Positions 1 to 64,000 of a DNA stretch of 64,000 bases are shown here, piece by piece (positions within the stretch are counted from its first letter, which is position 1; every line of letters begins with the position of its first letter). This DNA is from a virus. Under the pieces are notes generated by a model. It did not search any database, had not been told where the DNA came from, and was given only the letters and a program-made list of their open reading frames with translations. Location: positions 64,001-128,000 of the IMG/VR virus record IMGVR_UViG_3300045988_119718. One strand, written 5' to 3'. A program made the position numbers and the translations under genes.

Positions 1-2407
1 TAAGTTCAATGTAAGTAATGCATCCACCAGTACACATCCATGTGAAATTAGATTCTGTGTCAATCTTATCTCTAATAGAAATATTTTCATAAACTGGTAC
101 ATGGCAAGAATTAGTAAGATAATCTCTGTCGCAAACATTCTTAATCTTACCAAACTTCTTTTGTAATTTAGTTGCTAATGTATAACATGTACTCTCGGAT
201 GGAGAACTGTATGCGGAGAAGTTCAAATGATATTTTTCTGTATTCTCTTTAGCTCTATCATAGATAGTCTTAATTACTTTTTTAGCAAATTCCATTACTT
301 TCTTATCTTGATGGAAGTATTTACCATACATTGCATAGCAAGCATTAGCTAATCCGATGTACCCAAGAGCTTGTGAACCATGCTTCATTGATTCTTTAAC
401 TCCAAAGAATAATGCTTTATCTGAATCAGCAATAGTACCATTATTGTACATAAAAGAACCGGCTTTAATAGACTGAGAGCAAATATATTTATATCTATCT
501 AAGAGTTCTTTAGTTGCTAAATCAAGCATATGATTTAATTCTTTAAAGAATCCTTCTTCATCTGGAGTATCTCGTTCACCTAAGCAAATACCATGCTCAA
601 TACCGATATATGGAAGGTTAATAGTAACTGGGGTTACATTACCTCTACCAAGTTTATTATATCCCATGCCATTTACATCGTTACCAATTAATGTTCTGCA
701 ACCCATAGTTGCCATCTCAGTATCAGGGTTGTAATTCCATTTTGGATTTGGGTAAGATATATGAATTACTGCTAAATCACTGTAATCAGAAATATGCTTC
801 TTATGAATATCATACCCAGCCGATTCTGTAGTAATATAAATCTTTTCAATATTACCAAGATCATTAATAGTATAGCTGATATAATAGAGTCTAGTATAAT
901 GATCACTTTCTCTTCTATTATAATCATTATTACTGCAATTAGAATCTTTAATTAAGAATCTATCTTTATGATTAACCAATTTAATAGTTACTTCTTTATG
1001 GTTGGCAATAACGTCAGCATTATTGCGTGCAATGACTTTCTTAATGAAAGCACCAAGAGTTGTATGTTCTTCTACAGTCTTCTTTTTAAGTTTATCCATA
1101 TAATCGAAGTCTGTTCTAATCATTACTTCATCATTAGAATCTGCCGCTTCGTATTCTTTATTAATAAACTTAATTGGATGCAAATCGGCTTTATTAGAAA
1201 TCCAATCACCATTAGCAAAGTTAGGGTAAATTCTCTTAGTTAATGATTTAATAGCAAGCTTCTTCAAATCATAATTAGGAGTATACACTCTATCATTAAC
1301 TTCTTTTTTATTTACAAAAATAGAAATTGGGAAGATAGAAGTAGAATGATTTTTACCAATACCATCAATAGATGCTTTTAAGCACCATTCTGTAACTTTT
1401 CTACCTTCAAATGAAGTATCCAAACCAAAATTAATAGAAGTAAATGGTACTTGACTGCCAGCTCTGGATTCCAATGTATTAAGGTTATGGTATAAAGCCT
1501 GAGTAGACTGTAAACCTTCTTTTTCAAGAGATTCCATAGCAAACATATACGCCATTCTATTAAAGGCTTTAAAGATGTTCCATTCTGCTGAGATAGATGC
1601 AGTTTCAATATTGAATCCATGGTTTGCAGTAAATGTATCCCAATCACCAGGATTACCAAACCAATGTAAACCATTCTTATAGTGTTTAATGAATGACTTT
1701 CTTACATATGGAGCTAAATGTCTATCAATAGCATTATCAGCTACACCACCAAACTGACACTGAGACTGAATCTGGAAGATTACAGCTAATAACTGGCATG
1801 CAGTAGAGAAACAAGATGCTGGTCTTACATCACCATTTCTAGCTTCAAATCCATTACCCAATAATCTAGGAATATCAGCAAATAAGCAGTTATGCTCACC
1901 AATAGTATATTCAGATAAATCATGAATATATAATCTACCTTCATTATATGCTTCAGTAATTTCAGGATCAATCAAATCATTTAATGCGATTTCTTTTTGA
2001 ATCAGATTAGCTGATTCATTCTTTCTACCACCGAAAGAATACTCATCAATATTAGCATTAGAGTTCTGTACATTAGAGCAATTAAGAATCTTCTTAATGT
2101 TAATCATTGTAGCAGATTTTCTGTTTCTAATGATATTTCTCTGGTTTCTATAAGTAATATACTCTTTAGCAACTTTAGGAAGTTTTTTCATTAACTTCTC
2201 TTCTACAATATCTTGAATATCTTCTACTCCTGGAATAGACTTATTAGCTTTATTAACTTCTTTAACTACTTGGGTAGTAACGTTAGATGCTTCTTTTTCA
2301 TCTACCATGTCTACTGACTTCATAGCTTTCAAAATTGCATTTGTAATTTTATCTTTATTAAAGTCTACAATACTTCCATCACGTTTTTCAATCTTTTTAA
2401 TAGCCAT
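1..2407 (-). CDS. nrdD: anaerobic ribonucleoside-triphosphate reductase (class III RNR), N-terminal about 800 aa; the C-terminus runs off the window edge
   Basis: Open minus-strand frame from ATG at 2407 with no stop before position 1 (absent from the ORF track only because it is edge-truncated). N-terminal ATP-cone MAIKKIEKRDGSIVDFNKDKITNAILKA. YITYRNQRN resembles NrdD YIEYRHDRD. Overall NrdD-like length and composition. Confidence 0.7.
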   Translation of the reverse strand, partial: MAIKKIEKRDGSIVDFNKDKITNAILKAMKSVDMVDEKEASNVTTQVVKEVNKANKSIPGVEDIQDIVEEKLMKKLPKVAKEYITYRNQRNIIRNRKSATMINIKKILNCSNVQNSNANIDEYSFGGRKNESANLIQKEIALNDLIDPEITEAYNEGRLYIHDLSEYTIGEHNCLFADIPRLLGNGFEARNGDVRPASCFSTACQLLAVIFQIQSQCQFGGVADNAIDRHLAPYVRKSFIKHYKNGLHWFGNPGDWDTFTANHGFNIETASISAEWNIFKAFNRMAYMFAMESLEKEGLQSTQALYHNLNTLESRAGSQVPFTSINFGLDTSFEGRKVTEWCLKASIDGIGKNHSTSIFPISIFVNKKEVNDRVYTPNYDLKKLAIKSLTKRIYPNFANGDWISNKADLHPIKFINKEYEAADSNDEVMIRTDFDYMDKLKKKTVEEHTTLGAFIKKVIARNNADVIANHKEVTIKLVNHKDRFLIKDSNCSNNDYNRRESDHYTRLYYISYTINDLGNIEKIYITTESAGYDIHKKHISDYSDLAVIHISYPNPKWNYNPDTEMATMGCRTLIGNDVNGMGYNKLGRGNVTPVTINLPYIGIEHGICLGERDTPDEEGFFKELNHMLDLATKELLDRYKYICSQSIKAGSFMYNNGTIADSDKALFFGVKESMKHGSQALGYIGLANACYAMYGKYFHQDKKVMEFAKKVIKTIYDRAKENTEKYHLNFSAYSSPSESTCYTLATKLQKKFGKIKNVCDRDYLTNSCHVPVYENISIRDKIDTESNFTWMCTGGCITYIEL

Positions 2408-2413
2408 AATGAA

Positions 2414-3454
2414 CTATTTCCCTTCTTCATAAATATTATATTTAACTGGTGAACCAGCAGCCTTTTTATGACCACCACCACCATAGGATCTTGCGATCTC
2501 ACTTGCATCTACATTTTCTTTAGCTGTATAGAAGGATACTGTATAACCATCGGAATCTTTGTTCTTTCTAATGAGAGAAACAAAGTCAAAATCATTTATA
2601 TGATTTCCGAATACGGTAGAATTTCCGCTACCATACATATAACAGCAGTTATAAACGTTACCGTTAAAGCTAAAAGTAGTAGGTTTAGCAAACGCTCTAT
2701 ATCTAATTTCATTTACAATCACCGATTCATCATAAAATTCTTTACCAAATTTAAGGGCTTTATCTAAATAATCCCTATTGCAAAGCAATTCAGTTACCAT
2801 ATCAGAACCAATGTATAACTGATTGGAACGCAGAGTAAAGTTATAAATAGACAAGCAATCTTCTCTATCTTTAATACTAAGGAATCCAAATCTATCGTAT
2901 CTATCAATCAATCCAATAGCTTTTTCATTGACTGAATCTGCAAATGTAGCACCATAAGAATTTACACAATCTTTAAAGATATTGTAGCAAAGTCCTACAC
3001 CTGCATTCTTAACACAGATATGCATTCCCAAAGATCTATCATAAATCTTATTCTTATAGAATTTATAATTAGAATCGATTTCTCTCAATGTAGTGAGATG
3101 ATGGTCAATAATGAAAGCACTATTTGCATTTTTCAAAATAGCTTTAATATCATTCATCTTAAGAGAAAGGTCTACTACAATTACATTGCTACCTTTCTTG
3201 ATATACGAAGAAAAATCAAACTGTCTTTCATAGTTATATGGTACGCATGTAATAGAAATTTTAGTATTACCAATAAACTCTTTAATAGCTTTAATTACAA
3301 TCTGAGCAGAAAAGATTCCGTCTGCATCTACATGATGAATGAGGACTAACGGTTTAGTAGAGCCTTCTTGATATTCTTTAAAAATACCAAATTCTAAAGC
3401 ACTATCATGAGACTTGAAATAACGGTCTTTTTCTGCTTTAATAACGATTGCCAT
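2414..3454 (-). CDS. DHH/DHHA1-family phosphoesterase (NrnA/RecJ-like nanoRNase / pAp phosphatase-like)
   Basis: Motifs HHVDADGIFS (DxD), IIDHH (DHH) and C-terminal GGGHKKAAG (the DHHA1 GGGH motif). Confidence 0.75.
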   Translation of the reverse strand: MAIVIKAEKDRYFKSHDSALEFGIFKEYQEGSTKPLVLIHHVDADGIFSAQIVIKAIKEFIGNTKISITCVPYNYERQFDFSSYIKKGSNVIVVDLSLKMNDIKAILKNANSAFIIDHHLTTLREIDSNYKFYKNKIYDRSLGMHICVKNAGVGLCYNIFKDCVNSYGATFADSVNEKAIGLIDRYDRFGFLSIKDREDCLSIYNFTLRSNQLYIGSDMVTELLCNRDYLDKALKFGKEFYDESVIVNEIRYRAFAKPTTFSFNGNVYNCCYMYGSGNSTVFGNHINDFDFVSLIRKNKDSDGYTVSFYTAKENVDASEIARSYGGGGHKKAAGSPVKYNIYEEGK

Positions 3455-3625
3455 TTTACTTCCTCCAATTAAATATAATTACTAAATATAATAGTAGTAA
3501 TGGATTGTTTCTAATATACTTATTTTTAATACCTATAGAATAGGATTACAAAAAATAAAGATAGAATTTATATTATCCCTAATAGGAATAGAAGTATACG
3601 TAATCTTATTATGGAAGATAAAAAA

Positions 3626-3658
3626 TAAAGGGCGGTCATAAGACCACCCTTTATTTTG
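3626..3658. terminator. stem-loop AAAGGGCGGTC-ATAA-GACCACCCTTT flanked by A/T runs
   Basis: Downstream of the minus gene 3683-5314. Confidence 0.55.
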
Positions 3659-3682
3659 CTTATTCATTTTTGAAATGAATAA

Positions 3683-5314
3683 TTAATGCTTAGGGAAAAC
3701 TACAGGATTGTAGATTCCATCGAAACCTCTAATCGTAGAGTTGAGGTCAGTTACATTTTTGTACAGCTGGCACTCTGGGTTGTACTTGCGAATAGATTTG
3801 AATACTTCACCAACTCTATTCTTTTCATCTTCATCTGAATCCGAGTTATTAACAACCCAGTTTACAATATCAGACAAGAAGATAGCTTTCTTAGCATCGT
3901 AAACAACCTTATCAAAGTCAGTGGATGGAGTTGGGATAGAAACTGGTTTGGGTTCTTCCTTTACCACTTCTTTTACCTCTGGTTCTACAACCTCCTCTTC
4001 TTCTACTGCTGGAGTGCTATTAGCATGAGTTGGGTAATCGATCTTGATTACAGTTGAAGAATTGTCAACAGGAACAAACTCTCTATTGATCAGGTTGTAT
4101 TTTCTAGCGAGATCAATGAACTCATTACTTGCACCTACAGCATTGAAAGCATTGCTGTTGATGTCATGTTTCCACCAATCAATGTATCTTTCATAAGACG
4201 GAATCAAATCAATCAGCCGATTATCGAAAATGTATTTGGCAATGATATTTTTATCAAATACCAAAACATCTTTTACTTCTTTACCGTTATGGCACAGGGT
4301 ATGCTTATCCGGCAAATACCCCATATCTTTAACACCCTCAATGAAATCTTTCAAAGAGAATGTTGCGTCTTTACGGTAGAAGAGAGCATAATACGTTTTC
4401 AGCAACCGCTTCAAACCAACAGGATTGAAAATCAACAGATTCTTTGTCTGAGTTGCACAGACTACGCTGTCGTTCACATTTTCATTGAAGAAGTAATCAA
4501 TGCCCATGTACAGCGGGAAGTACCAAATCAGATTTAACAGTACTCTGCGATAATCATCCACTTTATGCACTGGGGTGCTTACTGTTTTGTGCCCTCCGAC
4601 ATATGGATTGATATCAGTAACGATGAAATTTTCCAAATCACGATTCATACTAGAAGATTTGAGATAATAACTATTAACGTCATTCTCTTCTTCTTTGTCG
4701 AATCTAATAGCTGGTGGTTCTTCTGTTTTGGTAGAAACCACTAAAGTGATATTAGGAGCAGTATTATTAAAGGTTACACCACCCATATTTTTTGCTTTAG
4801 CATCATTAAGCAGCAGCTGTACACCGGCTCTGGTGAAAACATAGACACCAGAGATTTCTTTTGCCAGATATTCATCGACCAGTTGTGGCAGATTCTGCTT
4901 GATGAGATTTTTGATATCTCCATTGTAGTAGACTTTAGAAATTTTGAAGATTTCTTTTACGTCATCTACAGAGAAGATATCTCTGATATCATTGGTGGCA
5001 GGCTTGAAGAATCTGTTTTCTTTCTTCTTGAAATCCATGATAGACTTCTCGATATACTTGTGAATAATTCCTCTCAAAATACCGAGTCTGCCCTGTGCAG
5101 CAGCCTGTACATCATACACTCTGATGAAGCCAGAAACAAGTTCTCTGGTATTTGCTTCATCCAGATTGTAAATAACGTCAGAGAATTTCTCGATGTTTTC
5201 AACCAATGGTTTGATATCGAGATTTGCTTCTTTGCAAATAGCGTCATGAACCGAAACAAAAACCGGTACAATGTATACTTCTTTTGTAACTTTTTCAAAC
5301 AGTTCTTTACTCAT
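3683..5314 (-). CDS. hypothetical protein (543 aa) with an acidic EEEVVEPEVKEVVKEEPKP linker
   Basis: Long ORF followed by a bidirectional terminator hairpin at 3626-3658; no motif recognised. Confidence 0.5.
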   Translation of the reverse strand: MSKELFEKVTKEVYIVPVFVSVHDAICKEANLDIKPLVENIEKFSDVIYNLDEANTRELVSGFIRVYDVQAAAQGRLGILRGIIHKYIEKSIMDFKKKENRFFKPATNDIRDIFSVDDVKEIFKISKVYYNGDIKNLIKQNLPQLVDEYLAKEISGVYVFTRAGVQLLLNDAKAKNMGGVTFNNTAPNITLVVSTKTEEPPAIRFDKEEENDVNSYYLKSSSMNRDLENFIVTDINPYVGGHKTVSTPVHKVDDYRRVLLNLIWYFPLYMGIDYFFNENVNDSVVCATQTKNLLIFNPVGLKRLLKTYYALFYRKDATFSLKDFIEGVKDMGYLPDKHTLCHNGKEVKDVLVFDKNIIAKYIFDNRLIDLIPSYERYIDWWKHDINSNAFNAVGASNEFIDLARKYNLINREFVPVDNSSTVIKIDYPTHANSTPAVEEEEVVEPEVKEVVKEEPKPVSIPTPSTDFDKVVYDAKKAIFLSDIVNWVVNNSDSDEDEKNRVGEVFKSIRKYNPECQLYKNVTDLNSTIRGFDGIYNPVVFPKH

Positions 5315-5325
5315 GATAGACTCCT

Positions 5326-6177
5326 TTACTTGTTATAAATGAATTCCTTCAATTTCTTGTAATCAACACTATTGGAAAGCAGCATATACTCTAAGTACTG
5401 CTTCTCGTCATCGCTTACATAACACGACAACAGTTTCTTGTTCTTCCTCCTCCAATTCTTCAATACACTACTGATGGAAATGTAATTATGTTTTGCTTTT
5501 GTGTACTCCTCCTTGAACTTGCCCAGAGATGGGAGTTGTTTACCAAGCAAATACAGAGTGAATGCTTTCTCAAAACTGGTACCATTGACAACCTCAGTTT
5601 TTTTGAGCTTGTTATATCTCAGTGTCCAATAGATATTCAGGTCAGAGCTTGCTTCAACAAGCTTATGCGAAGATACAAAATCAATGAATTCATCAGATTC
5701 ATTAAGTACATACGCCATCAGAATAATAAATCCCAACAGCTCATCATGATCAACTGCTACCTCGCAATTATTGAGTCTAAACAATTTACCTAATGCAGCA
5801 AGCAATACGTTTGCATTGGTATCATAATAGATCCATGAGCTACCTGTAGTAAGCCTAGTCATCATATCGGCGGTATTAATTGGCAGTGTCTTTTTCTGGG
5901 TATTGGTAATGATATCAATATCACCATTCACAATCCTATCAAGCATGAACTGAATACCATAATAAACCAATTTGGTATCATCAACACCAATTTTGCCTAA
6001 TTTCTCAGTAACATAATTAAGCTGAGATGCCATAGTAAAATCTAAACCTGGTCTGGTTCTGGCAATAGCCCAGATACCACTACGCATGGTGGTTCTGAAC
6101 AAATCTAACTCTTCTTCTACAGACTGGATAGAGTTTGGTTGATTGAAAACATTGAACGAAACTTTCATAACAGTCAT
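5326..6177 (-). CDS. hypothetical protein (283 aa)
   Basis: ORF packed between neighbouring minus-strand genes. Confidence 0.45.
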   Translation of the reverse strand: MTVMKVSFNVFNQPNSIQSVEEELDLFRTTMRSGIWAIARTRPGLDFTMASQLNYVTEKLGKIGVDDTKLVYYGIQFMLDRIVNGDIDIITNTQKKTLPINTADMMTRLTTGSSWIYYDTNANVLLAALGKLFRLNNCEVAVDHDELLGFIILMAYVLNESDEFIDFVSSHKLVEASSDLNIYWTLRYNKLKKTEVVNGTSFEKAFTLYLLGKQLPSLGKFKEEYTKAKHNYISISSVLKNWRRKNKKLLSCYVSDDEKQYLEYMLLSNSVDYKKLKEFIYNK

Positions 6178-6181
6178 CTCC

Positions 6182-6721
6182 TTATCTTGTTAAAAACTCT
6201 TTGAGCTTCTCAATGGAAACCCTTCTCTCAAAGATATCTGTAAGCAACGTAGAAACAATAACTGCGTCCTCTTTAGTAATCTTCTTAGAGTCTCCATTGA
6301 TACCCTCAATGAAATCCTTGATCTTGAAACCGTTTTCAGTAGTGACTCCATCTTTCTCTTTCATCACTTCCTGGACTTTTTCTTGATCCATAATCTGTTC
6401 ACCTTCTTCCTGTAAATCACTTGGGATATCAGAAACTTTAGAAAAAGCAGATTTAAGCTCTTTCTTTGGAAAGATATTGAGTTTTTTAAGCTCAATATAA
6501 GTTGCACCCAATTTGATACATTCATCAATAATCATATTGGGTTGATGCAAGCTATGGTAGCTACTAACAGAGTGGTTATTCACTCCAATGAGAAATGCTG
6601 CCAAATCCTTACTGATTCCGAATTTGTTCATAATCCAATACACAGATGATGCCTTGGATCTTGCTGATGCAATAAGATATTGAATCTGCTTGAACGTGTA
6701 CTTTGATTTATTGCCAATCAT
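6182..6721 (-). CDS. hypothetical protein (179 aa)
   Basis: ORF; 4-nt spacing to the downstream gene. Confidence 0.45.
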   Translation of the reverse strand: MIGNKSKYTFKQIQYLIASARSKASSVYWIMNKFGISKDLAAFLIGVNNHSVSSYHSLHQPNMIIDECIKLGATYIELKKLNIFPKKELKSAFSKVSDIPSDLQEEGEQIMDQEKVQEVMKEKDGVTTENGFKIKDFIEGINGDSKKITKEDAVIVSTLLTDIFERRVSIEKLKEFLTR

Positions 6722-6806
6722 TTTTTACCTCCTTTAGTATAAAACACAATAAACCTTCAATGATATAATATATAATTATTTTTAAAAATACTTGTCAAAA
6801 AATAAA

Positions 6807-6830
6807 GAAGAGAGGAATAGACCTCTCTTC
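6807..6830 (-). terminator. stem-loop GAAGAGAGG-AATAGA-CCTCTCTTC (same stem family as the 43.3/43.7 kb hairpins)
   Basis: Immediately after topoisomerase exon 2. Confidence 0.55.
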
Positions 6831-6834
6831 TAAA

Positions 6835-7010
6835 TTATAAATCAAATCCAGCAATATCTACACCCTGCAATAAAGAAGTATAATTAGAATCAGTTCTACG
6901 AATATCTTCAATTTCTTTAGCAATATTTTCAGAAGTATATCTAATCAAGGTTCTATTATATTCAGGTAATAAAGTAGAAACTGCTAATTGAGCTGGCTTC
7001 ATTTCGCCTA
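6835..7010 (-). CDS. type II topoisomerase large (GyrB-like / T4 gp39+gp60-like) subunit, exon 2
   Basis: Encodes GEMKPAQLAVSTLLPEYNRTLIRYT...LLQGVDIAGFDL, which matches the GyrB C-terminus ...[24 protein letters not shown]... when joined to exon 1. Followed by terminator 6807-6830. Confidence 0.7.
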
Positions 7011-7328
7011 CGTGTTCATCTGTTATCACTAACAGCACTGACTATTTCTTCACTAGGACTAAACGCTAATTAACTGTCCATCATAGTGCTAACCATTTCC
7101 AAATACGTATCAATAGTATTTGTACTCTCCGACAAAGGAGATAGTCGATACAGGTTTAGGTTTAAGAAATTCTATATTTGCTTTCCTCCATTTTAATATT
7201 AAAATACTTAGAAAGCAAACCCTACTTCCCACGAGACATTCTTATTTACAATAAGACGACCCTCGTTAGCTACAAGATTCTGTAACCCCGATGATGAATC
7301 GGAAAGATTAGTTAGGCCTCGTTCACTA
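7011..7328 (-). ncRNA. group I self-splicing intron (about 318 nt, no ORF) interrupting the topoisomerase gene
   Basis: Exon 1 ends ...AAAGGCU (U at the 5' splice site) and the intron ends in G before exon 2 UAGGCGAAAUG. Internal guide GGCC near the intron 5' end pairs with exon GGCU. P7-like strands GACUA ... UAGUC and a GGGAA P4-like element are present. GC content is higher than the flanks. Boundaries are uncertain by 1-3 nt because of the repeated g/ta/g. Confidence 0.6.
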
Positions 7329-9501
7329 AGCCTTTATAGCGTTGTACATTAGGAGGTGTAAAACTATCAAATGCTTTCATTAATTGATACAGTGATACTT
7401 TCTGGTCATTGAGAATATATCCATTAATGTCAGAATTGACAATGTATTTAGAAATTCTTTCATGACAATCTTTAAGCATATTCTGATTAAATACTGCCAT
7501 TTGAATTTCATCACCAACTAATCCATCAAGTACTAAAATATTATTCTTATTATCTACTTGAATGTACTTATTTACTTTAGCTACAACTTTCTTAATTTGA
7601 TTATACTTGTACCCATTAAGAATCATGCTATATACCAGCTCTAACAGATTTGGCTCAATAGCATAGTTCTGAGAGATAATACTCATATCAATCAAATAGT
7701 TGATATTATTGCAGAGAAGATCCACTACTTGAGTATCACTCATTTTCTTACCGGTAGAACTCTTAACGGTATTATACTTAATGAATCTTCTATATACATA
7801 CTGTACATATTCTCTCTTATCTGTAAAATAAGTAAGACTACCATTCTTATTCTTAATAGAATACAATGGTGGTACAGCCGCATATACTCTACCAGCTTCT
7901 ACAAGTGGTCTATAATAAATCAAAAACATTTTTAACAGTAAACTTCTGATATGCAAGCCATCTACATCTGCATCTCCTAAGAATATAATCTTATCGAATT
8001 TGCATTTATTAGGATCACATCTTCTACCTTCTCCACAATCAAGAATTGTATAAATAGCTTTGCATTCTTCATTCTTAAAGAAGTCTGCTTTAGAACAAGT
8101 CATAGCATTCTTTACTTTACCTCTAAGAGGCATTAAACCCTGCTTAGTAGGATCACATGCTTCACGACAAGTACTCATAGCAGAATCCCCTTCTACCAGA
8201 ATCAATTCAAGATTAGTTCTTCCAGAAGGTTTTTGATATTTAGAAGGTAATCCAGTCAATGTAGATACATTGCTTTTAAGCATTACTATCTTTTCTTTAT
8301 TTGTTTTTAAACGCAGATTGCCAACAGATTTGAAGAAATTACATAGACGCTGTAATTCATTTGAATGTGATTTGCACCATTGGTCTAGACCTACAGTCAC
8401 AAGTTCTTTAATAAATGGAATTGAATCCGTATTACTAAAGATTTCTTTAGCCTGTCCTGAAAACATTGGTTCAATATGCATAATTGCTACCGCTGCTTTA
8501 AGACCAGCTTTAATATCATTATTGATGATTGTCAAATTAGTTTTCTTATTAAGAAAAATCTTATTCATATAATTTCTAAAATAAGTACATAATGCATCAA
8601 TAAATGCTTGTGAGTGTGCAGAGTCTGCACTAATAGTCGGACACATATTAGCAAATGAATAAACAACTTCTTGTTCATCAATACCATTAGCATCATACGT
8701 GAAGGCAATATCAGCTTTCATTCTATCATTACCACCACTAAATGTAATTGGTGGAATAAGTGCTTGATATTTGTCTTTCAGTAAAAAGGTTGAGATACCA
8801 ATCTCGTTTACATACCTTTCATTAAAAACATTTTTACCACTTCTAATACCATGAAAATTAATTACAGCTCCAATTTTCATTAATGGCAATAGAGTACTAA
8901 TAAGAGCATTTACATCTTCACAAGAAGTTGTAATAGTTCCCATAATAGTTGTATCAGGAATAAATGAAACTCTAGTACCCTGCCAGTTATCTGTATTAGG
9001 GCATTTCTTTGGTTCTTTTAATATTGGTTTACCTTCTCTAAATTCAATATATCTACCTTCTGGTTTACCAGTAGGAGAGTACTGAGCACATAAATAAGAT
9101 ACACCAATAAATACTGAAGATAATGCGTTAGTAGCTTTACTACCTACACCATGTCTACCTGAACTGAATTCACCTTTCTTCTTTTTATAGTTAGATGATG
9201 TATGTTCAGAAGAAAAGATTCTTATCATATCTTTAAATGGTAAACCTCTACCATTATCCACACATGTAAATTCTTTACTATCTTCATTATAGGTAATCCA
9301 AATTTCTGTAGCTGGAGATTCCTGTTTCTCTACTTCATCCATAGAGTTCTGTAGAATCTCTCGTATCATATTGATATGACCACGATTACCTAGATAGCCA
9401 ATAAACTGAGTTGGAGTTCTTCTAACTGCATCAGAGAAATTACTTAAAGTTTTAATTTCATTGCCATATTCATTAATGGCTTTTTTAAAGTCAATACTCA
9501 A
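7329..9501 (-). CDS. type II topoisomerase large (GyrB-like) subunit, exon 1 (ATPase + Toprim)
   Basis: GHKL ATPase motifs ILQNSMDE and HGVGSKATNALSS. Toprim LILVEGDSAM. FLGDADVDGLHIRSLLL resembles GyrB PDADVDGSHIRTLLL. Ends ...VQRYKGL followed by VNEA-stop, which is read from the intron. Confidence 0.8.
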
Positions 9502-9578
9502 TTCTATCTCCTCCTTTACTCAATAGTTTTCTTACATTCAAAAAATAATTTAAAGTAATTTTTGTATGCTTATAAAAC

Positions 9579-9604
9579 AAGAGTAGGATTTAAATCCTAC
9601 TCTT
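9579..9604. terminator. stem-loop AAGAGTAGGATT-TAA-ATCCTACTCTT
   Basis: 11-bp perfect stem between genes. Confidence 0.55.
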
Positions 9605-9641
9605 ATCTATAAGCTAGCTTTAAATTATTTTATTTTATTTA

Positions 9642-10616
9642 TTAAGCTTCAAATTTAACTGGCTGAGTGCCTACATTAACATTGGTTGTATTTGTAGGGC
9701 CATTGTTTGCAGCTGGTGCAGTGGTTGGCTGTACAGCTACTCCGCTACCAATCGGGTTAGCTGCTGCGGAATAAGCTGGAGCTGCCTGCTGAACTGCTGG
9801 ATTATATCCCTGCTGCTGGAAGGACTGAACAGGTGGCTGCTGATACTGAATCTGTCCCTGAGCCTGAGTTGGCTGAGGATAGCCATAAGCTGGAGCCTGA
9901 GTCATACCTGGAATACCCTGCATACCACCCTGCGGATACATCGGCTGATTCTGCTGCATCTGAGGATTCATTACAGGAGTTGGCTGCTGGAATCCCTGAT
10001 TGTAATATGGCTGTGCCTGATAACCGCCCATATTATAACCATAACCACCATTATCAAATCCTGGAATACCTGCACCAGCGGTAAGATTCATATAAGTGCT
10101 CGACGGAGCATAGTAATTGTTTCCATAGAATTCATTACCCTGCGGCATAGCGGACTTCATATAATTACCGGCTACTCTAAACATATGCGGAAGCTGTTTA
10201 ATAATATTGATTACTGGATAAACACCTGCAAGTTCTGGAGTTGCCTGACCATAATAAGTCTTAATAGACTGAAGTACATCATTAACTTTTTCGCAAGCAG
10301 TATCTACTGCCTGAGTTTCTTCCGGATCTACAAGTGTAAATTCTTCACCACAGATATCACATTTAAATCTACCATCACCGATTGGATGTGCAGTAATCTG
10401 ACCTTTCTGTTTATGGGTGCAGATTGCTCTTAGATTTTCTTCATCGGTTGGAGCTTTAAAGAAATATGTAGATGGCTGACCACCTTTCTGACGAAGGCGT
10501 GCAATCTGTTCATCATTAAGCAGATTGTTCATTTCCATTACTGGCTGCTGCATTGGCTGCATCGGGTTATTAATAGCACCGAATGCTGGATTAAATCCGT
10601 TGTTGAACTGGTTCAT
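9642..10616 (-). CDS. zinc-ribbon protein with a long Q/N/Y/G/P-rich low-complexity (prion-like) C-terminal region
   Basis: CTHKQKG...FKCDICGEE zinc ribbon. The last about 200 aa are QPYYNQGFQQP / PQGGMQGIPG repeats. Locally GC-elevated. Terminator hairpin at 9579-9604. Confidence 0.55.
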   Translation of the reverse strand: MNQFNNGFNPAFGAINNPMQPMQQPVMEMNNLLNDEQIARLRQKGGQPSTYFFKAPTDEENLRAICTHKQKGQITAHPIGDGRFKCDICGEEFTLVDPEETQAVDTACEKVNDVLQSIKTYYGQATPELAGVYPVINIIKQLPHMFRVAGNYMKSAMPQGNEFYGNNYYAPSSTYMNLTAGAGIPGFDNGGYGYNMGGYQAQPYYNQGFQQPTPVMNPQMQQNQPMYPQGGMQGIPGMTQAPAYGYPQPTQAQGQIQYQQPPVQSFQQQGYNPAVQQAAPAYSAAANPIGSGVAVQPTTAPAANNGPTNTTNVNVGTQPVKFEA

Positions 10617-10726
10617 AGTTATTTCCTCCTAAGAAATTAAAATAATAAAATATGTATAAAATATTTTGAGTTTATATCAAACTCATTAATATATTATATC
10701 GTTGATTTTTCATTTAAACTTTAAAA

Positions 10727-11221
10727 TTATTTGTACGGGTATTGCTGTCTATCATTATAGTTAGAATCTCTAGATGCGTTAGTGTTATTAATGTAGTTAT
10801 TAATAATTAATGCTTTCAATCTATCATCAAGTTCTTTCTTTTCTCCATCATGATAGTTATATGCTTTAAATGAACTAAAGTTATTAAGCAGTTTTCTAAT
10901 AGCTTCTTCATTCAGGCACATTTTAATTTCCTGAATTTCGCCATAATCAAATGCGGAAATGCAAGCTGGTACATTTACTTTAGATCTACCAATCATAGAT
11001 GGTACAGTATTTCTAAGCTGATTAAAATGGAAGTAATAGCAAATACCATTTTCATCATCCCAAAATAATTCTTGATTTCTTTCATCTACCCATGCATCAT
11101 TATCCAATTTAAGAATAATATTAATAGAGTATTCTTTTTTATCTTCAGAGCTAACCAGCTTGATAGATTTAAAAAGGTCTCTAATATGAATAACTGTTTC
11201 TTTTTCCATTTCGCACCTCAT
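10727..11221 (-). CDS. hypothetical protein (164 aa)
   Basis: ORF flanked by hairpins. Confidence 0.45.
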   Translation of the reverse strand: MRCEMEKETVIHIRDLFKSIKLVSSEDKKEYSINIILKLDNDAWVDERNQELFWDDENGICYYFHFNQLRNTVPSMIGRSKVNVPACISAFDYGEIQEIKMCLNEEAIRKLLNNFSSFKAYNYHDGEKKELDDRLKALIINNYINNTNASRDSNYNDRQQYPYK

Positions 11222-11296
11222 TTATCAAAAAAAAACAACTATAATGAGATTAGACATATAATCTAATTACACTATAGTTGTTTGTATAATCAAATA

Positions 11297-11785
11297 CTAA
11301 ATCAAATATACATCACCAAATTTAATCTTAGAAGGAATACTCTTCAAAATATTAAAATCTGGTGTTCCAAATTCAGAAGACTGATAAAACAATTCAATAT
11401 CTCTATAGAGATAATCATAAACACTACGAGATCTAATCAGTTCATCTGTTTCTTGAACTACTAACTGATCTTGACTGCCATGCCTATTGATATAATCTTT
11501 AAATACTTCAGAATACATAATTCTTCTATTATATTCCTGAAGTACTGCATTATACATCATATAGACAAACGCTTTAGTGAAATACTGTGCAGTCTTCTCA
11601 TAATTAACTGTTCCTTTAGCGATATCTTTCATTAAGAGATGAATGATGTCTTTCTTTAGTGTTCTTACTGATTTAGGATCACTTACAGTAAACAGATAAT
11701 TCTGTGGATAACCAATCAAATACTTATCAAAGAATCTACTTCCTTGTTTTTTCTTAGATGGCTTCTTAATATTATCTCTATGCAT
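11297..11785 (-). CDS. hypothetical protein (162 aa)
   Basis: ORF. Confidence 0.45.
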   Translation of the reverse strand: MHRDNIKKPSKKKQGSRFFDKYLIGYPQNYLFTVSDPKSVRTLKKDIIHLLMKDIAKGTVNYEKTAQYFTKAFVYMMYNAVLQEYNRRIMYSEVFKDYINRHGSQDQLVVQETDELIRSRSVYDYLYRDIELFYQSSEFGTPDFNILKSIPSKIKFGDVYLI

Positions 11786-11790
11786 TTATA

Positions 11791-12264
11791 TCACTCCTCA
11801 TTCTTTAACTGAAAGAAATTCTTATGCTGAATATCTGCAATAAAGAATTTATCTAAATCTTCTATAGAATCAATACCTTGGTAAGACATATCATCTTGAT
11901 ACTTATCTTCACCAAAGATGTAATCATTAAAATCATCGAGGTTTTCAATACCCCAATTTTCCAGAGTAATATCTTCTGACTCTAAGAATCTTCTGATAAA
12001 AGTATATACAGAAATACTCTTATTCATATTTACTTTTTCAGATAAGATATTAGACTTAAAGAAATTATAATACCCATTTTCTTTCAAGATATCATAGATA
12101 GCATCTACTACTGCTTGTCTACCTTTAATCAATTCCCATGTATTCACAGGATTACCACTATCATCTTCTGTTACATGAAGAACGAGATAATTCATCTCGG
12201 TATTACTTTCTACAGAGCTATTAGCACGGCTAATAACTGATCTCATTTTACTTGCAACTAACAT
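11791..12264 (-). CDS. hypothetical acidic protein (157 aa)
   Basis: ORF. Confidence 0.45.
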   Translation of the reverse strand: MLVASKMRSVISRANSSVESNTEMNYLVLHVTEDDSGNPVNTWELIKGRQAVVDAIYDILKENGYYNFFKSNILSEKVNMNKSISVYTFIRRFLESEDITLENWGIENLDDFNDYIFGEDKYQDDMSYQGIDSIEDLDKFFIADIQHKNFFQLKNEE

Positions 12265-12338
12265 TTTATTCCTCCTCTTTCTAAACTAAATAAAAACATA
12301 TTGAGAGCTATTTACTCTCAATATGATAATATATAATT

Positions 12339-13547
12339 TTAAAAGAATTTATTTTTACGAAGTACAAATATACAATTATCTGAGAATCTAGTAATACCTA
12401 CATAGTCTAAGTTCTTAGTAATATCTCTTCTCATATATTCAGCAATATATATACCTTTTCTATATTGAGAACCTTGAGATAGATGTGTGGTAATAGCATA
12501 CCCTAGTTCAAATAAATTACCAATTATACCATGTTTACGTCTATAAGATGGGCTTTGCCTAATCAAATCTTTTTTATCTTTATTTGCATTAAAGAAGTTA
12601 TAGCTGCATAGTACATCTACAAACTCCATATCAAACATAGTAGGTTTAAAGTCTATCTTAAACCCATTACCTTTACTAACCAAAGAATGCAGTGATGGAT
12701 AATTTACTACTTCTCCACATAAGCCATTAGCCATACTAATACCATCTACTTCATACTCCCAATTATTCTTTCTACAGATTATTTTTTCTCCATGGCTAGG
12801 AAGTTTTTGTTTTGGGTCTATACCATTTAATTCTCTACATCTATCATTGTAAACTGTTCTAGTCTTATTTAACCCACAAAGAATAATATCTGATTCTTTA
12901 ATCATATCATCAGTAATATCATTTGGAGTAATTACTGTAGCATTACCATAGTTACCCTCTTTAATAGTATGACCTTTTAAAATTTCATTAGCTAAATATA
13001 CTATACCAGACCCTTCATTCTGTCTCATAATCTTAGTAAGAGTATGTATATCCCCAGAATATAGAAATGCTGGAGAATCAGATACTGGTGGTAATTGATT
13101 TAAATCTCCTAAAGCTATAATCTTCTTATGAGAATCTAAAATTACATTTCTCATTTTCATAGGTACTGTTCCAGCTTCATCTATACAGACCAGTCTAATA
13201 CCCTCTGGTATTTCTTTTGGAACAAATATAGTTTTTGTTTCATATCTATCCAGATATGCATTATATCTGTCTAAATCTGGAACTTCTATAGCTTTATAGA
13301 ACCATGAATGAATGGTTTTAGAATTATAAAAACCTTTAGTACGTAATACAATAGCAGCAGCTCCTGTATAAGCCATAGGAGCTACTTCTTCTTGTGCTAA
13401 TTTTAACCTATTAATGATTTCTTTAAGTACAGTAGTTTTACCTGTACCAGCTGAACCACTAATTTGAAATACTTGTTCACTAGAATTATTATACCAATCT
13501 ATTGCTTCGGATATCAACTTCTCTTGCTCATCGTTGAATAAAATCAT
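12339..13547 (-). CDS. SF1B DNA helicase (Dda/RecD/Pif1-like)
   Basis: Walker A ISGSAGTGKTTVL, Walker B LVCIDEAGTV, and IIALGDLNQLPPV, the motif III typical of Dda/RecD. Confidence 0.75.
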   Translation of the reverse strand: MILFNDEQEKLISEAIDWYNNSSEQVFQISGSAGTGKTTVLKEIINRLKLAQEEVAPMAYTGAAAIVLRTKGFYNSKTIHSWFYKAIEVPDLDRYNAYLDRYETKTIFVPKEIPEGIRLVCIDEAGTVPMKMRNVILDSHKKIIALGDLNQLPPVSDSPAFLYSGDIHTLTKIMRQNEGSGIVYLANEILKGHTIKEGNYGNATVITPNDITDDMIKESDIILCGLNKTRTVYNDRCRELNGIDPKQKLPSHGEKIICRKNNWEYEVDGISMANGLCGEVVNYPSLHSLVSKGNGFKIDFKPTMFDMEFVDVLCSYNFFNANKDKKDLIRQSPSYRRKHGIIGNLFELGYAITTHLSQGSQYRKGIYIAEYMRRDITKNLDYVGITRFSDNCIFVLRKNKFF

Positions 13548-13556
13548 AATAGTACC

Positions 13557-14231
13557 TCACAAACGTTTAATAACAGTTCTAAGCTTAATATGATTCTTCT
13601 TACTCAATTCTTCTTCATGGATAGACATTTCTTTATTATAGAAAACATCGAATGGAACCATATCTATACTTTTAATTTCCTCACTATAAAAATCATACGG
13701 CAGAGAGTTATCGAATATCATAATCATATCGTAATACTTTAAGCAGTCTCTAATATAATCATGACCAGTAATACTTAACATAGTTTGATTAAATGATGGG
13801 ATATCAATATACTTATTCATATCTGCATCTCTAAACAATCTAATTTCAGAATGACCGATACAATTCATCTTGTTATTGGTAATAAACATATTTAAGAAAT
13901 CATTATTAATATCAATTTCTTTAATATTAACCAAGTACCATTGTAAACAATAGAGCATTAAAGCCATATTATTATATGGGTCAAATAATCTAATCTCAGG
14001 ATTTTCTTCTGTAATAGCAATCCCTCTTTCAGTAAATTCTACATATCTATATCCATTATATGTAAAAGATTCTGGTGATTTAGTAATAGGGTCTAATATT
14101 CCAGGAGCATAGATAAATCCTTCTGGAGTAATACCTAACTGTAAATCTCTAATAATCATATTAGAAAATTTAATAGAATTTTTAAGTTTCATTTCTTCAT
14201 ATTGCATCTTAATTTTATCACTGAATTTCAT
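13557..14231 (-). CDS. hypothetical protein (224 aa)
   Basis: ORF. Confidence 0.45.
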   Translation of the reverse strand: MKFSDKIKMQYEEMKLKNSIKFSNMIIRDLQLGITPEGFIYAPGILDPITKSPESFTYNGYRYVEFTERGIAITEENPEIRLFDPYNNMALMLYCLQWYLVNIKEIDINNDFLNMFITNNKMNCIGHSEIRLFRDADMNKYIDIPSFNQTMLSITGHDYIRDCLKYYDMIMIFDNSLPYDFYSEEIKSIDMVPFDVFYNKEMSIHEEELSKKNHIKLRTVIKRL

Positions 14232-14299
14232 AATGTTTATTCCTCCTTAAAAAACACTACTATAATAAAATACGTCATAATTATAATATACAATTTGAG

Positions 14300-14677
14300 G
14301 TGATATTAATGATTAATAACCCTAATGTACAAGATACCGAGATAGCTATCTTACTGACTACTTGCAATAAGTATGAACCAGGAGAACAAGTTTTTAGAAT
14401 GCAGTCTTTAACTGGGTTAAAAGATAATACTAATAATATAAGTAGAATTAGTTTAAGTAAAACTAATATCTTAAATAAGAATACTGGTAATCTACCTCTA
14501 GGAGATGTAGGTATAGCATCTGCAATAAAGCTTAAAGTTCCTGTAGAAGTTTCAAGACGATACCCTCTTAAATTTATACCTCCTGGAACTAGATTCATAG
14601 TAAGTTTTACAAGTAGTGATATTACTAAACCAGTTATTATAGGAGGAGAATTCTATGGCAACGACAGTAATAGTTGA
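14300..14677 (+). CDS. hypothetical protein (125 aa)
   Basis: RBS GAGGTGA upstream of the ATG. Plus-strand pair embedded in the minus-strand block and terminated by the hairpin at 15115-15140. Confidence 0.5.
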   Translation: MILMINNPNVQDTEIAILLTTCNKYEPGEQVFRMQSLTGLKDNTNNISRISLSKTNILNKNTGNLPLGDVGIASAIKLKVPVEVSRRYPLKFIPPGTRFIVSFTSSDITKPVIIGGEFYGNDSNS

Positions 14678-15101
14678 TGGTTCTACCAATCCAATGTATT
14701 CTCATACATTAGATGAATTTAAAGCTGCATATAATAACCGAAGTGTAGTACCGATTTATGAAAGCTTTTGTTATCAAGAACAGTCAGGTGGAATAAAATA
14801 TGTAGTGAAAGATGTACTAGACGATTATATGTATGAGCTAAAGAAGTTAGCTATAAATATAGAATTAACTAATGATGAATTAGTTAAGTACAATTATAAA
14901 CCAAAACTGTTATCTGCTGATATATATGGTTTGACAGATTTCTATTATTTGATATTATTACTAAATGGGATATGTAATGTAAAAGAATTCCATAATATCA
15001 ATCCATTAAAACTCATACCAGCTGATACTTTAGGGAACTATTTATCATCTATACTAACAAATGAATCTAAAAATATAAAAAGATTTAATTCTTATCATTA
15101 A
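14655..15101 (+). CDS. hypothetical protein (148 aa)
   Basis: RBS AGGAGGAG; overlaps the upstream gene. Confidence 0.5.
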   Translation: MATTVIVDGSTNPMYSHTLDEFKAAYNNRSVVPIYESFCYQEQSGGIKYVVKDVLDDYMYELKKLAINIELTNDELVKYNYKPKLLSADIYGLTDFYYLILLLNGICNVKEFHNINPLKLIPADTLGNYLSSILTNESKNIKRFNSYH

Positions 15102-15114
15102 AATCCAAATTATT

Positions 15115-15140
15115 ACAAGATAGCTATATAGCTATCTTGT
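15115..15140. terminator. bidirectional stem-loop ACAAGATAGCTATATAGCTATCTTGT
   Basis: Between convergent genes. Confidence 0.55.
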
Positions 15141-15160
15141 AATATAATGTTTTGAGATAA

Positions 15161-16750
15161 TTAGAATTCGATAGAATCTACACAGTCGTATTTCTTATTC
15201 TTAAGAATCTTAACAAGAGCTTTAAATGGATCAAGCTCATTATTTACTACCATATTCACCATGCTACTAGAGAAACCAGATAACAAAGTTACTCCATTCT
15301 CATTAGTTCTCAAAGGAACATTCTGATCAGCGTAAATAGAAGTATTCCAGAAAATCAGTTTAGGCATCTTATAACCATGTTTTTCATATTTTTCAATGAG
15401 GTATTCAAACAAAGATTGATCTGGTGTAGCACCACATGCATAATCAAATTGCATATCAGATACGATAACAATTCTTTCTGGCATATCTTCTTGTGCAATC
15501 TTATTCTTAATAGCAGTATTAAGAATCAGATTGAATACTTTTTCGATATTAGTATTACCACAATCGTCATATTCACCCAGAATCTTAAGCTTAGCACAAA
15601 GATGATCAGTAGAAGTAGTCAAATCTACAATCTTTGGTTTGCTAGAGAATGTAATGAATTTGTTTTTGAATTCACCAGTATTAAACTGAGACAAGAAGAT
15701 ACAAATAGAATCCCCAATATCCATCGAAGTGAGAGAAGAACTATGTGAAATACAGTTTACCATAGAATAAGAACCATCTCTTACTACGAGAGTATTAGAC
15801 AGCTTCGCTGGAGTTGGCAGATTCTTCCACAGTTGTTCAAGAGAATCATCTTTAGTAACATTAAACCCGTGAGACATATCGCAATGTTCTCTGTATTTAT
15901 GAATGATATCATACATAAACAAAGTACCAGCATTAATAGTAGTTTTACCTTCTTTAAGTTTAGAAAGATAATCTTTTCTACGCTCAGTATCATGCCGTAA
16001 AAATGCATCTTTATACTTCAAGTTGGCATAGCTAGGAACACGTTCATATTCAATTTCTTTCCAGTTATTAGCACTAGTGTCTACTTCTACCACTTTACTA
16101 TGCTTTCTCAAAATAGAAAGCATTTTTCGATACTGTTTACTAGAGAGTTTAAATTCATTAGCAATCCAATTAGCAATCAATTTAGTTTTCTTAGAAGAAG
16201 TATTAATAGAAGGCATCCATTTACCAAGTAATGAGATATGGCAATCCTCATCCAAACTTGTTGCTTTAGCACATTTCTTAATATCTTCATTAAGCTGCTT
16301 AGTAATAATAAACTTAATGCAATCTGTAATTTCTTTAGACGTATCTTTCAATGCATACCAAATATAGATTAAGTCATCCCATCTACCAAAATCATTTTGG
16401 ATATTGCATTTCTCAATAATTTCAAGAGCTACTTTTGGATATTTCATAGCAAAATCTACGAATAAAACTCTAAATGAGTTTCTTTCACCAGCACCATTCT
16501 TAATGTCTCTCAGATAAAGCAACCATCTAATAGCCAAGTTTTTATCTTCACTATATGCTTTAGTAAAAGTATTTTCAAACTTATAAGGATTATTTCTCAA
16601 AGATGGAATATTATAATTCAAATCCAAAAGATATTCTCCAGTTGAAGCATAAGTGGTAGCACCATTTGCAGTAGTGGTTACTTCATTTAAAGTTTCTTTG
16701 TCCATCAGTTTCATAATATCAGTCATGATTCTCCTCCTAAATAAATACAT
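15161..16750 (-). CDS. vWA-domain protein (DUF2828-like)
   Basis: MIDAS-like LVVRDGSYSM (DxSxS) and IVIVSDMQFD; about 530 aa, as expected for DUF2828. Confidence 0.5.
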   Translation of the reverse strand: MYLFRRRIMTDIMKLMDKETLNEVTTTANGATTYASTGEYLLDLNYNIPSLRNNPYKFENTFTKAYSEDKNLAIRWLLYLRDIKNGAGERNSFRVLFVDFAMKYPKVALEIIEKCNIQNDFGRWDDLIYIWYALKDTSKEITDCIKFIITKQLNEDIKKCAKATSLDEDCHISLLGKWMPSINTSSKKTKLIANWIANEFKLSSKQYRKMLSILRKHSKVVEVDTSANNWKEIEYERVPSYANLKYKDAFLRHDTERRKDYLSKLKEGKTTINAGTLFMYDIIHKYREHCDMSHGFNVTKDDSLEQLWKNLPTPAKLSNTLVVRDGSYSMVNCISHSSSLTSMDIGDSICIFLSQFNTGEFKNKFITFSSKPKIVDLTTSTDHLCAKLKILGEYDDCGNTNIEKVFNLILNTAIKNKIAQEDMPERIVIVSDMQFDYACGATPDQSLFEYLIEKYEKHGYKMPKLIFWNTSIYADQNVPLRTNENGVTLLSGFSSSMVNMVVNNELDPFKALVKILKNKKYDCVDSIEF

Positions 16751-16950
16751 TACTTATTACGTCTATTCCATTTTAACTTTTCAAAATTTTTAAATAGGTT
16801 TATAGAGTCTGTAAACTTAGGTACAGACTCTAAACCACATTTATCGCATTTGAAAGAGTATAATTTATTGGTTTCATCATAAATGATTTTTAAAAAAGAA
16901 TGCTTATTGCATATAGGACATTTTATATTCTTTAACTTAATCTCTATCAT
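16750..16950 (-). CDS. small zinc-ribbon protein (66 aa)
   Basis: CPICNK...CDKCG; ATGA overlap with the helicase stop. Confidence 0.5.
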   Translation of the reverse strand: MIEIKLKNIKCPICNKHSFLKIIYDETNKLYSFKCDKCGLESVPKFTDSINLFKNFEKLKWNRRNK

Positions 16951-18632
16951 GATGTAACCCTTTCTATTACTACTCTCATTTTGGGTACGTCAGAAATAAA
17001 TCCTTCAAATTCATCTAAATCCGCAATAGGTTCGCTTTCCAACATAGCGTTCTTAGCAAACCGATTATTATCATTAGTAAAGATACTAGCATTTTCATCA
17101 TATACTAAACTATACTTAGCAGCTGGTTGAAAACAATTTACATCTTCTACTAATTTAATAGTATTGCCTTGTACAAATGGCTGATAGAATCTAGTGGCTC
17201 CTGCATCAATATCAACTCTATAACGGTGCTTTGTAATCTTAATACCTAAATATTTTACTCCATCTTTTTCACATGGAATAATAAGAATAGTAGCATCCAG
17301 ATTTTCATCAATAAGAGAAGATTCACCTATATTAGCTCTACCTACACCATTCATCATTTTATCAAATCTATCATTTGTTCTAGCTTCATCTACAGTTCTA
17401 GCAGCTTCTCTATTAAGCTGAGATGCTGTAATGACTGGTATTTTGTATTCTACAGCAAAGTTTTTAAACTCGTTAATTACATTACCAAGTCTAAATCTTT
17501 CATCCATAGTATTACCAAATACTGGTCTAATACGCTTTATATAATCCTGAAATACGGCTATAGTTTCAAATCCTTTATCAGCATATTCCTCTACTAATGA
17601 ATATAGATAACTAGTATCTACAGAATTAATAGGAGCATATCTTAAGTGAATTGCAATATCACCTGGTTCAGAACATCTTAATCCAGATTTTTCCATATTA
17701 GCCATAACTTGTTTTGCTGTTGGCCCATTTGGGTCTTTAAGATTTTCAGTAAATCCTGCAATATTATACATGGACTGAAATTCTTCATCAGGCTGGTTTT
17801 CCATTGAAAGATAGATAATACAAGGTTTCTTTGTTTTATCTTTACATTCATACCCTCTATTGTATAATGCTACTTGGTAAGCTAAGTTCTTAAGTAAAGT
17901 AGATTTACCCTCACCAGCTAGACCAAACATAGAATATACTCTACCGCCTTCAAATCCACCAGCTAGAATTTTATTAAATGCTTGCATCCCAGTTTTAAGA
18001 ATATGAGATGGGCTTCTAATAGTAGTCAAAATCTGATCAATAGCATTACCAGGGTCACCTAAGTTAATACTATTTAAATCATTAGTACTTGCTTGATTTC
18101 TTCTAATCTTATTATTAGCATTCTTAATAATTTCTTTAAGATTATTAGCATTAGTTTGAATAGTACCTGGGTCAGATGTATCTAAAGAAATACATGCAGA
18201 CTTCAGTTCACTAGAGATATCAATCATATCCGCTGTATTCAAATAATCACTAATAACGTTTTGTGCTATCCAAGCTGCATCATTAGTATTTAATTCTGCA
18301 AAGTCATCAGGATTAATGGTTGGATATTTATTTCCAACTACACCAATAGCATCTTTGACATAGAATTCTCTTTTTGTAAGTTTCTTATCCAGCTTAGCAT
18401 GAAGAATATCCAAGCAAAAATTATATCTAGCTAATAGATCTGGTTCATTTGCATATAATCCTGGGTTATTTCGTAATAGTAAAGAACGAAGATTAACTAA
18501 ATTAGAAATTTGAATAGACTGATTTTCAGATAGTGCATATTGGCACATCCAATTCAAAGTTTTTAAATCTAATTTCATACTAGATTTATCTTCATCATCT
18601 TTACGTATTTTTTTATAGCTTCTTCCACTCAT
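16947..18632 (-). CDS. replicative DNA helicase, DnaB family (T4 gp41-like)
   Basis: Walker A GLAGEGKSTLL and H4 motif ITASQLNREA, in a RecA-like C-terminal domain. Confidence 0.75.
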   Translation of the reverse strand: MSGRSYKKIRKDDEDKSSMKLDLKTLNWMCQYALSENQSIQISNLVNLRSLLLRNNPGLYANEPDLLARYNFCLDILHAKLDKKLTKREFYVKDAIGVVGNKYPTINPDDFAELNTNDAAWIAQNVISDYLNTADMIDISSELKSACISLDTSDPGTIQTNANNLKEIIKNANNKIRRNQASTNDLNSINLGDPGNAIDQILTTIRSPSHILKTGMQAFNKILAGGFEGGRVYSMFGLAGEGKSTLLKNLAYQVALYNRGYECKDKTKKPCIIYLSMENQPDEEFQSMYNIAGFTENLKDPNGPTAKQVMANMEKSGLRCSEPGDIAIHLRYAPINSVDTSYLYSLVEEYADKGFETIAVFQDYIKRIRPVFGNTMDERFRLGNVINEFKNFAVEYKIPVITASQLNREAARTVDEARTNDRFDKMMNGVGRANIGESSLIDENLDATILIIPCEKDGVKYLGIKITKHRYRVDIDAGATRFYQPFVQGNTIKLVEDVNCFQPAAKYSLVYDENASIFTNDNNRFAKNAMLESEPIADLDEFEGFISDVPKMRVVIERVTS

Positions 18633-18679
18633 TATGGTACTCTCCTAACAGTGTGATTTTTATTATTAGTTTTGTTGAG

Positions 18680-19810
18680 CTATAAATCTTTTAGTAAATT
18701 GACCAAATCGTCAGCAGTAATATAGATTTCTTTCTTACACTGATTAATATATTTAGCTAACTTAGCTTCTGGAGTTAAATTTCTATCAAAGATATAATCA
18801 AAATCTTTATACTTTTCCACTATTTCTTTAGTCTCTTTAGTAATCTCTTCTTTACGAGATTTATCGTTAATTACAACTTCTTTGTTTCCTCTAAAGTAAG
18901 TCTGCAACAGATTAATAGCTTCTGGATTAGATACTGTGAAATCGATTCTAATATACTTAATATTTTCTTCTACTTTTTTTCTCAAAATAAATTGAATTAT
19001 ATCTTTAGGGTCATTATGAATCATATCGTCTAAATTTATAATTGCATATTTATCAGAAATAATGGGTTCATATTGTACTGAGTAAGTATGAGTTGCTATA
19101 TCCTGTAATAAGAATATAAACCCTTTATCTACATCAGCATCAGCAAAGCTCCATCTATATGGAGAACCACAATAATAGAAATGAGAATCAAAGCATCTAG
19201 CATTATGTACATGGCCAGAAATAATTGGCCCTAAGCAATAACCAAAATCATTCATACAGAATACCGGTTCTCTTTGAGAATCTAAATCTGGTAATTCTTT
19301 TCCGTAAATAGAACCAGCATAAGTACCATGCATATAACAACTATCGTATAAACCATTTCCATACATTAATTCTCTGTAGAACTGTTTTCCTTTACCATAT
19401 AATTCTGGAATGCATAAGATACGTTTACCTTTTACGTATTCATATCTACACTCTTCTACAATTCGTATATCACAAACATTTTTAGCCTGTTCTGCTAATG
19501 GATAGAATAATTTAATCTGGTCGGCATCATGAGAGAATGTACCACCAATAATGATTAGAGTAGCATGTTTCATAGCACATACTGCAATTAAATCTTTAAT
19601 GAAGTATTGTGCAACTGTAATAGCATCACTAGATGCCATAAACTTATGGTCAAAAACATCACCATTAATAGATACGATATCTAGAATAGGCATTTTAATC
19701 AGTTTATTAATAAACTGATCTTTTAAAATATTATATTGTAAATTTGGATTCATAGCTCCAAAATGGGTATCTGCAATATGGGCTTCTACAAACATACCAT
19801 CATTAATCAT
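18680..19810 (-). CDS. Mre11/SbcD-like calcineurin-fold nuclease (T4 gp47-like)
   Basis: Metallophosphoesterase motifs HIADTHFG, NGDVFDH, GGTFSHD and SGHVHN. Confidence 0.65.
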   Translation of the reverse strand: MINDGMFVEAHIADTHFGAMNPNLQYNILKDQFINKLIKMPILDIVSINGDVFDHKFMASSDAITVAQYFIKDLIAVCAMKHATLIIIGGTFSHDADQIKLFYPLAEQAKNVCDIRIVEECRYEYVKGKRILCIPELYGKGKQFYRELMYGNGLYDSCYMHGTYAGSIYGKELPDLDSQREPVFCMNDFGYCLGPIISGHVHNARCFDSHFYYCGSPYRWSFADADVDKGFIFLLQDIATHTYSVQYEPIISDKYAIINLDDMIHNDPKDIIQFILRKKVEENIKYIRIDFTVSNPEAINLLQTYFRGNKEVVINDKSRKEEITKETKEIVEKYKDFDYIFDRNLTPEAKLAKYINQCKKEIYITADDLVNLLKDL

Positions 19811-20409
19811 AACTTTTTACCTCTAACTTCTTTAGACTCATTTTTAATCTCTTCCATTACCATTTCCATATTAGCCATAGCATACGGAAGATATGATTCA
19901 GTGTATTCCATTATCTTAGTTCTAAGTATAGTGATAATATCATTTTTATGTTTCATAATATCTGAAACTGAAGAATATGTAATGGGTATTCCATCTCTGG
20001 ATAAAGTACATGTAAGTTTAGTCAATGCTATAGTATTAGAAATATTAAGGTTAATGGTAACACTAAAATCAGCATCTTTATTATAGAATTGGCATGCAAT
20101 AAAAGTTATCCTGCCGTCTCTATCTTTTCTAGCCTTATACGAAAATTTAGTATTATCATTATTCTTAATAGACATAAATTGATCTTTAATAAACAATTCT
20201 CTTTGTACTTGAGTCTTATCTAAAAAATCAATATATTCAAACAATAGTTCTTCTATAGAATCTATATTCCATACTCTATTTTCAATTTCTTTAGAGATAA
20301 TAAAGTTTATAATTTTGAGTGCGATTTTCTTTAAAAACGAATGTTTATTTAAAAACTCGATAGTATTGATAAAGTAATAATTAGTCATAACTATATCTGA
20401 AATAAGCAT
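19807..20409 (-). CDS. hypothetical protein (200 aa)
   Basis: ORF; overlaps the upstream gene by 4 nt. Confidence 0.45.
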   Translation of the reverse strand: MLISDIVMTNYYFINTIEFLNKHSFLKKIALKIINFIISKEIENRVWNIDSIEELLFEYIDFLDKTQVQRELFIKDQFMSIKNNDNTKFSYKARKDRDGRITFIACQFYNKDADFSVTINLNISNTIALTKLTCTLSRDGIPITYSSVSDIMKHKNDIITILRTKIMEYTESYLPYAMANMEMVMEEIKNESKEVRGKKL

Positions 20410-20524
20410 TTTACACTCCTCCTTATCAATTAATTTAATGTAATTTTAGAAATAGATTGCTATATTTTAGAACTATAAAAACATACTAATAATTTAATCA
20501 TTTAAAAGAAAGGATGTAGCTTTT
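20410..20524. promoter_or_regulatory. divergent promoter region between the minus replication block and the plus structural block
   Basis: 115 nt AT-rich spacer between divergently transcribed genes; TATATTTTAG-like -10 elements. Confidence 0.35.
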
Positions 20525-21466
20525 ATGTCTGATAAACCAGTTGCAACTCCAATTTCACAATGCTATTTATACAGCAAAATGAATGGATATACAAAAGTAA
20601 TGGCTAATGCTATTCTAAACGCTAAGCGTATTGATAGAAACACTACAGAATTTGCAGAAGATGTAGGATTAGAAATTAAACGTTCTAAAGCCCCTGTATA
20701 TCTTCTTAAAATATTAACTTCTAAAAATACCCATTTAATACAGCCTGAGAATCCATTGCCAAAACCTATTCGAGTATTTGCTGCTAAAGATCTTAAAGGC
20801 AATAGGAAGATTAATGCTTTTATTGATATCAGCAATATAATTGCAGAAACGAATAATAATAGATATAAAGTTAATACTTCAGTATTGATTGCTTATTTAT
20901 TATCAGCTAAGCATAATATGATGTATTATGGTATCCCAGGAGCATTTAGTTCTAAATCTCAATTAGTATTATTAGAAACTAGAGCTTTTGCTAAATTGTT
21001 TACTCATGTAATTGATTATCTCGGTAATATCTCTATTATAGCTGAAAATAGAGAAAAGATGATGTATCTCTCAGCCGAATATTTCTTATACAATCATCTT
21101 AAACTTACTGATGAAGATAGAATTCATGAAATTGCTATGAGAGTAGCAGATATTAATGAATCTCAGCAAAATATATTTAATATTGTATCTGAGGGGAAAG
21201 ATTTAAAGACTTTACCAGGATTTGTAGATGCAGTTAAAGAAATCTTTAAGATGAATAAACTCACCTTATCATTAGTAATAGAAAAATGGATGTTCTTATA
21301 TGGTGCAGCTACCGTATTATCATTAGAATTCTTGCCATCTTTCTTAACTATGATTACTGATGCATACAGCGGTGTATATTTAAACAATCAGAAATCTATT
21401 GAAAAGATTTTAGCTAAAGACTTAGTAGAATTGGGTAAAATGCTTATTTATGATATTACGGTTTAA
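20525..21466 (+). CDS. hypothetical protein (313 aa)
   Basis: RBS AAAGGATG; first gene of the plus-strand structural block. Confidence 0.5.
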   Translation: MSDKPVATPISQCYLYSKMNGYTKVMANAILNAKRIDRNTTEFAEDVGLEIKRSKAPVYLLKILTSKNTHLIQPENPLPKPIRVFAAKDLKGNRKINAFIDISNIIAETNNNRYKVNTSVLIAYLLSAKHNMMYYGIPGAFSSKSQLVLLETRAFAKLFTHVIDYLGNISIIAENREKMMYLSAEYFLYNHLKLTDEDRIHEIAMRVADINESQQNIFNIVSEGKDLKTLPGFVDAVKEIFKMNKLTLSLVIEKWMFLYGAATVLSLEFLPSFLTMITDAYSGVYLNNQKSIEKILAKDLVELGKMLIYDITV

Positions 21467-21520
21467 AATATTGGATGAAGGGTTAAATCCTTCATCCATT
21501 TTTCATATAGGAGTAATAAT

Positions 21521-24500
21521 ATGGATTATGAAACCTTGATAAATCTAAAGTTCAAACGAACTGAAGGTAGTGTAGATTTAACCAAGTCTAAATGGTCTTC
21601 AGTAGTAATAAATGAAGCTAACTATAGAGAAGAAACGGTGGACTATAGTTCAGCTGGAAGATTTGATAACGGAGAAGCCGCATATTTAGACGGTGAATTT
21701 TCGGTTATTAATAAGATTACTGGCAAGAACCTAAGCCTAGATTTAAATGCGGACGAATTTACGTTTGCATTATGGGTAAACTGTGATTTTACTAAGATGA
21801 ATATGAAGCAGTATTTACTCTGCGGTAATAATCAAATTAAAAACTCTAATAACTCTATATACCTACAACCAGACAAATTTAAAACTAATATGTCTATAGT
21901 ATTAGTTTCATCTACTGGTACTAAAATAGAAATTCCATTTATTGAAAATAGTGGATTAATATTAACTGGTAGATGGGTATGGCTAAGATTAACTAAATCT
22001 AATGATAATAAAATTAATTTTTATATAAATAATGAATTAATAGGAACTTCTAGTGTTATAACTTCTTCTTTTAAATTAATATTTAATAATAATGAAACCT
22101 GCATAGGTAAAGGCTATGATGCTGATTATCTGTATTACCCACATTTTAAAGGATATATAGATGATTTTGTATTAGTAAAAGGATTATCATATAATAAAGC
22201 TAAAGTACCTAGTACATATTTCTTAAATGAAATAGATCCATCTTTATTAGAAGATGCAGCTAATGTATGGGATGAAAAAGAAAGAGAATTTTCACAGTAT
22301 GATTCTATTACTAATGCAATAGAATGGAAAAGGTTTAATACTAAAGAAGAAATAGATAAAAGAGAACAAGCTTTAATTCCATATATGCTTACTCCTATAT
22401 GGAAACAATGCGATATTAATCTTCCTACTTGGATTAAACCTGTATTAACCAATCCTTATAGAATCAATGATAAAGTAATTTATAATATAAACCAAATTTA
22501 TAATAATACTATAGACTTTAATACAGAATATCCTGATGCAGCTAATGGGTGGAAACTCATTCATAATACCTTAGATGATATTAAAGAATGGGAAAAACCT
22601 AATAAATACTATAATTATATGGATAAAGTGTTATATAATAAGAGAGTCTATCAATCTCAAGTAAATTATAATACAGAGTTACCAGCTGCATGGATGGTAT
22701 TAACGGCTCTTACTAATTCAGAAAAAGAAGAATTAGATGATGATATCTATAAATGGAATAAAGAAATAGAATATGCATTTAAAGATAGGGTAAAATATAA
22801 TAACAAATATTATATTTCTATTATGAATAATAATTTAGGGTATATACCAGGAGATACTACATATTGGAAAGAAGTAGGTGGTGGTACCAGTTTTATTACA
22901 GATTGGGTTAAGCCTACTACTTACAAAAATGGAGATATAGTTTCTTATAATGGTAAATATTATCATTCTAATATCGATTATAATATCTTAACTCCAGGTA
23001 ATCATCATGTAGAATGGACTGAAATAACTTATTGGGAACAACCAAAGTATAAAAATGTATATGTAGATGGTGATAAAGTATTCTATAAAGGAAAGACTTA
23101 TATTTGTAATTTAGCTAAAGATAGTTCAGGAAATTACAAATACCATGAATACTCTATAGTAGCACCAGATAAATATGTAAATAAAAAGTATTATAAAGCA
23201 TTATATCATATAATCCCAGAAGGTGGGAATTACTATGATCCAAGAGATGTAGAATCAATATTTTGGCAGGAAATACCTAAAACTCAAATAACAGATTACT
23301 CATTATATAAGGAATGGGTTAGAGGTAATGTATATAATACTGGTGATTTAGTAGTAGCTACTGATTATGACTGGAAACAAACTTTTATATCTGAAGGGTT
23401 CTTCCAGAATAAGCAGTTTACTATAGATCGAGATGATACCACTATTAAGATTAAACTCTATGATGCTTGGGATAATCATTATTTGAGTAATGATAAAGAT
23501 AGAATCTATTTTAAGAAAAACTATCTAGAAGCATTTAATCTAATTGAAGTTGATGGATATATCTTAATGATAAATAATAAATTTATTAAATGGACTGATA
23601 TAGATATAATTAGATCAGATAGATTTGTAACTTTATCTATTAAAAAACCATCTTCATTTGTAGTTAAAGATGTGGTATTAATTAGATTACCATGTAAAGT
23701 TATTTATTCTGAAACTGGATATATGCCAGACAATGGTATTAAACTGTTTGGTTTTGATACTAATGGCAATTTTGGTAGTGATATAAATATCTATGCTGTA
23801 AATAATAGACTTAGAGAATTAGTTTATACTGATACTAAGTTTGATAATATATTTATAGATACAAACTTAGATCATAAAATTACTAGGTCTAATCTATTCG
23901 TATTTGATGAAGATGGTAAATTCATAACTAGAGATAATTATACTATCTCTTCTGCTAATATATTTACCTATATACCTATTGATACTGATAAAAAGTATAC
24001 TTTATATTGTATATGGGATGATACAGAGAACTCTAATGAAGATAATTTAGCTTTAATACCTAATGATATTAGAGTTAGACAATATCTTAGAAATTATAAT
24101 ACCAATACAAATATGGATAATGATTATCCTGTAGATTTGCAGCAATTAAATAAAGAGTTTGATTATAGTGTAGTACGGCATACTAGTGATAAACGTTATG
24201 ATGATAATATCTCTAATTCTATGAATGGTATATTTAATTATAATAAGAATAAGTTTGATTCTGTATATGAAGAAGTAAGACCAGTAAACATAGAGGAATA
24301 TTCTGAGGCTTATATGAACTCTTTAAAGAGAAATATAAGGATAACCATAGATGAAACTAATTTGCCTCAATTACTTCATTCTTATATAGTAGAAGGTACT
24401 GACTTAATAGAACTTTGTGATGAGAATAAAAATAAATATATTGGTAAAACAGTAATAATGAAATTAAGACAATATCTTTCGGTTACTCTTACTAAAAGTA

Positions 24501-26119
24501 ATATAGATTCTTATGTAGGTAAAGTAGCTATAGATGGTTCTGATAATATCATTATTACAGAAGATAATAAGAATAATCTTATTGGTAAAACAGTTAAGTT
24601 TAATACTAGTGGTTTATTTATTGATAATACTGTAAATAATTTTGATAGTATTATAATGAGTAGAGATATTTATAATAAGTATGATTATAAAAACAATACT
24701 TATGTAATGCTATTTAAACGTGGTATGCTGCCAGAATGGTATAATAAAATTCAATATACCAATGATAAATTCTATTTCACTGATATACCTAGAGCTGATT
24801 ATAGGACTATTTATATGGAAGAGTATGAAAAGCAATATATCCAAGTAATGGGTAAAGAAGGGGAATTTTACAATGGTAAAACTACTAGATCGTTTAAAGT
24901 AGAAGATGGGACTGATTTTGAAACTGGTTATGAAATATCAGTAATTGCAGATTATGGCTATACAGCTGGTAAGGTTAAAGAATCCCCTGGTATTGTAACT
25001 AGTGATTCTTGGATTAGAGCTTATGAACCAGAAATAAACTTCTATACTGTAACTGTAGTTACCTCTCCTCATCAACATATTAAAGCCACTATTATCAGCA
25101 ATAAAGAAGGATATGATTTATCTACTTTGGAAAAATTATCATATACTGATACTACATTTAGAGTTCCTTACAATACTACAGTTAATTTTGAATTAACTGC
25201 TGATAAAGGATATACAGCTGGAGAATTAAATTATAACTCTATTGTTGTAACTAAAGATACTACTATTAAAGCTGCAAGAGAAGCAGACACTAATGATTAT
25301 ACTATTAGAACAGCTAATTTGTATAAAGATATTATCGATATAAGTATAGAATATAAAGATAAAGAATATAAAGATGTTACTGTTAATGCTAAATATGCTG
25401 ATACATTTAAGGTCATTATAAAAACTCTTAACGATAGATATGTATACAATGGAATAGAATATAATGAAGATACTATGCACAAAAATGATGATGGTTCATA
25501 TACTTTATTAGAAGATACTGTGATATCTGTAAAACAACCATTAGAAAACGCTCATAGATTCTATATCTACGATAACTCTGATATGGATATAACCGCTAAA
25601 AATTATGGCATTGATAATAAACTGATATCTTCTTGCAGTATAAATGAAGATATGAAAATTATTAATAGAGATATAATTAAAGTCAATGTTAAGCCAAATA
25701 GTAATTATAATGCGGCTATTCCATTATTAATAGAAGGTACTCCTAAAGCATTAGTAAAGCCTGATAACGAAAATAACCAAGCTGAATTAAATTACACTAT
25801 TACTGCTGGAGAAACAGATATTAGTATTAGAGCATCTGATACTAAGATTAGATACTTTACTATTAATATTCCTAATAAAGATAATCAGACTATTACGATT
25901 AAATATGTAAACCCAGTTGATAGTGGTACTTATACTACTATTAAGTCCGTAAGTGTACCATATGGTACTATATATACAATTACAGTAACTCCGAATGAAG
26001 GATATAATGCTGGTACAGCTAATCCTTCTAGTGGTACAGTAACCAGTACTGTAAATATCAATGTAACAGATGCTACTAAGATTAGATATAAAGTTTACCT
26101 TAATGCTGGCAATGGTTAA
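21521..26119 (+). CDS. giant virion adhesin / fibre protein (1532 aa) with LamG/ConA-like, CBM5/12-like repeats and C-terminal Ig-like modules
   Basis: RBS AGGAG. LamG-like segment (aa ~40-225) ends ...GYIDDFVLVKGLS. Five tandem ~45-aa repeats W.KP..Y..GD.V.YNGK.Y......P....W (aa ~292-530). C-terminal repeated modules end in GYTAG / GYNAG. Confidence 0.7.
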   Translation: MDYETLINLKFKRTEGSVDLTKSKWSSVVINEANYREETVDYSSAGRFDNGEAAYLDGEFSVINKITGKNLSLDLNADEFTFALWVNCDFTKMNMKQYLLCGNNQIKNSNNSIYLQPDKFKTNMSIVLVSSTGTKIEIPFIENSGLILTGRWVWLRLTKSNDNKINFYINNELIGTSSVITSSFKLIFNNNETCIGKGYDADYLYYPHFKGYIDDFVLVKGLSYNKAKVPSTYFLNEIDPSLLEDAANVWDEKEREFSQYDSITNAIEWKRFNTKEEIDKREQALIPYMLTPIWKQCDINLPTWIKPVLTNPYRINDKVIYNINQIYNNTIDFNTEYPDAANGWKLIHNTLDDIKEWEKPNKYYNYMDKVLYNKRVYQSQVNYNTELPAAWMVLTALTNSEKEELDDDIYKWNKEIEYAFKDRVKYNNKYYISIMNNNLGYIPGDTTYWKEVGGGTSFITDWVKPTTYKNGDIVSYNGKYYHSNIDYNILTPGNHHVEWTEITYWEQPKYKNVYVDGDKVFYKGKTYICNLAKDSSGNYKYHEYSIVAPDKYVNKKYYKALYHIIPEGGNYYDPRDVESIFWQEIPKTQITDYSLYKEWVRGNVYNTGDLVVATDYDWKQTFISEGFFQNKQFTIDRDDTTIKIKLYDAWDNHYLSNDKDRIYFKKNYLEAFNLIEVDGYILMINNKFIKWTDIDIIRSDRFVTLSIKKPSSFVVKDVVLIRLPCKVIYSETGYMPDNGIKLFGFDTNGNFGSDINIYAVNNRLRELVYTDTKFDNIFIDTNLDHKITRSNLFVFDEDGKFITRDNYTISSANIFTYIPIDTDKKYTLYCIWDDTENSNEDNLALIPNDIRVRQYLRNYNTNTNMDNDYPVDLQQLNKEFDYSVVRHTSDKRYDDNISNSMNGIFNYNKNKFDSVYEEVRPVNIEEYSEAYMNSLKRNIRITIDETNLPQLLHSYIVEGTDLIELCDENKNKYIGKTVIMKLRQYLSVTLTKSNIDSYVGKVAIDGSDNIIITEDNKNNLIGKTVKFNTSGLFIDNTVNNFDSIIMSRDIYNKYDYKNNTYVMLFKRGMLPEWYNKIQYTNDKFYFTDIPRADYRTIYMEEYEKQYIQVMGKEGEFYNGKTTRSFKVEDGTDFETGYEISVIADYGYTAGKVKESPGIVTSDSWIRAYEPEINFYTVTVVTSPHQHIKATIISNKEGYDLSTLEKLSYTDTTFRVPYNTTVNFELTADKGYTAGELNYNSIVVTKDTTIKAAREADTNDYTIRTANLYKDIIDISIEYKDKEYKDVTVNAKYADTFKVIIKTLNDRYVYNGIEYNEDTMHKNDDGSYTLLEDTVISVKQPLENAHRFYIYDNSDMDITAKNYGIDNKLISSCSINEDMKIINRDIIKVNVKPNSNYNAAIPLLIEGTPKALVKPDNENNQAELNYTITAGETDISIRASDTKIRYFTINIPNKDNQTITIKYVNPVDSGTYTTIKSVSVPYGTIYTITVTPNEGYNAGTANPSSGTVTSTVNINVTDATKIRYKVYLNAGNG

Positions 26120-26128
26120 ACTATTGTA

Positions 26129-26773
26129 ATGAATCCGGCTTTGAATAGCGATGGGACTTATGATTGGGGAACTAAATGGTCTGCTACATTAGTTGCATGG
26201 AAAGGATTTAAAGCTGGTAGTATATTTAGTGCTACTAGTGGTACTTGCTATAGCGATATATCAGTAAATGCTACTGCTGCATCATTAACTACTGAGTTAT
26301 TATCAGTTAAATACCATACTCCAACTAACAAATATGGGTTTGCTGGAAGCGTTTATGGTCAACAACAGACCGAATATAACCAGATTGGGATACAAACTGG
26401 TATTAAATTACTGAATAATTACGCAAATGAGCCACAAAAATGGGTGGAAATACCAAATAATTTCCATCCTGGCACTTATAATATATCCTACTTACGGACA
26501 TATTATAATGCTATACGTATAACATGCCCATACCAATATTCATGCATTAACATTGATACAAAATGGGTTAATACATCTGATAATGGTAATGGTAATGTAC
26601 ATGGATTTAAAATTATAGATGAGCAGTGCTTAAAAGGATTTTCGATAGCAGGTGGCGGCGGTGATAGAGGCCACTATGGTGAAGGGCAACTACATGTAAC
26701 ACTTACTGTTCCTGGAATTTCTGGTAGTATATCTTTTAAAGCTATTTGGGCTATAAAAAGAAAGGGTTTATAA
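26129..26773 (+). CDS. hypothetical structural protein (214 aa)
   Basis: ORF directly after the giant gene. Confidence 0.5.
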   Translation: MNPALNSDGTYDWGTKWSATLVAWKGFKAGSIFSATSGTCYSDISVNATAASLTTELLSVKYHTPTNKYGFAGSVYGQQQTEYNQIGIQTGIKLLNNYANEPQKWVEIPNNFHPGTYNISYLRTYYNAIRITCPYQYSCINIDTKWVNTSDNGNGNVHGFKIIDEQCLKGFSIAGGGGDRGHYGEGQLHVTLTVPGISGSISFKAIWAIKRKGL

Positions 26774-26776
26774 ATT

Positions 26777-27326
26777 ATGACAACAACTTTAAAAGGAACT
26801 ATACGGGGGGGGGGTAACCTTTAGTGCCTCTCCAGCTATAATTATACCAAAAATACACTACTACATAGCTAAAGGCTCTAGCCCATGGTATAGTAGTTAC
26901 TGGAAGGATAAGAAATTAGTTACTAATGTAGATGAATCTGTATCTGGGCAAGCTACGGTTACATGCAACACTATAACAGATACGTACTATATGTTCTTTA
27001 ACCTCTCTAATCTTACTACAATAGATTTATCTAATTTCGATACATCTAAAGTAACTGTTATGGCTGATATGTTTGCTCTTTGCTCTAATCTTACTACAAT
27101 AGATTTATCTGGCTTTGATACTTCTAAAGTAACTAATATGAGTTTTATGTTCTATAACTGTTCTAACCTTACTACTATTAAAGGCACTATAGATATGACA
27201 AATTGTGTAAGTTATCACAATATGTTCGATGGTTGTACCAAGCTTAAAGATGTTAATATTATGAATCCACCGGCAAACTTTAATGATGCTAAATTGTCTC
27301 CTTCTCAATATACCATAGCATCATAG
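26777..27326 (+). CDS. phase-variable leader + DUF285 (BspA-like) domain protein; the ATG at 26777 is out of frame with the G10 tract in this sequence (OFF state), the DUF285 part is ORF 26991-27326
   Basis: ATG at 26777 gives MTTTLKGTIR. The G10 tract is at 26805-26814. With G9 or G12 the frame continues GGVTFSASPAIII...GQATVTCN...MFFNLSNLTTIDLSNFDTSKVTVMADMF... into the DUF285 repeats FxxCxxLTTIDLSxFDTSKVTNM. Confidence 0.6.
26805..26814 (+). repeat. homopolymeric G10 tract (putative slipped-strand phase-variation switch)
   Basis: Ten consecutive G in a genome of about 30% GC, placed at codons 10-13 of the leader. Confidence 0.8.
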
Positions 27327-27368
27327 TATAAATTTAAAAAAATAAAGTAAACTATATGCACTGTATCT

Positions 27369-27402
27369 GTTCCAGGAATGATAAATTAGAATTCCTGGAA
27401 CA
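27369..27402 (+). terminator. perfect 11-bp inverted repeat GTTCCAGGAAT-N10-ATTCCTGGAAC (terminator or operator)
   Basis: Seen directly; lies between the DUF285 gene and the 1205-aa gene. Confidence 0.4.
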
Positions 27403-27447
27403 CATTTTAAACTATTATTTAACTAATAGAAAGGAGGAAAATATTAA

Positions 27448-30400
27448 ATGCCATATGATTATACAACTAATATTCCTGGATATGAAGTTTGTTATTTCAG
27501 AAATATTTGTAATGAAGTTATTCCTTACCCTAAAGATGGGTTAGATTATCTTCCTATAAAAAATAATAATTATTATATACCAGAAAATGATATAGTAATT
27601 TATACCACAGTAAAAGGAGAATATAATCTCTGCCCTATAAAGTATACTATAGATAGAATTAATAATAAGATTATAGTAGATCCTAAATACAAAAAATATA
27701 AATTATATTATGGATCTAGAAATCAGTTTTTGTATCAAAGAATTCCACTACAGTTCCCAGTTCAATCTATACCTTTACCGTATAAATTTAGAACTGGGTA
27801 TAATGAAAATAATTATTTTATATTTGTAAATGGTAGATTATTAAACTCAGCTTTCTATAAAGTATTGATTCCTAATTTAGAGGATAATAGAATAGAAAAT
27901 AAAGTTTTATATTTATCTAAGCCTATATCCTCTGATGATACATTAGATGTATTTTATATCGGTAATAATGCGTTTACAAGAATTAATGGTACTGGTGATT
28001 TAGTGGTTAAACCATTTAGAGTTAAAGCCACTGAACCAATACAAAGATTATTTAAGATACCTAAACCATATAAAGATTATCCAGTAAATGATTATAACTC
28101 ATTTATGATATTTAAACATGGTACTAGAATTAGTACAGATAAGTACAATATCATTTCTATATACAATAAAGAAACTGAATCAGTTGATTATTATATAGAT
28201 TTATTAGATATAGATGAGTATTTAATCTATGATGATGATTTAATATTTATATTTCCATACTATAAAGCAGAGTGGGAAACTACTAATGCTATATCTAAAA
28301 CTAATCCATTAAAGTTTATTACTCTATATAAGAAAACTACAACTAATACAAATACTGTAGTATTTGATTCTTCTTCTATAGGAAATTTTACTAATGATGA
28401 ATTTATTTATGTATTTGAAGAAACTAAACTTTTAAATACTGATGAATATTCTGTAGTAGGTAAGAATACTATTCGATTTAATAAAACTATACCAGCAAAT
28501 ACAGAATTAGCTGTAGTTATAGAATCCGATAAAGATGATATTACTAATGATTCTACTATATTAAACTATCTTAATATACCAGTAATGAATGATGGTCAAT
28601 GGTTTTTTAATGTTCCTACTAATAACTTCAATGAATATTTTTTATTTAGAAATGGCGAATTAGTTCCTAAGGATCATTATTCTATTTCTAATAAAAAACT
28701 TATATTCGGTAGAAACTATAACGATTTACGGGCAGGGGATACACTTACAGCTGTATACGCTAATGATGGTTCAGAAGATATAAATAGTATCAATCTTCAT
28801 GAGTACAATGTTACAGCTAAAGCGGATAATGAAATTATAGTTCCTAATGATGTAGGTATTAAATATACAAATGAAAATATTATAGTATTTATTGATAATA
28901 GATTTATAAGCAATACCTACTATAATATTATTGGTAATACTATAGAATTCAAAGATAATATAGTAGTAAAAGGTAGTGAAGCTAATATTTATTTAGCTTA
29001 TAAAACTATAGATAGCTCTAAAATAAATTATAACTTAAATAAATCCAGTGTAATTCAATTTATAGAGCAGAATAATACAGTAGAATCTGATAATCAATCT
29101 ACATTTAAAATTAATTATCCAGATAGTTTACCAAAATATGTAGTTGATTGTCCAGTATTAGTATTCATTAGAGGTATACTAGTAGCTGATGCTAATTATA
29201 CTATTACTAAAGATGATGAAAATACCGAAGCTGTATTAAAGCTTAATTCTAAATATTCTTCAGTATTAAAACAAGGAGATATTATCGATTTTGTATTCTG
29301 CTATTTACCATCTTCAGGCTCAATATCTAAAAAAGAATATGAAACTAAATTATCTTCTAAAACTATTCAATTACCATATGTATATGCTGAACCTATAGAC
29401 TTATCTGAAAGAGTATTAGTATTTATTAATGGTAGTTTTATAGAGAGTGATAATTATACTATAGATAAAACTAATCGTACTATTACTCTTAACGATAATA
29501 TAACCATAAATAAAACTAGTGATATAAACTTTGTATTTTTATATACTGGTAGTAATACTTCTGGCTCTGTAGGATATGTACCCCAATCTGGGTATTTATT
29601 CTTCGATGAGCATACTATAGATAGAAACTTAAGTAATGAAATGATGATGGTATTTGTCAATGGGTTATTAGTTCCTAAATCAGAAATACATGATATTTCC
29701 AATTCTCTTAAAAAGATAACTAGAAATATTAAAACAAGATATGATTTAAATATTGTAACTTGTTCTCCATTAGTAACTGAATTTAAGAAACTATACGACC
29801 CAGAAAATAACTCATTAAAATATAGATTTGAAATCATTCAAACTCCAAATCAAATTATTAAAGTTTCTATAGATGATAAAGTATATTATAATTCCTTTGC
29901 TTATAAGAGCGGAGAGATTAGTAAATTTAAAGTAGAAGTTATTCCTAATAAAGGATATATAGCTGGTAAATATACACTGGATGGACAAACTAATTACAAC
30001 TTATCTTGGCTGGATGATAATCATACCATAACTGCTACACCAGCTACTAAAGGAACTATGAGCAAAGTTACTATTAAACAATCTTTAAATCAAATGATAA
30101 GTGTAACCTGTAATGGTAAAACGTATAATACTGATTTTGAAGATTTAGTTGGTAGTGACCTTATAGCAAATATAGTTTCTACTAGAGATGGATTTACTCC
30201 TGGGGTTATAAGTATGAGTAGCACTAAGATTACTAGTAGTGGGGTTACTGTATCTGCTGCTAATGCTACTATAGAGACATTTACTTTAAATATTTTAAAT
30301 AAGAACTTAGATAATCAGGATATATCAATTAGAATTACTAATCCTAATACTGGGGAAGTAATAGTTAATAACGTTAAAGCTCCATGCAATCTTACTAATA

Positions 30401-31065
30401 TTCCATTTGGTAGTAAATTCATAGTATATGCTAAAGCTAACAGTGGTTATAGAATAGGAAGTAGCATTGGGCCTTATAAGTTAAACCAAATGTATTACAT
30501 AGATTATAAATACCCATTAGATAACTTAGTAGTAGATCCTGTATCTAAGGTTACATTCCATACAGTAACTATGACACCAGCTAATAATGTAACTCTAGTT
30601 ATGTATAACTGGGATGAATATTCTGATAATGGTAAGACTAGATATGAATGTAGGGATGTAGTAGAAAAGGTAAAAGTAGCTGATGGTAGTATATATGAGT
30701 TTAAGGTAGAACCAGATTATGAATATAGTAGTGGTGCTATAATTTCTTCTACTGGAGAATTAGCTGGTGTAGTAAACACAGATATTTCTGTAACTACAGA
30801 AGATGCTGTAAAAGAATTACCTATTGTAATTATAGAAAGGGAAAATAATGTCTCTGAATTTTATAGCATTAAAGTAGAATTTTCTGATAACTATCATCCA
30901 GCTGGTGAAGGTATTTATAGAATATCTGAAGGTACTTCGTTTACAGCTAGATGTATATTACATGGCGTAGTAAATTATTCTATAAATGGTATAGTAGAAT
31001 CTGGAGTTAATAGAATTAAATTGCTTCAAGACGGTACTATTAATATTTCTAAAGAAGAGGTTTAA
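27448..31065 (+). CDS. giant repeat-containing virion/fibre protein (1205 aa) with C-terminal Ig-like GY-x-AG modules
   Basis: RBS GGAGGA. Multiple ~90-aa modules of the form [DN]xY[ST]I....I.F... C-terminal modules contain KGYIAGKY, SGYRIGSS and YEYSSGA. Confidence 0.65.
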   Translation: MPYDYTTNIPGYEVCYFRNICNEVIPYPKDGLDYLPIKNNNYYIPENDIVIYTTVKGEYNLCPIKYTIDRINNKIIVDPKYKKYKLYYGSRNQFLYQRIPLQFPVQSIPLPYKFRTGYNENNYFIFVNGRLLNSAFYKVLIPNLEDNRIENKVLYLSKPISSDDTLDVFYIGNNAFTRINGTGDLVVKPFRVKATEPIQRLFKIPKPYKDYPVNDYNSFMIFKHGTRISTDKYNIISIYNKETESVDYYIDLLDIDEYLIYDDDLIFIFPYYKAEWETTNAISKTNPLKFITLYKKTTTNTNTVVFDSSSIGNFTNDEFIYVFEETKLLNTDEYSVVGKNTIRFNKTIPANTELAVVIESDKDDITNDSTILNYLNIPVMNDGQWFFNVPTNNFNEYFLFRNGELVPKDHYSISNKKLIFGRNYNDLRAGDTLTAVYANDGSEDINSINLHEYNVTAKADNEIIVPNDVGIKYTNENIIVFIDNRFISNTYYNIIGNTIEFKDNIVVKGSEANIYLAYKTIDSSKINYNLNKSSVIQFIEQNNTVESDNQSTFKINYPDSLPKYVVDCPVLVFIRGILVADANYTITKDDENTEAVLKLNSKYSSVLKQGDIIDFVFCYLPSSGSISKKEYETKLSSKTIQLPYVYAEPIDLSERVLVFINGSFIESDNYTIDKTNRTITLNDNITINKTSDINFVFLYTGSNTSGSVGYVPQSGYLFFDEHTIDRNLSNEMMMVFVNGLLVPKSEIHDISNSLKKITRNIKTRYDLNIVTCSPLVTEFKKLYDPENNSLKYRFEIIQTPNQIIKVSIDDKVYYNSFAYKSGEISKFKVEVIPNKGYIAGKYTLDGQTNYNLSWLDDNHTITATPATKGTMSKVTIKQSLNQMISVTCNGKTYNTDFEDLVGSDLIANIVSTRDGFTPGVISMSSTKITSSGVTVSAANATIETFTLNILNKNLDNQDISIRITNPNTGEVIVNNVKAPCNLTNIPFGSKFIVYAKANSGYRIGSSIGPYKLNQMYYIDYKYPLDNLVVDPVSKVTFHTVTMTPANNVTLVMYNWDEYSDNGKTRYECRDVVEKVKVADGSIYEFKVEPDYEYSSGAIISSTGELAGVVNTDISVTTEDAVKELPIVIIERENNVSEFYSIKVEFSDNYHPAGEGIYRISEGTSFTARCILHGVVNYSINGIVESGVNRIKLLQDGTINISKEEV

Positions 31066-31071
31066 AATATT

Positions 31072-31458
31072 ATGAATACTAATATAAGAACCAAAGTCGT
31101 AAACGATACTAATGAATTGATATTTAAAAATAAAGATTTGTTAGTAGATAACTCTCCTGACTCAGATACTACTATTGCCGCGGATAATGTAACTGTAACC
31201 ATAGTTCAACCTAAAGATACTAAGTATAGCATTATAGTTTATATCATGGAATATAGACGAAGTGATGAAGGGGATATCTTTGAAGCTGATACTGATGAAG
31301 GGCATAAGGAAACATTTAAAGCTGCAAAAGGAAGTGTATATTTAGTAGTATTATTGGATAATACTACTAATAGTACTTCTACCGACTATTATCGTCTTAA
31401 TACATCTTCTAGAGGTAAACTTACTAGCGACATAACTATTAAATTTAAAGATGAATAG
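31072..31458 (+). CDS. hypothetical protein (128 aa)
   Basis: ORF followed by terminator hairpin 31463-31495. Confidence 0.5.
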   Translation: MNTNIRTKVVNDTNELIFKNKDLLVDNSPDSDTTIAADNVTVTIVQPKDTKYSIIVYIMEYRRSDEGDIFEADTDEGHKETFKAAKGSVYLVVLLDNTTNSTSTDYYRLNTSSRGKLTSDITIKFKDE

Positions 31459-31462
31459 TAAA

Positions 31463-31495
31463 TTATCCCATAGGGCATAAAACCCTATGGGATAA
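31463..31495 (+). terminator. stem-loop TTATCCCATAGGG-CATAAAA-CCCTATGGGATAA
   Basis: After ORF 31072-31458. Confidence 0.55.
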
Positions 31496-31532
31496 TACGT
31501 GTTTAACAATTATGTAACCGATTAAAGAGAGG

Positions 31533-33008
31533 GTGATAACTTTGAGTGAAAACAGCTATCTTATAACTCTTTTACAAAAAGAAAATCAAACTATAATAGC
31601 TTATGAATTGAATGATAAAGGAGAATATACTGGTGTAAGCCATACTGAATCATTCTTTGCTAAAGCTAATTCTAAATGGAAATTTACTGTAATACCCGAT
31701 AAATTTCATGAAGATTATTGGATTCATATTATACAATCTGATCATCAAACAATTATAGTTAGAGATAACGCAAGATTTCATGATTATAGAGCTGGTGTAT
31801 TAGTATCTTATCCAGATGATGATAAGCTTACTGGTATTCAAGCTGGTGATTTAAATAGTGGTATTTATCCAGAAACTAATTATGATGTTGCTGTAGAAGA
31901 ACCACATGATAGATATAAATACTTAGTAGTTAATCAAAATTGTAGAATCTTTGCTACATTAGCTAGAGATTTATACAATAATACTGATTATCATACAGTA
32001 ACTATTAAACAAGTTAAGCATCAAACTATAGTGCTTACTTATAGAAATAAAAAGTACTATTCTGATACTATAGTTGAAAATAATGAAGATTATACTGTAG
32101 AATTAATACCAGACCCTGGATATACTGCTACTTCATTAATTATTAATGGTAAAACTATAAATAGCTTAAAGTATACTGGTAAAGCTGCTGAAGATCTAAC
32201 TATAACAGCAGTACAATCACAAGCAGGTACAGATTCTAACTATTTAGAATTTATATTTAAAGAATTTGATTCTAGAATAGAAAGATTTAGTAATAGTGAT
32301 GGGAAATTATTAGTAGGTACTCTACAAGAGGTTACAACCATTATTAACCCAGATAAAAACATATGTGAAATTACTATTATACAGTCTGCTAATCAGACCA
32401 TCCATGTATATATACCATACAAAGGCGGTACTGACCACACATCTTCCTTTACTTGTCCGTTAGGTACAACCTATGAAGTAGAGGTTATAGCTGATAAGGG
32501 ATATATAGCTGGTACACCGAATACCAAGGTAGGAACAATTAATAGCAATATGTCTATTGATGCTAGCCCTGCTGTAAAGCCTCAAATATATATAGCTAAA
32601 GGTAGTAGTGGTGGATGGTATAATAAAGTAAACGAAACAATGGAGTGGAAGGATAAATCTCATGTAATTAAAGTAGATGAATCTATACCAGGACAAGCTA
32701 CAGTTATCTGTGATGGTAATATAACTAATATGAAGTATATGTTCTATGCATGTAACAACCTCACTTCAATAGACTTATCTAACTTTGATACATCTAATGT
32801 AACTAACATGGGCATGATGTTCTTTGGCTGTGATAATCTTACTACTATTAAAGGTGTATTCGATATGAAGTCTTGCACAAATTATGCCGGTATGTTTGCG
32901 ACATGTACTAAACTTACTAATGCTAAGATTAAAAATCCGCCAAAGGATACTGATTGGTGGAAAAATGCTGGATTTAACTCTACATCTCAGTTCACTATAG
33001 TATCATAA
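31533..33008 (+). CDS. Ig-like module protein with C-terminal DUF285 (BspA-like) domain (491 aa; the true start may be TTG at 31542)
   Basis: GY-x-A[GT] modules DPGYTATSL and DKGYIAGTP. C-terminal KGSSGGWY...VDESIPGQATVICDGNITNMKYMFYACNNLTSIDLSNFDTSNVTNMGMMF is paralogous to the 26777 gene. Confidence 0.65.
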   Translation: MITLSENSYLITLLQKENQTIIAYELNDKGEYTGVSHTESFFAKANSKWKFTVIPDKFHEDYWIHIIQSDHQTIIVRDNARFHDYRAGVLVSYPDDDKLTGIQAGDLNSGIYPETNYDVAVEEPHDRYKYLVVNQNCRIFATLARDLYNNTDYHTVTIKQVKHQTIVLTYRNKKYYSDTIVENNEDYTVELIPDPGYTATSLIINGKTINSLKYTGKAAEDLTITAVQSQAGTDSNYLEFIFKEFDSRIERFSNSDGKLLVGTLQEVTTIINPDKNICEITIIQSANQTIHVYIPYKGGTDHTSSFTCPLGTTYEVEVIADKGYIAGTPNTKVGTINSNMSIDASPAVKPQIYIAKGSSGGWYNKVNETMEWKDKSHVIKVDESIPGQATVICDGNITNMKYMFYACNNLTSIDLSNFDTSNVTNMGMMFFGCDNLTTIKGVFDMKSCTNYAGMFATCTKLTNAKIKNPPKDTDWWKNAGFNSTSQFTIVS

Positions 33009-33040
33009 GTATAGATTTTTTTTAAAAGGATTTATAAATT

Positions 33041-33838
33041 ATGGCAACAGTAAATATTAAACAACCAAAGAATGCAACTATCCACGTATATACCCCTCAG
33101 AAAAATGGAGGGGTAGATCATACCTCTACTTTTACAGTAGATGAAAATACTGCATATGAAGCAGAGGTTATTGGTGATAGTGGATACTTACCTGGGGATT
33201 TAGGCGTAGGTATTGAAAGAGAAGTTGCTTCTAAAGATTTAAAATATATTTATCTATATAAAAAAAATAAAATTAAAACTACTCCATTATTATTTGGGCA
33301 TAATGATAATTTATTTGTATCTTCATTATATGACCCGAGTAATATAATTTATAGTGGTAACACTAATAACCCAAAGCTTACCAATAATAAATTTATACAA
33401 CCTGAGATATTGAAGTATTATGGGTTTGATTATTTATTTGGATACTTTGACGAATTAGAGGGAAGTTCTATTAGTAGTGCAACTGTTCCTGTTAAAAACT
33501 CTAATTATAGGCTAACTATAAGATTATTAGGGTTTAATCTATTTAAAATGAGTAAGAATTCTAATAAGAAAACTGGTAGATGGGTTATAGGATTTAATAA
33601 AATCGATAATCTGACTATTAATTCTATAACTATGCGTATAGCTGATAGTAATGGTAATGAAATAGCTGTAATTAAAGATTTTAGATATTTAAATGCTATT
33701 CCTGGGGATACCAATAATAGTAATAGAGTACAGATATATTGCACTAGCTCATCGATAAATAATGAATTAGACCCAACCTATTTATACTTATTAGCTAATA
33801 AATCTAATATAGTTAAAGTAGGGTTAGTAGTAGAATAA
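33041..33838 (+). CDS. Ig-like module protein (265 aa)
   Basis: N-terminal module MATVNIKQPKNATIHVYTPQKNGGVDHTSTF...GDSGYLPGDLG is near-identical to the C-terminus of the ORF at 55386-56750. Confidence 0.55.
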   Translation: MATVNIKQPKNATIHVYTPQKNGGVDHTSTFTVDENTAYEAEVIGDSGYLPGDLGVGIEREVASKDLKYIYLYKKNKIKTTPLLFGHNDNLFVSSLYDPSNIIYSGNTNNPKLTNNKFIQPEILKYYGFDYLFGYFDELEGSSISSATVPVKNSNYRLTIRLLGFNLFKMSKNSNKKTGRWVIGFNKIDNLTINSITMRIADSNGNEIAVIKDFRYLNAIPGDTNNSNRVQIYCTSSSINNELDPTYLYLLANKSNIVKVGLVVE

Positions 33839-33849
33839 AGGAGGATTAA

Positions 33850-35838
33850 ATGGCTAAAAAAGATCTATATTATAATAATAATGAATCTACTAAACAAATT
33901 ATAACAGAAGTAGAATTAGATAACCATAATACTTCTGATAATGCTCATAAAGAAAAATTTGATAAATATACATTACATACTCCTACTGGAATATGGGATG
34001 CAGTATATCAATTAGGCCCAAATTATAGATTTACTGATCAATCTACTAAAGGATTTGCTAAGTTAGGATTATTTGCATCAGTATATGATACTAAAGACGT
34101 ATTTGAATATCAACCTTCTCAGTTTGGCACTTTATTAAATTTACCTACTACTATAAAAGATAGTAATTTTATTACAGTTACCCAGTTATGGTTTGACCAA
34201 TCTGGGGATTTATTTATTAGAACTGGTACTGTAAATAATCCTATTAATAAACTTCAATTTACTAAAGTAACTTTAATGACTGATGTATTTAATAAATATG
34301 GCAATGAATTCCCAGCTACTAATTTAGTTCCTGGTATGTTATTTTATAGGGCTGATGAAAATAAATTATATGTATATGTGCCTAGTGATAGTAACTCTAA
34401 CTGGAAGATGATTTATGATTTAAATAAAGATGCTAATATAGCAGATGGCTTGTCTCATGCTTGGTATAAATTAGACAATTCTACTAATGATACCAGTATA
34501 CCTAAACTAGCAGAGTCTGAAAACATGAATACGTATATTAAACCTGGTGTATACTCATGCATTTCTGGGCAGATAGCAGGTACTTTAGTAAATAAACCAT
34601 CTGGGGCAAATAGTAACTTTAGATTAATTGTAGAAGAAAATACTCCTGGATATGGAGTACAAAAAGTATTTACTAATAATCCTTGTAAAATTTTTATAAG
34701 AGGCTTTAATACTACTAATAATAAAACTACATTTACAGATTGGAAAACTTTAGTAAATAGCACAGATACAATTTTAAATGCAGAAACAGCAACTAGAGAT
34801 AGTGCTGGTAATGTAATAAAAGATACTTATGTTAAGAAATCTGGAGATATCATGACTGGTGGTATTATCTTTAGTAAATCTGCCACTGGTAATAACTATG
34901 TAGGCCCTGGTGAAGGGGATGTAAGTGATGCTGTAGTTGCTAATCAATCTAATTTAGCAATTAATGGATGGCAGACAGTTGGTGTTAGAAAATCTAGCAG
35001 TGACCCATATACAATTAGTATGAATACTAGAACTGGTGATATCCATACTAAAGGTAGCATCAAAGGAGATAGCACCGCTACATTTACTGGTGCTGTAACT
35101 GCACCTACATTTAATGGTCATGCATCTGAAGCTAGTAAAGTATTAGCAACCAATATTTCTCAAGATACAGTATTGATGGAATCTATCCAAACTGATGGGG
35201 ATGGCTCCAGAATTGTCATAACAGGCGTTGGAGACCATCATGATGGTTGTCATTTAAAATTTCAATTAAACAACTCCGATCCTGGTAATATTGGTAGTCA
35301 AGCAAGCTTCTACCTTGAGCAGTACCATGATAATTATCATACATTAGAAAGTAGGGCTACTCTATTAGATTATGCACATAATACGTCTTTCCCAGGGGTA
35401 TTAACCGCAGCTAGAGTAGTAAATGCTCAGTATAATGACTATGCAGAATTCTTTGAACGTGGCGAAGAAACTGAAGCTGGAGATATTATAGCTTTAGATT
35501 TATCATCTGATGAAGAAAGATATGTTAAAGCTACTCCAAAGAATAGAGTTATAGTAGGAATTCACTCTGATGAATATGCCCATATCATTGGTGGTGAAAA
35601 AGATAAAACCTTAGAAGAGAACTTAAAGAATTTCATTCCTGTTGCATTAGCAGGTCGTGTACATGTTAAAGTATCTGGTGTAGTATATAAAGGGGATAGA
35701 ATTGTTATTAGTAATGGTATGCCTGGTATTGGTATAGCTCTTACTAATAATTCTACTTCTAATAAACAAGTAATTGGTATAGCATTAGAGAATAAATATA
35801 ATCTTGGTATAGGTAAGATTAGATTATTGCTGAAGTGA
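33850..35838 (+). CDS. tail fibre protein (662 aa)
   Basis: RBS AAGGAGGA. The C-terminal ~110 aa (VVNAQYNDYAEFFERGEETEAGDIIALDL...HSDEYAHIIGG...IPVALAGRVHVKV) is shared with ORF 61345-62418. Confidence 0.6.
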   Translation: MAKKDLYYNNNESTKQIITEVELDNHNTSDNAHKEKFDKYTLHTPTGIWDAVYQLGPNYRFTDQSTKGFAKLGLFASVYDTKDVFEYQPSQFGTLLNLPTTIKDSNFITVTQLWFDQSGDLFIRTGTVNNPINKLQFTKVTLMTDVFNKYGNEFPATNLVPGMLFYRADENKLYVYVPSDSNSNWKMIYDLNKDANIADGLSHAWYKLDNSTNDTSIPKLAESENMNTYIKPGVYSCISGQIAGTLVNKPSGANSNFRLIVEENTPGYGVQKVFTNNPCKIFIRGFNTTNNKTTFTDWKTLVNSTDTILNAETATRDSAGNVIKDTYVKKSGDIMTGGIIFSKSATGNNYVGPGEGDVSDAVVANQSNLAINGWQTVGVRKSSSDPYTISMNTRTGDIHTKGSIKGDSTATFTGAVTAPTFNGHASEASKVLATNISQDTVLMESIQTDGDGSRIVITGVGDHHDGCHLKFQLNNSDPGNIGSQASFYLEQYHDNYHTLESRATLLDYAHNTSFPGVLTAARVVNAQYNDYAEFFERGEETEAGDIIALDLSSDEERYVKATPKNRVIVGIHSDEYAHIIGGEKDKTLEENLKNFIPVALAGRVHVKVSGVVYKGDRIVISNGMPGIGIALTNNSTSNKQVIGIALENKYNLGIGKIRLLLK

Positions 35839-35839
35839 G

Positions 35840-37228
35840 GTGAAACTAATAATGGCTGATGATAATATTAAAAGTACTGTAATAAGAAAAGCAAGAGTAT
35901 CATTTGTTAAAGATAATACCCAGAATATTATCCATTATGAAACCGATGCTGATTGTGTTAAAAATCTTAATACGGCTATAGTAAACGGTGTAACTAATGT
36001 ATTTAATAATGATGATACTATTAGAGATATTATTACTAATATAGCTTTAGGTGGTGCTGATTTAAAATCTTATGCTAAATTAGATTCACCTAGTTTTATA
36101 GGAGAACCTAAAGCTCCTACTCCTATTACTTCTGATAACTCTCTTAAAATAGCAAATACAAAATTTGTAAATAATAAGATAGCAGAAATACGTGGTAATA
36201 CTATTGACAGAAACGATTTAAATAATTATGTAAATAAAACTGGTAATGATACTATTACTGGGTTAAAAACTTTTAATACAGATATTAATACTTCTGATAC
36301 TAGTACTATATACTGGAAAACTGGTAATACTACGGTAGCTAGTATAAATAAGACAAATTACACTGGCACAGCTGATAAAGCAGTTAAAGATCAAAATGGA
36401 AATATCATTAATTCTACATATGCTACTAAGGCTGAATTAAATAATAAACAAAATACTTTAACTTTTGATACTACTCCTAAAGCTGGGAGTACTAATCCAG
36501 TAACTAGTGGTGGTATATATAATGCTATTAAAGCATCTGGCAGTATAAGCGGTGATAGTTTAGCTGTAGTAGCTAAAACTGGTAGTTATACAGACTTAAT
36601 TAATACTCCGAGTTTAGCTACAGATTCTACATTAGGATTTACTAAGTTATATAGTTCTTCTGGTTCTAGAAGTGATGGTACTATTACACAAGCTGGTATT
36701 ACTGAGCTTTTGTCATATAAATTAGATAGAGAAAACTTATCTCCTATAGCGTTAAGTGGTGAATGGTCAGATATTTACAATGTACCTGTAGCTAGTGATA
36801 CTACCCAAGGTATTACTAAGCTCTATTCTACAACAGGTACAAACACTGACGGTGCCATATCTCAATACGGTATAAATAATATATTAGCTAATTATGCTAA
36901 GCTAACTGATATTACAGCTGCATATAGATATAAAGGAACTGTAGATAATTATAGTAATTTACCAACTGCACATAAAATAGGTGATGTATATAATATCAAA
37001 AATGCAGATGCTGCTAATAATATTAAAGCTGGGGATAATGTAGTATGGAATGGTACTGAATGGGATAATTTATCTGGTGTTGTAGATTTATCTGCATACT
37101 GTACTAAAGCTGAGTTAGATAAAAAAGCTAACATAGAATCTCCTACATTTACTGGTACTGCAACTGCAAGTAATCTTACAGTTACTAACTCTCTTAATAT
37201 TCCAGGTGGCAAAATCTGGATAGAATGA
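35840..37228 (+). CDS. tail fibre protein (462 aa)
   Basis: Fibre repeat AKTGSYTDLINTPS. The C-terminal tip ...LNIPGGKIWIE is shared with ORF 59220-60506. Terminator at 37241-37279. Confidence 0.6.
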   Translation: MKLIMADDNIKSTVIRKARVSFVKDNTQNIIHYETDADCVKNLNTAIVNGVTNVFNNDDTIRDIITNIALGGADLKSYAKLDSPSFIGEPKAPTPITSDNSLKIANTKFVNNKIAEIRGNTIDRNDLNNYVNKTGNDTITGLKTFNTDINTSDTSTIYWKTGNTTVASINKTNYTGTADKAVKDQNGNIINSTYATKAELNNKQNTLTFDTTPKAGSTNPVTSGGIYNAIKASGSISGDSLAVVAKTGSYTDLINTPSLATDSTLGFTKLYSSSGSRSDGTITQAGITELLSYKLDRENLSPIALSGEWSDIYNVPVASDTTQGITKLYSTTGTNTDGAISQYGINNILANYAKLTDITAAYRYKGTVDNYSNLPTAHKIGDVYNIKNADAANNIKAGDNVVWNGTEWDNLSGVVDLSAYCTKAELDKKANIESPTFTGTATASNLTVTNSLNIPGGKIWIE

Positions 37229-37240
37229 TAAAAAATAAAA

Positions 37241-37279
37241 TATATTCTAGATAGCTCATATGAGCTATCTAGAATATAT
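37241..37279. terminator. bidirectional stem-loop terminator
   Basis: TATATTCTAGATAGCTCATATGAGCTATCTAGAATATA lies between convergent genes. Confidence 0.6.
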
Positions 37280-37298
37280 AAGTTCAATTAATCGGAAA

Positions 37299-37715
37299 TT
37301 ATTTTTTTACAAGTTTAAATATACCATTTCTATTTTTTAAATTATACTCTTTGCATTTTTGTGCTAGCTCATTAAATTCGTCATCATATACTTGATAATC
37401 TAGTAATATAAGTTCTGCATAAACATTGCCTAGTGTCCATGTCGCACGCCTGTTTCTAAACTGTTTCATTATCCATCTTTGCTTGTCTTTAGACTCATTC
37501 ATTCCAAAAGCATTTCTCATTCTTTCATAAAAAGATGGAAATTCTTCTACTTCTTTCTTTGACATATGATAAGCTATAGACAAATTATAATGTCTAGGCT
37601 CAATATGCCGGTCAAGTAAACGTATATAAACCTTGATGTCATTATATTCTCTTTCGGTCATTAATAATTCAAAAACATAATGCTCTTTATCATATGACTC
37701 ATCTTTAATTATCAT
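37299..37715 (-). CDS. hypothetical protein (138 aa)
   Basis: ORF. Confidence 0.45.
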   Translation of the reverse strand: MIIKDESYDKEHYVFELLMTEREYNDIKVYIRLLDRHIEPRHYNLSIAYHMSKKEVEEFPSFYERMRNAFGMNESKDKQRWIMKQFRNRRATWTLGNVYAELILLDYQVYDDEFNELAQKCKEYNLKNRNGIFKLVKK

Positions 37716-37762
37716 AGCATACCTTCCCTATAACTTAGTAAGTTTTAGCTTGCTTAATTAGT

Positions 37763-38311
37763 TTAATCGTATTCTCGCGATAGATCTAATCTTTTAAGAT
37801 CAATACAATAAATCTGATTTTTATCTACACTTTTATCTAAAAAATAGTATAAAGATTTATTATCAATATTTAATTGAAACTCATTATTATTTTGTAATTC
37901 ACTCATCAGTTTATCCTTATCAATATATTCACTTATATTTTTGAAGCATTTAGATGATACAATATAATCAACTAGATCTCCCCAATTTTTAAAATTGCTT
38001 TCATAAATTATATTATTATTAGTATTTATATTTAAAACACCAATTATGCTTTCACAGTTATATTTGTTTACTAGTTCTTTATGGATAAAATAAAAATCTG
38101 ATAATACAAATAATCTGATGGCATCAAAACTGTTCATACACTCTAATCGCTTAATTAACTCAAAAAAGCATTCATAATTATTACTATATACAAACGATTC
38201 TATATTGCATTTTATAGTTTTATCTTTATCCTCATTAGTAATATATAGAGTATTTGGTAAACCTACATCATAATCGCCTGTTTTGATATGCAACCCATTC
38301 ATAAAATGCAA
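37763..38311 (-). CDS. hypothetical protein (182 aa; TTG start, or ATG a few codons downstream)
   Basis: ORF. Confidence 0.45.
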   Translation of the reverse strand: MHFMNGLHIKTGDYDVGLPNTLYITNEDKDKTIKCNIESFVYSNNYECFFELIKRLECMNSFDAIRLFVLSDFYFIHKELVNKYNCESIIGVLNINTNNNIIYESNFKNWGDLVDYIVSSKCFKNISEYIDKDKLMSELQNNNEFQLNIDNKSLYYFLDKSVDKNQIYCIDLKRLDLSREYD

Positions 38312-38319
38312 ATCAATAT

Positions 38320-38418
38320 TTATGATGTTATTTTTGCCTTCATCGGTATTAACTTGAGATTTTTAGCAAAAACCTTAGCTGCGATTTCCCAATGTCCTTC
38401 TTGAAAAGTAGGAATCAT
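38320..38418 (-). CDS. small protein (32 aa) MIPTFQEGHWEIAAKVFAKNLKLIPMKAKITS
   Basis: Strong RBS AAGGAGGG 8 nt upstream of the ATG at 38418. Confidence 0.35.
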   Translation of the reverse strand: MIPTFQEGHWEIAAKVFAKNLKLIPMKAKITS

Positions 38419-38510
38419 TATAAACCCTCCTTTATAAAATAATAATATATATGAATAGCAATATTGCTATTCATATATATTATATGCAAATGAAAAAATA
38501 TTTTAAGAAA

Positions 38511-38960
38511 CTATTCTACAATGTACCAATCCTTAGACAACAAATCTGCTTGAGATGCTAACCATCCTAACTGTACTCCAGAAGTACCTACAAAAGCAAT
38601 TACTTTATTACCAGAAGTATCATGCTTAGCATTAATAAGATTACCATTACCATCGATATAGCTTGCATTATGTACTAATTCAATATACTGATTCTTGCCG
38701 TTCCATGCTTTTCTAGCACAACGTTCACCTACTTCAAGAGCAGTAATTGCTTCTCCAATACTCATACCAGTAGTTTTATCTTTTAAAGGAGTATAAAGTT
38801 CTTTAAAAATATCTGGCTTACATGGATACTGTTCTCCTTTAATACCTGTAATAATATAATCCCCTACACTAGCTTTCATATCTCCTTCTAATGTATGAAT
38901 AATCTTTTCTTCAAAAGTCTGATATGCTTCAATAATAAATGGTTTCTTTTGATATTTCAT
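38511..38960 (-). CDS. DUF2829-domain protein (Tad2-like?) with N-terminal extension
   Basis: GMSIGEAITALEVGERCARKAWNGKNQYIEL ... WLASQADLLSKDWYIVE fits the DUF2829 consensus (tFgeAleaLkqGkkvaRkgWngkg ... W.psq.DlLaeDWeiv). Confidence 0.55.
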   Translation of the reverse strand: MKYQKKPFIIEAYQTFEEKIIHTLEGDMKASVGDYIITGIKGEQYPCKPDIFKELYTPLKDKTTGMSIGEAITALEVGERCARKAWNGKNQYIELVHNASYIDGNGNLINAKHDTSGNKVIAFVGTSGVQLGWLASQADLLSKDWYIVE

Positions 38961-38962
38961 GA

Positions 38963-40060
38963 TTAAACTCCTTTTGATACAATATCTTTCATAATCTTAT
39001 ATACTGTATTAGTAATTCTCTTAGTGCATTTATCACTCCTTTCAGATAATGTAGGAATATTTGAAATCATATACAAATTCATATTGATGAAATATGGTTC
39101 TACTACATCACCTGTAGATAAATCCATTGTATTAGAAGCTAAAGATAATAATACTACGATAGATCTAGAAAATCTATGGTCTTTATCATTCTTAATAATC
39201 CATTCAAATATATCTTTATCTTCAGGCTTATTCTTAGCCAATAAACCAATAATTAAAGAAGTATACAATGGAATATTATCACAATTTGTAGTTTTAGATT
39301 CTTTATCTGCAACGTCTTGTTTTAAATGATGCCTAATAAGCATATTAACTCTAGATACATGTCTCTTATATCTCTTATCAGAACATTCTTTAATAAGTTT
39401 ACTAAGAGTTATCTTTTTGACTTGTTCAATGAGAGATTCTAAAGTTAAAGCTCTCTTATAAGCTTCTCTACCAATAGAATATTCATTCTTTTCTTTTTCT
39501 TCCAAAAATTCCAAGTCTTCAGTAATACCAAATAAATCATTGTTATGATTAAACCAAGTTCTAAGAATTTCATCAGTATCTACATCGGTGGAAATATCTT
39601 TTACTTTATTAGCAAATTCCATGTTTTCATACATCATATAGGTACTATAAGCTCTAAATAAGATATAAGACTTAATAGCTTTATTTCTTTCTTTCTTATC
39701 TTTAATATCAGAAATATTAAGTTCTTCAGCAAGTATCTTAGCTAAGAAATCTTTATCAATATAATTTTCTACATCTAACTTATCTTCTTTATCATATTCT
39801 AGTTCTCTAGCAATTTTATAAACCTTAATGTCATCTTCGGTAGCTTCTACTTCTTTTAATTGCTCATCACTTAATTCTGGAATAGTAAAGTTTTCAATAT
39901 CTTTTTCAGTTAATGTTTTCTTAATAAGTTCATCAATTTCATCAGCATATTGAATTTTAACATCTTCTATTTCTTTATTACCCGCTTCAATAACATCTTT
40001 AATAGATTTGGTTTTAGTTACTTCTTCTTCCATAATAGTCTCCTTATAACTGTTTATCAA
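38963..40060 (-). CDS. hypothetical acidic protein (365 aa)
   Basis: ORF; rich in E/K/D. Confidence 0.45.
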   Translation of the reverse strand: MINSYKETIMEEEVTKTKSIKDVIEAGNKEIEDVKIQYADEIDELIKKTLTEKDIENFTIPELSDEQLKEVEATEDDIKVYKIARELEYDKEDKLDVENYIDKDFLAKILAEELNISDIKDKKERNKAIKSYILFRAYSTYMMYENMEFANKVKDISTDVDTDEILRTWFNHNNDLFGITEDLEFLEEKEKNEYSIGREAYKRALTLESLIEQVKKITLSKLIKECSDKRYKRHVSRVNMLIRHHLKQDVADKESKTTNCDNIPLYTSLIIGLLAKNKPEDKDIFEWIIKNDKDHRFSRSIVVLLSLASNTMDLSTGDVVEPYFINMNLYMISNIPTLSERSDKCTKRITNTVYKIMKDIVSKGV

Positions 40061-40856
40061 AAATATTAGCTTTATTTATGGTGAAATTCTTTTGTAATTC
40101 CATTTTTACAGAGTTTACTAAGGATGGTGAAATTAAATCATTAGTAAGAATTGGTAGAATTAAAATTCTAAATAAATCAGCGGATGAATCAATATACTGA
40201 AGAAGATAATTCATTCTTACAATTTCATCAGCTGAAGTATAGATATAACTTAATGTAGTTCTAGAATCAAAATCTAACGCTGTAATAAAATCAATACAAG
40301 AATACAATTTAGCACTAATAATGGCTAAAGTATCATTAGAATAATATTGTCTATTATACATAGTAGATATATCTTTAGATTTCTTGTTCTTAATAAGATC
40401 TAATTGATTATAGATAAAATCTTTCTGATTTACAATAAAATTATATAAGAACTTGAATACATATTCATTATAATTAGAAATAAACAAATCAAAGATAATA
40501 GAGGCTAAATATCTTATGTCTACAGAATCTGTATCTTCAATAGTAAACTGAACTCCAGAATTATTAGAAATTCTACTAATAATTTCTAAATAAGTTTTAT
40601 TTCTAGTATAAATAATATTGTCTTTATCAGAAGGAAATTGATCTAATAGTTGTTTGAATGAATACTCTAATTCATCTATAAAATTAGGCTTAGAGATTAA
40701 AGAAAAAGAATTATATCTTTCTCTCATAAGATCATCAACCACATCATAAGTATATGATGAATTAAAATTCGACAGAATAGTAGACAGCTCGCCTTCTGCT
40801 ACTAATGAATATGCTTTATCGACACCATTGACTTCCATAATAAACCTCCATGCCAT
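40044..40856 (-). CDS. hypothetical protein (270 aa)
   Basis: ORF. Confidence 0.45.
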   Translation of the reverse strand: MAWRFIMEVNGVDKAYSLVAEGELSTILSNFNSSYTYDVVDDLMRERYNSFSLISKPNFIDELEYSFKQLLDQFPSDKDNIIYTRNKTYLEIISRISNNSGVQFTIEDTDSVDIRYLASIIFDLFISNYNEYVFKFLYNFIVNQKDFIYNQLDLIKNKKSKDISTMYNRQYYSNDTLAIISAKLYSCIDFITALDFDSRTTLSYIYTSADEIVRMNYLLQYIDSSADLFRILILPILTNDLISPSLVNSVKMELQKNFTINKANIFDKQL

Positions 40857-40940
40857 GTAAAGAAATCCTTCCCATTATAATATAGTAAAATAATGAATTA
40901 AAATGAATATAGAGATACCTCTATATGAGGTATCTCTAAT

Positions 40941-43220
40941 TTATCTTTCACCTTTAAAATTTTTAAAATTCATGTTTTTAGCTATTTGCTTCTTAGCTAT
41001 TTCCTCTGGGTCTTCTCCAAAGTTAGTAAACACTGAGTCTGGTATTTTAAACTTGTTAGCTTTATTAGTGGATATTAATTGTTCCTCTGGAATCTGAGAA
41101 TATTCAGCATATGCTTTTCTTACTGCTTTATTTTGAATCATATCCATAAGCATTTGTTCTTCTTGATTTCTTTGTTTTTTCATAAACTCAGAGAACATAG
41201 TACCCATACCAATCTTTAAAGTTTTTAAACACTCATCTACTTCTTTTCTAGTACTGTTTTCATCTTCTATAGGAATTTTAAACTCTTCTACTATTTCAGT
41301 GTACTTTTGTTCTAGGTCTTTACCTATATTATCATCAACAGAATCTTCTGTTTTAATTACACCTTTATCAATATTAAAGTTTTCTTTTAAATACTTACCT
41401 TCATACCAAACATATAATGCCATTAAATATGAGAATACTAAATCATCGTGAGAATTATCAGAGTGTTCTACTTTACCATTTTTCTTAACTACCATTTTAG
41501 ATAGTTCATCATACATAGTAGGAGAAGGCATTTTATCTTTATGCCTTTCCATTCTTTCTCTAAGTATTTCTATAAGTAAATCACGAGAACCTTTAGATGA
41601 ATCTAATCCATATACTTTAGTTTTTCTCTTTACTCTAATTGGTCTTCCTAATTCATCTGAAGTTTCTTCCATTACTCTTTCTTTGATTTCATAATAAAGA
41701 TTATCTTTAATTCCACCTGGTTCTTTTAATTTAGCAATAAGAGATGCTCCAAATCCTCCATTACGCTCGATATTTACTACCGCATTAGGCATCATTGCTT
41801 TAACCATCCAGATTAAAGTTCTTGCTAAATCAGGTATAGTCATATAGTTGCATTTTAAACCAGCGATAAATTGTGTAGTTTTAGAATCTATTACAGATAT
41901 TGCAGTATAGTCTCGTCTATATCCACCAGATACATCGACACCTATTATAGGAGGATTTATAGGTAACCCTGTAATAGATAATGGTATAGTATTATATATT
42001 TTGAATGGGTATTTATTTAATATTAATACTTCTCTTATAGGCTCATGTATCATACCTCTAAGAGTTTCTAAATCATCTTGACTAAATGGAGAATTTTCTG
42101 GAGTATCTATCCATTCGAGTAAAATTTCTCGACGTATATCTACCATCTTCCACATCATGTTTTTACATTGATCATAGAACCATTTTTCTCCCAATCCAAG
42201 TTGTTTATAAGAATACTTTATATATACAAATATGGAATTCATATTATTATTTATGATATCCATAATTTGTTCGTAAGTTAAGTCATACCATCGTTCATTA
42301 AATGGTGTAGCATTTTGTATCATATCATACGCAAATTGACCTTCAAAAGTAGACAATCTGCCTGGGGTAGTAGTTATAGTAATACCATATGGTACATTAG
42401 CTCTTTTAGCATTAATAAATGCTTTATTTAATGCTGGCATAGAGTTTACATAGATAGTAGAGTTAAATGCCGTGAATGCCCATTCGTCAGCCCACCACAT
42501 AGTAATGGTTTGACCTCTTAATAGGTTAGCTGCTGCTGTTTCATTTCTAGCACCAGGAACAGTTCTAATGATATTATGGTTTACTGGATGCTGTATAGTC
42601 TGTACAGTAGAAGGTAATTTCTTCTTTTTACCATTTATCACAGAGAACTCTTGAGATAATTGTAACCATGATGGTAATAAATCTCTAACAGCTTTAAATG
42701 ATTCCAAGTTTCGCTTAGCATCTTGATTCTGCTTATTCATAAATGTAATATTAGAATTAGCAGAAGCAAAGTTATATACATAAAGATATCTTACTATCGC
42801 TGCCATGGTTTTACCAACCTGACGAGGCATTTCAAAAAATAAATTCATATTATACATAGAGCAAAAATTAAAGGCTAAGTTGCCTCTATTAAGCTCATAT
42901 CTAACACCTCTAGGGTTACCATTAGCAGTTACTCTAACTACTTCTCTTAAGAAATACCAATAGTTTCTCTGTACTTCTCTATATATCTTCATTTTCATTT
43001 CCAAAGATAAGCTAGGATCATATGGATCTACACCAGCTAAATCTGGGTCAAATAAAGACAGCATAAATTTATTATTCTTAATACCAATACTCTTCAAATA
43101 ATAATGCATATTAATAAATGACTTATTAGCTGTAGACATTTGGTAATATATCTTTTGGGGAGCATATTGTATTTGCCTAGGTTGTTGCTGAGCAATTAAA
43201 TTAGATATTAAATCCGCCAA
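40941..43220 (-). CDS. terL: terminase large subunit (T4 gp17-like ATPase + nuclease)
   Basis: Walker A MPRQVGKT (cf. gp17 SRQLGKT), Walker B MWWADEWAF, and C-terminal RNaseH-like nuclease region IIGVDVSGGYRRDYTAISVID. Confidence 0.7.
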   Translation of the reverse strand: MADLISNLIAQQQPRQIQYAPQKIYYQMSTANKSFINMHYYLKSIGIKNNKFMLSLFDPDLAGVDPYDPSLSLEMKMKIYREVQRNYWYFLREVVRVTANGNPRGVRYELNRGNLAFNFCSMYNMNLFFEMPRQVGKTMAAIVRYLYVYNFASANSNITFMNKQNQDAKRNLESFKAVRDLLPSWLQLSQEFSVINGKKKKLPSTVQTIQHPVNHNIIRTVPGARNETAAANLLRGQTITMWWADEWAFTAFNSTIYVNSMPALNKAFINAKRANVPYGITITTTPGRLSTFEGQFAYDMIQNATPFNERWYDLTYEQIMDIINNNMNSIFVYIKYSYKQLGLGEKWFYDQCKNMMWKMVDIRREILLEWIDTPENSPFSQDDLETLRGMIHEPIREVLILNKYPFKIYNTIPLSITGLPINPPIIGVDVSGGYRRDYTAISVIDSKTTQFIAGLKCNYMTIPDLARTLIWMVKAMMPNAVVNIERNGGFGASLIAKLKEPGGIKDNLYYEIKERVMEETSDELGRPIRVKRKTKVYGLDSSKGSRDLLIEILRERMERHKDKMPSPTMYDELSKMVVKKNGKVEHSDNSHDDLVFSYLMALYVWYEGKYLKENFNIDKGVIKTEDSVDDNIGKDLEQKYTEIVEEFKIPIEDENSTRKEVDECLKTLKIGMGTMFSEFMKKQRNQEEQMLMDMIQNKAVRKAYAEYSQIPEEQLISTNKANKFKIPDSVFTNFGEDPEEIAKKQIAKNMNFKNFKGER

Positions 43221-43261
43221 TATTGTTTCCTCCTTTCCTCTAAATTAATAAAATGTTTTAA

Positions 43262-43294
43262 ATAAAAAAAAAGAGAGGTCTAAACCTCTCTTTA
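43262..43294 (-). terminator. stem-loop terminator AAAGAGAGGTCTAAACCTCTCTTT (copy 1)
   Basis: Hairpin with the T-run on the minus strand; near-identical copy at 43686-43714. Confidence 0.6.
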
Positions 43295-43339
43295 TAAACG
43301 GCAGTTAATTATTGCCGTAAAAATAATTGAACACTTTTA

Positions 43340-43645
43340 CTAATTCTTTTTAGCACAAGCACTCTTAATAATGTTGAATGCTTCATGTGCTTTAGCACTA
43401 GATACATGATCTCTCTTACAGAGGAATTCACCATCATTAATAGCGTTGAATTCGATAGTATCATGAAACAGATTAACCGAAATCCAATATCCGTTACTAT
43501 TGATACTAAAGAATACTTCGCATATACCAAAATTAACAAAGAGAATTTTAGTACCCTCTCTACTAATTACTTGTTTGAGCAAGATAATCGTTTTATCCGC
43601 ACTGCTCAAATTATTTGGCGTTGCTTTCGGTAGTGTTTCTTTCAT
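43340..43645 (-). CDS. hypothetical protein (101 aa)
   Basis: ORF flanked by the two near-identical hairpins. Confidence 0.45.
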   Translation of the reverse strand: MKETLPKATPNNLSSADKTIILLKQVISREGTKILFVNFGICEVFFSINSNGYWISVNLFHDTIEFNAINDGEFLCKRDHVSSAKAHEAFNIIKSACAKKN

Positions 43646-43685
43646 AGTATTTTCCTCCTTCTAATAACATAGTAAATTATAGCAA

Positions 43686-43714
43686 AAAAAGAGAGATCTA
43701 AACCTCTCTTTAGA
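43686..43714 (-). terminator. stem-loop terminator AAAGAGAGATCTAAACCTCTCTTT (copy 2)
   Basis: Differs at one position from copy 1. Confidence 0.6.
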
Positions 43715-43718
43715 ATTG

Positions 43719-44042
43719 TCAGTCAATGACCGACAGTCCACGGCAGCCACATGGTCTGCCGTCCTCGCCACGAATCATCGGGCCAGGAACTAAAAGGTCT
43801 TTACGACCTTTTGCAGCCGACGCTACCAGTCGGCTGACAACCAGAAATGTTTCTGGCTGTGCTTCAGGGAGATTAATTACCTCCCCGAAGACTTGCTTAG
43901 TAACGGCAATGCCGTTAATAGAAGCTACATGAGCTTCTGTCTGAGTGCATCTAGGAACAATCCCAGATGCCTCAATAGTGAGGATGGTTCCATCCTCACA
44001 AACTACATCTAACTGATGAGGCGTGCAATTTACGATTTTCAT
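43719..44042 (-). CDS. hypothetical protein (107 aa) encoded by a GC-rich (>50% GC) islet
   Basis: The ORF composition (CCACGGCAGCCACATGGTCTGCCGTCCTCGCC...) contrasts sharply with the ~30% GC genome. Protein MKIVNCTPHQLDVV...GEDGRPCGCRGLSVID is not recognised. Confidence 0.5.
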   Translation of the reverse strand: MKIVNCTPHQLDVVCEDGTILTIEASGIVPRCTQTEAHVASINGIAVTKQVFGEVINLPEAQPETFLVVSRLVASAAKGRKDLLVPGPMIRGEDGRPCGCRGLSVID

Positions 44043-44110
44043 AATGATTTCCTCCTTTGGAAAACTATATACATTATCATAGTTATAATATATAATACAA
44101 AAAATAAAAT

Positions 44111-44140
44111 ATTACACTACTCCATATGGAGTAGTGTAAT
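44111..44140 (-). terminator. stem-loop ATTACACTACTCCATATGGAGTAGTGTAAT
   Basis: 12-bp perfect stem between genes. Confidence 0.5.
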
Positions 44141-44155
44141 ATTTATTATAACTTA

Positions 44156-44515
44156 TTATCTATCTACATAAACCATAGCTCGCTGAACACCAAATTCATA
44201 GCATTCAGCAAGACTATTCATATAGATATCAATAGCACCATCTGTACCACAGATATCATTCACTACATACCAATTATCATTAATCATAACTCTAGTTCCT
44301 AATGGTAAGAAGTTTGCTGCAACTCCTCCTACATAAGGAACCTCTCCTGTAGCAGTAAGCCCACTTGGTGAAGAATCTAACGTATACGCATATAATTCTA
44401 CTTCAATCCATTCAGCTGAAGTAGTATTATAATTCCCAAATAAACTAATAATCGTAAATAAAATAATCAAATACAATTTCTTCATCATAAAGCTTCCTTC
44501 CAATAAAATACACAA
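44156..44515 (-). CDS. secreted 3D-domain protein (MltA/YocH-like peptidoglycan-binding / lytic transglycosylase-like)
   Basis: Signal peptide MMKKLYLIILFTIISLFG. 3D-domain pattern LTATGEVPYVGGVAANFLPLGTRVMIND...DICGTDGAIDIY. Confidence 0.6.
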   Translation of the reverse strand: MCILLEGSFMMKKLYLIILFTIISLFGNYNTTSAEWIEVELYAYTLDSSPSGLTATGEVPYVGGVAANFLPLGTRVMINDNWYVVNDICGTDGAIDIYMNSLAECYEFGVQRAMVYVDR

Positions 44516-44605
44516 AACAAAAACTTTTGAATAACTGATTACTGTAGTGTTATTAAAACTTTGATATCTATACCTACCTATACAGATAGGTATAGAGCAG
44601 CATTA

Positions 44606-45097
44606 TTATTCTAAAACACCATTATAGCAATACTCTTTAATACCCTTAATATAGTAATCATCCTTCACATCTAAAACTAAGAATCCATATTCTTTAAATA
44701 TTTTATCGTAGATTTCAAAGTATTTGCATTTACTAGATAAAGTAACTAAAGGCATATCTACCTTTAATTCAGTAATAGCCTTATCTATTAAAGCTCTTAT
44801 AATATCATCATACTCATTTTTGAACTTAGTATTTACCCAAATAGTGCAAATCTTTTTTTCACCTTGATAGTCTTTAATGATTAGACATCCTTTTTTAATA
44901 GTTTTTGTATCATCCATTAAAAATATAATTTTTCTTTTTCTTGAATTAACTTCAGGAATTACTTTCTCAAATAACCATTTTCTACTTTTAGGATATAATG
45001 ATACTAAAGAATTTATCATTTCTTTAGGCAAAATTTTATCTTTACCTCTTTCAGTAATTTTAATAAGTTCAACAAACAGTGTATTCTTATACTTCAT
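44606..45097 (-). CDS. hypothetical protein (163 aa)
   Basis: ORF. Confidence 0.45.
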   Translation of the reverse strand: MKYKNTLFVELIKITERGKDKILPKEMINSLVSLYPKSRKWLFEKVIPEVNSRKRKIIFLMDDTKTIKKGCLIIKDYQGEKKICTIWVNTKFKNEYDDIIRALIDKAITELKVDMPLVTLSSKCKYFEIYDKIFKEYGFLVLDVKDDYYIKGIKEYCYNGVLE

Positions 45098-46698
45098 CTC
45101 ATTCTACTCTCTCTTTCATTTTTAGTTTGTAATGCTGCCTGATAGTTTTCTTCTAGTACAGAATCATCGATGATATACTTTTCATTATCATCATCCCATA
45201 CAAACTTACTAAAATATGTTTCTTCTACAGAAGTAGCATATTTTTCAAATATAGATTTTTTGGATTCATAGCATCCTTTGCATGCATCAAATCCAATATC
45301 TACAAATTCCATATAAGTAGTATCACTATCTCTAGTTCTACCTAACGATTGTCTGGCTAATACTTTAGACTTAAATGGTTCAGCTAATACTACAGTCATT
45401 TTAAGACCTTTAATATCAATAGCTGCACCACAAGATTTAGTAGTAGATAAAATAATCATCTTATCTAATTGCTGTTCTTTGATAAACTTATTCTTCTCGA
45501 TAGAAGTATAAATACCAATATTATTACTCATATATGGATAATTAGCTACAATATAATCATAGACTATTTTAATAGCAGCATTAGTACCAATATATATTAA
45601 AGTCTTACTATTGGTACTAATAATGATTTCCATTAAGATAGTAATGATTTTAAACAAGTAGTCTTTACCTTGTTTAGTAGTAATAAAACTACAGTATTTG
45701 TTTCTATCGAATCCATATCTATTAGTACACCATCTCTGTTGACCTGGTGTAGGATGAGAGTTAAATAATACAGATACATATCTTGTATGAGGATCTGTTT
45801 CTTCATTAAATAAATCTATCTTAGGCATACATCTAAAAGTTTCTTGATATACAGCATCTTCTCCTCTATCAGATCTAGCAGGAGTAGCAGTTAGATATAA
45901 AGTCTTTCTAGTATTAGTATAGAAATCAGTCTTCCAAATATCATCAAACAATAAATGAGCTTCATCATAAATCTTTAAACCAACTCTAAGTTTCTTAAAT
46001 AATTCTGTAATCTTAGTCCAGTCTTCAGATTTACCATTTTCAGTAGCATATGCATGAATAGTTTGATGAGATGCTAAAAAGTATTTAATCTTAGAAATAT
46101 CTACCATACCATTTAAAATCATAGCAATACTAGTTCTACCAGTAATAATATAAATTTCAGATGGTTTGGTATCAGTATATTCTAAAATTCTATCTTTCCA
46201 CTGTTTAATCCACCCAGTAGAAGAAGTAATCATAATACTTCTCATACCAAAGTATGCAGATGAAAATATAGTTACAAAGGTTTTACCTGCACCAGTATTA
46301 AGATTAACTCCTAACTGAGTGAATCTAGCAGTATCAGCATATTCATCTTTACCTAAAATAAACTTAATAGCTTTAAGCTGTGTTTCATTTCTTGGTTGGT
46401 ATTTAAGATTAATCTGTAATCCATCATCATATGGATCCCATGATGTATGAAAGTTAGGAGCAGTATTAAGTTTATCCGCTAACCAAGCAATATCCATTGA
46501 TCTAGGCAAAGTAAGAATCTTATTCTTAGCATCATACCACATAGCTTTATTAGTATACTGATTTAAAGTTTTATCAAATACACTAAACATTTCTTGTACT
46601 TCAGGGCAATCATTTACTTCATAACCAATAAGTTGTATACAAGTATTATAAACCTCTATAGATACATTATGTGATAAAAACATAACTTCTCCTTTCAC
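45094..46698 (-). CDS. SF2 DEAD/DEAH-box helicase (UvsW-like)
   Basis: Motif I NTGAGKTFV, motif II IYDEAHLL, and helicase C-terminal domain features. Confidence 0.65.
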   Translation of the reverse strand: MKGEVMFLSHNVSIEVYNTCIQLIGYEVNDCPEVQEMFSVFDKTLNQYTNKAMWYDAKNKILTLPRSMDIAWLADKLNTAPNFHTSWDPYDDGLQINLKYQPRNETQLKAIKFILGKDEYADTARFTQLGVNLNTGAGKTFVTIFSSAYFGMRSIMITSSTGWIKQWKDRILEYTDTKPSEIYIITGRTSIAMILNGMVDISKIKYFLASHQTIHAYATENGKSEDWTKITELFKKLRVGLKIYDEAHLLFDDIWKTDFYTNTRKTLYLTATPARSDRGEDAVYQETFRCMPKIDLFNEETDPHTRYVSVLFNSHPTPGQQRWCTNRYGFDRNKYCSFITTKQGKDYLFKIITILMEIIISTNSKTLIYIGTNAAIKIVYDYIVANYPYMSNNIGIYTSIEKNKFIKEQQLDKMIILSTTKSCGAAIDIKGLKMTVVLAEPFKSKVLARQSLGRTRDSDTTYMEFVDIGFDACKGCYESKKSIFEKYATSVEETYFSKFVWDDDNEKYIIDDSVLEENYQAALQTKNERESRMR

Positions 46699-46964
46699 TA
46701 TTTAAGAATACTGTTTAACCAAATTACGAAATAATCATCTGCTGGAGAATTAATGAATCCTATAGTATAAAGAACACCTTTACAACTATTAAGAATCACT
46801 AGTGCAGCACATAACGCAATATACCATTTAGCTCCCAGCATAAACAAAGCATAGAATACAGAATCATTTTTATGCTTTGGATTTACTGGGGTATAAATAG
46901 TTACTTTAAAGAAAAGATAAGTAACCACAAATACAATCAAACCTTCAAGTACAATATATAGCAT
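46698..46964 (-). CDS. small membrane protein (88 aa, 2-3 TM)
   Basis: Hydrophobic ORF with ATGA overlap. Confidence 0.4.
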   Translation of the reverse strand: MLYIVLEGLIVFVVTYLFFKVTIYTPVNPKHKNDSVFYALFMLGAKWYIALCAALVILNSCKGVLYTIGFINSPADDYFVIWLNSILK

Positions 46965-46979
46965 ATTTTTTATCCTCTA

Positions 46980-49139
46980 TTAAGACTTAAAAATCGGTGT
47001 AATGAATTCTGGTTTCTTAGGCGCTTTTACTTCATTACTTAAAAATTCTTGTGGTTGTACCATAAAGAACATATCCATTCTAGATGATTCATCCTTAGCA
47101 TAAGTAATTGGATTAGTTAATGTGGATTTAAGATTCTTATATAAGAGACTAATAATAACTGATGGATTATTAGTAAGCGACTGATCTAATGAGAGAATCT
47201 GATATTCTTCATTATCATGCTCCCATTCTGGTAATTTCAATTTAGAATGCACACTTCTAATCTGATTCATAAGCATGCATTCTAGATGAACAGATTGAAT
47301 GGTAATCTTACCTTTAATAATCAGATTAATAAATTTCTTTAATAAAGAATCTTTATCCAAACCAATCAATTCATCTTTCTTGTTAATGAGACTTTCAATA
47401 TCTTTCAAGTTCTTATCGATATCGTTATTAATAATCTGGATATAGAATAATGCATTATCATTCAAAGTATTAATGAGATCTTCAATATCGATATGATACA
47501 TTCTATCACTAGCTAATGATAATCTTTTAAGATAATCAATAAAGTCTTCAGAGAAAAACATTTCAGTCATATTCTCAGAATGAATATCATATTTCTTACC
47601 ATTCGTATCTTCAAATACAAATGAAGTAATATAATTTGTAAACTGAGAAGAATCTGAGAAGGATGATTCCATATTATCTTCTTCATCAGAATCAGATTCT
47701 GTATTCTCCGTATTATCCATAATACTATTTGGATCGATAATAATATGACCAGCTTCAATATTATCATTGACATAGATCATATTTACATTATCTACATAGA
47801 AGAATTTATTAAAATTATCATTCCAATTAATCTTTTCAATTACAGTTTCAAGAAGATGTTTAGCTGACAACTGTTTCTGTGTAGTCTGTGAAGTCAACTG
47901 TTCTACCGCAAACTTACCTACTTTAAGATTAGAATTAATATAAGCAAGTTCTCCATAACATCTCTTACAAATACCATGACCATGTGCAGCGGATGCACAA
48001 GTCATTGGAGAGAAAAGATAAATTGTTTTACCAATAAGAAATGTATCAGTAGGATGAATTAAATAATCAATTCCATCTGGATTGGTTCTATAATATCTTC
48101 CTGTAAGCATACTAAGGATTTTGCTATTATCGATAGTAATCACAATAGGATTATGAGTATTACACTTATAATCCAAATCAGTGTTTAATACAGTATCAAT
48201 ATTATTAATACCCATGATACGAGCAAAGTTACCAGAAGATGATGTATTGTGCTTAACAATAATCTGTGCAACTCTAGAAGATGCAGAGTCTACAAACTGG
48301 TCTGCTACATGCTGTAAACCGCCCATAAGATAAGATCTATCAATGATATGAGGATGTACACCACCAGTACCATCTGGTTTAGAACCAATATGAATCGCAA
48401 ATTCTTTATACTGTCTAGGGCTAACACCTTCTCCAGTTTCAAAAGAATTCTTTAAACAATGATCGTATCCTAAAACAGATTTAGAATTCTTGATAATTTC
48501 GATGCTTCTATCTGCTTTATCCATACCAATATCTTTTACATCTTCGATACTTTTATCAATAAGTGATGTATGAACAAGATTATTGAATTCTGGAATATTA
48601 TTCATCAAATCGATAGTATCTTTAAGATTAATAGTATTAGCCAAGAAGAATGAAAAAGAATCTACATCAGAAAACTTAGATAAGGTATCATCGATAATAT
48701 TATTGAGAGAAATAGTGATTCTTTTCACATCCTGTTTATAGATATGACTAAACCTCTCTACAATAATAGGAATATATCTATCAAAATATTTTTTAATGCA
48801 TTTTCTATTAATTACTTTAGGACAGAATAGTGCTCTTCCATCCAAGGTAATACCACTCTTAACAACCAAATACCACATAATAATATTAAAATACAAATCG
48901 AAGATGGTTAAATCAACTACATCATTATTACCAAAATCTACAGTAATAATGAATCGTTTAATCTCTTCGGTTTCAATATTATCTTTAAGAATATTTAAGA
49001 TACCATCATAATATTCTTGCCAATTAGAACTAGTAATATCACTAGTTCTTAAATAGAATTTCCCAGTTCTAACTAAGTCTGCAAACATATAATAGTTTTG
49101 ATAGTTATTTAACATCTTACTCCTCCTTTTAAACAACAA
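46980..49139 (-). CDS. large hypothetical protein (719 aa) with a Cys/His zinc-binding cluster
   Basis: CASAAHGHGICKRCYGE cluster and an acidic SDSDEEDN patch; no family recognised. Confidence 0.5.
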   Translation of the reverse strand: MLFKRRSKMLNNYQNYYMFADLVRTGKFYLRTSDITSSNWQEYYDGILNILKDNIETEEIKRFIITVDFGNNDVVDLTIFDLYFNIIMWYLVVKSGITLDGRALFCPKVINRKCIKKYFDRYIPIIVERFSHIYKQDVKRITISLNNIIDDTLSKFSDVDSFSFFLANTINLKDTIDLMNNIPEFNNLVHTSLIDKSIEDVKDIGMDKADRSIEIIKNSKSVLGYDHCLKNSFETGEGVSPRQYKEFAIHIGSKPDGTGGVHPHIIDRSYLMGGLQHVADQFVDSASSRVAQIIVKHNTSSSGNFARIMGINNIDTVLNTDLDYKCNTHNPIVITIDNSKILSMLTGRYYRTNPDGIDYLIHPTDTFLIGKTIYLFSPMTCASAAHGHGICKRCYGELAYINSNLKVGKFAVEQLTSQTTQKQLSAKHLLETVIEKINWNDNFNKFFYVDNVNMIYVNDNIEAGHIIIDPNSIMDNTENTESDSDEEDNMESSFSDSSQFTNYITSFVFEDTNGKKYDIHSENMTEMFFSEDFIDYLKRLSLASDRMYHIDIEDLINTLNDNALFYIQIINNDIDKNLKDIESLINKKDELIGLDKDSLLKKFINLIIKGKITIQSVHLECMLMNQIRSVHSKLKLPEWEHDNEEYQILSLDQSLTNNPSVIISLLYKNLKSTLTNPITYAKDESSRMDMFFMVQPQEFLSNEVKAPKKPEFITPIFKS

Positions 49140-49368
49140 GGTTAAAAACCTTAATATGAAGTTCCCATGAACTTCATTATCAATTATATAATATATATTT
49201 GAGTAATACTTTTATTTGTAATTTATCTATGTTACCTTAGCGAAAGAAAGGAGAAATAAAGTGAATACCAAAAAGAGAGAGCGAGAGCCATATGACTCTC
49301 GCCAAAAAGTTTTATACTCGATAGCAATAATAAATTTTAAAATAGAGAGATAAAAATAAGAGATAAAA

Positions 49369-49788
49369 TTAATTGTTACCAAAAGTCGTTTTGGTATAAT
49401 AACGCGGATTAGTTTTAAGAATAGCTTTCTGTGCTTTAACAACATCACGCTTAACATTGTTACCATAACGCTTAACGATGTTAGCAATAGCAAGTTTCTT
49501 AAGCATATGAGCTTTCTTAAGTCTCTTCCAGTCAGAAGAATTCTGTTCTTTAGCTTTCTGCATAGCTGCAAGAGTAATACGTCTATTATAATCATCCTGT
49601 TTAGAAAGACGAACAATGGTTCTACGACCAATAGCTTTGGCTTCTACGAGAGCATTTACCTCATCAGATTCAAGGTACTGCTTACGTTCTTCATCGTCCA
49701 TATGGTTGACATAATCGACAAAAAAGGATTCAAATAAAGCGGTAGCATCTTGAATGCCAGCTTCTTGAGTATCATCAATATATGACAC
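49369..49788 (-). CDS. hypothetical basic protein (139 aa)
   Basis: ORF. The overlapping ORF 49227-49631 in another frame is treated as spurious. Confidence 0.45.
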   Translation of the reverse strand: MSYIDDTQEAGIQDATALFESFFVDYVNHMDDEERKQYLESDEVNALVEAKAIGRRTIVRLSKQDDYNRRITLAAMQKAKEQNSSDWKRLKKAHMLKKLAIANIVKRYGNNVKRDVVKAQKAILKTNPRYYTKTTFGNN

Positions 49789-49937
49789 GATTATTCACCT
49801 CCATAATAATTTGGTTTTATCAGTTATTCATATACCACAAATAGATGTAGTTTATTTAGATGTTATAATATTAAAGTTAAAAATAAGTTTCGTAAGTACC
49901 TTAAAATAAGTATATTTAGGAAAGAGAGGAGAAAAAT
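49789..49937. promoter_or_regulatory. divergent promoter region; candidate extended -10 TGTTATAAT upstream of the polymerase-like gene
   Basis: TTTAGATGTTATAATATT about 80 nt upstream of the RBS GAGAGGAG. Confidence 0.35.
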
Positions 49938-52115
49938 ATGAACGAAAATTATGCAAAGATATTTAAAAAGTACAAAGATTCTATGAAAAGAAATATGAAA
50001 ATTTTAATGCCAGAATTAGGAGATAGTGAACTGGATAGAGCTATTGATTGGAGTATTAATAGAAGAATTAAAGACCATCAAATAGAGATTGATGATAACT
50101 ATCATAATCAAAGAACTAATATTAACCTAATCAAGTTGTATGAATATATTCAAGAGCGTAAACCAATATTAACATCTTACGGATGTTTATTTACACAACA
50201 TGGAGAAAGACCTAATCCATTATATGAAATGATTCAAGAATTTGCAGATAGACGAAACAACTTTAAAAAGAAGATGCTTCAATATCCAAAAGGGTCTGAA
50301 GAATATAATAGATATAATTTAAATCAGCTAGTTGCCAAAGTAGATACAAACGCAATTTATGGTTGTCTTGGAGCAGCATCTAGTGTATTCTATAATGTAT
50401 ATGTAGCTACATCTATTACCAGACAAGGTAGAAGTAGTATTACAGCATCCATTATGCTATTTGAATCATTCTTAGCCAATAATATTAAATTTGGTTCTTT
50501 AAATCAAATCATTGCTTTTATTGACCATGTACTACAGGAGAAACCAAATAGAAAATTTAGTGATAATGATATCTTAGATAATAGTGTATCTAAAGAATCT
50601 GTATTTGCAAAGCTTATGCTTAGTTGTGGATATAGATGGTTGCCTAATGATGAAGATATGGAAATCATTTGGAGAATGGTACAAAGATTAGATCAAGAAG
50701 ATTTAAATAGATTATATTATAAAAATAATCTATATAGCTTCTTTGATAATGAAGTACCGTTAGAAATAGTAACCGACATTCTAAAAGAATTAGATAGTCC
50801 ATTTATTGATCCTAATAATCCGCCTTCTAATATTCAAGATAAATTAGATGTATTAGTAGATATAGTAAAAGAATACGTTTATTATAGATACCAAATTATC
50901 GATAAGATTGAACGGGTAGAAACATTAATTAGACAAGTAGACTTAACTACTGATACTGATTCATGCATTATTACTCTTAATCCATGGTATACCTTTATTG
51001 CAGATAAAGTCAAAAATGAAGATATGAAAATTAAGCATTTTGATATTGATGCAGTAAAACTAATGGAAAAAGAAAATCTTAATGAAGCTGGAGATATTTT
51101 AAAGAAAGATGATAGCGAATTTATTTATGATTTTAAAAATGATGAAATTATTAAAAGAAAGAGAATGAGAAATCCATTAATGGTTATTCCAGAAGATAGT
51201 CTTAGACATTCTATTATTAATATCTTAGCATATGTAATTGGTAAATTGCTTAGAGATTACTTTGATAGAATTTCTATCATGAATAATGTAACTAATGAAG
51301 CTCATCCATTCTGTTTAATGAATATGAAAAATGAATTTTTATTTATGAAAATGCTTCTTAGTGATGCTAAGAAGCATTATGCTACCTTAGTAGAAGTACA
51401 GGAAGGTCATGTTATTCCAAATGACCCATCTAAACAATTAGACATTAAAGGGTTGGAAATGGATAAGTCTGTAATTCCTAAATCTACTAAAGAAGTATTA
51501 AGTAAGATTCTATATGAAGATATTCTAAAGTCTAAAAATATTGATCAGCTTAAAATCATTAATAAATTAGCAGTATTGGAAAAACAGATTAAAGAAGCCA
51601 TTGTTAATGGTAGTACAGAATACTTTAAACCAATGAAAGTAAAAAGTATTAGAAGTTACAAAAATCCTATGTCTACTCAGCAAGTTAAAGGAAGTATTAT
51701 ATATGATCTTCTTAGAGATAAAAATGAACCATATATAAACTTAGATGAGCAATGCCCAGTACTTGTGGTAAAGACTAAGATTAATAAAAGTATACTAGAA
51801 AGTAGTAGATTTAAAGATGAATACCCAGATAAATATAATCTCTTAATTAAAGCATTTTATGATAATAATAGCATAGTCTTTAAAGTCAGAGATCAAGAAT
51901 ATTTATTTAACTTCTTTAAAGCTACTACACCTAATAATGCTAGAGAAATAACTAGTGTAGCTATTCCATATACTATCCCTACACCAAAATGGCTAATTGA
52001 ATTTATTGATTATGATTCTATTATTAAAGAAAACATAGGAGCATTCCCATTAGAAAGTATTGGTATCACAAAGTTAGATACTAATAGTGCATATAGTGGA
52101 ATCATTCAGTTATAA
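49938..52115 (+). CDS. nucleic-acid polymerase palm/thumb fragment (family B DNA polymerase-like, motifs B and C only)
   Basis: LVAKVDTNAIYGCLGAASS resembles the K..NS.YG motif B. DLTTDTDSCII resembles motif C DTDS. No motif A or exonuclease domain lies upstream of it in this ORF. Confidence 0.4.
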   Translation: MNENYAKIFKKYKDSMKRNMKILMPELGDSELDRAIDWSINRRIKDHQIEIDDNYHNQRTNINLIKLYEYIQERKPILTSYGCLFTQHGERPNPLYEMIQEFADRRNNFKKKMLQYPKGSEEYNRYNLNQLVAKVDTNAIYGCLGAASSVFYNVYVATSITRQGRSSITASIMLFESFLANNIKFGSLNQIIAFIDHVLQEKPNRKFSDNDILDNSVSKESVFAKLMLSCGYRWLPNDEDMEIIWRMVQRLDQEDLNRLYYKNNLYSFFDNEVPLEIVTDILKELDSPFIDPNNPPSNIQDKLDVLVDIVKEYVYYRYQIIDKIERVETLIRQVDLTTDTDSCIITLNPWYTFIADKVKNEDMKIKHFDIDAVKLMEKENLNEAGDILKKDDSEFIYDFKNDEIIKRKRMRNPLMVIPEDSLRHSIINILAYVIGKLLRDYFDRISIMNNVTNEAHPFCLMNMKNEFLFMKMLLSDAKKHYATLVEVQEGHVIPNDPSKQLDIKGLEMDKSVIPKSTKEVLSKILYEDILKSKNIDQLKIINKLAVLEKQIKEAIVNGSTEYFKPMKVKSIRSYKNPMSTQQVKGSIIYDLLRDKNEPYINLDEQCPVLVVKTKINKSILESSRFKDEYPDKYNLLIKAFYDNNSIVFKVRDQEYLFNFFKATTPNNAREITSVAIPYTIPTPKWLIEFIDYDSIIKENIGAFPLESIGITKLDTNSAYSGIIQL

Positions 52116-52130
52116 TTAAGGAGGATTAAA

Positions 52131-52499
52131 ATGGTTATTTGTAAACAACAGAATGAGAAAAAAGAAAGGTTAATTGAGTTATTCAATACATCTGCTGAAA
52201 AAGCAAGGAAAGCTAAAGTTCCAGTCACTACAATTACTTTAGGTGGTAAATATAATTGTAAGGTTTTCGGATTTAGCTTAAAAGATAAATATTTTCAAAC
52301 ACATTTCATTGGAGTATGTGCAGATGACCATTGCATCTATTTTATAAGTGGTTCACTGAGTAGCGAGTTAGCAATTAAAAGCCAACTTAATAAAAATGAG
52401 TGGAAAGAAGTAATACAACGCATTATGTTTGAAGCGTTTATAAATGATAAATTAATCAACGCATTTGATAGTACGCCTACAACTGAGTTTAATATGTAA
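52131..52499 (+). CDS. small protein, tandem paralog A (122 aa)
   Basis: RBS AAGGAGGA. About 45% identical to the next ORF. Shared core DHCIYFI. Confidence 0.5.
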   Translation: MVICKQQNEKKERLIELFNTSAEKARKAKVPVTTITLGGKYNCKVFGFSLKDKYFQTHFIGVCADDHCIYFISGSLSSELAIKSQLNKNEWKEVIQRIMFEAFINDKLINAFDSTPTTEFNM

Positions 52500-52527
52500 T
52501 ATGAATATTTTTAAAGGAGGATAAAAA

Positions 52528-52902
52528 ATGATTATTTGCAGACAGTGTGACGAGAAAAAAGAAAAATTAATTGAGTTGTTTAATGAAGCTGCTAAAAAAT
52601 CAGAGAAAACCAAGGTTCCATGTATTGTTTATCCTTTAAATAAAGGAAAATATAATCGCGAGGTTTCAGGATTTGCTTTAAAAGATACATATGGTAAAAC
52701 ACATATCATTGGAGGATGCATGGAAGACCATTGTATCTATTTTATAACTGATTTACTGGGTATTAAAAAAATAATTAAAAGTCAACTTAGTAAGAAAGAA
52801 TGGGAAACAGTGAGATATATTATTTTTAAAGCATATATGGATAAAGAAATAAACCACGCATTTGATGGTACACCTGTAACTTCCTTCTATAATAACAGAT
52901 AA
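52528..52902 (+). CDS. small protein, tandem paralog B (124 aa)
   Basis: RBS AAGGAGGA. Shares MIICRQCDEKKEKLIELFN ... EDHCIYFIT with paralog A. Confidence 0.5.
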   Translation: MIICRQCDEKKEKLIELFNEAAKKSEKTKVPCIVYPLNKGKYNREVSGFALKDTYGKTHIIGGCMEDHCIYFITDLLGIKKIIKSQLSKKEWETVRYIIFKAYMDKEINHAFDGTPVTSFYNNR

Positions 52903-53001
52903 TTGGTAATGTAAAAAAAAAGAATTGTATATTATTGTATTGAAGCTAGATATCTAGCTTCAATACATTTTTATTTATATTTCTTAAGGAGGAAATATAC
53001 C

Positions 53002-53577
53002 ATGGCAACATCTCTTAGAAACGTTATTGAAAACTTCAAAATTAGCATGGACGAAATTGATAATCATCTTAATGCACAGGATGAATATATCAATGATCTG
53101 GCAAGGAAAGCTAAACAGGTTAGCTCTGCACTGAAACTGCTTAAAATTGCAGTAAGATCTAATGCAGATAAAATTGACGGATACTACTATGTGGATGAAA
53201 GGGATAAAGATGCATTTTTGAAAGATGATGATGTGTCTGGGCTTTATAATACCATAGCCGCTGAAGGAACGTATTCTATCATCATTCTTGATGATGAATC
53301 TCCATTGTTCCTTCAGGAGATTCCAGTCACGATTTCTCATGAGTACGATACGGCTAATGATGCTATGACGGCAAGAATTATCTCTTTCTATGCTGATGAA
53401 GAAGAGCATAACTACGTCAATAATACACTTGGCGAATACAAAGAAAACGCTTTCCCACCAATCGATGATACCATTATGATGTTTATCGAAGATACCAAAA
53501 AGAGAGCTAAAGAAATTGAAGATATTCGCAAAGCTACCAGTATTGAGAACCATCCTATTGGTAAAGAAGAAAAATAA
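53002..53577 (+). CDS. hypothetical acidic protein (191 aa)
   Basis: Strong RBS AAGGAGGAAATATACC-ATG, followed by terminator 53594-53631. The antisense ORF 52984-53607 is rejected. Confidence 0.5.
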   Translation: MATSLRNVIENFKISMDEIDNHLNAQDEYINDLARKAKQVSSALKLLKIAVRSNADKIDGYYYVDERDKDAFLKDDDVSGLYNTIAAEGTYSIIILDDESPLFLQEIPVTISHEYDTANDAMTARIISFYADEEEHNYVNNTLGEYKENAFPPIDDTIMMFIEDTKKRAKEIEDIRKATSIENHPIGKEEK

Positions 53578-53593
53578 CAAGGAAGGGTGAAAA

Positions 53594-53631
53594 TAAAAGG
53601 TACTCATATGAGTACCTTTTATTTTTTTTTT
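53594..53631 (+). terminator. rho-independent terminator
   Basis: AAAAGGTACTCATATGAGTACCTTTT followed by T11. Confidence 0.7.
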
Positions 53632-53850
53632 GCTATTTTCTATGATATTATAGTATATTGAGAAGAAGATAATCCAGCACCATTAAATCTTGATGGAGGA
53701 TTCTTAATCTTAACATTTTTAAGTTTATGGTATTAGTATTTAACCATTACCATCATGTATACAAAATTATCAAATCTTATAGATTATAATTAAGGTACTA
53801 CAGTAAGCTTAAGCTTACTGTAGTTTTTCAGAATTAGAATTAAAGAAAAA

Positions 53851-54630
53851 TTAATATTTTATCAATAAATAAACTCCATCATCAGGAATATTTGTATTAG
53901 GATAGTATATAGTAATAGTACCAGCTCCACATACGGTTTTTAATATTTTATAGTTATCTAAATCACAAGCTGCGGCTTTATCGGAAGAAGTAATGTCCTT
54001 ATCATCTGTATATACATAATGTGCTGTCGTACCTTCTATTACCCAATCAGCTTTATCTGTACCTGTTCTAATACTACTTCCGCCGCATAAAAGAATCATT
54101 AATGATTGCTCATCAATAGATGATGATGAACCAGCGTTTTTTAAATCATCTTTTGTAGCTAATTCGCTACCTTTATAAGTGATAGTCTCACCTTCACCCA
54201 TATCCAATAATGTCTTAGTACCACTCTCTGTTATAGAGTTTACCTGTAAACCACCATTCATAATGATTTTAGACTGATTGGTCTGTTCTCCATGAGTGAT
54301 TACGGTTTCATTGTTGACCACAGGATGATTAAAAGTTGTATCAGAGTTTACCTGTATTTCTTTTACGTTAAAATCTAAAGCACCATTGAATTCGGTATGT
54401 CCGTTAAATGTTACTTGACCATCGAACTCTGCTAAACCTTCAGCAAATACATTATTACCATTTAAAGTATTATCACCAATTAAGTTTACTTTCTTGTCTA
54501 ATTCAGCTTTAATTACTTTATTTTGTACAGCATTAAGGCTGGTATCAGATAAAGATTCATCTAATTGTGTTGTTGGAGAGGAGTAAATATTCCCCCCCCC
54601 CACAATAACTCCAGATATTGTTTGTGACAT
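53851..54630 (-). CDS. fibre-like protein (259 aa) carrying the conserved poly-G leader (G10 in frame, ON)
   Basis: MSQTISGVIVGGGNIYSSPTT, where GGG is encoded by the C10 tract at 54592-54601 (plus strand). The body is Gly/Asn/Thr-rich and beta-helix-like. Confidence 0.6.
   Translation of the reverse strand: MSQTISGVIVGGGNIYSSPTTQLDESLSDTSLNAVQNKVIKAELDKKVNLIGDNTLNGNNVFAEGLAEFDGQVTFNGHTEFNGALDFNVKEIQVNSDTTFNHPVVNNETVITHGEQTNQSKIIMNGGLQVNSITESGTKTLLDMGEGETITYKGSELATKDDLKNAGSSSSIDEQSLMILLCGGSSIRTGTDKADWVIEGTTAHYVYTDDKDITSSDKAAACDLDNYKILKTVCGAGTITIYYPNTNIPDDGVYLLIKY
54592..54601 (-). repeat. homopolymeric C10 (G10 on the coding strand) tract
   Basis: Seen directly. Confidence 0.8.
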
Positions 54631-54667
54631 AATATTTCCTCCTTATTAAAAATATATTATATACTAA

Positions 54668-54904
54668 TTATATAGAACAATCAATGAACACAGAAGAATC
54701 CATAATACTGCTTACATCAGAACTATCAAAAATAGCTAAATCTGTAGAACTTATATTAGAACTGTCACTAAATATAGAATCTGCATCAGTTATTTCGGAA
54801 GAATCAAGGTAAAATGGATATATAGAAGCAGTATCAGTTACATTATCATCACATAAAATTTGGCCTTTAAATACATTTACTCGAGGTTTTAAAGTTGGGT
54901 TCAT
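54668..54904 (-). CDS. small acidic Ser/Asp-rich protein (78 aa)
   Basis: ORF. Confidence 0.4.
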   Translation of the reverse strand: MNPTLKPRVNVFKGQILCDDNVTDTASIYPFYLDSSEITDADSIFSDSSNISSTDLAIFDSSDVSSIMDSSVFIDCSI

Positions 54905-54924
54905 AATTGATCTCTCCTATTTAC

Positions 54925-55356
54925 TTAATAATCAGTAACTGTTGGGGTATGAGTATTAATTTCAGGAGACCATGAAATTGTGAAACTGAGCCGATCGGCA
55001 CCATCTGCATTATACTCAGTCTCCCCGATCCAGTATACCAACTTATTTGTACCAGTAACTACGTTATACAAAACTGCATCCATATAGAATGATTCTTGTT
55101 CATCTTGCATTTTGTATTGCAATTCACCAGTAAGCCTATATTCACGGGAAGGTGTTACCCCCACGAAAGTGGTTTCATCAATTTCATTACCATAATAATC
55201 AATACCATACAACCTTGCTTTAACAACTTTTACATTTGGGAGGGGGTAAATACACCCATATGATTAAAATTAGTAGACCCAGTAGGTATACTTACAGTTG
55301 CTGGAGAGGCACTAAATACTACCCCCCCCCACTACTCCCTTAATCGTTGTTGCCAT
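54925..55356 (-). pseudogene. leader-family paralog P4, doubly frameshifted (G9 tract, interrupted GGGAGGGGG tract, C-terminal SPEIN..TDY module)
   Basis: RBS AGGAGGA + ATG at 55356: MATTIKGVVGGG, then a stop. The +1 frame continues VFSASPATVSIPTGSTNFNHMGV. The frame returns at CCCCCTCCC (55247-55255) to ...YGIDYYGNE...TISWSPEINTHTPTVTDY. Confidence 0.5.
55322..55330 (-). repeat. homopolymeric C9 tract (G9 on the coding strand)
   Basis: Seen directly. Confidence 0.8.
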
Positions 55357-55385
55357 AATAATATTCCTCCTATTATCTTCTATTA

Positions 55386-56750
55386 TTATTTAACACTTAA
55401 ATCACCTGGTAAGTATCCACTAGCAGCTACAACTTCTGCTTCGTAGGTAGTTCCTATTGGGCAGGTAAATGTGGACGTATGGTCTGTACCACCAGATTTT
55501 TGTGGAGTATAAACGTGAATAGTCTGGTTAGCAGACTGAACAATAGTTACAGTTGCTGTAGCTACTGTTGCTGCATTATGAGATACCGTAGTATTACCAT
55601 TTACAGTACCAGACTTTGCAGAACCTGGGTTATATCCACTATCAGCGGTATAGCTAATACTATAAGTAGTTCCGTAAGGAACACTTAAAGTTTGTGAACT
55701 CTTAGTAGCTGTTGTAGTATAAGACGGTAAGGTACCACCATATGAACTATTAGTTGCTAATCTAAGATTATAAGACTGATTTGCAGTAGCCGGAACAGTT
55801 AAAGTATAGTATCTTAATGAAGCACTAGCAGATTTAGCTGGGATAGATGTAGTATTTGTTACTGTACCACTTACTGAATTAGAAGCTGTATATGTATATG
55901 CATTTGTAGCACTATTAGCCGTATAAGCTACAGAGTACGTAGTACCATAATTTACGGTATAAGATGTAGCACTAGCAGTAGCTGCTTTAGCAACTCCATC
56001 TACAGTAGCTACATAAGTCTGGTTAGTAGTTGCTCCAAATGACAAGGTAAAGGTCTTAATAGCAGCAGCTGTAGCAGCTATAGTTACAGAATCAGTAATA
56101 GTACCACTAGTAGATGTTAATGTACCGGCATTATATCCAGTATCTGGAGTTATAGTAGCAGTCCATTTATCGCCATATGTAGCAGTAAATGTAGAAGTAT
56201 GTGCTACACCATTGCATGTTACAGTAATAGTCTGATGATCTGATTGATTAATATAAAATGTAAAAGTCTGTTTAGCAGCAGCGGTACAAGATAATGTAAA
56301 GCTACCAGCTTCAATATTAGCTTGAGTAATTCTATATGGGTTAGATACAGTAGTACCATTAATAGTTGGAGAAGATGCTTTATATCCTGTAGCTGGAGTA
56401 CAAGTAATAGTTAAAGCAGTATTCATTGGTAATAAAGTACCTGTAGATACAGCAGTACCAGAAGCATTAGTGACTCTAATAGTTTGGTTAGCTACTTGAG
56501 TAATATTCATAGCAGCTTGAGTCCATTTTAATATTGCATACTTAGTAGAAGAACCATTCTTCTGAATTCTAATACCAGAAGCATTATTAGCTGTAAGAGA
56601 AGTACCTAAACCAGCATATACATTAGCACCATCTACTTCTAAATTAATAGTAGAATATCCTGCACAGTCAGCTTTAGAAGTATATAAAGCACAAGTTCCT
56701 GAAGTACCATTTGTTTTCTGATAATGAAGAGATTTAGTTATCTTACTCAT
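55386..56750 (-). CDS. Ig-like repeat protein (454 aa), Thr/Ser/Ala-rich
   Basis: Repeated modules containing GYKAS, GYNAG, GYNPG and GYLPG. The C-terminal module is near-identical to the N-terminus of ORF 33041. Confidence 0.6.
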   Translation of the reverse strand: MSKITKSLHYQKTNGTSGTCALYTSKADCAGYSTINLEVDGANVYAGLGTSLTANNASGIRIQKNGSSTKYAILKWTQAAMNITQVANQTIRVTNASGTAVSTGTLLPMNTALTITCTPATGYKASSPTINGTTVSNPYRITQANIEAGSFTLSCTAAAKQTFTFYINQSDHQTITVTCNGVAHTSTFTATYGDKWTATITPDTGYNAGTLTSTSGTITDSVTIAATAAAIKTFTLSFGATTNQTYVATVDGVAKAATASATSYTVNYGTTYSVAYTANSATNAYTYTASNSVSGTVTNTTSIPAKSASASLRYYTLTVPATANQSYNLRLATNSSYGGTLPSYTTTATKSSQTLSVPYGTTYSISYTADSGYNPGSAKSGTVNGNTTVSHNAATVATATVTIVQSANQTIHVYTPQKSGGTDHTSTFTCPIGTTYEAEVVAASGYLPGDLSVK

Positions 56751-57003
56751 TTTCTATCCAAACCTTTCCACCATCTACATGGATAATAAATGAATCCTTT
56801 AGTTTAGATAAAGAATCCACTTGTGATTGTAATTTATTTATTTTTTCTGATAAATCAGTACTTTCTTTTTTAAGATGATCTATTTCATTATTCTTAGCAG
56901 CTAAGATATTATTAAGAGAATCTATCTCTAATGAAAGTTGATTATACTCAGATGAAGTATAACCACCTAATAAGTGTATTAAAAACTTAAACATAGTAAA
57001 CAC
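56743..57003 (-). CDS. coiled-coil protein (86 aa) ending in the fibre-tip motif GGKVWIE
   Basis: Heptad-like LKKESTDLSEKINKLQSQVDSLSKL. C-terminus ...HVDGGKVWIENE resembles NIPGGKIWIE of the two tail fibres. Confidence 0.45.
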   Translation of the reverse strand: MFTMFKFLIHLLGGYTSSEYNQLSLEIDSLNNILAAKNNEIDHLKKESTDLSEKINKLQSQVDSLSKLKDSFIIHVDGGKVWIENE

Positions 57004-57011
57004 CTCCTATG

Positions 57012-57275
57012 TTAGATTGACACACCATCAATCTTTTGGTTTTCAAACTTCTTGTATGCGTCAAGGTATACTTCTTTCTTATCTCCGTTGTATGTAACCT
57101 CGTAGTACATACCATCGGGCAAGGTAGTTGACACCAATGCTTTCCAATTCTGCAAGGTTTTACAGAACCAAACAACGTAAACATTATCTAACGTAATCTG
57201 TACGTTGTCTGTTTTATCAATATGCTTGTTAGCGTAGTTCAAAACAATTTCTTTTGCAATTTCCTGATAGTTCAT
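57012..57275 (-). CDS. hypothetical protein (87 aa)
   Basis: ORF. Confidence 0.4.
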   Translation of the reverse strand: MNYQEIAKEIVLNYANKHIDKTDNVQITLDNVYVVWFCKTLQNWKALVSTTLPDGMYYEVTYNGDKKEVYLDAYKKFENQKIDGVSI

Positions 57276-57295
57276 AAATTATTCTCCTTATCTTG

Positions 57296-57699
57296 TTAAT
57301 AATCTGTTATTGTAGGTGTTTTTTTGTTAATTTCTGGTGACCATGATATACGATAGGTAAAGCTATTAAATTCTCTAAGCGGTACTCCATGCACCATCCA
57401 ACTCATATTATCATGTGTGCTGCATTGCACGCCAAAAACCATTGTCTGCCCCTGTCCATGAAAAAAACTTTTGGGTTTATGATATGATCCAGGAGTAACC
57501 CCTATATAAACAGGGTCTAAAGTAAAGATGCCACCACTAACATCCATTGTTAGGCTTAATGCAAGTATGTGAACATTAGCTGGGATAACAAAATTAGGTA
57601 AATCACCTTCATAACTCCCAGTAGGTACACTCACGGTAGCAGGACTAGCACTAAACGTCGTCCCCCCCCCCAATTATACCTTTTAATGTTGTAGCCATA
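57296..57699 (-). CDS. leader-family paralog P3 (poly-G 10-11; the upstream ATG at 57699 is currently out of frame)
   Basis: ATG at 57699 gives MATTLKGII + G tract (57662-57672). Downstream frame GGGTTFSASPATVSVPTGSYEGD...YRISWSPEINKKTPTITDY. Confidence 0.55.
57662..57672 (-). repeat. homopolymeric C11 tract (G on the coding strand)
   Basis: Seen directly; the count is 10-11. Confidence 0.8.
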
Positions 57700-57719
57700 T
57701 ACAACTACCTTCTTTCTTT

Positions 57720-58105
57720 TTAATAATCAGTATCGTCTGGTGTGTGAGTATTAATTTCAGGAGAATAATATATAGTTACCCCTTCTATATCATTTTCATC
57801 ATTAACATCCTCAATTTTCCAACTAGTAATTTGATGTATATTATGGGTAAAACAATAAATACCATATACCATAGTATGATGAGGTGGTATATAATCTGTT
57901 TGAAGTCCCCATACATGTGTTGAGCCAGGGGTAACACCCACGTAAAATCCACGTACATAAAGTACCTTTATTCCATTTGGAACTGTAAATCTTTCTGAGC
58001 TATCTGGGCCTATATATATGCTTCCACTCGGTATACTTGCAGTTGCTGGGGTGACACTAATAGTTACCCCCCCCCCCATATAGTTCCTTTTAAAGATTGT
58101 GACAT
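57720..58105 (-). CDS. leader-family paralog P2 (poly-G 11; upstream-ATG frame hits TAA; an internal ATG just before the tract is in frame)
   Basis: RBS AAAGGAA + ATG at 58105 gives MSQSLKGTIW + G11 (58067-58077), then TAA. The in-frame ATG-GGG-GGG-GGG-GTA gives MGGGVTISVTPATASIPSGS...IYYSPEINTHTPDDTDY. Confidence 0.55.
58067..58077 (-). repeat. homopolymeric C11 tract (G on the coding strand)
   Basis: Seen directly. Confidence 0.8.
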
Positions 58106-58123
58106 AATATGATTCCTTTCTTT

Positions 58124-58544
58124 TTAATGATCAGTTACGGTAGGAGTTTGCTTATTTATTTCAGGAGAGTATTTTATATAAAATCTATCTATTTTGCAAT
58201 CTTCGCCTTCTCTGGTTTCAGCATTTACATAAGTATAGTATTTTTTATTTGGAATTACTCCAACGTATACTGTGTGACTAGTAATGCCTTCGCCAGTACT
58301 ATAGATCCATTGACCGCTACTACTATCTACGGTTAGAACTACAATATGTTCTGTACCACTACTAATATAGGCAGATGCATAAACTTCAATCACTTTTACA
58401 CCATTAGGAATTATAAAGTCATCATTAAGGCCGTTTTCATCATTAGATCTATCCACTAAATATCCAGTTGATACAACTATTTCAGTAGCGGGACTAGCTG
58501 TGAATGTTAGCCCCCCCGATTGTTCCCTTCATCGTTGTAGCCAT
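58124..58544 (-). CDS. leader-family paralog P1 (poly-G 7, OFF relative to the ATG at 58544)
   Basis: RBS AGGAGA + ATG at 58544: MATTMKGTIGG, then out of frame. The +1 frame reads LTFTASPATEIVVSTGYLVDRSNDENG...FYIKYSPEINKQTPTVTDH. G6 or G9 would restore the frame. Confidence 0.55.
58511..58517 (-). repeat. homopolymeric C7 tract (G on the coding strand)
   Basis: Seen directly. Confidence 0.75.
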
Positions 58545-58557
58545 AATAAATCTCCTA

Positions 58558-58734
58558 TTAGTATAACATTACGTATACCACAATTAAACTAATTAAAGAA
58601 ATTATAGAATACTTAACAGAATTTTTAAGATATTCTTTGTAGTTTTCTTTTACGCTTTGTAAAGAAATAGTCTGCCCTACAAATGTTAATACAGCAGCCA
58701 CTACAAGAAATAAAACAAACGTTAATAAAGTCAT
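58558..58734 (-). CDS. small two-TM membrane protein (58 aa), holin-like candidate
   Basis: RBS AAGGAGA. MTLLTFVLFLVVAAVLTFVG ... YSIISLISLIVVYVMLY. Falls below the ORF-track size cutoff. Confidence 0.4.
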   Translation of the reverse strand: MTLLTFVLFLVVAAVLTFVGQTISLQSVKENYKEYLKNSVKYSIISLISLIVVYVMLY

Positions 58735-58755
58735 TTTTTATCTCCTTATTATTTT

Positions 58756-59232
58756 CTACTTAGCAATCTTAGAAGCTGATTTCTCAGCTTCTGATTCTAT
58801 TTTTGATCTATTCATAATTACATATTCTTTATCATATTTACTTTGCTGCCATTTATGAACTAATTCATGACAAAGTATTTCTTTTTGTTTATTTATAGAT
58901 AATCCTGATTTATTAAGAAAAATCTTATTAGTATTCCATATTCCACATGCATATGAAGTTCTTACTAATCTATTAGCCATATCTTTAGAAAGTTTATTTT
59001 CTATTAATATTTCTCTATATTCTTTATCTGTATTGGAATAGTATACTTCTAAATCTTCAAATTTATAATTTAAACATGACTCAGTATTTGCAATACACCA
59101 TTCAAAAATAGCTTTATCTTGTGTATTAGCATTTATTAGATTATGAGCACTTATAGATATAAATTGCAAATTTAGTAGTAGAAATACTAATAAGATAATT
59201 CTAATAATTATAAATCTCATTATTCTATCCAA
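58756..59232 (-). CDS. signal-anchored HExxH zinc-metallopeptidase-like protein (158 aa)
   Basis: N-terminal hydrophobic anchor IIIRIILLVFLLLNL and HELVHKWQ motif. Start overlaps the stop of the tail-fibre gene (translational coupling). Confidence 0.5.
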   Translation of the reverse strand: MDRIMRFIIIRIILLVFLLLNLQFISISAHNLINANTQDKAIFEWCIANTESCLNYKFEDLEVYYSNTDKEYREILIENKLSKDMANRLVRTSYACGIWNTNKIFLNKSGLSINKQKEILCHELVHKWQQSKYDKEYVIMNRSKIESEAEKSASKIAK

Positions 59233-60506
59233 ATCTTACCACCAGGAATATTTAAAGTGGTAGTAGCAGTTACAGTAGCTGCACTAATTCCTGTGCAAGC
59301 AGTTGGTACACCATTAGTAAAGTATACAGGTTGAGTAGTGCTACCAGCATTAGAAGTTAATTTATTAGCAGCTGCTGCATTAGCAGTCTTACCTAAGTAA
59401 GTATTTGATGCGTCTGTTTTGGTTAAATATCCACTTAAGTCTAATTTCTGTGTTCCTAGCTGTTCCCATTTACTATTTACATAGATATATTCAGTATACA
59501 GGTTTTGAGTATCATTACCTGTCTTTTTCAAATAAATAGTAGTATCAGAAATATTAGTAGTTGGTAAATCATTTACTACAGCAATAGCAAATTTAGGAAT
59601 AGAAGAAATCTGAGCATTAACTTCACCCTTAGTATAGTAATTGCTTAAAGATTGATGGGAAGTAAGTGGAGTAATGCTATTAGCACCAAGAGTAATTACA
59701 CCATTAGCAATCTTAGCATCGGTAATACCATAACCAGATAATGTAGTAGGATTAGTACCAGCAGTTACATGCCCTTGAGCATTAACTGTTACAGATTTAT
59801 ATGTACCCGCAGTTACACCAGAATTAGGGTGAGTATATACTGTGTTAGTATCTGTACTTGAAATAGTAATTACACCATTAGCATCAGATGTAACTGTAGT
59901 AGCACCAGTACCTACAATCTTATGGGAATCTCTTACAGTGCAATTATCTAATACATTAAGGTATACATTGCCATTGCTAGCAATAGCATTAGATGTAGCG
60001 GAAGCAGTTGCACCTACTTTTAAACCAGTAGTATAATGGGTAAGATGAGCAGGAGGGGTATATCCTAAAGCACCAATTACATTATCCGCAGTAAGACTAA
60101 TAGTACCTGTATCTACAGTAATATTAGAGCCTACTTTAACACCACCCTTAGTAGTGGTGTTAGCATCAGGAAGAGAATATACTGTATCTGTAAATTTAGC
60201 ATTAGCTGGTACATTGCTTAATACAGTATGACCATTTACTGTACTAGCATTACCGCCATTAGCAGGTAGCGAAGTAGGAATAGCTACTGATACACTTTTA
60301 CTACCATCATAACTAGCTGTAGAACCACCAGTAAATGAAATAGCATTAGGATTTTTAAGTGAAGTAGGAGTTCCTTTTAAATCAGAGTAATTACCAGTTG
60401 TAGCTACTTTAGATAGTGAATCTTTGGTTGCATATTTGCTATCAGAATTAGTTACCAAACGCTTCAGTGTTTCTATAGTAGCAACAGGTTTAGATAATCT
60501 TGTCAT
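59220..60506 (-). CDS. tail fibre protein (428 aa)
   Basis: Gly/Thr/Asn-rich fibre repeats. C-terminus ...TLNIPGGKIWIE is identical to the ORF at 35840-37228. Confidence 0.6.
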   Translation of the reverse strand: MTRLSKPVATIETLKRLVTNSDSKYATKDSLSKVATTGNYSDLKGTPTSLKNPNAISFTGGSTASYDGSKSVSVAIPTSLPANGGNASTVNGHTVLSNVPANAKFTDTVYSLPDANTTTKGGVKVGSNITVDTGTISLTADNVIGALGYTPPAHLTHYTTGLKVGATASATSNAIASNGNVYLNVLDNCTVRDSHKIVGTGATTVTSDANGVITISSTDTNTVYTHPNSGVTAGTYKSVTVNAQGHVTAGTNPTTLSGYGITDAKIANGVITLGANSITPLTSHQSLSNYYTKGEVNAQISSIPKFAIAVVNDLPTTNISDTTIYLKKTGNDTQNLYTEYIYVNSKWEQLGTQKLDLSGYLTKTDASNTYLGKTANAAAANKLTSNAGSTTQPVYFTNGVPTACTGISAATVTATTTLNIPGGKIWIE

Positions 60507-60639
60507 TATTTGTTTCCTTTCTTTTATAAAAAATTAAAAGTTGAAACTTTTATAGTATTGTTATCATTATTGAGTACGCTTATAAAAACAATATAGTAAT
60601 TTTATTTCCTATATTTTTATAGAAAGAGTTGATATTGTA

Positions 60640-61326
60640 ATGAATAAGCGTACCTCTATTTCTGATATTTATTCATCATCGTTAGTCATTAATAGTAAAG
60701 AATTAGACAGAGCTTACAAGAAATTAGATAAAGACCAATTAGATTATTTTAATTCTTTTTCTAATCATATCATCACTTGTGTAAATGCTGCATCTGGTTC
60801 TGGTAAAACGTTTGTAGCTGTGTTAGCAGCATTACAAGCATTTAACCAAGGAGAAGTGAATAAGATTTACTATATTAGAATACCAGATGATAGGTCATTA
60901 AGATTAGGATATCTTCCAGGGTCTTCAGATGATAAACAGTCTATTTATACAACTCCATTCTATAATGCATGTACTAGTTTAGGATTAAGAGAAGAAGATA
61001 TAGATATAGCAAGAGATAATAATGAAATAGTTCTATGTACTGATATAGTACTTAGAGGTACTAATATCTGTAATGCATTTGTTATTATAGATGAAGCACA
61101 AAATGGTAGATTATCTGATTTAAAACTTATATTAACTAGAATATCAGATAACTGTAAAGTAGCATTAATAGGTCACTCAGCTCAGTATGATAACTTTAAA
61201 GGAACTAATGAAAAAGCTTTTGAAAAATATATAGAGCATTTAACTAAGAAATCATGGGCTATAGAATGTAAACTTACTAAAAATTATAGAGGTAAACTTT
61301 CTTCATGGGCTGATGAATTATATTGA
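60640..61326 (+). CDS. phoH: PhoH-like ATPase
   Basis: VNAASGSGKTFVAVLAALQAF (Walker A) and FVIIDEAQNGRLSDLKLILTRI, the PhoH signature. Confidence 0.7.
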   Translation: MNKRTSISDIYSSSLVINSKELDRAYKKLDKDQLDYFNSFSNHIITCVNAASGSGKTFVAVLAALQAFNQGEVNKIYYIRIPDDRSLRLGYLPGSSDDKQSIYTTPFYNACTSLGLREEDIDIARDNNEIVLCTDIVLRGTNICNAFVIIDEAQNGRLSDLKLILTRISDNCKVALIGHSAQYDNFKGTNEKAFEKYIEHLTKKSWAIECKLTKNYRGKLSSWADELY

Positions 61327-61344
61327 TAGAAAGAAGGAATATAG

Positions 61345-62418
61345 ATGGATCAAAACTCTACAGATTGGCGTTCACAACAATTCTTTGTTACTAAGAATGG
61401 TAAAAAAGAATTAATACATATAGAAACTGATACTAAAAATATTGTAGACTTCTATACAGGAGTAATAGCAATTATTAATAAATTAAAAGGCATAGCTAAT
61501 GGCTTAGCTACATTGGATGCAAATGGTCATGTACCGCAAGACCAATTAAACAATATTGAACAGCAATTAAAAGATTTAGAGAAAAAACTCACCAATCTTA
61601 TCAATAACAACAATACTAAGCTAAATACAGATTTAGCAAATGCAGTTAAAGAATTAAAAGGCTTAATATCTGCATTAGATGCAAAGTCTGATGGAGCTTA
61701 TGTTAAAAAAGTAGGGGATACAATGACTGGTTCATTAACATCCACTGTACAATCCACTACTTGGGTTAATGGTATGAAAAATGCGGCTTTAAATTGTAAC
61801 TTTAGTTCTTATTCTGCTATAGCTAATTCTCCTTCTAAAAATGGTAGATTTTCTATTTCTTCTTATCCTGACCAAAATAATAATTTCTATATTTCTTATA
61901 TGACGCAGGATAAAATAAATGCTGATACTAATGCTACTGATAAGCAATTAATTTGGAGTGGTGATACTGGTGTATTGACTTGTACTAAAGTAGTCAATTC
62001 AGTATATAACGACTATGCCGAATTATTCCCTAAAGGTGAAGAAACTGAACCAGGGGATTTAATTGTATTAGACTTAGATTCTAAAGAAGAAAAGTATGTT
62101 AAATCTAGTGCTAAAAATACTAGAGTAGTGGGTGTTCATTCAGATGAATATGCTCAACTTATTGGTGGAGATAATGTTTCATTAGAAGAAAATCTTAAAA
62201 ACTATATTCCTGTATCTTTAGCAGGACGTATTAGGGTTAAATTTATTGGTATATCAAAAAAGAATGAATATGTAGTAGCTGATACTCATAATCCTGGTGT
62301 AGCTAGATTATATTATAAGGATTTAAATAAACCAGAAGATATTATTGGAATACTTGTAGAGGAAGATTCTAATACCAATCCAAATGAAATTAGAAGATTA
62401 AAAATAAAACTTAAATAA
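61345..62418 (+). CDS. tail fibre protein paralog (357 aa)
   Basis: Coiled-coil neck region. C-terminal ~110 aa are paralogous to ORF 33850-35838 (NDYAELFPKGEETEPGDLIVLDL...HSDEYAQLIGG...IPVSLAGRIRVKF). Confidence 0.6.
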   Translation: MDQNSTDWRSQQFFVTKNGKKELIHIETDTKNIVDFYTGVIAIINKLKGIANGLATLDANGHVPQDQLNNIEQQLKDLEKKLTNLINNNNTKLNTDLANAVKELKGLISALDAKSDGAYVKKVGDTMTGSLTSTVQSTTWVNGMKNAALNCNFSSYSAIANSPSKNGRFSISSYPDQNNNFYISYMTQDKINADTNATDKQLIWSGDTGVLTCTKVVNSVYNDYAELFPKGEETEPGDLIVLDLDSKEEKYVKSSAKNTRVVGVHSDEYAQLIGGDNVSLEENLKNYIPVSLAGRIRVKFIGISKKNEYVVADTHNPGVARLYYKDLNKPEDIIGILVEEDSNTNPNEIRRLKIKLK

Positions 62419-62426
62419 AAAAAATA

Positions 62427-62456
62427 AAGGTCTAGGCTATTTAGTCTAGACCTTTA
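62427..62456. terminator. bidirectional stem-loop AAAGGTCTAGGCTATTTAGTCTAGACCTTT
   Basis: Between convergent genes; A-run upstream and T-run downstream. Confidence 0.6.
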
Positions 62457-62459
62457 CTA

Positions 62460-63248
62460 TTACTTCTTTTTCTTATTGTTATCAATTCTTACATACTGTA
62501 AAACTGAAATGAATACAATAGTAAGAATTGCAGAAGCAACAACCATTGGATAGCATTTAGTAATTCCATTGTAATATACTTCTGTTGCTATAATAGCAGC
62601 AGTTGCAATGAATACTAAAACACAAAGCACATTATAAAAGAAATCATTGTTGCACAAGAACAATTTCATTGGAATGGTAGTAGCAGGCTTTCTTTTGCTA
62701 ACCTTTTCTTTAGATGTAGTTCTTTTATAATTAGCTTCCGATTCTACAGCAGGATAGAGTTCTTCCTTATAGAAACTAATATTAACTATTCTAGATAATT
62801 TCTTTTTCTCATCTAAAGAAGAATAAACTGCTTTAGCTTCAGCAGTTGCAATATTGTAAGAAATCTTGTTAGATTTATTAGATACAAACAAAATATTCTT
62901 CATTAGTGTATCAATATCAGAAATAGTACTATCAGTTCTTTCCGCAATAACTAAGTAATCAATCTTTTCCAGATTGATATGCTTTAGCTTTTCAATATCT
63001 TCAATAGAGATATATGAATTGGTTGGAATAAACTTATTGCTAACAACTTTATCATTTTTAGCTGAATGATACAGAGAAATAATATATACAATAGATGGAT
63101 AACTCATAAGCATCTTAGCAGAAGTACCAAATTGTGTATCTGCAAAGATTAAAGAGTTATTCGCATTAATCTTAGTCTTATGGATAAGATTATAGTTGTA
63201 AAAGCTTAAAAAATCTACAATACTATTTTCGAGTAATTTAATATGCAT
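62460..63248 (-). CDS. membrane protein (262 aa) with 2 C-terminal TM helices
   Basis: C-terminus FYNVLCVLVFIATAAIIATEVYY ... VVASAILTIVFISVL, with a KKKK tail. Confidence 0.45.
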   Translation of the reverse strand: MHIKLLENSIVDFLSFYNYNLIHKTKINANNSLIFADTQFGTSAKMLMSYPSIVYIISLYHSAKNDKVVSNKFIPTNSYISIEDIEKLKHINLEKIDYLVIAERTDSTISDIDTLMKNILFVSNKSNKISYNIATAEAKAVYSSLDEKKKLSRIVNISFYKEELYPAVESEANYKRTTSKEKVSKRKPATTIPMKLFLCNNDFFYNVLCVLVFIATAAIIATEVYYNGITKCYPMVVASAILTIVFISVLQYVRIDNNKKKK

Positions 63249-63280
63249 AATTTACCTCGTTTCGTATATAAATATCATCA

Positions 63281-63868
63281 TCAGTTGGTTTTAGCATGAC
63301 TCTTCTCTTCTTTAATAATCTCCTCTGTTTTTTTAGTATAAGCAGCATTATCATTTTTAATGAGTTTATCTATAGTTTCTGGAGAGATATTAAAACTAAG
63401 ATAAATAGAGTTTTTTTCTCTAATTACCTTTACATAAACAGAATTCTTATAAAAGCAAAAATAGCGATTATTGTCAATACCGATATTATACATGCTATTT
63501 GGCAGCAAAATAAAAGTATTATTTTGTGTAGTACCATTATCAGTACCAAATTCTTTAGAGATTAGTTTCTCGTAATGAGATCCATCATAAGAAGGGCTGG
63601 TAGTGTCTAATGCTTTAACAAAACGAATTTTGTTAGTATTACTTTTAAGTTTATAAGCCATTATACAGTCTTTAATCCATGCCAGCTGATATAATACTTC
63701 TAAACTAGTAGTTTCAAAATAACAATATTCTCCATCAACTTCTAACTCAACTGTAGCTTTATCTTTCTTAGACTTCATATACTCAGTAATACGAAAATCA
63801 GTAATTCTAATATCCTTACCTACCAATTCTCTCATCGTAACTTTTTTCATAATAACTTCTCCTTTCAA
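63281..63868 (-). CDS. hypothetical protein (195 aa)
   Basis: ORF. Confidence 0.45.
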   Translation of the reverse strand: MKGEVIMKKVTMRELVGKDIRITDFRITEYMKSKKDKATVELEVDGEYCYFETTSLEVLYQLAWIKDCIMAYKLKSNTNKIRFVKALDTTSPSYDGSHYEKLISKEFGTDNGTTQNNTFILLPNSMYNIGIDNNRYFCFYKNSVYVKVIREKNSIYLSFNISPETIDKLIKNDNAAYTKKTEEIIKEEKSHAKTN

Positions 63869-63979
63869 AATAAATAATATATTAAATCTGTCATAAATAT
63901 AGTATATCTTTAAAAATGAATTTGTAATTATCTATTTTAACTTTATTATAAGTATAATATTTCATATAGGAGGTTTATT

Positions 63980-64000
63980 ATGAAATGGAAACACTCAAAA
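63980..64000 (+). CDS. start of an unidentified gene, MKWKHSK... (truncated by the window end)
   Basis: RBS TAGGAGG 7 nt upstream of the ATG at 63980. Confidence 0.35.

Follow-up and report, generated by a model that had tools for sequence, protein, structure and literature searches.

The insert at positions 7011–7328 on the minus strand of the window is very probably an ORF-less, IA2-like group I intron lying within a gyrB-like topoisomerase gene of a jumbo phage. The window is the whole stretch of DNA that was analysed, that is 64,000 nucleotides of the IMG/VR record IMGVR_UViG_3300045988_119718. The element is precisely inserted, has a group I fold, belongs to a family of related elements and carries a guide adapted to its own exon. 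From this structure, the family membership and the matching of guide and exon, we infer that the RNA would be catalytic and spliced in vivo.

The window stems from a jumbo phage, to which its context genes point (15161–18632, 21521–26119, 33850–35838 and 49938–52115). The products encoded in this context include a DnaB-like helicase and a family-B DNA polymerase, both divergent, together with a DUF2828/DUF7788 protein, a T4 gp36-like tail-fibre domain and a protein of 1532 aa that contains a CBM_5_12 module. No tRNA genes were found in the window. Two stretches of more than 1 kb each (43220–44606 and 57673–58756) are free of ORFs of at least 120 aa on both strands, and neither the family model described below nor Rfam yielded anything significant in them.

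Organization of the interrupted gyrB-like gene

The gene, its exons, the intron and the terminator all lie on the minus strand (Table 1). As already noted in the preliminary description and confirmed from the ORF list, a 729-aa ORF (7312–9501) ends with ...NVQRYKGL followed by VNEA and a stop codon. Pfam assigns HATPase_c, DNA_gyraseB and Toprim domains to exon 1, whose 3' end reads ...CGC UAU AAA GGC U. The frame resumes downstream of the insert as GEMKPAQLAVSTLLPEYNRTLIRYT..., with its first base at 7008 and its stop codon at 6835–6837; the preliminary description had rightly seen in it the continuation of GyrB, and its figure of 58 aa differs only trivially from the 57 aa counted here.

Scanning IMG/VR with exon 1 identified L001, a contig of 231 kb. 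Its protein shares 97% amino acid identity with that of the window, and its gyrB gene is uninterrupted, reading ...CGCTATAAAGGCTTAGGCGAAATGAAG... within a 782-aa ORF. Removal of 7011–7328 from the window gene leaves 2349 nt, which is the length of the L001 gene, with 95.6% nucleotide identity and zero indels, and restores not only a continuous homologous gene but also the Pfam C-terminal domain: the spliced C-terminus matches DNA_gyraseB_C with 41.4 bits across the junction (cut-off 29.8), versus 18.7 bits for exon 2 alone. A repeated TA leaves three possible boundaries for the insert (7009–7326, 7010–7327 and 7011–7328). The last was taken because it is the sole choice in which the 5' exon ends with U and the insert with G, and these are the coordinates originally proposed for the 318-nt insert. 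The surroundings of the insertion were also compared between the window and L001 for a co-conversion tract, with no clear pattern (the nearest differences are at −26 and +19), and a megablast search of the window gyrB gene against GenBank phages gave no match.

The GC content of the insert is 36.5%, versus 31.4% and 29.9% for the two exons and 30.2% for the window, in line with the earlier remark that it is GC-richer than its flanks. Equally, the statement that it holds no homing-endonuclease ORF stands, since no ORF of more than 44 aa lies fully inside it on either strand and no endonuclease was found. The terminator downstream of exon 2 is strong and is also conserved in L001. None was found between the exons, and this arrangement supports a single transcript.

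Table 1. Features of the gyrB-like gene and of its predicted group I intron, listed from 5' to 3' in window coordinates.
Feature	Position	Strand	Basis
Exon 1, GyrB-like type IIA topoisomerase subunit	7329..9501	(-)	ORF list, Pfam, collinear with intronless L001 gene
Predicted ORF-less group I intron of 318 nt, phase 1 (Leu codon split U↓UA)	7011..7328	(-)	Absent from L001, family model, structure map
P1: exon AGGCU (7333–7329) with guide GGCCU (7318–7314), U·G wobble at splice site, loop UAGUGAACGA	7314..7333	(-)	Sequence; guide–exon covariation
P3 5' strand (AACUA..UUUCC), pairs with 7089–7100	7301..7313	(-)	RNAalifold, partner-swap test, MFE
Hairpin A (CCGAU-ucauc-AUCGG), family-specific, peripheral	7288..7302	(-)	Covariation
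Hairpin B (GGUUACAG-aauc-UUGUAGCU), family-specific, closed by invariant GGU/GCU	7268..7287	(-)	Covariation
J3/4 (AA), after hairpin B	7266–7267	(-)	
P4 (CGAGG/UCUCG) and P5 (UCUUAUU-gua-AAUAAGA)	7232..7265	(-)	RNAalifold, covariation
P6 domain: closing GGG/CCU, extensions AGGGUUU/AAACCU, GCUUUC/GGAAAGC, AUUUUAAUAUUAAAAU	7152..7230	(-)	RNAalifold, MFE
P7 5' strand GACUAU, helix with guanosine-binding site; J6/7 (GUAUC) just before	7141..7146	(-)	
P7.1 (CUCC-uuuguc-GGAG)	7127..7140	(-)	3'-domain alignment, family model
P7.2 (CAAAUAC/GUAUUUG), conserved 9-nt loop UAUUGAUAC	7100..7122	(-)	Covariation, family model
P3 3' strand (GGAAA-UGGUUAG)	7089..7100	(-)	RNAalifold, partner-swap test
P8 (CACUA...UAGUG, inner GGAC/GUCC)	7051..7088	(-)	Alignment, family model, MFE
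J8/7 (AAGAA) and P7 3' strand (AUAGUC), core element AAGAAAUAGUC	7040..7050	(-)	
P9 (CUGUUA-guga-UAACAG), tail AUGAACAC and terminal guanosine 7011	7011..7035	(-)	
Exon 2, UA GGC GAA AUG ..., (L)GEMKPAQ...GFDL and stop codon, C-terminal GyrB motif	6835..7010	(-)	
Intrinsic terminator, 10-bp stem hairpin and T-run, directly 3' of exon 2 and the gyrB stop codon	6806..6831	(-)	

Family model and Rfam searches

The 3' domains of 80 family members, from which the window was excluded, were aligned and annotated for P7, P7.1, P7.2, P8 and P9 (alignment A3), and a covariance model (R1) was built from this alignment. Applied to the window, R1 recognizes one site, 7014–7155 on the minus strand, with 102.8 bits and an E-value of 6.5e-21; every modelled helix is formed in the window copy, with zero non-canonical modelled pairs. 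With the filters switched off, R1 found no further family member in the window, the next best site reaching 17.7 bits (E 0.07). This match, together with the intronless allele, the splice site, guide and core fold and the homologues inserted in the same codon, supports the original reading of the insert as a group I intron in a GyrB-like gene.

The same match effectively refutes the idea that another kind of intervening element is present, be it a group II intron, an intein, a bypass of the T4 gene-60 type or a small non-autonomous transposon, a reading whose probability we consider negligible. One of the possible boundaries starts with GTGAAC, which faintly resembles a group II 5' end, and there is a weak match to a plastid group II model; its 16.5 bits, the best score of this kind, compare with a threshold of 140 bits, and neither a domain V nor any significant group II match was found. 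In-frame stops rule out an intein, a stop codon being reached four codons into the insert. Bacteriophage T4, in which the homologous topoisomerase gene is split into genes 39 and 60, does use a translational bypass of 50 nt (ribosomal hopping) in gene 60, but the window gap, with its 318 nt, is far beyond a hop of about 50 nt, and the codons that border it, UUA and GUA, are mismatched. Terminal inverted repeats are not needed as an explanation.

The picture given by Rfam is different. A search of the whole window at gathering thresholds found nothing, and the search with Intron_gpI (RF00028) that the preliminary description had proposed as a check falls short of the curated threshold, yielding 17.6 bits in E-value mode versus 50 bits. 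The 5' half of that alignment is wrong, and it is sensible only at the J8/7–P7 element GAAGAAAUAGUC and at P9. When 16 loci were scanned at gathering thresholds, none of the 13 family members passed (13/13 failures), and the lone match, with 88.7 bits, is a different, canonical intron in locus L115. We read this failure as a shortcoming of the model rather than of the group I intron.

Secondary structure and covariation

Annotated helices of the 3' domain are well supported by A3, in which 91.5% of the cells form standard pairs as annotated versus 36–40% when the partners are slid, with covariation scores of 0.642 and about 0.12, respectively. P7.2 is 99.1% paired, with changes on both sides in 6 of its 7 pairs, whereas P7 is invariant across the family and hence uninformative for covariation. 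For the remainder of the molecule, nine ORF-less members were aligned with MAFFT, and this unfitted alignment was submitted to RNAalifold. The consensus, with compensatory changes in 29 of 49 pairs, recovered a long-range helix, two hairpins, P4/P5, the closing pairs of P6, P7.1, P7.2 and P9. In an alignment of 40 sequences, the window included, hairpins A and B, P4 and P5 are 95.1% paired versus 27–47% in the slid controls; the helix of hairpin B is 97.1% paired, four of its pairs being changed on both sides, and P4 reaches 98.8% pairing and shows A-U/G-C as well as G-C/U-A exchanges. Folding of the window intron as a single sequence gives P1, P3, both hairpins, P4/P5, P6, P8 and P9 in the minimum free energy (MFE) structure, with a z-score of −2.9.

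One strand of the long-range helix lies directly 3' of the guide and the other between P7.2 and P8, and the position of the 3' strand identifies the helix as P3. Since its register varies, with bulges, it was tested by swapping partners: cognate strands form duplexes of −7.94 kcal/mol versus −5.49 kcal/mol for non-cognate ones, and none of 5000 permutations was as good. A canonical P3 that uses the strand immediately 5' of J3/4 (GCUAAC/GUUAGC or UAGCU/GGUUA) can be formed in the window alone, and was rejected in favour of the covarying helix because it fails in the intron of the Lactococcus phage LW81 and in that of L115. In the resulting fold the 5' strand of P3 abuts the guide, P2 is absent, and hairpins A and B intervene between this strand and J3/4, which departs from the IA2 order in which J3/4 and P4 come directly after the 5' strand of P3.

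The loop of hairpin A (7293–7297) contains an AUC that is complementary to a GAU in the loop of P7.2, L7.2 (7107–7115). The two loops covary: AUC occurs with GAU in 51 cases and ACC with GGU in 23, that is in 74 of 77 automatically parsed members from several sub-branches, and the three exceptions proved on inspection to be parse errors. This pattern indicates a putative kissing tertiary contact between two hairpins that would emerge from the same end of P3.

The hallmarks expected of a group I intron are present. The splice site is a U·G wobble formed with an internal guide (AGGCU/GGCCU, covarying in three states), a guanosine (ωG) ends the intron at 7011, and the core, comprising the P3–P7 pseudoknot, P4–P6, P8, J8/7 and P7, is supported by the family model and by covariation. 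In all relatives inserted at the gyrB site the 3' end reads ..AYRYG↓UAGGNG. The elements by which the insert had first been recognized are all accounted for, the GGCC guide at 7314–7318, the P7 strands GACUA...UAGUC at 7141–7146 and 7040–7045 and GGGAA at 7226–7230, and the reported terminal U of the 5' exon and terminal G of the intron correspond to the U·G wobble with guide GGCCU and to G7011. The P7.1 and P7.2 characteristic of IA2 are found between P7 and the 3' strand of P3. The IA2 subgroup has been described with an extended P9 domain consisting of P9.0, P9.1 and P9.2 (PMC4227781); in its place the window copy has one P9 hairpin and a 9-nt tail. A search for a P10 helix that would join the P1 loop to the beginning of exon 2 gave nothing convincing; the sole complementarity overlaps the P1 guide, and we therefore make no claim for one. 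Points against the intron reading are thus the RF00028 score of 17.6 bits, the want of a convincing P10, the position of hairpins A and B, which is not that of the textbook P1–P2–P3 order, and an in-frame AUG (the M of GEM) that could in principle start a separate 55-aa peptide.

Insertion site and guide–exon matching

Introns homologous to that of the window are inserted at exactly the same position (AAA GGN U↓UA GGN GAA) in LW81, L115, L056, L034, L085, L102, L116, L018, L088, L058 and L068, where they split the Leu codon of KGLGE. In these gyrB-site introns the guide varies with the base at the third position of the Gly codon in the exon: exon GGC-U faces guide G-GCC in the window, GGG-U faces G-CCC in most relatives, and GGA-U faces G-UCC in L058. 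The matching of the guide to the exon wobble base supports P1 and shows that the individual copies are adapted to the genes in which they reside, and this adaptation argues for continued selection for splicing.

It also bears on the possibility that the gene is truly split, the intron being decayed and non-splicing and the products a truncated protein of 729–733 aa accompanied by a separate peptide of about 55 aa, or a protein without its tail. We regard this as quite improbable, even though the frame of exon 1 has its own stop codon four codons into the insert, an in-frame ATG at the start of exon 2 is preceded by AGG 6 nt upstream, and the LW81 homologue was treated as two CDSs by the GenBank annotators. 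A guide that fits the wobble base of the phage's own exon would decay without selection for splicing; moreover, all core helices are intact, with zero non-canonical pairs in the model alignment, both the frame and the length of exon 2 are exactly kept with respect to the intronless L001, and promoter-like sites in the insert, five versus 4.0 expected, are at chance level. The window may be metagenomic, and an artefact of assembly or a chimera inserted into an intact gene would be conceivable on that account. The use of the exact same codon by homologous introns in independent isolates and contigs, boundaries that follow the U/terminal-G rule and a guide that matches the local exon all oppose it, so that we give it hardly any credence.

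Several relatives at the same site carry an ORF of about 240–260 aa in P6, which in L116 encodes a GIY-YIG endonuclease, whereas the copies in the window, LW81, L115 and L056 are ORF-less; a mobile intron with its own endonuclease ORF is thus not what the window copy represents. In the sequences compared, the QRYKG-L↓GEM codon is documented as an apparent recurrent homing site, occupied by endonuclease-bearing and ORF-less versions of a single intron family in unrelated phages. The intron presumably reached this conserved site by homing, for which a GIY-YIG endonuclease, lost from the window copy or never present in it, was probably responsible. That this part of phage topoisomerase genes is a recurrent target had been suggested in the preliminary description and is corroborated by phage gyrB introns at several conserved motifs.

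Distribution of the family

When the intron was compared with GenBank phages by blastn, matches fell in DNA that carries no annotation in the Lactococcus 949-group, Enterococcus EF1/EF5, Staphylococcus Sextaecvirus and Lactobacillus SA-C12. For counts we used the core pattern GACTATC-N-AGTA-N-CTATTGRTACG, which occurs once in the window versus zero expected from shuffles of the window. This pattern was recovered in at least 119 stretches of IMG/VR and in 70 stretches of GTDB genomes, the latter mostly gut or rumen Bacillota bins or MAGs. Some of the bins among the GTDB loci (L127–L196) are labelled Parabacteroides, Methanobrevibacter or Treponema. Several GTDB contigs hold two to four copies of the family, which suggests that these contigs probably belong to phages or prophages and were binned together with their hosts. 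Related cores are found in Lak megaphages as well.

More than one intron may also occupy a single gene. In IMGVR_UViG_3300045594_000145 (L002), three family introns (cores at 2672, 3870 and 4341) lie in one metagenomic gyrB-like gene. Two of them interrupt conserved motifs, one following VVEG in the EGDSAG motif and the other inside TDA↓DPDG. The gyrB gene of L115 holds the canonical intron found by Rfam (3042–3273, 88.7 bits) and a family intron at KGL↓GE (about 3787–4100) which Rfam missed.

Comparison with known introns and split genes

The canonical IA2 group I introns of phages include those in T4 td and nrdB and in orf142 and nrdE of Staphylococcus phage Twort. In our comparison the type is represented by intron 1 of L115 and by the introns in the gyrB genes of Bacillus phage BpSp and of Yersinia phage phiR1-37. 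The family shares with them the layout of the 3' core (P7 GACUAU, P7.1, GAGUA, P7.2, GAAA, P3', P8, J8/7-P7' AAGAUAUAGUC and P9), P4 and its flanks (CUAACGNGG...CNCGUG), the U·G wobble at the splice site, the intron-terminal G and the insertion in conserved motifs of DNA-metabolism genes; the BpSp gyrB intron scores 51 bits on R1. The family differs in having no P2 between P1 and P3, in the two covarying hairpins between the P3 5' strand and J3/4, in the conserved 9-nt loop of P7.2 that covaries with the hairpin-A loop, and in a single P9 hairpin instead of P9.0/9.1/9.2. RF00028 also separates them, giving the canonical members 69.8–88.7 bits versus 17.6 bits for the window intron.

Among the closest counterparts are the introns of the Lactococcus 949-group (LW81, AM1–AM12 and P1048; genus Audreyjarvisvirus), which belong to the same RNA family, have the same insertion point and are likewise ORF-less. 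The intron of this group (in LW81, KY554777.1, at about 1324–1637) is about 83% identical to that of the window over a 74-nt core match, with a mean column identity of 78% in the two-sequence alignment. In this group, however, the host gene is only a distant relative, P6 and P8 differ or are shorter, and the guide is GCCC for an exon GGG. The LW81 gyrB gene was deposited as two 'subunit B' CDSs with no intron annotated, and those of AM1–AM12 and P1048 were likewise deposited as two 'subunit B' CDSs. For PhiL47, ORFs 110 and 111 are given as 'DNA gyrase' with no mention of an intron (PMC3888941).

Introns in gyrB have been predicted in AR9-like Staphylococcus jumbo phages (bioRxiv 10.1101/2020.12.14.422802). 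MarsHill, Madawaska and PALS_2 resemble the window in being jumbo phages whose gyrB contains an intron, annotated there as a joined CDS, but the site is near residue 514 in the Toprim region and not at the C-terminal KGLGE, and their R1 scores of 17.5–18.9 bits are no significant match. We therefore rejected an identity of the window intron with the known gyrB introns of MarsHill, PALS_2, BpSp and phiR1-37, which have a different site (about residue 514) and are of canonical or unrelated type. The literature searched yielded nothing specific on introns of phage gyrB genes at KGL↓GE, on the L7.2 motif or on 'P3.1/P3.2', no description of the hairpin A/B arrangement between the P3 5' strand and J3/4, and no published assay for any member of this intron subfamily.

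In T4, too, the C-terminal third of the same protein family is interrupted by an insertion related to selfish elements. The mechanism there is ribosomal hopping as opposed to RNA splicing, and the motif is different, the 39/60 break with its gene-60 bypass lying at the Toprim DxDxDG motif, upstream of KGLG. The preliminary statement that T4 splits the same region is thus correct as to the third of the protein, not as to the site. One of the L002 introns sits in that motif (TDA↓DPDG).

Proposed splicing reaction and implications

On the reading as a group I intron, both exons would be transcribed as a single RNA, and the intron would fold into its P3–P8/P4–P6 core, braced by the two extra hairpins and by the putative contact between hairpin A and L7.2. 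The guide GGCCU would pair with the exon end AGGCU, an exogenous guanosine would attack 3' of the wobble U, and the freed exon would then attack 3' of the terminal G at 7011. The predicted ligated junction is ...AAAGGCT↓TAGGCGAAATG, equally written CGCTATAAAGGCT↓TAGGCGAAATGAAG, and the product ...AAA GGC U↓UA GGC GAA AUG... would encode the full 782-aa protein, its QRYKGLGEM motif intact, whereas translation of the unspliced RNA would yield a product that lacks the final 57 residues.

It is possible, though we would put it no higher than a tentative proposal, that the family forms a structural subclass of its own within the IA introns, hitherto undescribed, abundant in gut Bacillota phages and in jumbo phages and set apart from textbook IA2 by its layout. 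The traits that might define it, likewise advanced with considerable reserve, are the absence of P2, the two hairpins between the P3 5' strand and J3/4, and a kissing contact, formed by the loop of the first hairpin (AUC or ACC) with an enlarged L7.2 (GAU or GGU), that clamps the P3–P7 region. If such a subclass exists, the Rfam model RF00028 would be blind to it, its introns would be systematically missed and their host genes would be annotated as split, as for gyrB in the Lactococcus 949-group.

More than half of the viral group I introns have been classed as IA2 (PMC11835236), and gut jumbo phages have been reported in which a genome can hold about 18 introns, with splicing confirmed by metatranscriptomes for 37 of 76 predicted introns (PMC12880540). 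Since a large family of phage introns escapes the Rfam model, survey counts that rely on this model would be underestimates, and the invisibility of the family to the model has led to split-gene annotations in deposited phage genomes. The occurrence of group I introns in DNA-metabolism genes of phages has long been established, so that the general picture is unchanged. For the annotation, the GyrB-like subunit of the window would be one 782-aa protein and not a truncated protein with an orphan peptide, and the same correction would apply to the deposited genomes of Lactococcus phage LW81 and its relatives.

Follow-up and report, generated by a model that had tools for sequence, protein, structure and literature searches.

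One may ask if the length of a single run of guanines can decide whether a phage makes a particular fibre tip. The question is raised by a gene at 26777-27326 of the stretch of viral DNA analyzed here (64,000 nt; the window), in which ten G residues separate a well-placed start codon from a conserved open reading frame and put the two out of frame. The window belongs to the genome of an uncultured jumbo phage, AR9/PBS1-like and about 252.6 kb long. Its large terminase shares 39% identity with those of PBS1/AR9-type Bacillus phages and about 32% with the terminases of Staphylococcus jumbo phages; phage RNA polymerase beta subunits, topoisomerase II, helicases and DNA polymerase are encoded in the window too, and near-identical contigs of 252,610-252,690 bp are present in public metagenome assemblies. 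The sample labels (BRIT16-1, SUEZ18-1) and the HMP-style contig numbers suggest that the phage comes from human-associated samples. No tRNAs were found in the window, and a search for the host by TerL protein scan and leader DNA pattern gave zero matches in GTDB genomes. The region 26000-33100 had zero nucleotide matches among 50,697 phage records and the exact leader of the gene was not found in IMG/VR. With tblastn the tip matched only 12 of these 50,697 records (Listeria, Butyrivibrio and faecal contigs), no Campylobacter phage being among them, and in this collection it was not found in isolate relatives of the phage.

By the company that it keeps, the poly-G gene sits in the tail-fibre module. 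The plus-strand run of fibre genes comprises a 1532+214-aa protein with CBM_5_12 repeats, the poly-G gene, the 1205-aa, 128-aa, 491-aa and 265-aa proteins, and then a 662-aa protein that matches T4 gp36 and a 462-aa protein that matches tail-fibre PHROGs; the neighbours of the poly-G gene are thus the 1532/1748-aa and the 1205-aa repeat proteins. The large upstream fibre gene is divided into 1532-aa and 214-aa ORFs by an in-frame TAA (26117-26119). In contig L076 (99.5% identical) this codon is CAA (Gln) and the gene is one uninterrupted ORF of 1748 aa; in remoter relatives the protein has 1722-1747 aa. This TAA, present also in contig k119_143398, looks like a strain-specific nonsense mutation. 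The 214-aa domain has no family in Pfam or PHROGs.

The leader gene begins 3 nt past the stop codon of the upstream fibre ORF, and the sequence around its start is GAAAGGGTTTATAAATT ATG ACA ACA ACT TTA AAA GGA ACT ATA C G10 TAACCTTTAGTG, so that the tract has C on its 5′ side and T on its 3′ side (Table 1). Read directly from ATG 26777-26779, the G10 form gives MTTTLKGTIRGGGNL followed by a stop, as an earlier note on this DNA had described; this product has 15 codons. The same note had taken the G9/G12 frame to be open and contiguous with ORF 26991-27326, and this frame indeed contains zero stops from 26814 to 27323 and is closed by TAG at 27324-27326. With G9 the product is the predicted 182 aa, with G12 it is 183 aa, and one-unit changes of the tract toggle the gene between these (G9/G12) and products of 12-15 aa (G8/G10/G11), the stop being reached after 12-13 codons at G8 and G11. 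Whether the RBS-driven start is in frame with the intact, conserved tip ORF is decided by the length of the tract. The repaired protein matches Pfam DUF285 (PF03382) with 64.2 bits (cut-off 25) and PF13306 with 29.2 bits (cut-off 27.7), which points to a BspA-type LRR.

Table 1. Coordinates of the poly-G gene, its paralogous tip and the members of the leader family in the window
Feature	Coordinates	Strand	Remarks
Shine-Dalgarno GAAAGGG	26760..26766	+	10 nt 5′ of leader-gene ATG
Leader coding segment ATGACAACAACTTTAAAAGGAACTATAC (MTTTLKGTI + first base of R)	26777..26804	+	conserved at protein level across six paralogues, with synonymous differences
Poly-G tract, G10 (OFF here)	26805..26814	+	in frame at G9/G12; encodes Gly-Gly(-Gly) turn of putative leader hairpin
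Tip ORF, ON frame (VTFSASPA...SQYTIAS, 170 codons + TAG)	26814..27326	+	DUF285 match at about 26961-27248
Residual 111-aa ORF, gene-caller output in OFF state	26991..27326	+	identical to P0121, present on 7 other contigs
Hairpin + DUF285 tip, paralogous, C-terminus of 491-aa ORF 31533-33008	32532..33008	+	in-frame fusion to stalk repeat, without G tract (GTINSNMSIDASPAV...)
Family member, C10 at 54592-54601 (G10 on coding strand)	53851..54630	-	only leader-ON copy in window; 259 aa, fibre-like
Family member, tract 55322-55330, G9, OFF	54928..55356	-	second frame break near 55240-55263
454-aa stalk protein, ~85-aa repeats (…QSANQTIHVYTPQKSGGTDHTSTFTCP.GTTYEAEV…GY.AG…)	55386..56750	-	no Pfam match
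Family member, tract 57662-57671, G10, leader OFF	57296..57698	-	in frame with tract-overlapping TTG
Family member, tract 58067-58077, G11, leader OFF	57720..58105	-	in frame with ATG of ATATGGG; G9/G12 give 127/128 aa
Family member, tract 58511-58517, G7, OFF	58124..58544	-	G6/G9 give 139/140 aa

A second DUF285 domain is found at the C-terminus of the 491-aa ORF 31533-33008, and the earlier note had proposed that one and the same module is used in both proteins, constitutively in the 491-aa protein and under poly-G control in the leader gene. The colinearity on which this was based holds on pairwise alignment: BLASTP of the repaired protein against ORF 31533-33008 aligned 190 columns with 45% identity (E 2e-40). 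The alignment opens inside the leader, at residue G7 (GTIRGGVTFSASPA aligned with GTINSNMSIDASPAV), and reaches the final residue, with one additional 25-aa LRR unit in the poly-G gene. Both proteins match PF03382 (43.8 bits for ORF 31533-33008); however, these are paralogues at 45% identity and not one module, so that different ligands are possible. To our knowledge no ligand of DUF285 was defined by experiment. At the homologous position the 491-aa ORF reads GTINSN, without a repeat tract, and the term constitutive means no more than that. The probable true start of this ORF is TTG 31542, which is preceded by an RBS, and between the 128-aa ORF and this RBS, at about 31461-31491, lies a perfect hairpin with an 11-bp stem (ATCCCATAGGG...CCCTATGGGAT). 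The 128-aa ORF (31072-31458) terminates with ...TSDITIKFKDE, and its relatives (P0154, P0155 and a 638-aa protein of L002) read on ...KFKDDSPAT into a DUF285 tip.

The gene had also been assigned to a leader family, and the same leader and tract were found in all six copies. The window, with a G+C content of 30%, contains six G/C runs of at least 7 nt (G10, G10, G9, G10, G11, G7), and nine-G runs have 10 matches (in five tracts) against 0.01 expected from shuffled sequences. All six tracts lie 26-29 nt 3′ of an ATG that is preceded by a good Shine-Dalgarno sequence. The leader consensus of the six copies is M-[ATS]-[TQ]-[TS]-[LIM]-[KS]-G-x-[IV], and past the tract x-T/V-F/I-S/T-A/V-S/T-P-A follows in five of the six, the 54592 copy being different (NIYSSPTT). 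Since the leaders vary synonymously (ACA/ACT/ACG, AAA/AAG, GGA/GGT), their conservation is at the protein level, and since merely 7.6% of the glycines in the long ORFs are encoded by GGG, the G run is kept against codon preference. The leader ATG is out of frame in all window copies except that at 54592.

Other members of the family carry other tips. On the minus strand, at 57296-58544, there are three tandem small leader genes of 127-139 aa when ON, together with a broken fourth, and the four have in common a C-terminal [YW]SPEIN-x-x-TP-x-x-TD[YH] and a mid-protein F-x-[IV]P-x-[NG]-[VI]; no family in Pfam or PHROGs was found for these small SPEIN...TDY tips. The member at 57296-57698 would encode 133 aa with G9, which is the length found in contig k119_143398, and ON forms of the member at 58124-58544 are present elsewhere (P0208, P0210). 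In the leader gene 54928-55356 the repaired frame ends after 41 aa, the break lying near a C5TC3 run at about 55240-55250, and the conserved tip (…YPLPNVKV…SPEINTHTPTVTDY) resumes in a different frame; because of this second frame break the gene is probably a pseudogene in the window strain. A relative in IMG/VR (L006) has a DUF285 tip at the first of the small-tip positions, which implies that tips are exchanged behind the common leader. Directly upstream of the tip-gene cluster, a 158-aa ORF (58756-59232, minus strand) has an N-terminal hydrophobic segment, a HELVH motif and a weak Peptidase_M78/SprT-like match under the cut-off; its position is kept in L006, where it is apparently frame-broken. 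Between the convergent ORFs 52984-53607 and 53851-54630, a hairpin (AAAGGTACTCATATGAGTACCTTT) is followed by T10, the only A/T run of at least 10 in the window, and this element (53590-53631) looks like an intrinsic terminator.

In some copies the 5′ edge of the tract forms part of a start codon in a second frame, namely ATG in ATATGGG (58103-58105) and TTG in AATTGGG (57671-57673), and this is also seen in L001-L005. SD-like AAAGGA/AAGGGA sequences, formed by the K-G codons of the leader, lie 5-10 nt 5′ of these starts. As a consequence, gene callers give proteins that begin with MGGGVT in one of the two leader-OFF states. A designed three-state switch through such starts was considered and rejected: they occur in three of the six copies, which is about chance in an AT-rich context, and therefore they are treated as by-products that mislead gene callers.

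Poly-G control had been proposed from one sequence, and the comparison of assemblies supports it, with tract lengths from G8 to G11 on backgrounds 99.5-99.7% identical to the window and with ON, alternative and OFF versions in protein clusters; tract lengths are throughout those of assembly consensus sequences. Between identical flanks, tract 26805 is G8 (L075), G9 (L073, L074), G10 (L077, L078) or G11 (L076) in six contigs of other samples that share 99.5-100% identity with the window across 2.7-6.3 kb, and five contigs (L001-L005) have G11. The tip ORF of L073 differs from that of the window in none of 170 codons, yet it is in frame, as is the identical tip DNA of L074. Even more direct is contig k119_143398 (L082), which matches the window over 10,402 bp with 0 mismatches and exactly 3 gaps, all of them 1-nt changes in sister tracts (window/L082: 58067, G11/G10; 57662, G10/G9; 55322, G9/G8). 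In protein clusters at 90% identity, leader-ON members of 182/183 aa (P0125, P0128, P0132, P0137, P0139, P0140) are found together with alternative-start members of 172-174 aa, beginning MGG(G)VT, and with 111-aa OFF fragments including P0121; the contigs in the leader-ON, alternative-start and OFF states number roughly 9 : 14 : 25, and members of the sister-gene clusters have ON, alternative-start and OFF lengths likewise. Of 26 leader/poly-G genes (G7-G12) in fifteen further metagenome loci, all are a single slip away from a long ORF and six are in the ON state. The ON share of family genes is about 23-25% versus one third, a difference that is not significant at these numbers. For the exact leader allele (ATAC 5′ of the tract) no ON contig was found among the contigs compared, which have only G10 and G11. 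Tract length varies between otherwise identical genomes, i.e., it is hypervariable.

It may be argued that the OFF state is an artefact of sequencing or assembly, in which case the tract would truly be G9 or G12, the gene would be ON and homopolymer miscalls would account for the differing lengths. All these differences do fall in G8-G12 homopolymers, the least reliable sites of short-read assemblies, and the data are consensus data only. We regard this explanation as improbable, since the lengths recur across independent samples (G11 in L001-L005; G9 in L073 and L074; G10 in the window, L077 and L078) and since it leaves unexplained why 9-12 G residues occupy the same codon positions in six paralogues and dozens of homologues at 30% GC and such low usage of GGG. 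A wrong call in the window would leave the tract hypermutable all the same. Nevertheless, long G runs can be miscalled in short-read assembly, and single lengths, G10 of the window included, may therefore differ from the majority genotype, and the OFF state of the window is a consensus call from one assembly that is not to be over-read.

A comparably slim chance is given to expression that does not depend on the length of the DNA tract, in which transcriptional slippage of the phage RNA polymerase or ribosomal frameshifting restores the frame and the level of product is either fixed low or regulated on RNA. In its favour, long homopolymers are slippage sites in other systems, the phage has its own multisubunit RNA polymerase, and the leader ATG is out of frame not only in five of the six window copies but also in 20 of the 26 genes elsewhere. 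However, the ON fraction of about 1/4 is near the 1/3 expected for random slippage at the DNA level, and differences in DNA length are seen directly. Moreover, the 100 nt 3′ of the tract (26815-26914) are without the unusual RNA structure that could stimulate frameshifting (z = -0.99; 30 of 200 shuffles fold as well), so nothing indicates programmed ribosomal frameshifting. Rescue on RNA may coexist with DNA switching and would not replace it; transcriptional slippage on the G run could make the OFF state leaky.

The ON frame is under purifying selection, its part upstream of the internal ATG included. In comparison with relatives, the 59 codons 5′ of the internal ATG, which translation from that ATG would leave out, have a dN/dS of 0.23-0.53, the part 3′ of it has 0.25-0.42, and the 170-codon frame has zero stops in any relative. 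Given this selection, the conserved RBS and leader, and the identical tip DNA in frame in L073 and L074, it is very unlikely that the gene is a decaying pseudogene, i.e., a redundant paralogue of the 491-aa protein tip inactivated by frameshift, even though it is out of frame in the window and in every contig with the exact leader allele, a second frame break is present in the sister gene with tract 55322 and a nonsense codon interrupts the adjacent large fibre gene of the window strain.

The gene 26777-27326 is probably an SSR-driven contingency locus for an interchangeable fibre tip, which is OFF in the window assembly. According to what is established for contingency loci, slipped-strand mispairing during phage DNA replication would alter the length of the G tract. 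At G9 or G12 the RBS-driven leader ATG would be joined to the 170-codon DUF285 (BspA-type LRR) domain, and at G10, the state of the window, or G11 translation would stop after 13-15 codons. Every burst would then be mixed, with all six genes present in both ON and OFF variants. Context and domain fusions make an adhesin-like distal tail-fibre tip the most likely product, which would be incorporated into virions, bind a receptor and affect the host range. Since the five other leader/tract genes carry other tips, the outcome would be a mixed virion population with differing tip repertoires, a form of bet-hedging on host receptors.

How such a tip may be connected to a fibre is suggested by its fused forms. 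The DUF285 tip is fused behind stalk repeats in the 491-aa ORF, in P0179, in P0154 and P0155 (which are the window 128-aa ORF 31072-31458 fused to the tip), in the L002 638-aa protein and in the stalk-polyG-tip genes of L079-L081. Its N-cap (IAKGSxPWY...DESxSGQATVTC) and C-cap (IKNPP...SQYTI[AV]S) are common to more than 500 metagenomic homologues. The leader with its post-tract residues, LKGTI-RGG-VTFSASPA, aligns without gaps to KVGTI-NSN-MSIDASPA at the stalk-tip joint of the 491-aa ORF, and such a segment closes every internal stalk repeat, e.g., GTINNDMTINANPA in P0153. In an AlphaFold model of residues 276-491 of the 491-aa ORF (mean pLDDT 82.8; above 90 for the tip and 54-62 for the stalk repeat), KVGT and MSID are short strands around an NSN turn; the repeat region is of low confidence, and the model shows the hairpin as secondary structure only, without defined packing. 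If the segment is formed by two strands around this turn, the tract-encoded glycines would stand at a β-turn and would tolerate GG or GGG; the position of the G tract at the β-turn of a leader hairpin, drawn from the model, is a lead and not a result. The stalk repeat matched no Pfam or PHROGs family and its structure models are of low confidence, the model of the four-repeat stalk P0153 being unusable (pLDDT 42), and the Ig-like character that the earlier note gave to the 491-aa protein is not established. A Foldseek search against PDB gave nothing significant, with weak LRR matches only, e.g., TLR8.

Stalks that end without a tip are encoded as well. The last repeat of the 454-aa stalk ends with ...GYLPGDLSVK, one hairpin short, and a leader gene comes next; the identical truncated stalk end is found in an IMG/VR relative (L006, 3882-5246). 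In other large phages (L079, 5012-5019; L080, 3383-3390; L081, 5009-5017) a G8/G9 tract lies inside a fused stalk-tip gene, at the same stalk-tip junction as in the 491-aa ORF but a few residues earlier. There the stalk reads ...GYNAGTLNISGGGGN and a stop, and the next frame reads on VINGDETINATSATKPQIYIAKGS...SQYTIVS, so that the OFF state gives a tipless stalk, cut short at a point equivalent to the end of the 454-aa stalk, and the ON state a stalk-DUF285 fusion. In L079 and L080 a stand-alone leader gene with G11 lies directly 3′ of the fused gene. The 1205-aa fibre protein of the window (ORF 27448-31065) ends with ...LLQDGTINISKEEV, which resembles the GT[LI]NIS strand 5′ of the tract in L079-L081, and may, to judge from this resemblance, be another tipless stalk end.

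The leader together with the post-tract residues (LKGTI-GGG-VTFSASPA) could be imagined as a portable docking hairpin, by which stand-alone tips attach in trans and complete the truncated repeat of tipless stalks. We hold this to be a tentative idea, and rather an unlikely one. If it were true, the six independently switching tracts would choose the tip on a shared stalk, thus forming a combinatorial, phase-variable system of exchangeable fibre tips in which the G tract lies in a glycine turn that tolerates changes of length.

The reading of the gene as a contingency locus has consequences both for phage biology and for annotation. With at least six loci each one slip from ON, virion populations would contain many tip combinations, hence the host range would fluctuate. 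Gene callers split or mis-start such genes, giving 111-aa fragments and proteins that start with MGGG, and assemblies of one phage differ only at the tracts, which bears on annotation, on the comparison of strains and on predicting the host range of gut or oral jumbo phages.

A limited literature search found no paper on this phage group, on the leader family or on DUF285 tips under poly-G control, yet several known systems resemble parts of the described one. Its layout is most like that of bacterial leader-repeat families. The Neisseria opa genes with CTCTT repeats and the poly-G surface genes of Campylobacter and Helicobacter are bacterial contingency families, in which each copy of a multigene surface or adhesin family is switched independently by a repeat just past the start codon, so that expression is combinatorial; here, in contrast, the family is encoded by a virus, and the leader is a homologue of a fibre-stalk β-hairpin instead of a signal peptide. 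The same repeat domain is found in DUF285/BspA-type LRR surface proteins (PF03382, PF13306) of Mycoplasma, Listeria and other bacteria, whereas here it is a short C-terminal module of 3-4 repeats in phage fibre proteins. Where alternative tail-fibre tips are produced by DNA inversion, as by Mu Gin and P1 Cin, a constant stalk is combined with alternative C-terminal tips that alter host range (cited in PMC12823448); in the present phage repeat slippage takes the place of inversion, and there are more than two alternatives, each independently switched. T2/T4 and other coliphages are reported to have contingency loci in all gene classes, where reversible simple-repeat frameshifts through polymerase slippage diversify the progeny (Gomez, Barrick and Waters, bioRxiv 10.1101/2025.10.21.683753), whereas here G7-G11 tracts are devoted to one family of fibre-module genes. 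The closest precedent in mechanism are the Campylobacter Fletchervirus phages, for which poly-G phase variation of receptor-binding proteins was demonstrated experimentally (Sørensen et al., 2021, Cell Rep 35:109214, as summarized in PMC11868660; also cited in PMC12823448). Both are AT-rich phages with several hypermutable G tracts per genome in tail-fibre or receptor-binding genes and with ON/OFF switching by frameshift, and mixed virion phenotypes are the proposed outcome in both, the switching proposed here being read from assemblies. However, here the tracts lie 26-29 nt past the start codon of small, paralogous, stand-alone tip genes with a common leader, in an uncultured AR9/PBS1-like jumbo phage, and since tblastn revealed no sequence similarity to the receptor-binding proteins of Campylobacter phages, the likeness is in mechanism only. 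Poly-G phase variation of phage receptor-binding proteins would thereby reach beyond cultured Campylobacter phages, to an uncultured jumbo phage of ~250 kb. The mechanism is already known; what is unusual is the leader family with its six members, the placing of the tract at the turn of a putative hairpin, and the occurrence of the tips in both fused and stand-alone forms.

Follow-up and report, generated by a model that had tools for sequence, protein, structure and literature searches.

A jumbo phage protein that combines a PGDYG-like domain with a Tad2-type sponge domain

The gene located at positions 38511 to 38960 of the analysed DNA, a stretch of 64,000 nucleotides of viral origin that is referred to as the window, raises the question of whether its product is an anti-Thoeris sponge of the Tad2 type and what the region preceding the sponge domain might contribute. 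A preliminary description of the locus had stated that the DUF2829 proteins include Tad2, which is in agreement with the literature, DUF2829 being the Tad2 family. The gene, its ribosome-binding site and the two domains of the deduced protein are located as follows:

38511..38960, minus strand: gene of a two-domain protein (PGDYG-like plus Tad2) of 149 aa, complete including the stop codon, with an ATG start
38968..38971, minus strand: GGAG ribosome-binding site 7 nt 5' of the ATG, read from the sequence
38775..38960, minus strand: N-terminal domain, aa 1-62, a PGDYG-like module of five strands and one helix (AlphaFold2 model; sub-threshold match to PF14083)
38517..38765, minus strand: Tad2-like (DUF2829) domain, aa 66-148 (Pfam PF11195, Foldseek and residue mapping)

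The placement of the GGAG motif supports the ATG codon of M1 as the probable translation start, in preference to M28 of the 122-aa gene call P0016. The N-terminal half and the Tad2 half are both conserved in an alignment of 60 homologues (A1), and the 90%-identity cluster of the 149-aa protein comprises 314 members on contigs of up to 230 kb. The open reading frame is a real and conserved gene of an uncultured jumbo phage. Two-domain examples from Megasphaera carry merely the label 'DUF2829 domain-containing protein' at NCBI.

The agreement of the C-terminal 85 aa with the DUF2829 consensus, noticed in the preliminary description, was reproduced with the Pfam profile PF11195 (Tad2-like, formerly DUF2829), which aligned over its full length (positions 1-73 of 73) to aa 66-148 with an E-value of 3.1e-18 and a score of 66.5 bits, the cut-off being 25 bits. 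A phmmer search against all PDB chains returned Tad2 matches only, namely SPO1 Gp34.65, SptTad2, HgmTad2/AcrIIA7 and ModTad2. The C-terminal domain shares 36% identity with SPO1 Tad2 across the whole 84-aa domain (E=3e-14) and likewise 36% with the homologue Tad2_82 (E=3e-17). An AlphaFold2 monomer model of the 149-aa protein, calculated with 60 homologues as input, reached a mean pLDDT of 87. When the model was compared with the PDB by Foldseek, all 24 matches at E<=0.001 were Tad2 structures (ModTad2 9eib; SPO1 8sme, 8smf, 8smg and 8wje; HgmTad2 8kbi and 8kbj; SptTad2 8wjd), with a probability of 1.0 and target TM values of 0.59-0.81, and the first matches beyond this family appeared at E>0.4. 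The structural similarity to Tad2 with which the earlier proposal was to stand or fall was thus found by an equivalent comparison. Profile and fold agree, and the C-terminal domain clearly belongs to the Tad2 sponge family. The pTM of the whole protein is 0.55 and the linker between the domains is modelled with lower confidence; the pTM value indicates that the N-terminal domain would have no fixed orientation relative to the Tad2 domain.

A Tad2 member is not new in kind, and one more sponge adds little to a family that is already well described, but the combination of a PGDYG-like domain with Tad2 is an undescribed architecture. The Tad2 subclade concerned, characterised by the pattern …QYIEL…GNKxIAFVGTSGVQxGWLASQAD…, is abundant in gut phages and has so far been assayed only as a truncated, inactive fragment.

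The ligand contacts of Tad2 proteins have been described. In SPO1 Tad2, gcADPR is contacted by W25, N26, W73 and D79, with minor or water-mediated roles of I63, T65, D67, H71, S76 and T78 (Yirmiya et al., 10.1101/2023.05.01.538930), and in HgmTad2 the exchanges W21A/N22A and S90A/T92A/D93A abolished binding (Li et al., 10.1101/2023.11.15.567273). The residues of SPO1 Tad2 were transferred to the 149-aa protein by means of a HMMER alignment, which yielded the following principal equivalents:

38703-38705, minus strand: codon of W86, corresponding to W25 of SPO1 Tad2
38700-38702, minus strand: codon of N87, corresponding to N26
38562-38564, minus strand: codon of W133, corresponding to W73
38544-38546, minus strand: codon of D139, corresponding to D79

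These four residues are invariant in the 60-sequence alignment. S136, the equivalent of S76, is likewise present and conserved throughout these homologues and completes the set of main gcADPR contacts of the Tad2 family. Among the remaining positions, T65 corresponds to T126 and I63 to V124, and two water-mediated contacts are lost, since D67 is replaced by G128 and H71 falls into a gap. The sole changed direct contact is T78, which is represented by A138. This change is apparently not disqualifying, since the validated type I Thoeris inhibitor Tad2_82 carries the motif GWLASQADML with alanine at the same place (Hadary et al., Table S2).

The sequence motifs also bear on the nature of the ligand. 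All six tested proteins that combine WNGK with W[LV][AP]SQ[TA]D (#70, #71, #82, #83, SPO1 Tad2 and HgmTad2) inhibit type I Thoeris, although this is a small sample, and the WNGK and WLASQAD motifs of the 149-aa protein match these six inhibitors. The corresponding site reads TPSVSD or VPSSSD in MoTad2 and #76, which inhibit type II but not type I Thoeris. As the motif tracks with type I activity in each of the tested carriers, the 149-aa protein can be regarded as a probable sponge of 3'cADPR (1''-3' gcADPR), the likeliest ligand, directed against type I Thoeris. The stretch between N87 and W133 comprises 45 aa, close to the 46 aa of SPO1 Tad2 and far from the approximately 64 aa of HgmTad2. 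SPO1 Tad2 does not bind cyclic dinucleotides, and the dinucleotide pocket of HgmTad2 is made by a long insertion (10.1101/2023.11.15.567273). By its length in this region, the protein falls outside the cyclic-dinucleotide subtype represented by HgmTad2 and SptTad2, and a second pocket of the CBASS type is therefore unlikely on the basis of this comparison. Roughly half of the Tad2 homologues in the screen of Hadary et al. were inactive in heterologous assays, among them Tad2_84, the only tested member of the exact subclade considered here. Tad2_84 is a 60-aa truncation that lacks the W..SQ.D end, and its inactivity is consequently uninformative for full-length proteins of the subclade.

The extra N-terminal region of about 64 aa that the preliminary description had pointed out was recovered as a folded domain of aa 1-62, modelled with a pLDDT of about 90-96, with strands at residues 11-14, 19-23, 26-30, 35-38 and 44-47 and a helix at residues 49-55. 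That this region is an independent and very widespread domain had gone unrecognised in that account. The Pfam profile PF14083 matched the N-domain with 17.3-17.6 bits, below the cut-off of 27, over model positions 4-39 of 102 around the motif GDY(I/G). All 64 aligned homologues of the N-domain match PF14083 at E<=1, the best E-value in that set being 2e-16, and E-values of up to 1e-35 were obtained with close homologues. Since the score is sub-threshold here while all 64 homologues match the profile, the N-domain is best classified by sequence as a related PF14083 subfamily rather than a formal member. Most of the nearest relatives in the databases are proteins of 60-70 aa that stand alone and show 70-80% identity; some of the relatives are named 'PGDYG protein' in UniProt and NCBI.

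When 1.84 billion cluster representatives were searched with a profile, 20,852 N-domain clusters were identified at E<=0.001, and of 50,697 phage genomes searched by tblastn, 829 (about 1.6%) contained the domain. The hosts of these phages include Bacillus, Mycobacterium, Staphylococcus, Gordonia, Streptococcus, Acinetobacter, Vibrio and Klebsiella. Searches of the PDB with the N-domain sequence and with its profile gave only noise (TrmD and SAMHD1, E>0.5), and its fold matched nothing in the PDB at E<=0.001, the best hit being the Dec protein of phage L (6e3c, E=1.4). Fold matches in the BFVD were confined to uncharacterised viral 'PGDYG protein' entries, and a literature search on PGDYG and PF14083 found no paper. 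The N-domain was also compared with established sponge families and could be equated with none of them. Pfam gave no match to Acb4 (PF13876) or Sequestin (PF21825) even at E<=1, and the folds differ, Acb4 having a helix-flanked three-strand core and Sequestin being all-helical. Identity with Lockin was likewise rejected by sequence and fold, with no PDB fold match at E<=0.001.

The two-domain architecture is common, as dozens of 90%-identity clusters span the whole query. Because the N-domain mostly scores below the PF14083 threshold, it would be missed by a query of Pfam architectures. The motif YPCK(P) was sought in the supplementary tables of papers on sponges. By this approach the N-domain was found N-terminal to homologues of Lockin (Tal et al. 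2025, Table S4), of Sequestin (Tal et al. 2025, Table S1) and of Acb4/PF13876 (Chang et al. 2024, Table S3). Its partners accordingly comprise four structurally unrelated sponge families, namely Tad2, Acb4, Lockin and Sequestin. PGDYG is not mentioned in the texts of Tal et al. and Chang et al., and none of the 17 Tad2 proteins assayed by Hadary et al. carries the N-domain. Within Tad2, the domain is joined to at least three different subclades, including the short-loop subclade of the 149-aa protein and a long-loop subclade found in Latilactobacillus phage TMW 1.2272 P1 and in P0118. The short-loop subclade also occurs alone, as in the 93-aa protein P0111, is duplicated in P0064 and, in Dorea phage DO134P1 and in phage phiRg507T2_3 of R. 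gnavus, is preceded by a miniature Tad2-like domain.

Partners other than sponges were detected as well. A scan of 88 longer representatives revealed DUF551 (4), a Lar domain for restriction alleviation (1), zinc ribbons as well as numerous unassigned segments. Tandem copies of the N-domain occur in P0091 and P0241, and in giant proteins divergent copies recur as many as 30 times. The N-domain is thus a promiscuous, autonomously folding module. Pasteurella phage Pmp11 appeared as a further fusion with 83% query coverage, but the match is distributed over two adjacent genes, neither of which encodes a Tad2 domain.

The Sequestin family was itself discovered through its fusion to Tad2 and Acb4 (Tal et al. 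2025, 10.1101/2025.07.12.664507). By the same guilt-by-fusion logic, the N-terminal fusions to four unrelated sponge families make the N-domain a candidate for an undescribed anti-defence module, either a further sponge for immune signals or a helper in sponge protection or targeting, a proposal that we put forward tentatively. In view of the many fusions to non-sponge partners, the N-domain may also serve as a general-purpose handle.

The genomic setting of the two-domain gene is defined by the following features:

38442..38483, minus strand: perfect palindrome of 42 bp with 21-nt arms and no spacer, starting 27 nt past the stop codon of the Tad2-like gene
38963..40060, minus strand: orphan gene of 365 aa, arranged end-to-start with the Tad2-like gene (open reading frame list)
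40044..40856, minus strand: orphan gene of 270 aa, the first of a probable three-gene unit (open reading frame list)
40910..40938, no strand assigned: terminator-like hairpin separating the large terminase gene from the three-gene unit, with 12 pairs, 5 of them G-C, and T-rich tails on both strands

The TAA codon of the preceding gene (38963-38965) is separated by only 2 nt from the ATG of the Tad2-like gene, which suggests translational coupling of the two genes, and the 365-aa gene is probably co-transcribed with the Tad2-like gene. The order of the three genes is kept in the related contigs L001-L004, and the unit is bracketed by the palindrome on one side and the hairpin at 40910-40938 on the other. 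The 365-aa product has no Pfam, PHROG or PADLOC match, and a tblastn search of 50,697 phage genomes detected no homologue of the 365-aa or the 270-aa gene, both of which are co-oriented with the Tad2-like gene. A scan for sigma-70 promoters returned 30 sites as compared to 32.6 in shuffled sequence, and since the sites are no more numerous than expected from shuffling, no promoter is claimed.

With respect to PADLOC, Pfam and PHROG annotations, the neighbourhood contains only genes for the large terminase, a tail fibre protein, a helicase and an acetyltransferase as well as members of unnamed PHROG families. The Tad2-like gene, coupled to the two orphans, is positioned between the genes of the large terminase and the tail fibre, and the locus is not obviously an early or anti-defence cluster, which speaks against an anti-defence role. 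The window has a G+C content of about 30%, contains no tRNA genes and lacks close relatives among the phages sequenced to date. The large terminase has its best matches (32-39%) in the jumbo phages AR9, PBS1, vB_BsuM-Goe21 and Staphylococcus S6, and near-identical genes were found on metagenomic contigs of 113-230 kb. The source is an uncultured jumbo phage and thereby belongs to a group in which counter-defence has been little studied.

The perfect palindrome noted in the preliminary description is real and does lie directly behind the gene, although its extent had to be corrected from 34 bp at 38440-38475 to 42 bp at 38442-38483. As RNA, it is predicted to form a 19-bp stem with a 4-nt loop and a folding energy of about -22 to -24 kcal/mol (z = -5.2). 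None of 200 shuffled sequences folded as well, and the stability of the palindrome is far beyond chance. On its 3' side, the hairpin is followed by UAUUUUAU and then by AAGGAGGG, the ribosome-binding site of the next gene. The stem contains only 3 G-C pairs and the interrupted tail UAUUUUAU constitutes a weak U-tract; the element was nevertheless flagged by the terminator scan. The scan also reported hairpins at 37240-37279 and 40910-40938, with 4 found in the scanned region as compared to 0.7 expected, and a further perfect hairpin is located at 53590-53625. An Rfam scan of the locus gave no family match and only sub-threshold hairpin noise. The palindrome probably represents a terminator-like or 3'-end stabilising element of the Tad2-like gene, the RNA hairpin of which would end or stabilise the transcript.

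As an alternative, the palindrome might be a protein-binding operator or a recombination site that marks a variable region, an interpretation that would be in line with the perfect symmetry over 42 bp, the weak U-tract and the insertion of two BspA-like LRR genes directly after the palindrome in L001. Moreover, phages like AR9 and PBS1, which the source phage resembles in its terminase, encode their own RNA polymerases. The comparison with L001 also provides evidence in the other direction, as this contig keeps the stem but has AATACC in place of AATATT at the centre, so that the central 3+3 bases lose their symmetry, a pattern more easily reconciled with an RNA stem-loop than with a symmetric site for a protein. 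As the window also has other long hairpins at gene ends, in excess of expectation, the operator or recombination site appears to be an improbable explanation and the role in transcript termination or stabilisation is preferred.

The overall best explanation of the locus, to which a probability of roughly 0.7 may be assigned, is that the gene encodes a two-domain anti-defence protein, consisting of a Tad2 sponge and a PGDYG-like module, and is provided with a 3' hairpin. The published assembly of the Tad2 family is a homotetramer with two inter-protomer ligand pockets, and by analogy with the solved Tad2 proteins the C-terminal domain is expected to form a homotetramer as well. The inter-protomer pockets would be lined by W86/N87 and W133/S136/D139, and the alarm molecule of bacterial TIR proteins, a derivative of ADP-ribose, would be bound and sequestered there, with the consequence that the Thoeris effector would never be switched on. 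The N-domain, which folds separately and is attached to helix alpha-1 of the Tad2 domain by a flexible linker, would most likely contribute a second, independent activity outside the Tad2 pocket.

Different functions of the protein have to be weighed against this interpretation. The Tad2 domain could act on another signal instead of or besides 3'cADPR, such as His-ADPR of type II Thoeris, N7-cADPR of type IV, cUMP or cCMP of Pycsar or the cyclic dinucleotides of CBASS. Individual Tad2 homologues are known to bind each of these signals (10.1101/2025.08.24.671296), HgmTad2 and SptTad2 possess a second pocket for cGG and cGAMP (10.1101/2023.11.15.567273), and the loop of aa 98-131 is peculiar to the subclade of the 149-aa protein. 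We nevertheless regard a different signal as unlikely, considering that the SQ[TA]D motif accompanies type I activity in 6/6 tested proteins and that the N87-W133 distance resembles that of SPO1 Tad2, which ignores dinucleotides, and not that of HgmTad2. The N-domain could alternatively exert the main function by binding a host protein, a nucleic acid or another target, with the Tad2 domain mainly providing an oligomerisation scaffold and no action on Thoeris. Such a role would agree with the N-domain being better conserved than the Tad2 half (stand-alone N-domain proteins share 70-80% identity), with the huge size of its family, with its many non-sponge partners and with the N-domain arrays in giant proteins. 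It would, however, leave unexplained that no variation is seen within the fusion family at the contact residues of the Tad2 half, which is unexpected for a mere scaffold, and the same Tad2 subclade is found without the N-domain in P0111 and in the Dorea and R. gnavus phage proteins; this possibility is accordingly considered quite unlikely. The first reported function of a DUF2829 protein was the inhibition of Cas9, and the sequence and fold of the 149-aa protein match AcrIIA7/HgmTad2 (8kbi, 9kzr), but inhibition of Cas9 by HgmTad2 or other Tad2 homologues was not reproduced in vitro or in vivo (Li et al., 10.1101/2023.11.15.567273), a view shared by Yirmiya et al. An anti-CRISPR function of the AcrIIA7 type is hence extremely improbable and was rejected on this published evidence.

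A comparison of the proposed two-domain sponge with characterised systems defines its position within the family. SPO1 Tad2 (gp34.65; PDB 8SME/8SMF/8SMG/8WJE) belongs to the same Pfam family, has the same fold and shares the contacts W25/N26/W73/D79, but it is a single-domain protein of 89 aa, whereas the 149-aa protein adds a 62-aa N-terminal domain and differs in loop sequence as well as in the contact positions mentioned above (T78 to A138, D67 to G128 and absence of H71). Tad2_82, a metagenomic homologue from IMG/VR (Hadary et al. 2025), shares GWLASQAD(M/L)L including the exchange of threonine by alanine, but consists of a single domain of 80 aa with an unrelated middle loop. In HgmTad2/AcrIIA7, with a native length of 151 aa (PDB 8KBI-8KBM), the Tad2 domain is likewise located behind an additional N-terminal segment and the motif GWLASQ(T/A)DML is shared. 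The N-terminal extension of HgmTad2 is unrelated in sequence to the N-domain, which had no sequence match among PDB chains including the 158-aa AcrIIA7 chain 9kzr, and the long insertion forming the cyclic-dinucleotide pocket is absent from the 149-aa protein.

The Acb4-Tad2 protein of Pasteurella phage Pm86 and the Tad2-Sequestin fusion (Tal et al. 2025) similarly join Tad2 to another small domain of phages that occurs by itself as well. The partner domain differs, being a PGDYG-like beta domain in the present case, in contrast to the dsRBD-like alpha/beta fold of Acb4 and the helices of Sequestin. Sponge-sponge fusions have been found to confer dual anti-defence activity, the Acb4-Tad2 fusion blocking both Thoeris and CBASS, and one fusion pattern revealed a new sponge family (Tal et al. 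2025, 10.1101/2025.07.12.664507). According to published data, native 151-aa HgmTad2 with its 47-aa N-terminal extension inhibits type I Thoeris, while Tad2_73, a protein of 158 aa, was inactive (Hadary et al.). By analogy with active HgmTad2 and Acb4-Tad2, additions beside the Tad2 domain should be compatible with function, but the inactivity of Tad2_73 indicates that they are no guarantee of it.

The association of the N-domain with four unrelated sponge families is a lead worth following. If the N-domain were indeed an anti-defence module, it would represent a large new family of more than 20,000 sequence clusters. This hypothesis is directly testable with the existing assay panels for Thoeris, CBASS and Pycsar. 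Carriers of the N-domain include Goe3 and the laboratory Bacillus phages SP82G, SP8, SBSphiJ7 and Grass. The stand-alone N-domain gene of SP82G is located close to the end of the genome, surrounded by numerous small genes, and nothing informative emerged when its neighbours were scanned with Pfam.

The site following the Tad2-like gene is a variable region, since the conserved hairpin is immediately followed in the related phage contig L001 by two paralogous genes (8522-10246; 278-285 aa) for BspA-like leucine-rich-repeat (DUF285) proteins, whereas the corresponding interval of the window (38419-38441) contains no such gene. The gene located 3' of the hairpin (window 37763-38418, minus strand) is broken into two ORFs of 32 aa and 182 aa, because an A-run near position 38360 is one base shorter (A5) than the A6 run of L001, in which the counterpart is intact (10289-10954; 221 aa). 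This shortening could be a homopolymer sequencing error, or it could reflect a pseudogene or slippage.

Long perfect palindromes or hairpins in the style of the Tad2-like gene's hairpin are also located at other gene ends of the window and probably represent transcript-end signals of the phage. They are listed here together with genes located upstream of the Tad2-like gene:

37240-37279, palindrome or hairpin at a gene end
40910-40938, palindrome or hairpin at a gene end
40941-43220, minus strand, large terminase
44606-45097, minus strand, acetyltransferase-like gene (phrog_13728)
45094-46698, minus strand, ResIII/DEAD helicase gene, overlapped at its start coordinate by the acetyltransferase-like gene
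53590-53625, palindrome or hairpin at a gene end

Further, weaker palindromes or hairpins are present in the window as well. The large terminase shares 32-39% identity with its counterparts in jumbo phages AR9, PBS1, Goe21 and Staphylococcus S6, with remoter matches in Pseudomonas and Erwinia jumbo phages, and the window is part of an uncultured jumbo phage with a G+C content of approximately 30%. The acetyltransferase-like and helicase gene pair lies upstream of the terminase block and is kept in the related contigs L001 and L002.

The two domains of the Tad2-like protein were also detected in other phage sequences:

L005 (Staphylococcus phage SN8), 2989-3186, adjoining 3183-4021, stand-alone PGDYG-like gene, 65 aa
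L011 (Bacillus phage SP82G), 2845-3126, PGDYG-like protein sp82g_215, 93 aa
L008 (Dorea phage DO134P1), 2261-2755, mini-Tad2 + Tad2 protein
L009 (R. gnavus phage phiRg507T2_3), 2330-2839, mini-Tad2 + Tad2 protein gp19, between holin and endolysin

Multi-domain Tad2 arrays seem to be common in gut Firmicute phages. The L008 and L009 proteins carry a degenerate, miniature Tad2-like domain (…KLPSWGGYW…SDEW.IAD) ahead of a Tad2 domain of the same subclade as that of the window gene, and the homologues P0085 and P0088 combine a PGDYG-like domain, a mini-Tad2 and a Tad2 of this subclade in that order.

The stand-alone PGDYG-like gene of SN8 is flanked by an integrase gene on one side and by a convergent pair annotated as 'TIR domain-containing protein' and 'DUF4231' on the other, which places it close to a prophage TIR gene; this order is shared by several phages of S. 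pseudintermedius (SN8, WIS42, SP197). The sp82g_215 gene is located near the genome end of the SPO1-like phage SP82G (129.8 of 132.9 kb), inside a run of many small genes that are annotated as hypothetical throughout; a Pfam search of its neighbours yielded no match.

An unexpected, non-phage-like context for the PGDYG-like domain is provided by giant repeat proteins, as P0240 (3743 aa), P0244 (1452 aa), P0242, P0249 and P0340 each contain 4-30 divergent copies with the pattern …GDWKVTG…G..W.VKPDIF.KTY…, preceded in some of these proteins by N-terminal annexin-like repeats.

Follow-up and report, generated by a model that had tools for sequence, protein, structure and literature searches.

The 725-aa polymerase gene of an uncultured jumbo phage as the probable C-terminal subunit gene of a two-chain family B DNA polymerase

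An open reading frame (ORF) whose 725-aa product carries family B DNA polymerase motifs B and C, while lacking both motif A and an exonuclease domain, raises the questions of whether the protein is a replicative polymerase at all and, if so, where the rest of that polymerase is encoded. The ORF lies in a window of 64,000 nt (the whole stretch of viral DNA that was analyzed) originating from a contig of 252,690 bp, which is of jumbo-phage size, has a 30% GC content and contains a multisubunit RNA polymerase gene. An earlier note, made from the sequence of the window, had offered a split polymerase with its N-terminal half encoded elsewhere, a divergent polymerase or a primase-polymerase as possible readings. 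We consider it very probable that the replicative family B DNA polymerase of this phage consists of two chains, one of them being the product of this ORF and the partner being encoded distantly.

Family assignment, motifs and predicted fold

The translation of the ORF and the location of motif B were as the earlier note had described them, and the DLTTDTDSCII stretch of motif C was indeed present, albeit one residue off the aa 336-346 that had been claimed for it (Table 1); its DTDS occupies aa 339-342. A KKHY tetrapeptide, which that note did not mention, can also be seen further downstream. Motifs B (KxxxN[SA]xYG), C (DTDS) and KKxY, the latter two including D339, T340, D341 and S342 of motif C, are invariant in the alignment of 122 sequences and are kept in EL and KTN4 as well, and the individual residues R106, K110, K134, N138 and G142 are conserved in the same sequences.

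Profile searches assigned the protein to polymerases rather than to any non-polymerase family. Pfam PF20286 (divDNApol) was matched with an E-value of 1.5e-35 (123.1 bits vs. a cut-off of 25.7; best stretch at 424-716), PF00136 with an E-value of 1.9e-17 (profile positions 119-201, covering the pre-finger/finger segment) and PHROG 2927 “DNA polymerase” with an E-value of 1.7e-71, and 1273 cluster representatives were found at E <= 1e-30. The finger region (aa 65-180) had PDB profile matches to Pol alpha and poxvirus F8, and gp152 of phages AR9/PBS1 was matched by tblastn over its full length (27.5% identity across 98% of the length for AR9). Judging by these sequence matches, the polymerase resemblance of the ORF is far beyond chance.

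An AlphaFold2 (AF2) model built from the 122-sequence alignment had a mean pLDDT of 90.8 and superseded an earlier AlphaFold run with 26 sequences (pTM of 0.54, uninformative Foldseek matches). Foldseek searches with the new model retrieved the AR9 polymerase A0A172JI59 from BFVD (E-value of 1.7e-43, TM 0.80/0.90, rmsd 3.0) and matched RB69/T4 gp43, the nearest solved structure, with a probability of 1.0. The protein is thus a member of the phiKZ/AR9-type divergent family B polymerase family and represents its C-terminal subunit, which agrees with the divergent polymerase reading of the earlier note.

Table 1. Features of the polymerase subunit gene, given in window positions.
Feature	Residues (aa)	Window positions	Strand	Basis
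C-terminal (fingers-palm-thumb, “catalytic”) subunit gene of split family B DNA polymerase	725 aa	49938..52115	+	ORF, profiles, model
N-terminal “head”	1-64	49938..50129	+	AF2 secondary structure; without T4 gp43 counterpart
Pre-finger segment, two finger helices, next palm helix	65-180	50130..50477	+	hhalign, PF00136, PDB profiles
Motif B, KVDTNAIYGCLG	134-145	50337..50372	+	Sequence, conservation
Family-specific helical insert of ~140 aa	~188-330	50499..50927	+	AF2 model
Motif C hairpin DLTTDTDSCII, catalytic D339 and D341	335-345	50940..50972	+	Sequence, conservation, AF2 strands
KKxY motif, K478 K479 H480 Y481	478-481	51369..51380	+	Sequence; hhalign to T4 gp43 700-886 begins here
Remaining palm and thumb/C-terminal domain	482-725	51381..52112	+	PF20286 stretch, hhalign

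The head consists of three helices and a beta-hairpin (48-53/58-63) with an invariant Y55, as seen from the AF2 models and conservation, and the hhalign homology to T4 gp43 begins only at aa 65. The unusually long motif B to motif C spacing pointed out in the earlier note was borne out (205 aa from K134 to D339); in RB69 gp43, the spacing is ~60 aa. Its length is due to the family-specific insert that separates the palm helix from the strand of motif C; this insert is all-helical in the AF2 model (block-mean pLDDT of ~92-98) and precedes the motif C beta-strands modeled at 336-339 and 342-345. A long helical insert ahead of the motif C strand has been described for the family (PMC7824862).

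The surroundings of the gene follow the AR9 order: RNA polymerase beta' subunit, small divergent gene, polymerase. The position of AR9 g154 is occupied by an ORF at 46980-49139 on the minus strand, which matches PHROG 3015 “RNA polymerase beta subunit”, and the upstream neighbor of the polymerase gene is conserved, divergently transcribed and AR9 g153-like.

The N-terminal half in relatives and the search for it in this phage

Both the motif scan of the window and Pfam agree with the earlier note that motif A and an exonuclease domain are missing. No match to D..S[LMIV]Y[PG][SNA] exists in the six frames of the window and none to D-x4-[YF]P-x5-7-N in its open frames of >=100 aa, the single match to a second loose motif A pattern in the window falls inside a tail-fibre-like ORF, and no PolB exonuclease domain was detected in the 725-aa protein, for which Pfam gives only PF20286 and PF00136 and no PF03104.

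In relatives, the exonuclease and motif A are found on a separate protein, which supports the split polymerase reading. These N-half partners (AR9 gp132, phage EL ORF051) are ~550-680 aa long and carry Exo I-III together with an invariant motif A, which in AR9 gp132 is FDLSSLYPSIIQAFNISPET at aa 479-498; its D, Y and P are each retained in 99/99 gp132 homologues. An invariant D-x4-YP-x6-N-x4-T, along with Exo I-III, is present in the phiKZ-type N-half homologues EL ORF051, KTN4_108, SPN3US_0044, Simmy50 gp290 and RSF1 ORF189. The two halves also share out the known domains between them: gp132 matches PF03104 and PF00136 positions 45-91, with the match of the 725-aa ORF to PF00136 starting from 119, and in profile comparisons, residues 111-433 of T4 gp43 are covered by the N-half (98% probability) and residues 434-591 and 700-886 by the C-half (hhalign). 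By these alignments, the split point of the family falls exactly at T4 gp43 residues 433/434.

At least 22 IMG/VR contigs encode a C-half that is 38-60% identical to the 725-aa ORF and have a separate N-half gene as well, including the contig of the 60%-identical relative, on which both halves (L035 and L193) are present. Among the N-halves inspected from those contigs, motif A was found in 8/8 and Exo I in all seven that are full-length. The distance between the two genes ranges from 1 to ~160 kb among relatives (15 kb between the genes of AR9 gp132 and gp152). Moreover, in a fused homologue of 1224 aa, P0484, the N-half motifs (Exo I at 169, motif A at 485) are followed by those of the C-half (motif B at 713, DTDS at 910, KKxY at 998). 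The two portions of P0484 separately match the N-half and the 725-aa ORF, and its head-equivalent segment directly follows the N-half tail. The N-half and C-half families are therefore complementary and co-occur as separate genes in relatives, with a fused form in existence. Such a split has already been recognized in the literature and in GenBank annotations, where phiKZ is listed with a “Split subunit DNA polymerase” (PMC5105663) and AR9 with gp152 plus the “partial catalytic domain” of gp132 (PMC5312081), and the gene described here is a further example.

The partner of this particular phage was sought by hmmsearch with profiles from both the phiKZ-type and AR9-type N-halves. Neither the window nor record positions 143,141-223,972 (81 kb) of the 252,690-bp source contig yielded it, and no N-half occurs in the 57 kb upstream or the 21 kb downstream of the 725-aa gene. 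Pfam and PHROG scans of the listed window ORFs of >=150 aa gave no exonuclease and no PolB N-half, no homologue of AR9 g158 (a small DnaQ exonuclease) was seen in the window, and no protein in the homology search was closer than 45% to the N-half of the nearest relative. An ORF at 33850-35838, which tblastn had aligned to EL ORF051 with an E-value of 0.058, was rejected as an N-half candidate, as the alignment is short and of a chance nature and the ORF adjoins a gene with tail-fibre PHROG matches. Going by the relatives, a partner gene is presumably present in this phage outside of the 81 kb searched.

Under the proposed two-chain arrangement, the 725-aa chain would supply the fingers (R106, K110 and K134/N138/Y141 of motif B), the second palm segment (D339-T-D341 of motif C, E466 and KKxY), the ~140-aa helical insert and the thumb. 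From the partner, in turn, would come the N-terminal domain, the exonuclease for 3'-5' proofreading (Exo I-III) and the first segment of the palm, with the aspartate of motif A and the tyrosine of the steric gate residing on that segment. Because the split falls at T4 gp43 433/434, the active site would span both subunits and be assembled across their interface. The additional tail of the N-half may form that interface together with the head (~64 aa) of the 725-aa protein, making the head a candidate docking element, and neither half would be expected to polymerize alone.

Alternative readings of the 725-aa protein

The first of the alternatives holds that the 725-aa protein is a self-sufficient PolB of a divergent type that lacks an exonuclease and houses the entire polymerase active site, including a degenerate motif A, the separate protein being responsible for proofreading only. 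Such a view is in line with publications in which the ~700-aa protein is described as the polymerase and only the exonuclease as being encoded apart (PMC3201878, PMC7824862), and two places within the chain could be proposed for the degenerate motif. One is the head hairpin (48-53/58-63), the [D/N]53-x-Y55 of which precedes motif B by ~80 aa, roughly at the position expected of a motif A, and has its Y55 conserved in 104/104 members. Position 53, however, is Asn in 59/104 members and the hairpin of many members is without any acidic residue, while no invariant acid exists upstream of motif B in either the 104 or the 122 homologues, position 53 being the best local candidate. Furthermore, the N-x-Y hairpin is not motif A because P0484 has a canonical motif A in addition to it. 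The other is D209 (equivalent to EL D229, which was put forward in 2011 as the Asp of motif A; PMC3201878). It is 98% conserved in the clade of the 725-aa protein but lies past motif B as part of the helical insert, and its conservation does not extend to the AR9-like clade. Neither place was retained. As the partner family, on the other hand, has a canonical invariant motif A in exact register, and homology to T4 ends at 433 in one protein and begins at 434 in the other, the self-sufficient polymerase reading has to be regarded as improbable.

It is very improbable that this phage truly has no motif A-bearing partner, in which case an active site would have to be made up of D339, D341 and E466 together with the [D/N]53-x-Y55 hairpin, or a non-homologous partner would have to step in.

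Scarcely any probability can be given to the protein being a primase-polymerase or a non-replicative (repair) polymerase instead of the main replicase. It has been speculated that the polymerases of group 1 jumbo phages might act as primpols, no primase having been found there (PMC7824862), but the 725-aa protein resembles neither the archaeo-eukaryotic primases nor primases of another family in Pfam, PHROG or PDB, all of its matches are replicative PolBs, AR9 does have an annotated DNA primase (g225), and the window revealed no second DNA polymerase gene. In addition, the annotated DNA polymerase gp220 of the phiKZ-related, nucleus-forming Erwinia phage RAY co-localizes with replicating phage DNA (PMC10299810). 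Nothing in support of the primase-polymerase suggested in the earlier note was thus encountered.

Lastly, an artefact in which the N-terminal half was lost through misassembly, a frameshift or an unrecognized intron or intein might be imagined from the polymerase genes of some relatives being interrupted by mobile elements (the match in phiR1-37 spans g164 and g167, with g165 and g166 in between, and several Staphylococcus phages match the 725-aa protein in two pieces), but it is effectively refuted already by the identical protein being called on seven contigs from several samples, by more than 1000 homologues of 630-745 aa sharing its start point, and by the DNA upstream holding a conserved divergent gene as in AR9. 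An in-frame upstream extension or exon was likewise rejected: none was found, and no extension is possible because multiple in-frame stops lie immediately 5' of the ORF.

Implications and comparison with known systems

The 725-aa gene belongs to the ordinary core genes of phiKZ/AR9-like jumbo phages and can serve as a marker of the type of phage that the window stems from. The two-chain reading also bears on annotation, as papers from 2011 and 2021 assign the polymerase to the ~700-aa protein, while family-wide it is the “exonuclease” protein that carries the catalytic aspartate of motif A; any expression or active-site modeling of a phiKZ/AR9-type polymerase would thus need both genes, with P0484, the rare fused form, being a natural single-chain version.

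When compared with Bacillus phages AR9/PBS1, the 725-aa protein matches gp152 in domain content and boundaries, its gene shares the local gene order, and the AR9/PBS1 partner gp132 is a “DnaQ-like exonuclease and partial catalytic domain”. It is, however, 84 aa longer than AR9 gp152 (725 vs. 641 aa) and comes from an uncultured 252.7-kb metagenomic phage, in which the partner was not found within the 81 kb searched. The phiKZ/EL type (EL ORF021 + ORF051, KTN4_068 + KTN4_108), whose partner carries Exo I-III and motif A, belongs to PF20286 as well and likewise carries the long insert that separates motif B from motif C, and the universally conserved residues R106, K110, Q130, K134, N138, G142, D339-T-D341, K464-N-E466, K479 and Y481 are common to both. 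Yet tblastn identity to this type is ~23-27% and extends across the C-terminal ~300 aa only, the head region differs, and no homologue could be detected here for the small SH3-like gene that lies upstream in phiKZ and EL.

The T4-like Aeromonas phages 25 and 44RR (43A/43B) possess a two-polypeptide family B replicase that must reassemble, as would be expected here, and the split 43A and 43B proteins of phage 25 co-purify and are active (PMC2988022). Their cistrons, however, are adjacent, with an untranslated spacer or a homing-endonuclease gene in between (PMC2988022), whereas the 725-aa gene has no N-half next to it. With the canonical single-chain replicases (T4/RB69 gp43, Pol alpha/delta, poxvirus F8), finally, the 725-aa chain shares motifs B and C, KKxY and the architecture of its fingers and thumb; in contrast to them, it is devoid of motif A and of both the N-terminal and the exonuclease domain, and has an extra helical insert of ~140 aa before motif C and an extra head of ~64 aa.

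The window ORF and its family

The window ORF is genuine, with several in-frame stops immediately 5' of it, and the earlier note, made from the sequence without database searches, described it as carrying family B motifs B and C far apart, with neither motif A nor an exonuclease domain, all of which the ORF, motif and Pfam checks bore out. The Pfam matches were limited to PF20286, named “divergent family B DNA polymerase” (E 1.5e-35), and to positions 119-201 of the 453 in the PF00136 profile (E 1.9e-17), with no exonuclease domain, PHROG 2927 (“DNA polymerase”) matched at E 1.7e-71, and PDB sequence matches (Pol alpha, poxvirus F8, archaeal PolB) were confined to the finger/motif B region. 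The homology searches gave more than 1100 homologues at E <= 1e-5 and 1273 cluster representatives at E <= 1e-30, nearly all of these proteins being 630-745 aa long and sharing a common start point. Among cultured phages, tblastn places the Bacillus jumbo phages AR9 and PBS1 closest, their gp152 (“DNA polymerase catalytic subunit”) having 27.5% identity over 98% of the length, next come Staphylococcus, Listeria and Fusobacterium jumbo phages, and phiKZ-like phages match the C-terminal ~300 aa only.

The features that had looked odd are already covered by published descriptions of the family: the phiKZ-type PolB without an exonuclease domain was discovered by Kazlauskas and Venclovas in 2011 (PMC3201878), a distinct “PhiKZ” PolB cluster was given by Kazlauskas et al. 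in 2020 (PMC7544198), and a long helical insert ahead of the motif C strand was described by Iyer et al. (PMC7824862), for which reason the ~205 aa between motifs B and C are the family's insert. In the second AlphaFold model of the window ORF (122 sequences; mean pLDDT 90.8, pTM 0.86), aa ~188-330 are all helical (block-mean pLDDT about 92-98); the best solved-structure match of the model is RB69/T4 gp43 (probability 1.0), and superposing it on the AR9 polymerase prediction gives TM 0.80/0.90 and an rmsd of 3.0 Å. The BFVD matches to the model also included short “DNA polymerase” entries (400-480 aa) from several unrelated phages (Tenacibaculum phage pT24, Campylobacter phage F336, Ackermannviridae sp. 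and Escherichia phage JEP8), and split family B polymerases may have several independent origins.

Genome setting

The window has a GC content of 30%, and a protein identical to the window ORF product is encoded on a 252,690-bp ENA metagenome contig. Genes around the polymerase are arranged as they are in AR9, and the polymerase ORF is divergently transcribed from the neighboring small gene.

Coordinates of the features discussed (nt within the window unless a locus or aa is indicated)
Feature	Position	Strand	Remark
Window ORF	49938-52115	+	725 aa
Motif B	aa 134-145 of window ORF		KVDTNAIYGCLG
Motif C	aa 335-345 of window ORF		DLTTDTDSCII
KKHY motif	aa 478-481 of window ORF
SF2 helicase	45094-46698	-	same local order in AR9
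Non-virion RNAP beta'-like subunit	46980-49139	-	same local order in AR9
Small gene	49369-49788	-	weak similarity to AR9 g153; same local order
Small paralogues	52131-52499; 52528-52902	+	122 and 124 aa
Terminase large subunit	40941-43220	-	759 aa
NrdD	2-2413	-	892 aa; extends past left window edge (L019)
Thr/Ser/Ala-rich protein	55386-56750	-	454 aa
CBM_5_12 repeat protein	21521-26119	+	1532 aa
Phage EL ORF021	L002:2642-4741	+
Phage EL ORF051	L008:13762-15564	-
EL ORF051 motif A	D493...Y498 P499...N506...T511		exact register
P0484 motifs	aa 169; 485; 713; 910; 998		Exo I; motif A; motif B; DTDS; KKxY
N-half of IMGVR_UViG_3300007206_000003	aa 164; 282; 403; 511		Exo I; Exo II; Exo III; motif A; 660 aa

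Directly 3' of the polymerase lie two tandem paralogous genes (53% identical), both with conserved Cys/His residues (C-x2-C near the N-terminus, H...C..DHC), for which no match was found in PHROG (both searched) or Pfam (one searched). The terminase large subunit matches PHROG in two blocks (aa 22-188 and 468-603) separated by ~280 aa without a match, and has no Pfam match; as introns interrupt the AR9 terminase gene, the unmatched stretch could be an insertion domain or an intein-like element. At the left window edge, a long open frame encodes an anaerobic ribonucleotide reductase, followed on the contig by NrdG-like radical SAM, dUTPase and gyrase A-like genes. The very Thr/Ser/Ala-rich protein has repeated ~80-aa segments (“...GYxxG...T...”), matches no family, and is probably a surface or fibre protein made of repeats; the protein with carbohydrate-binding module repeats sits amid virion and tail-fibre-like genes.

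Two complementary halves

AR9 gp132 matches PF03104 (exonuclease) and PF00136 up to profile position 91 (from 45), complementary to the window ORF, whose coverage begins at 119. The profile of such N-halves aligned with T4 gp43 residues 111-433 (98% probability), spanning Exo I through motif A and ending at “...ETIRGQFKV”, and those of the C-half, to which the window ORF belongs, with residues 434-591 and 700-886; with the N-half match ending at 433 and that of the C-half beginning at 434, the break corresponds to T4 gp43 433/434. One cluster representative, P0484 (1224 aa, one ORF), is a head-to-tail fusion of an N-half (Exo I-III, motif A; 29-32% identity to N-halves) and a C-half (28% identity to the window ORF), which may be a single-chain form occurring in nature or else a product of gene calling or assembly.

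On at least 22 IMG/VR contigs, a C-half with 38-60% identity to the window ORF is accompanied by an N-half encoded as its own gene, the two lying between 1 and about 160 kb apart. Motif A was present in all eight N-halves inspected, and Exo I in all seven full-length ones, the eighth being cut at a contig end. In the close relative IMGVR_UViG_3300007206_000003 (C-half 60% identical), the N-half lies about 18 kb off. Among AR9-like phages, several N-half matches agree with C-half matches in the length of the longest contig, which suggests that both are on the same contigs. On IMGVR_UViG_3300032007_000836 (loci L089 and L159; 7,553 bp), the N-half lies only ~1 kb upstream of the C-half and in the same orientation, as opposed to 15-160 kb in the other relatives, an arrangement that could be intermediate towards the fused form.

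Using both phiKZ-type and AR9-type profiles, hmmsearch found no N-half gene in the window or in the 10 kb past each edge (record positions 143,141-223,972); judging by relatives on all sides, we infer that this phage would nonetheless have its partner. The split polymerase, one of the readings that the earlier note offered from raw sequence, proved correct for this family.

Location of motif A and comparison with known split polymerases

No DxxSLYPS-like motif exists in any frame of the whole 64-kb window; the looser pattern D-x4-[YF]P-x5-7-N had no match in open frames of at least 100 aa, and the single match to another loose pattern fell inside a tail-fibre-like ORF. Within the C-half family, no position 5' of motif B holds an invariant acid. 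The best candidate there lies where strand 48-53 ends, ahead of the invariant Y55; 59 of 104 sequences, however, have Asn at position 53, many members lack any acidic residue in this hairpin, and P0484 carries a canonical motif A as well as the N-x-Y hairpin, which is therefore not motif A. The 2011 paper (PMC3201878) put the motif A Asp on D229 of EL ORF021, but the aligned D209 of the window ORF lies after motif B, within the helical insert, and the AR9-like clade does not conserve it.

The same paper called phage EL ORF051 a “3'-5' exonuclease”. Exo I, II and III are all present in this protein and in its KTN4/phiKZ, SPN3US, Simmy50 and RSF1 counterparts, and so is, near the C-terminus, an invariant D-x4-Y-P-x6-N-x4-T in the exact register of DxxSLYPSIIxxxNxxxxT; proteins of this type occur in 291 phage records, versus 279 for the C-half. 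In AR9 gp132, motif A is FDLSSLYPSIIQAFNISPET (aa 479-498), with its D, Y and P each kept in 99/99 homologues.

The split arrangement was already known, and the window ORF adds a new member, from a metagenome, to the family: a “split subunit DNA polymerase” of phiKZ was mentioned by Thomas et al. 2016, who credited Cornelissen et al. 2012 (PMC5105663); AR9 gp152 and gp132 are listed as the two polymerase proteins, both continuously expressed, by Lavysh et al. 2017 (PMC5312081); and gene 43 is split in the T4-like Aeromonas phages 25 and 44RR, its products in phage 25 co-purifying and being active (PMC2988022). A useful point is where the motif A Asp is: the 2011 and 2021 (PMC7824862) accounts regard the ~700-aa protein as the polymerase, with the exonuclease alone encoded apart, whereas throughout the family this residue, placed in 2011 within the ~700-aa protein, is on its partner.
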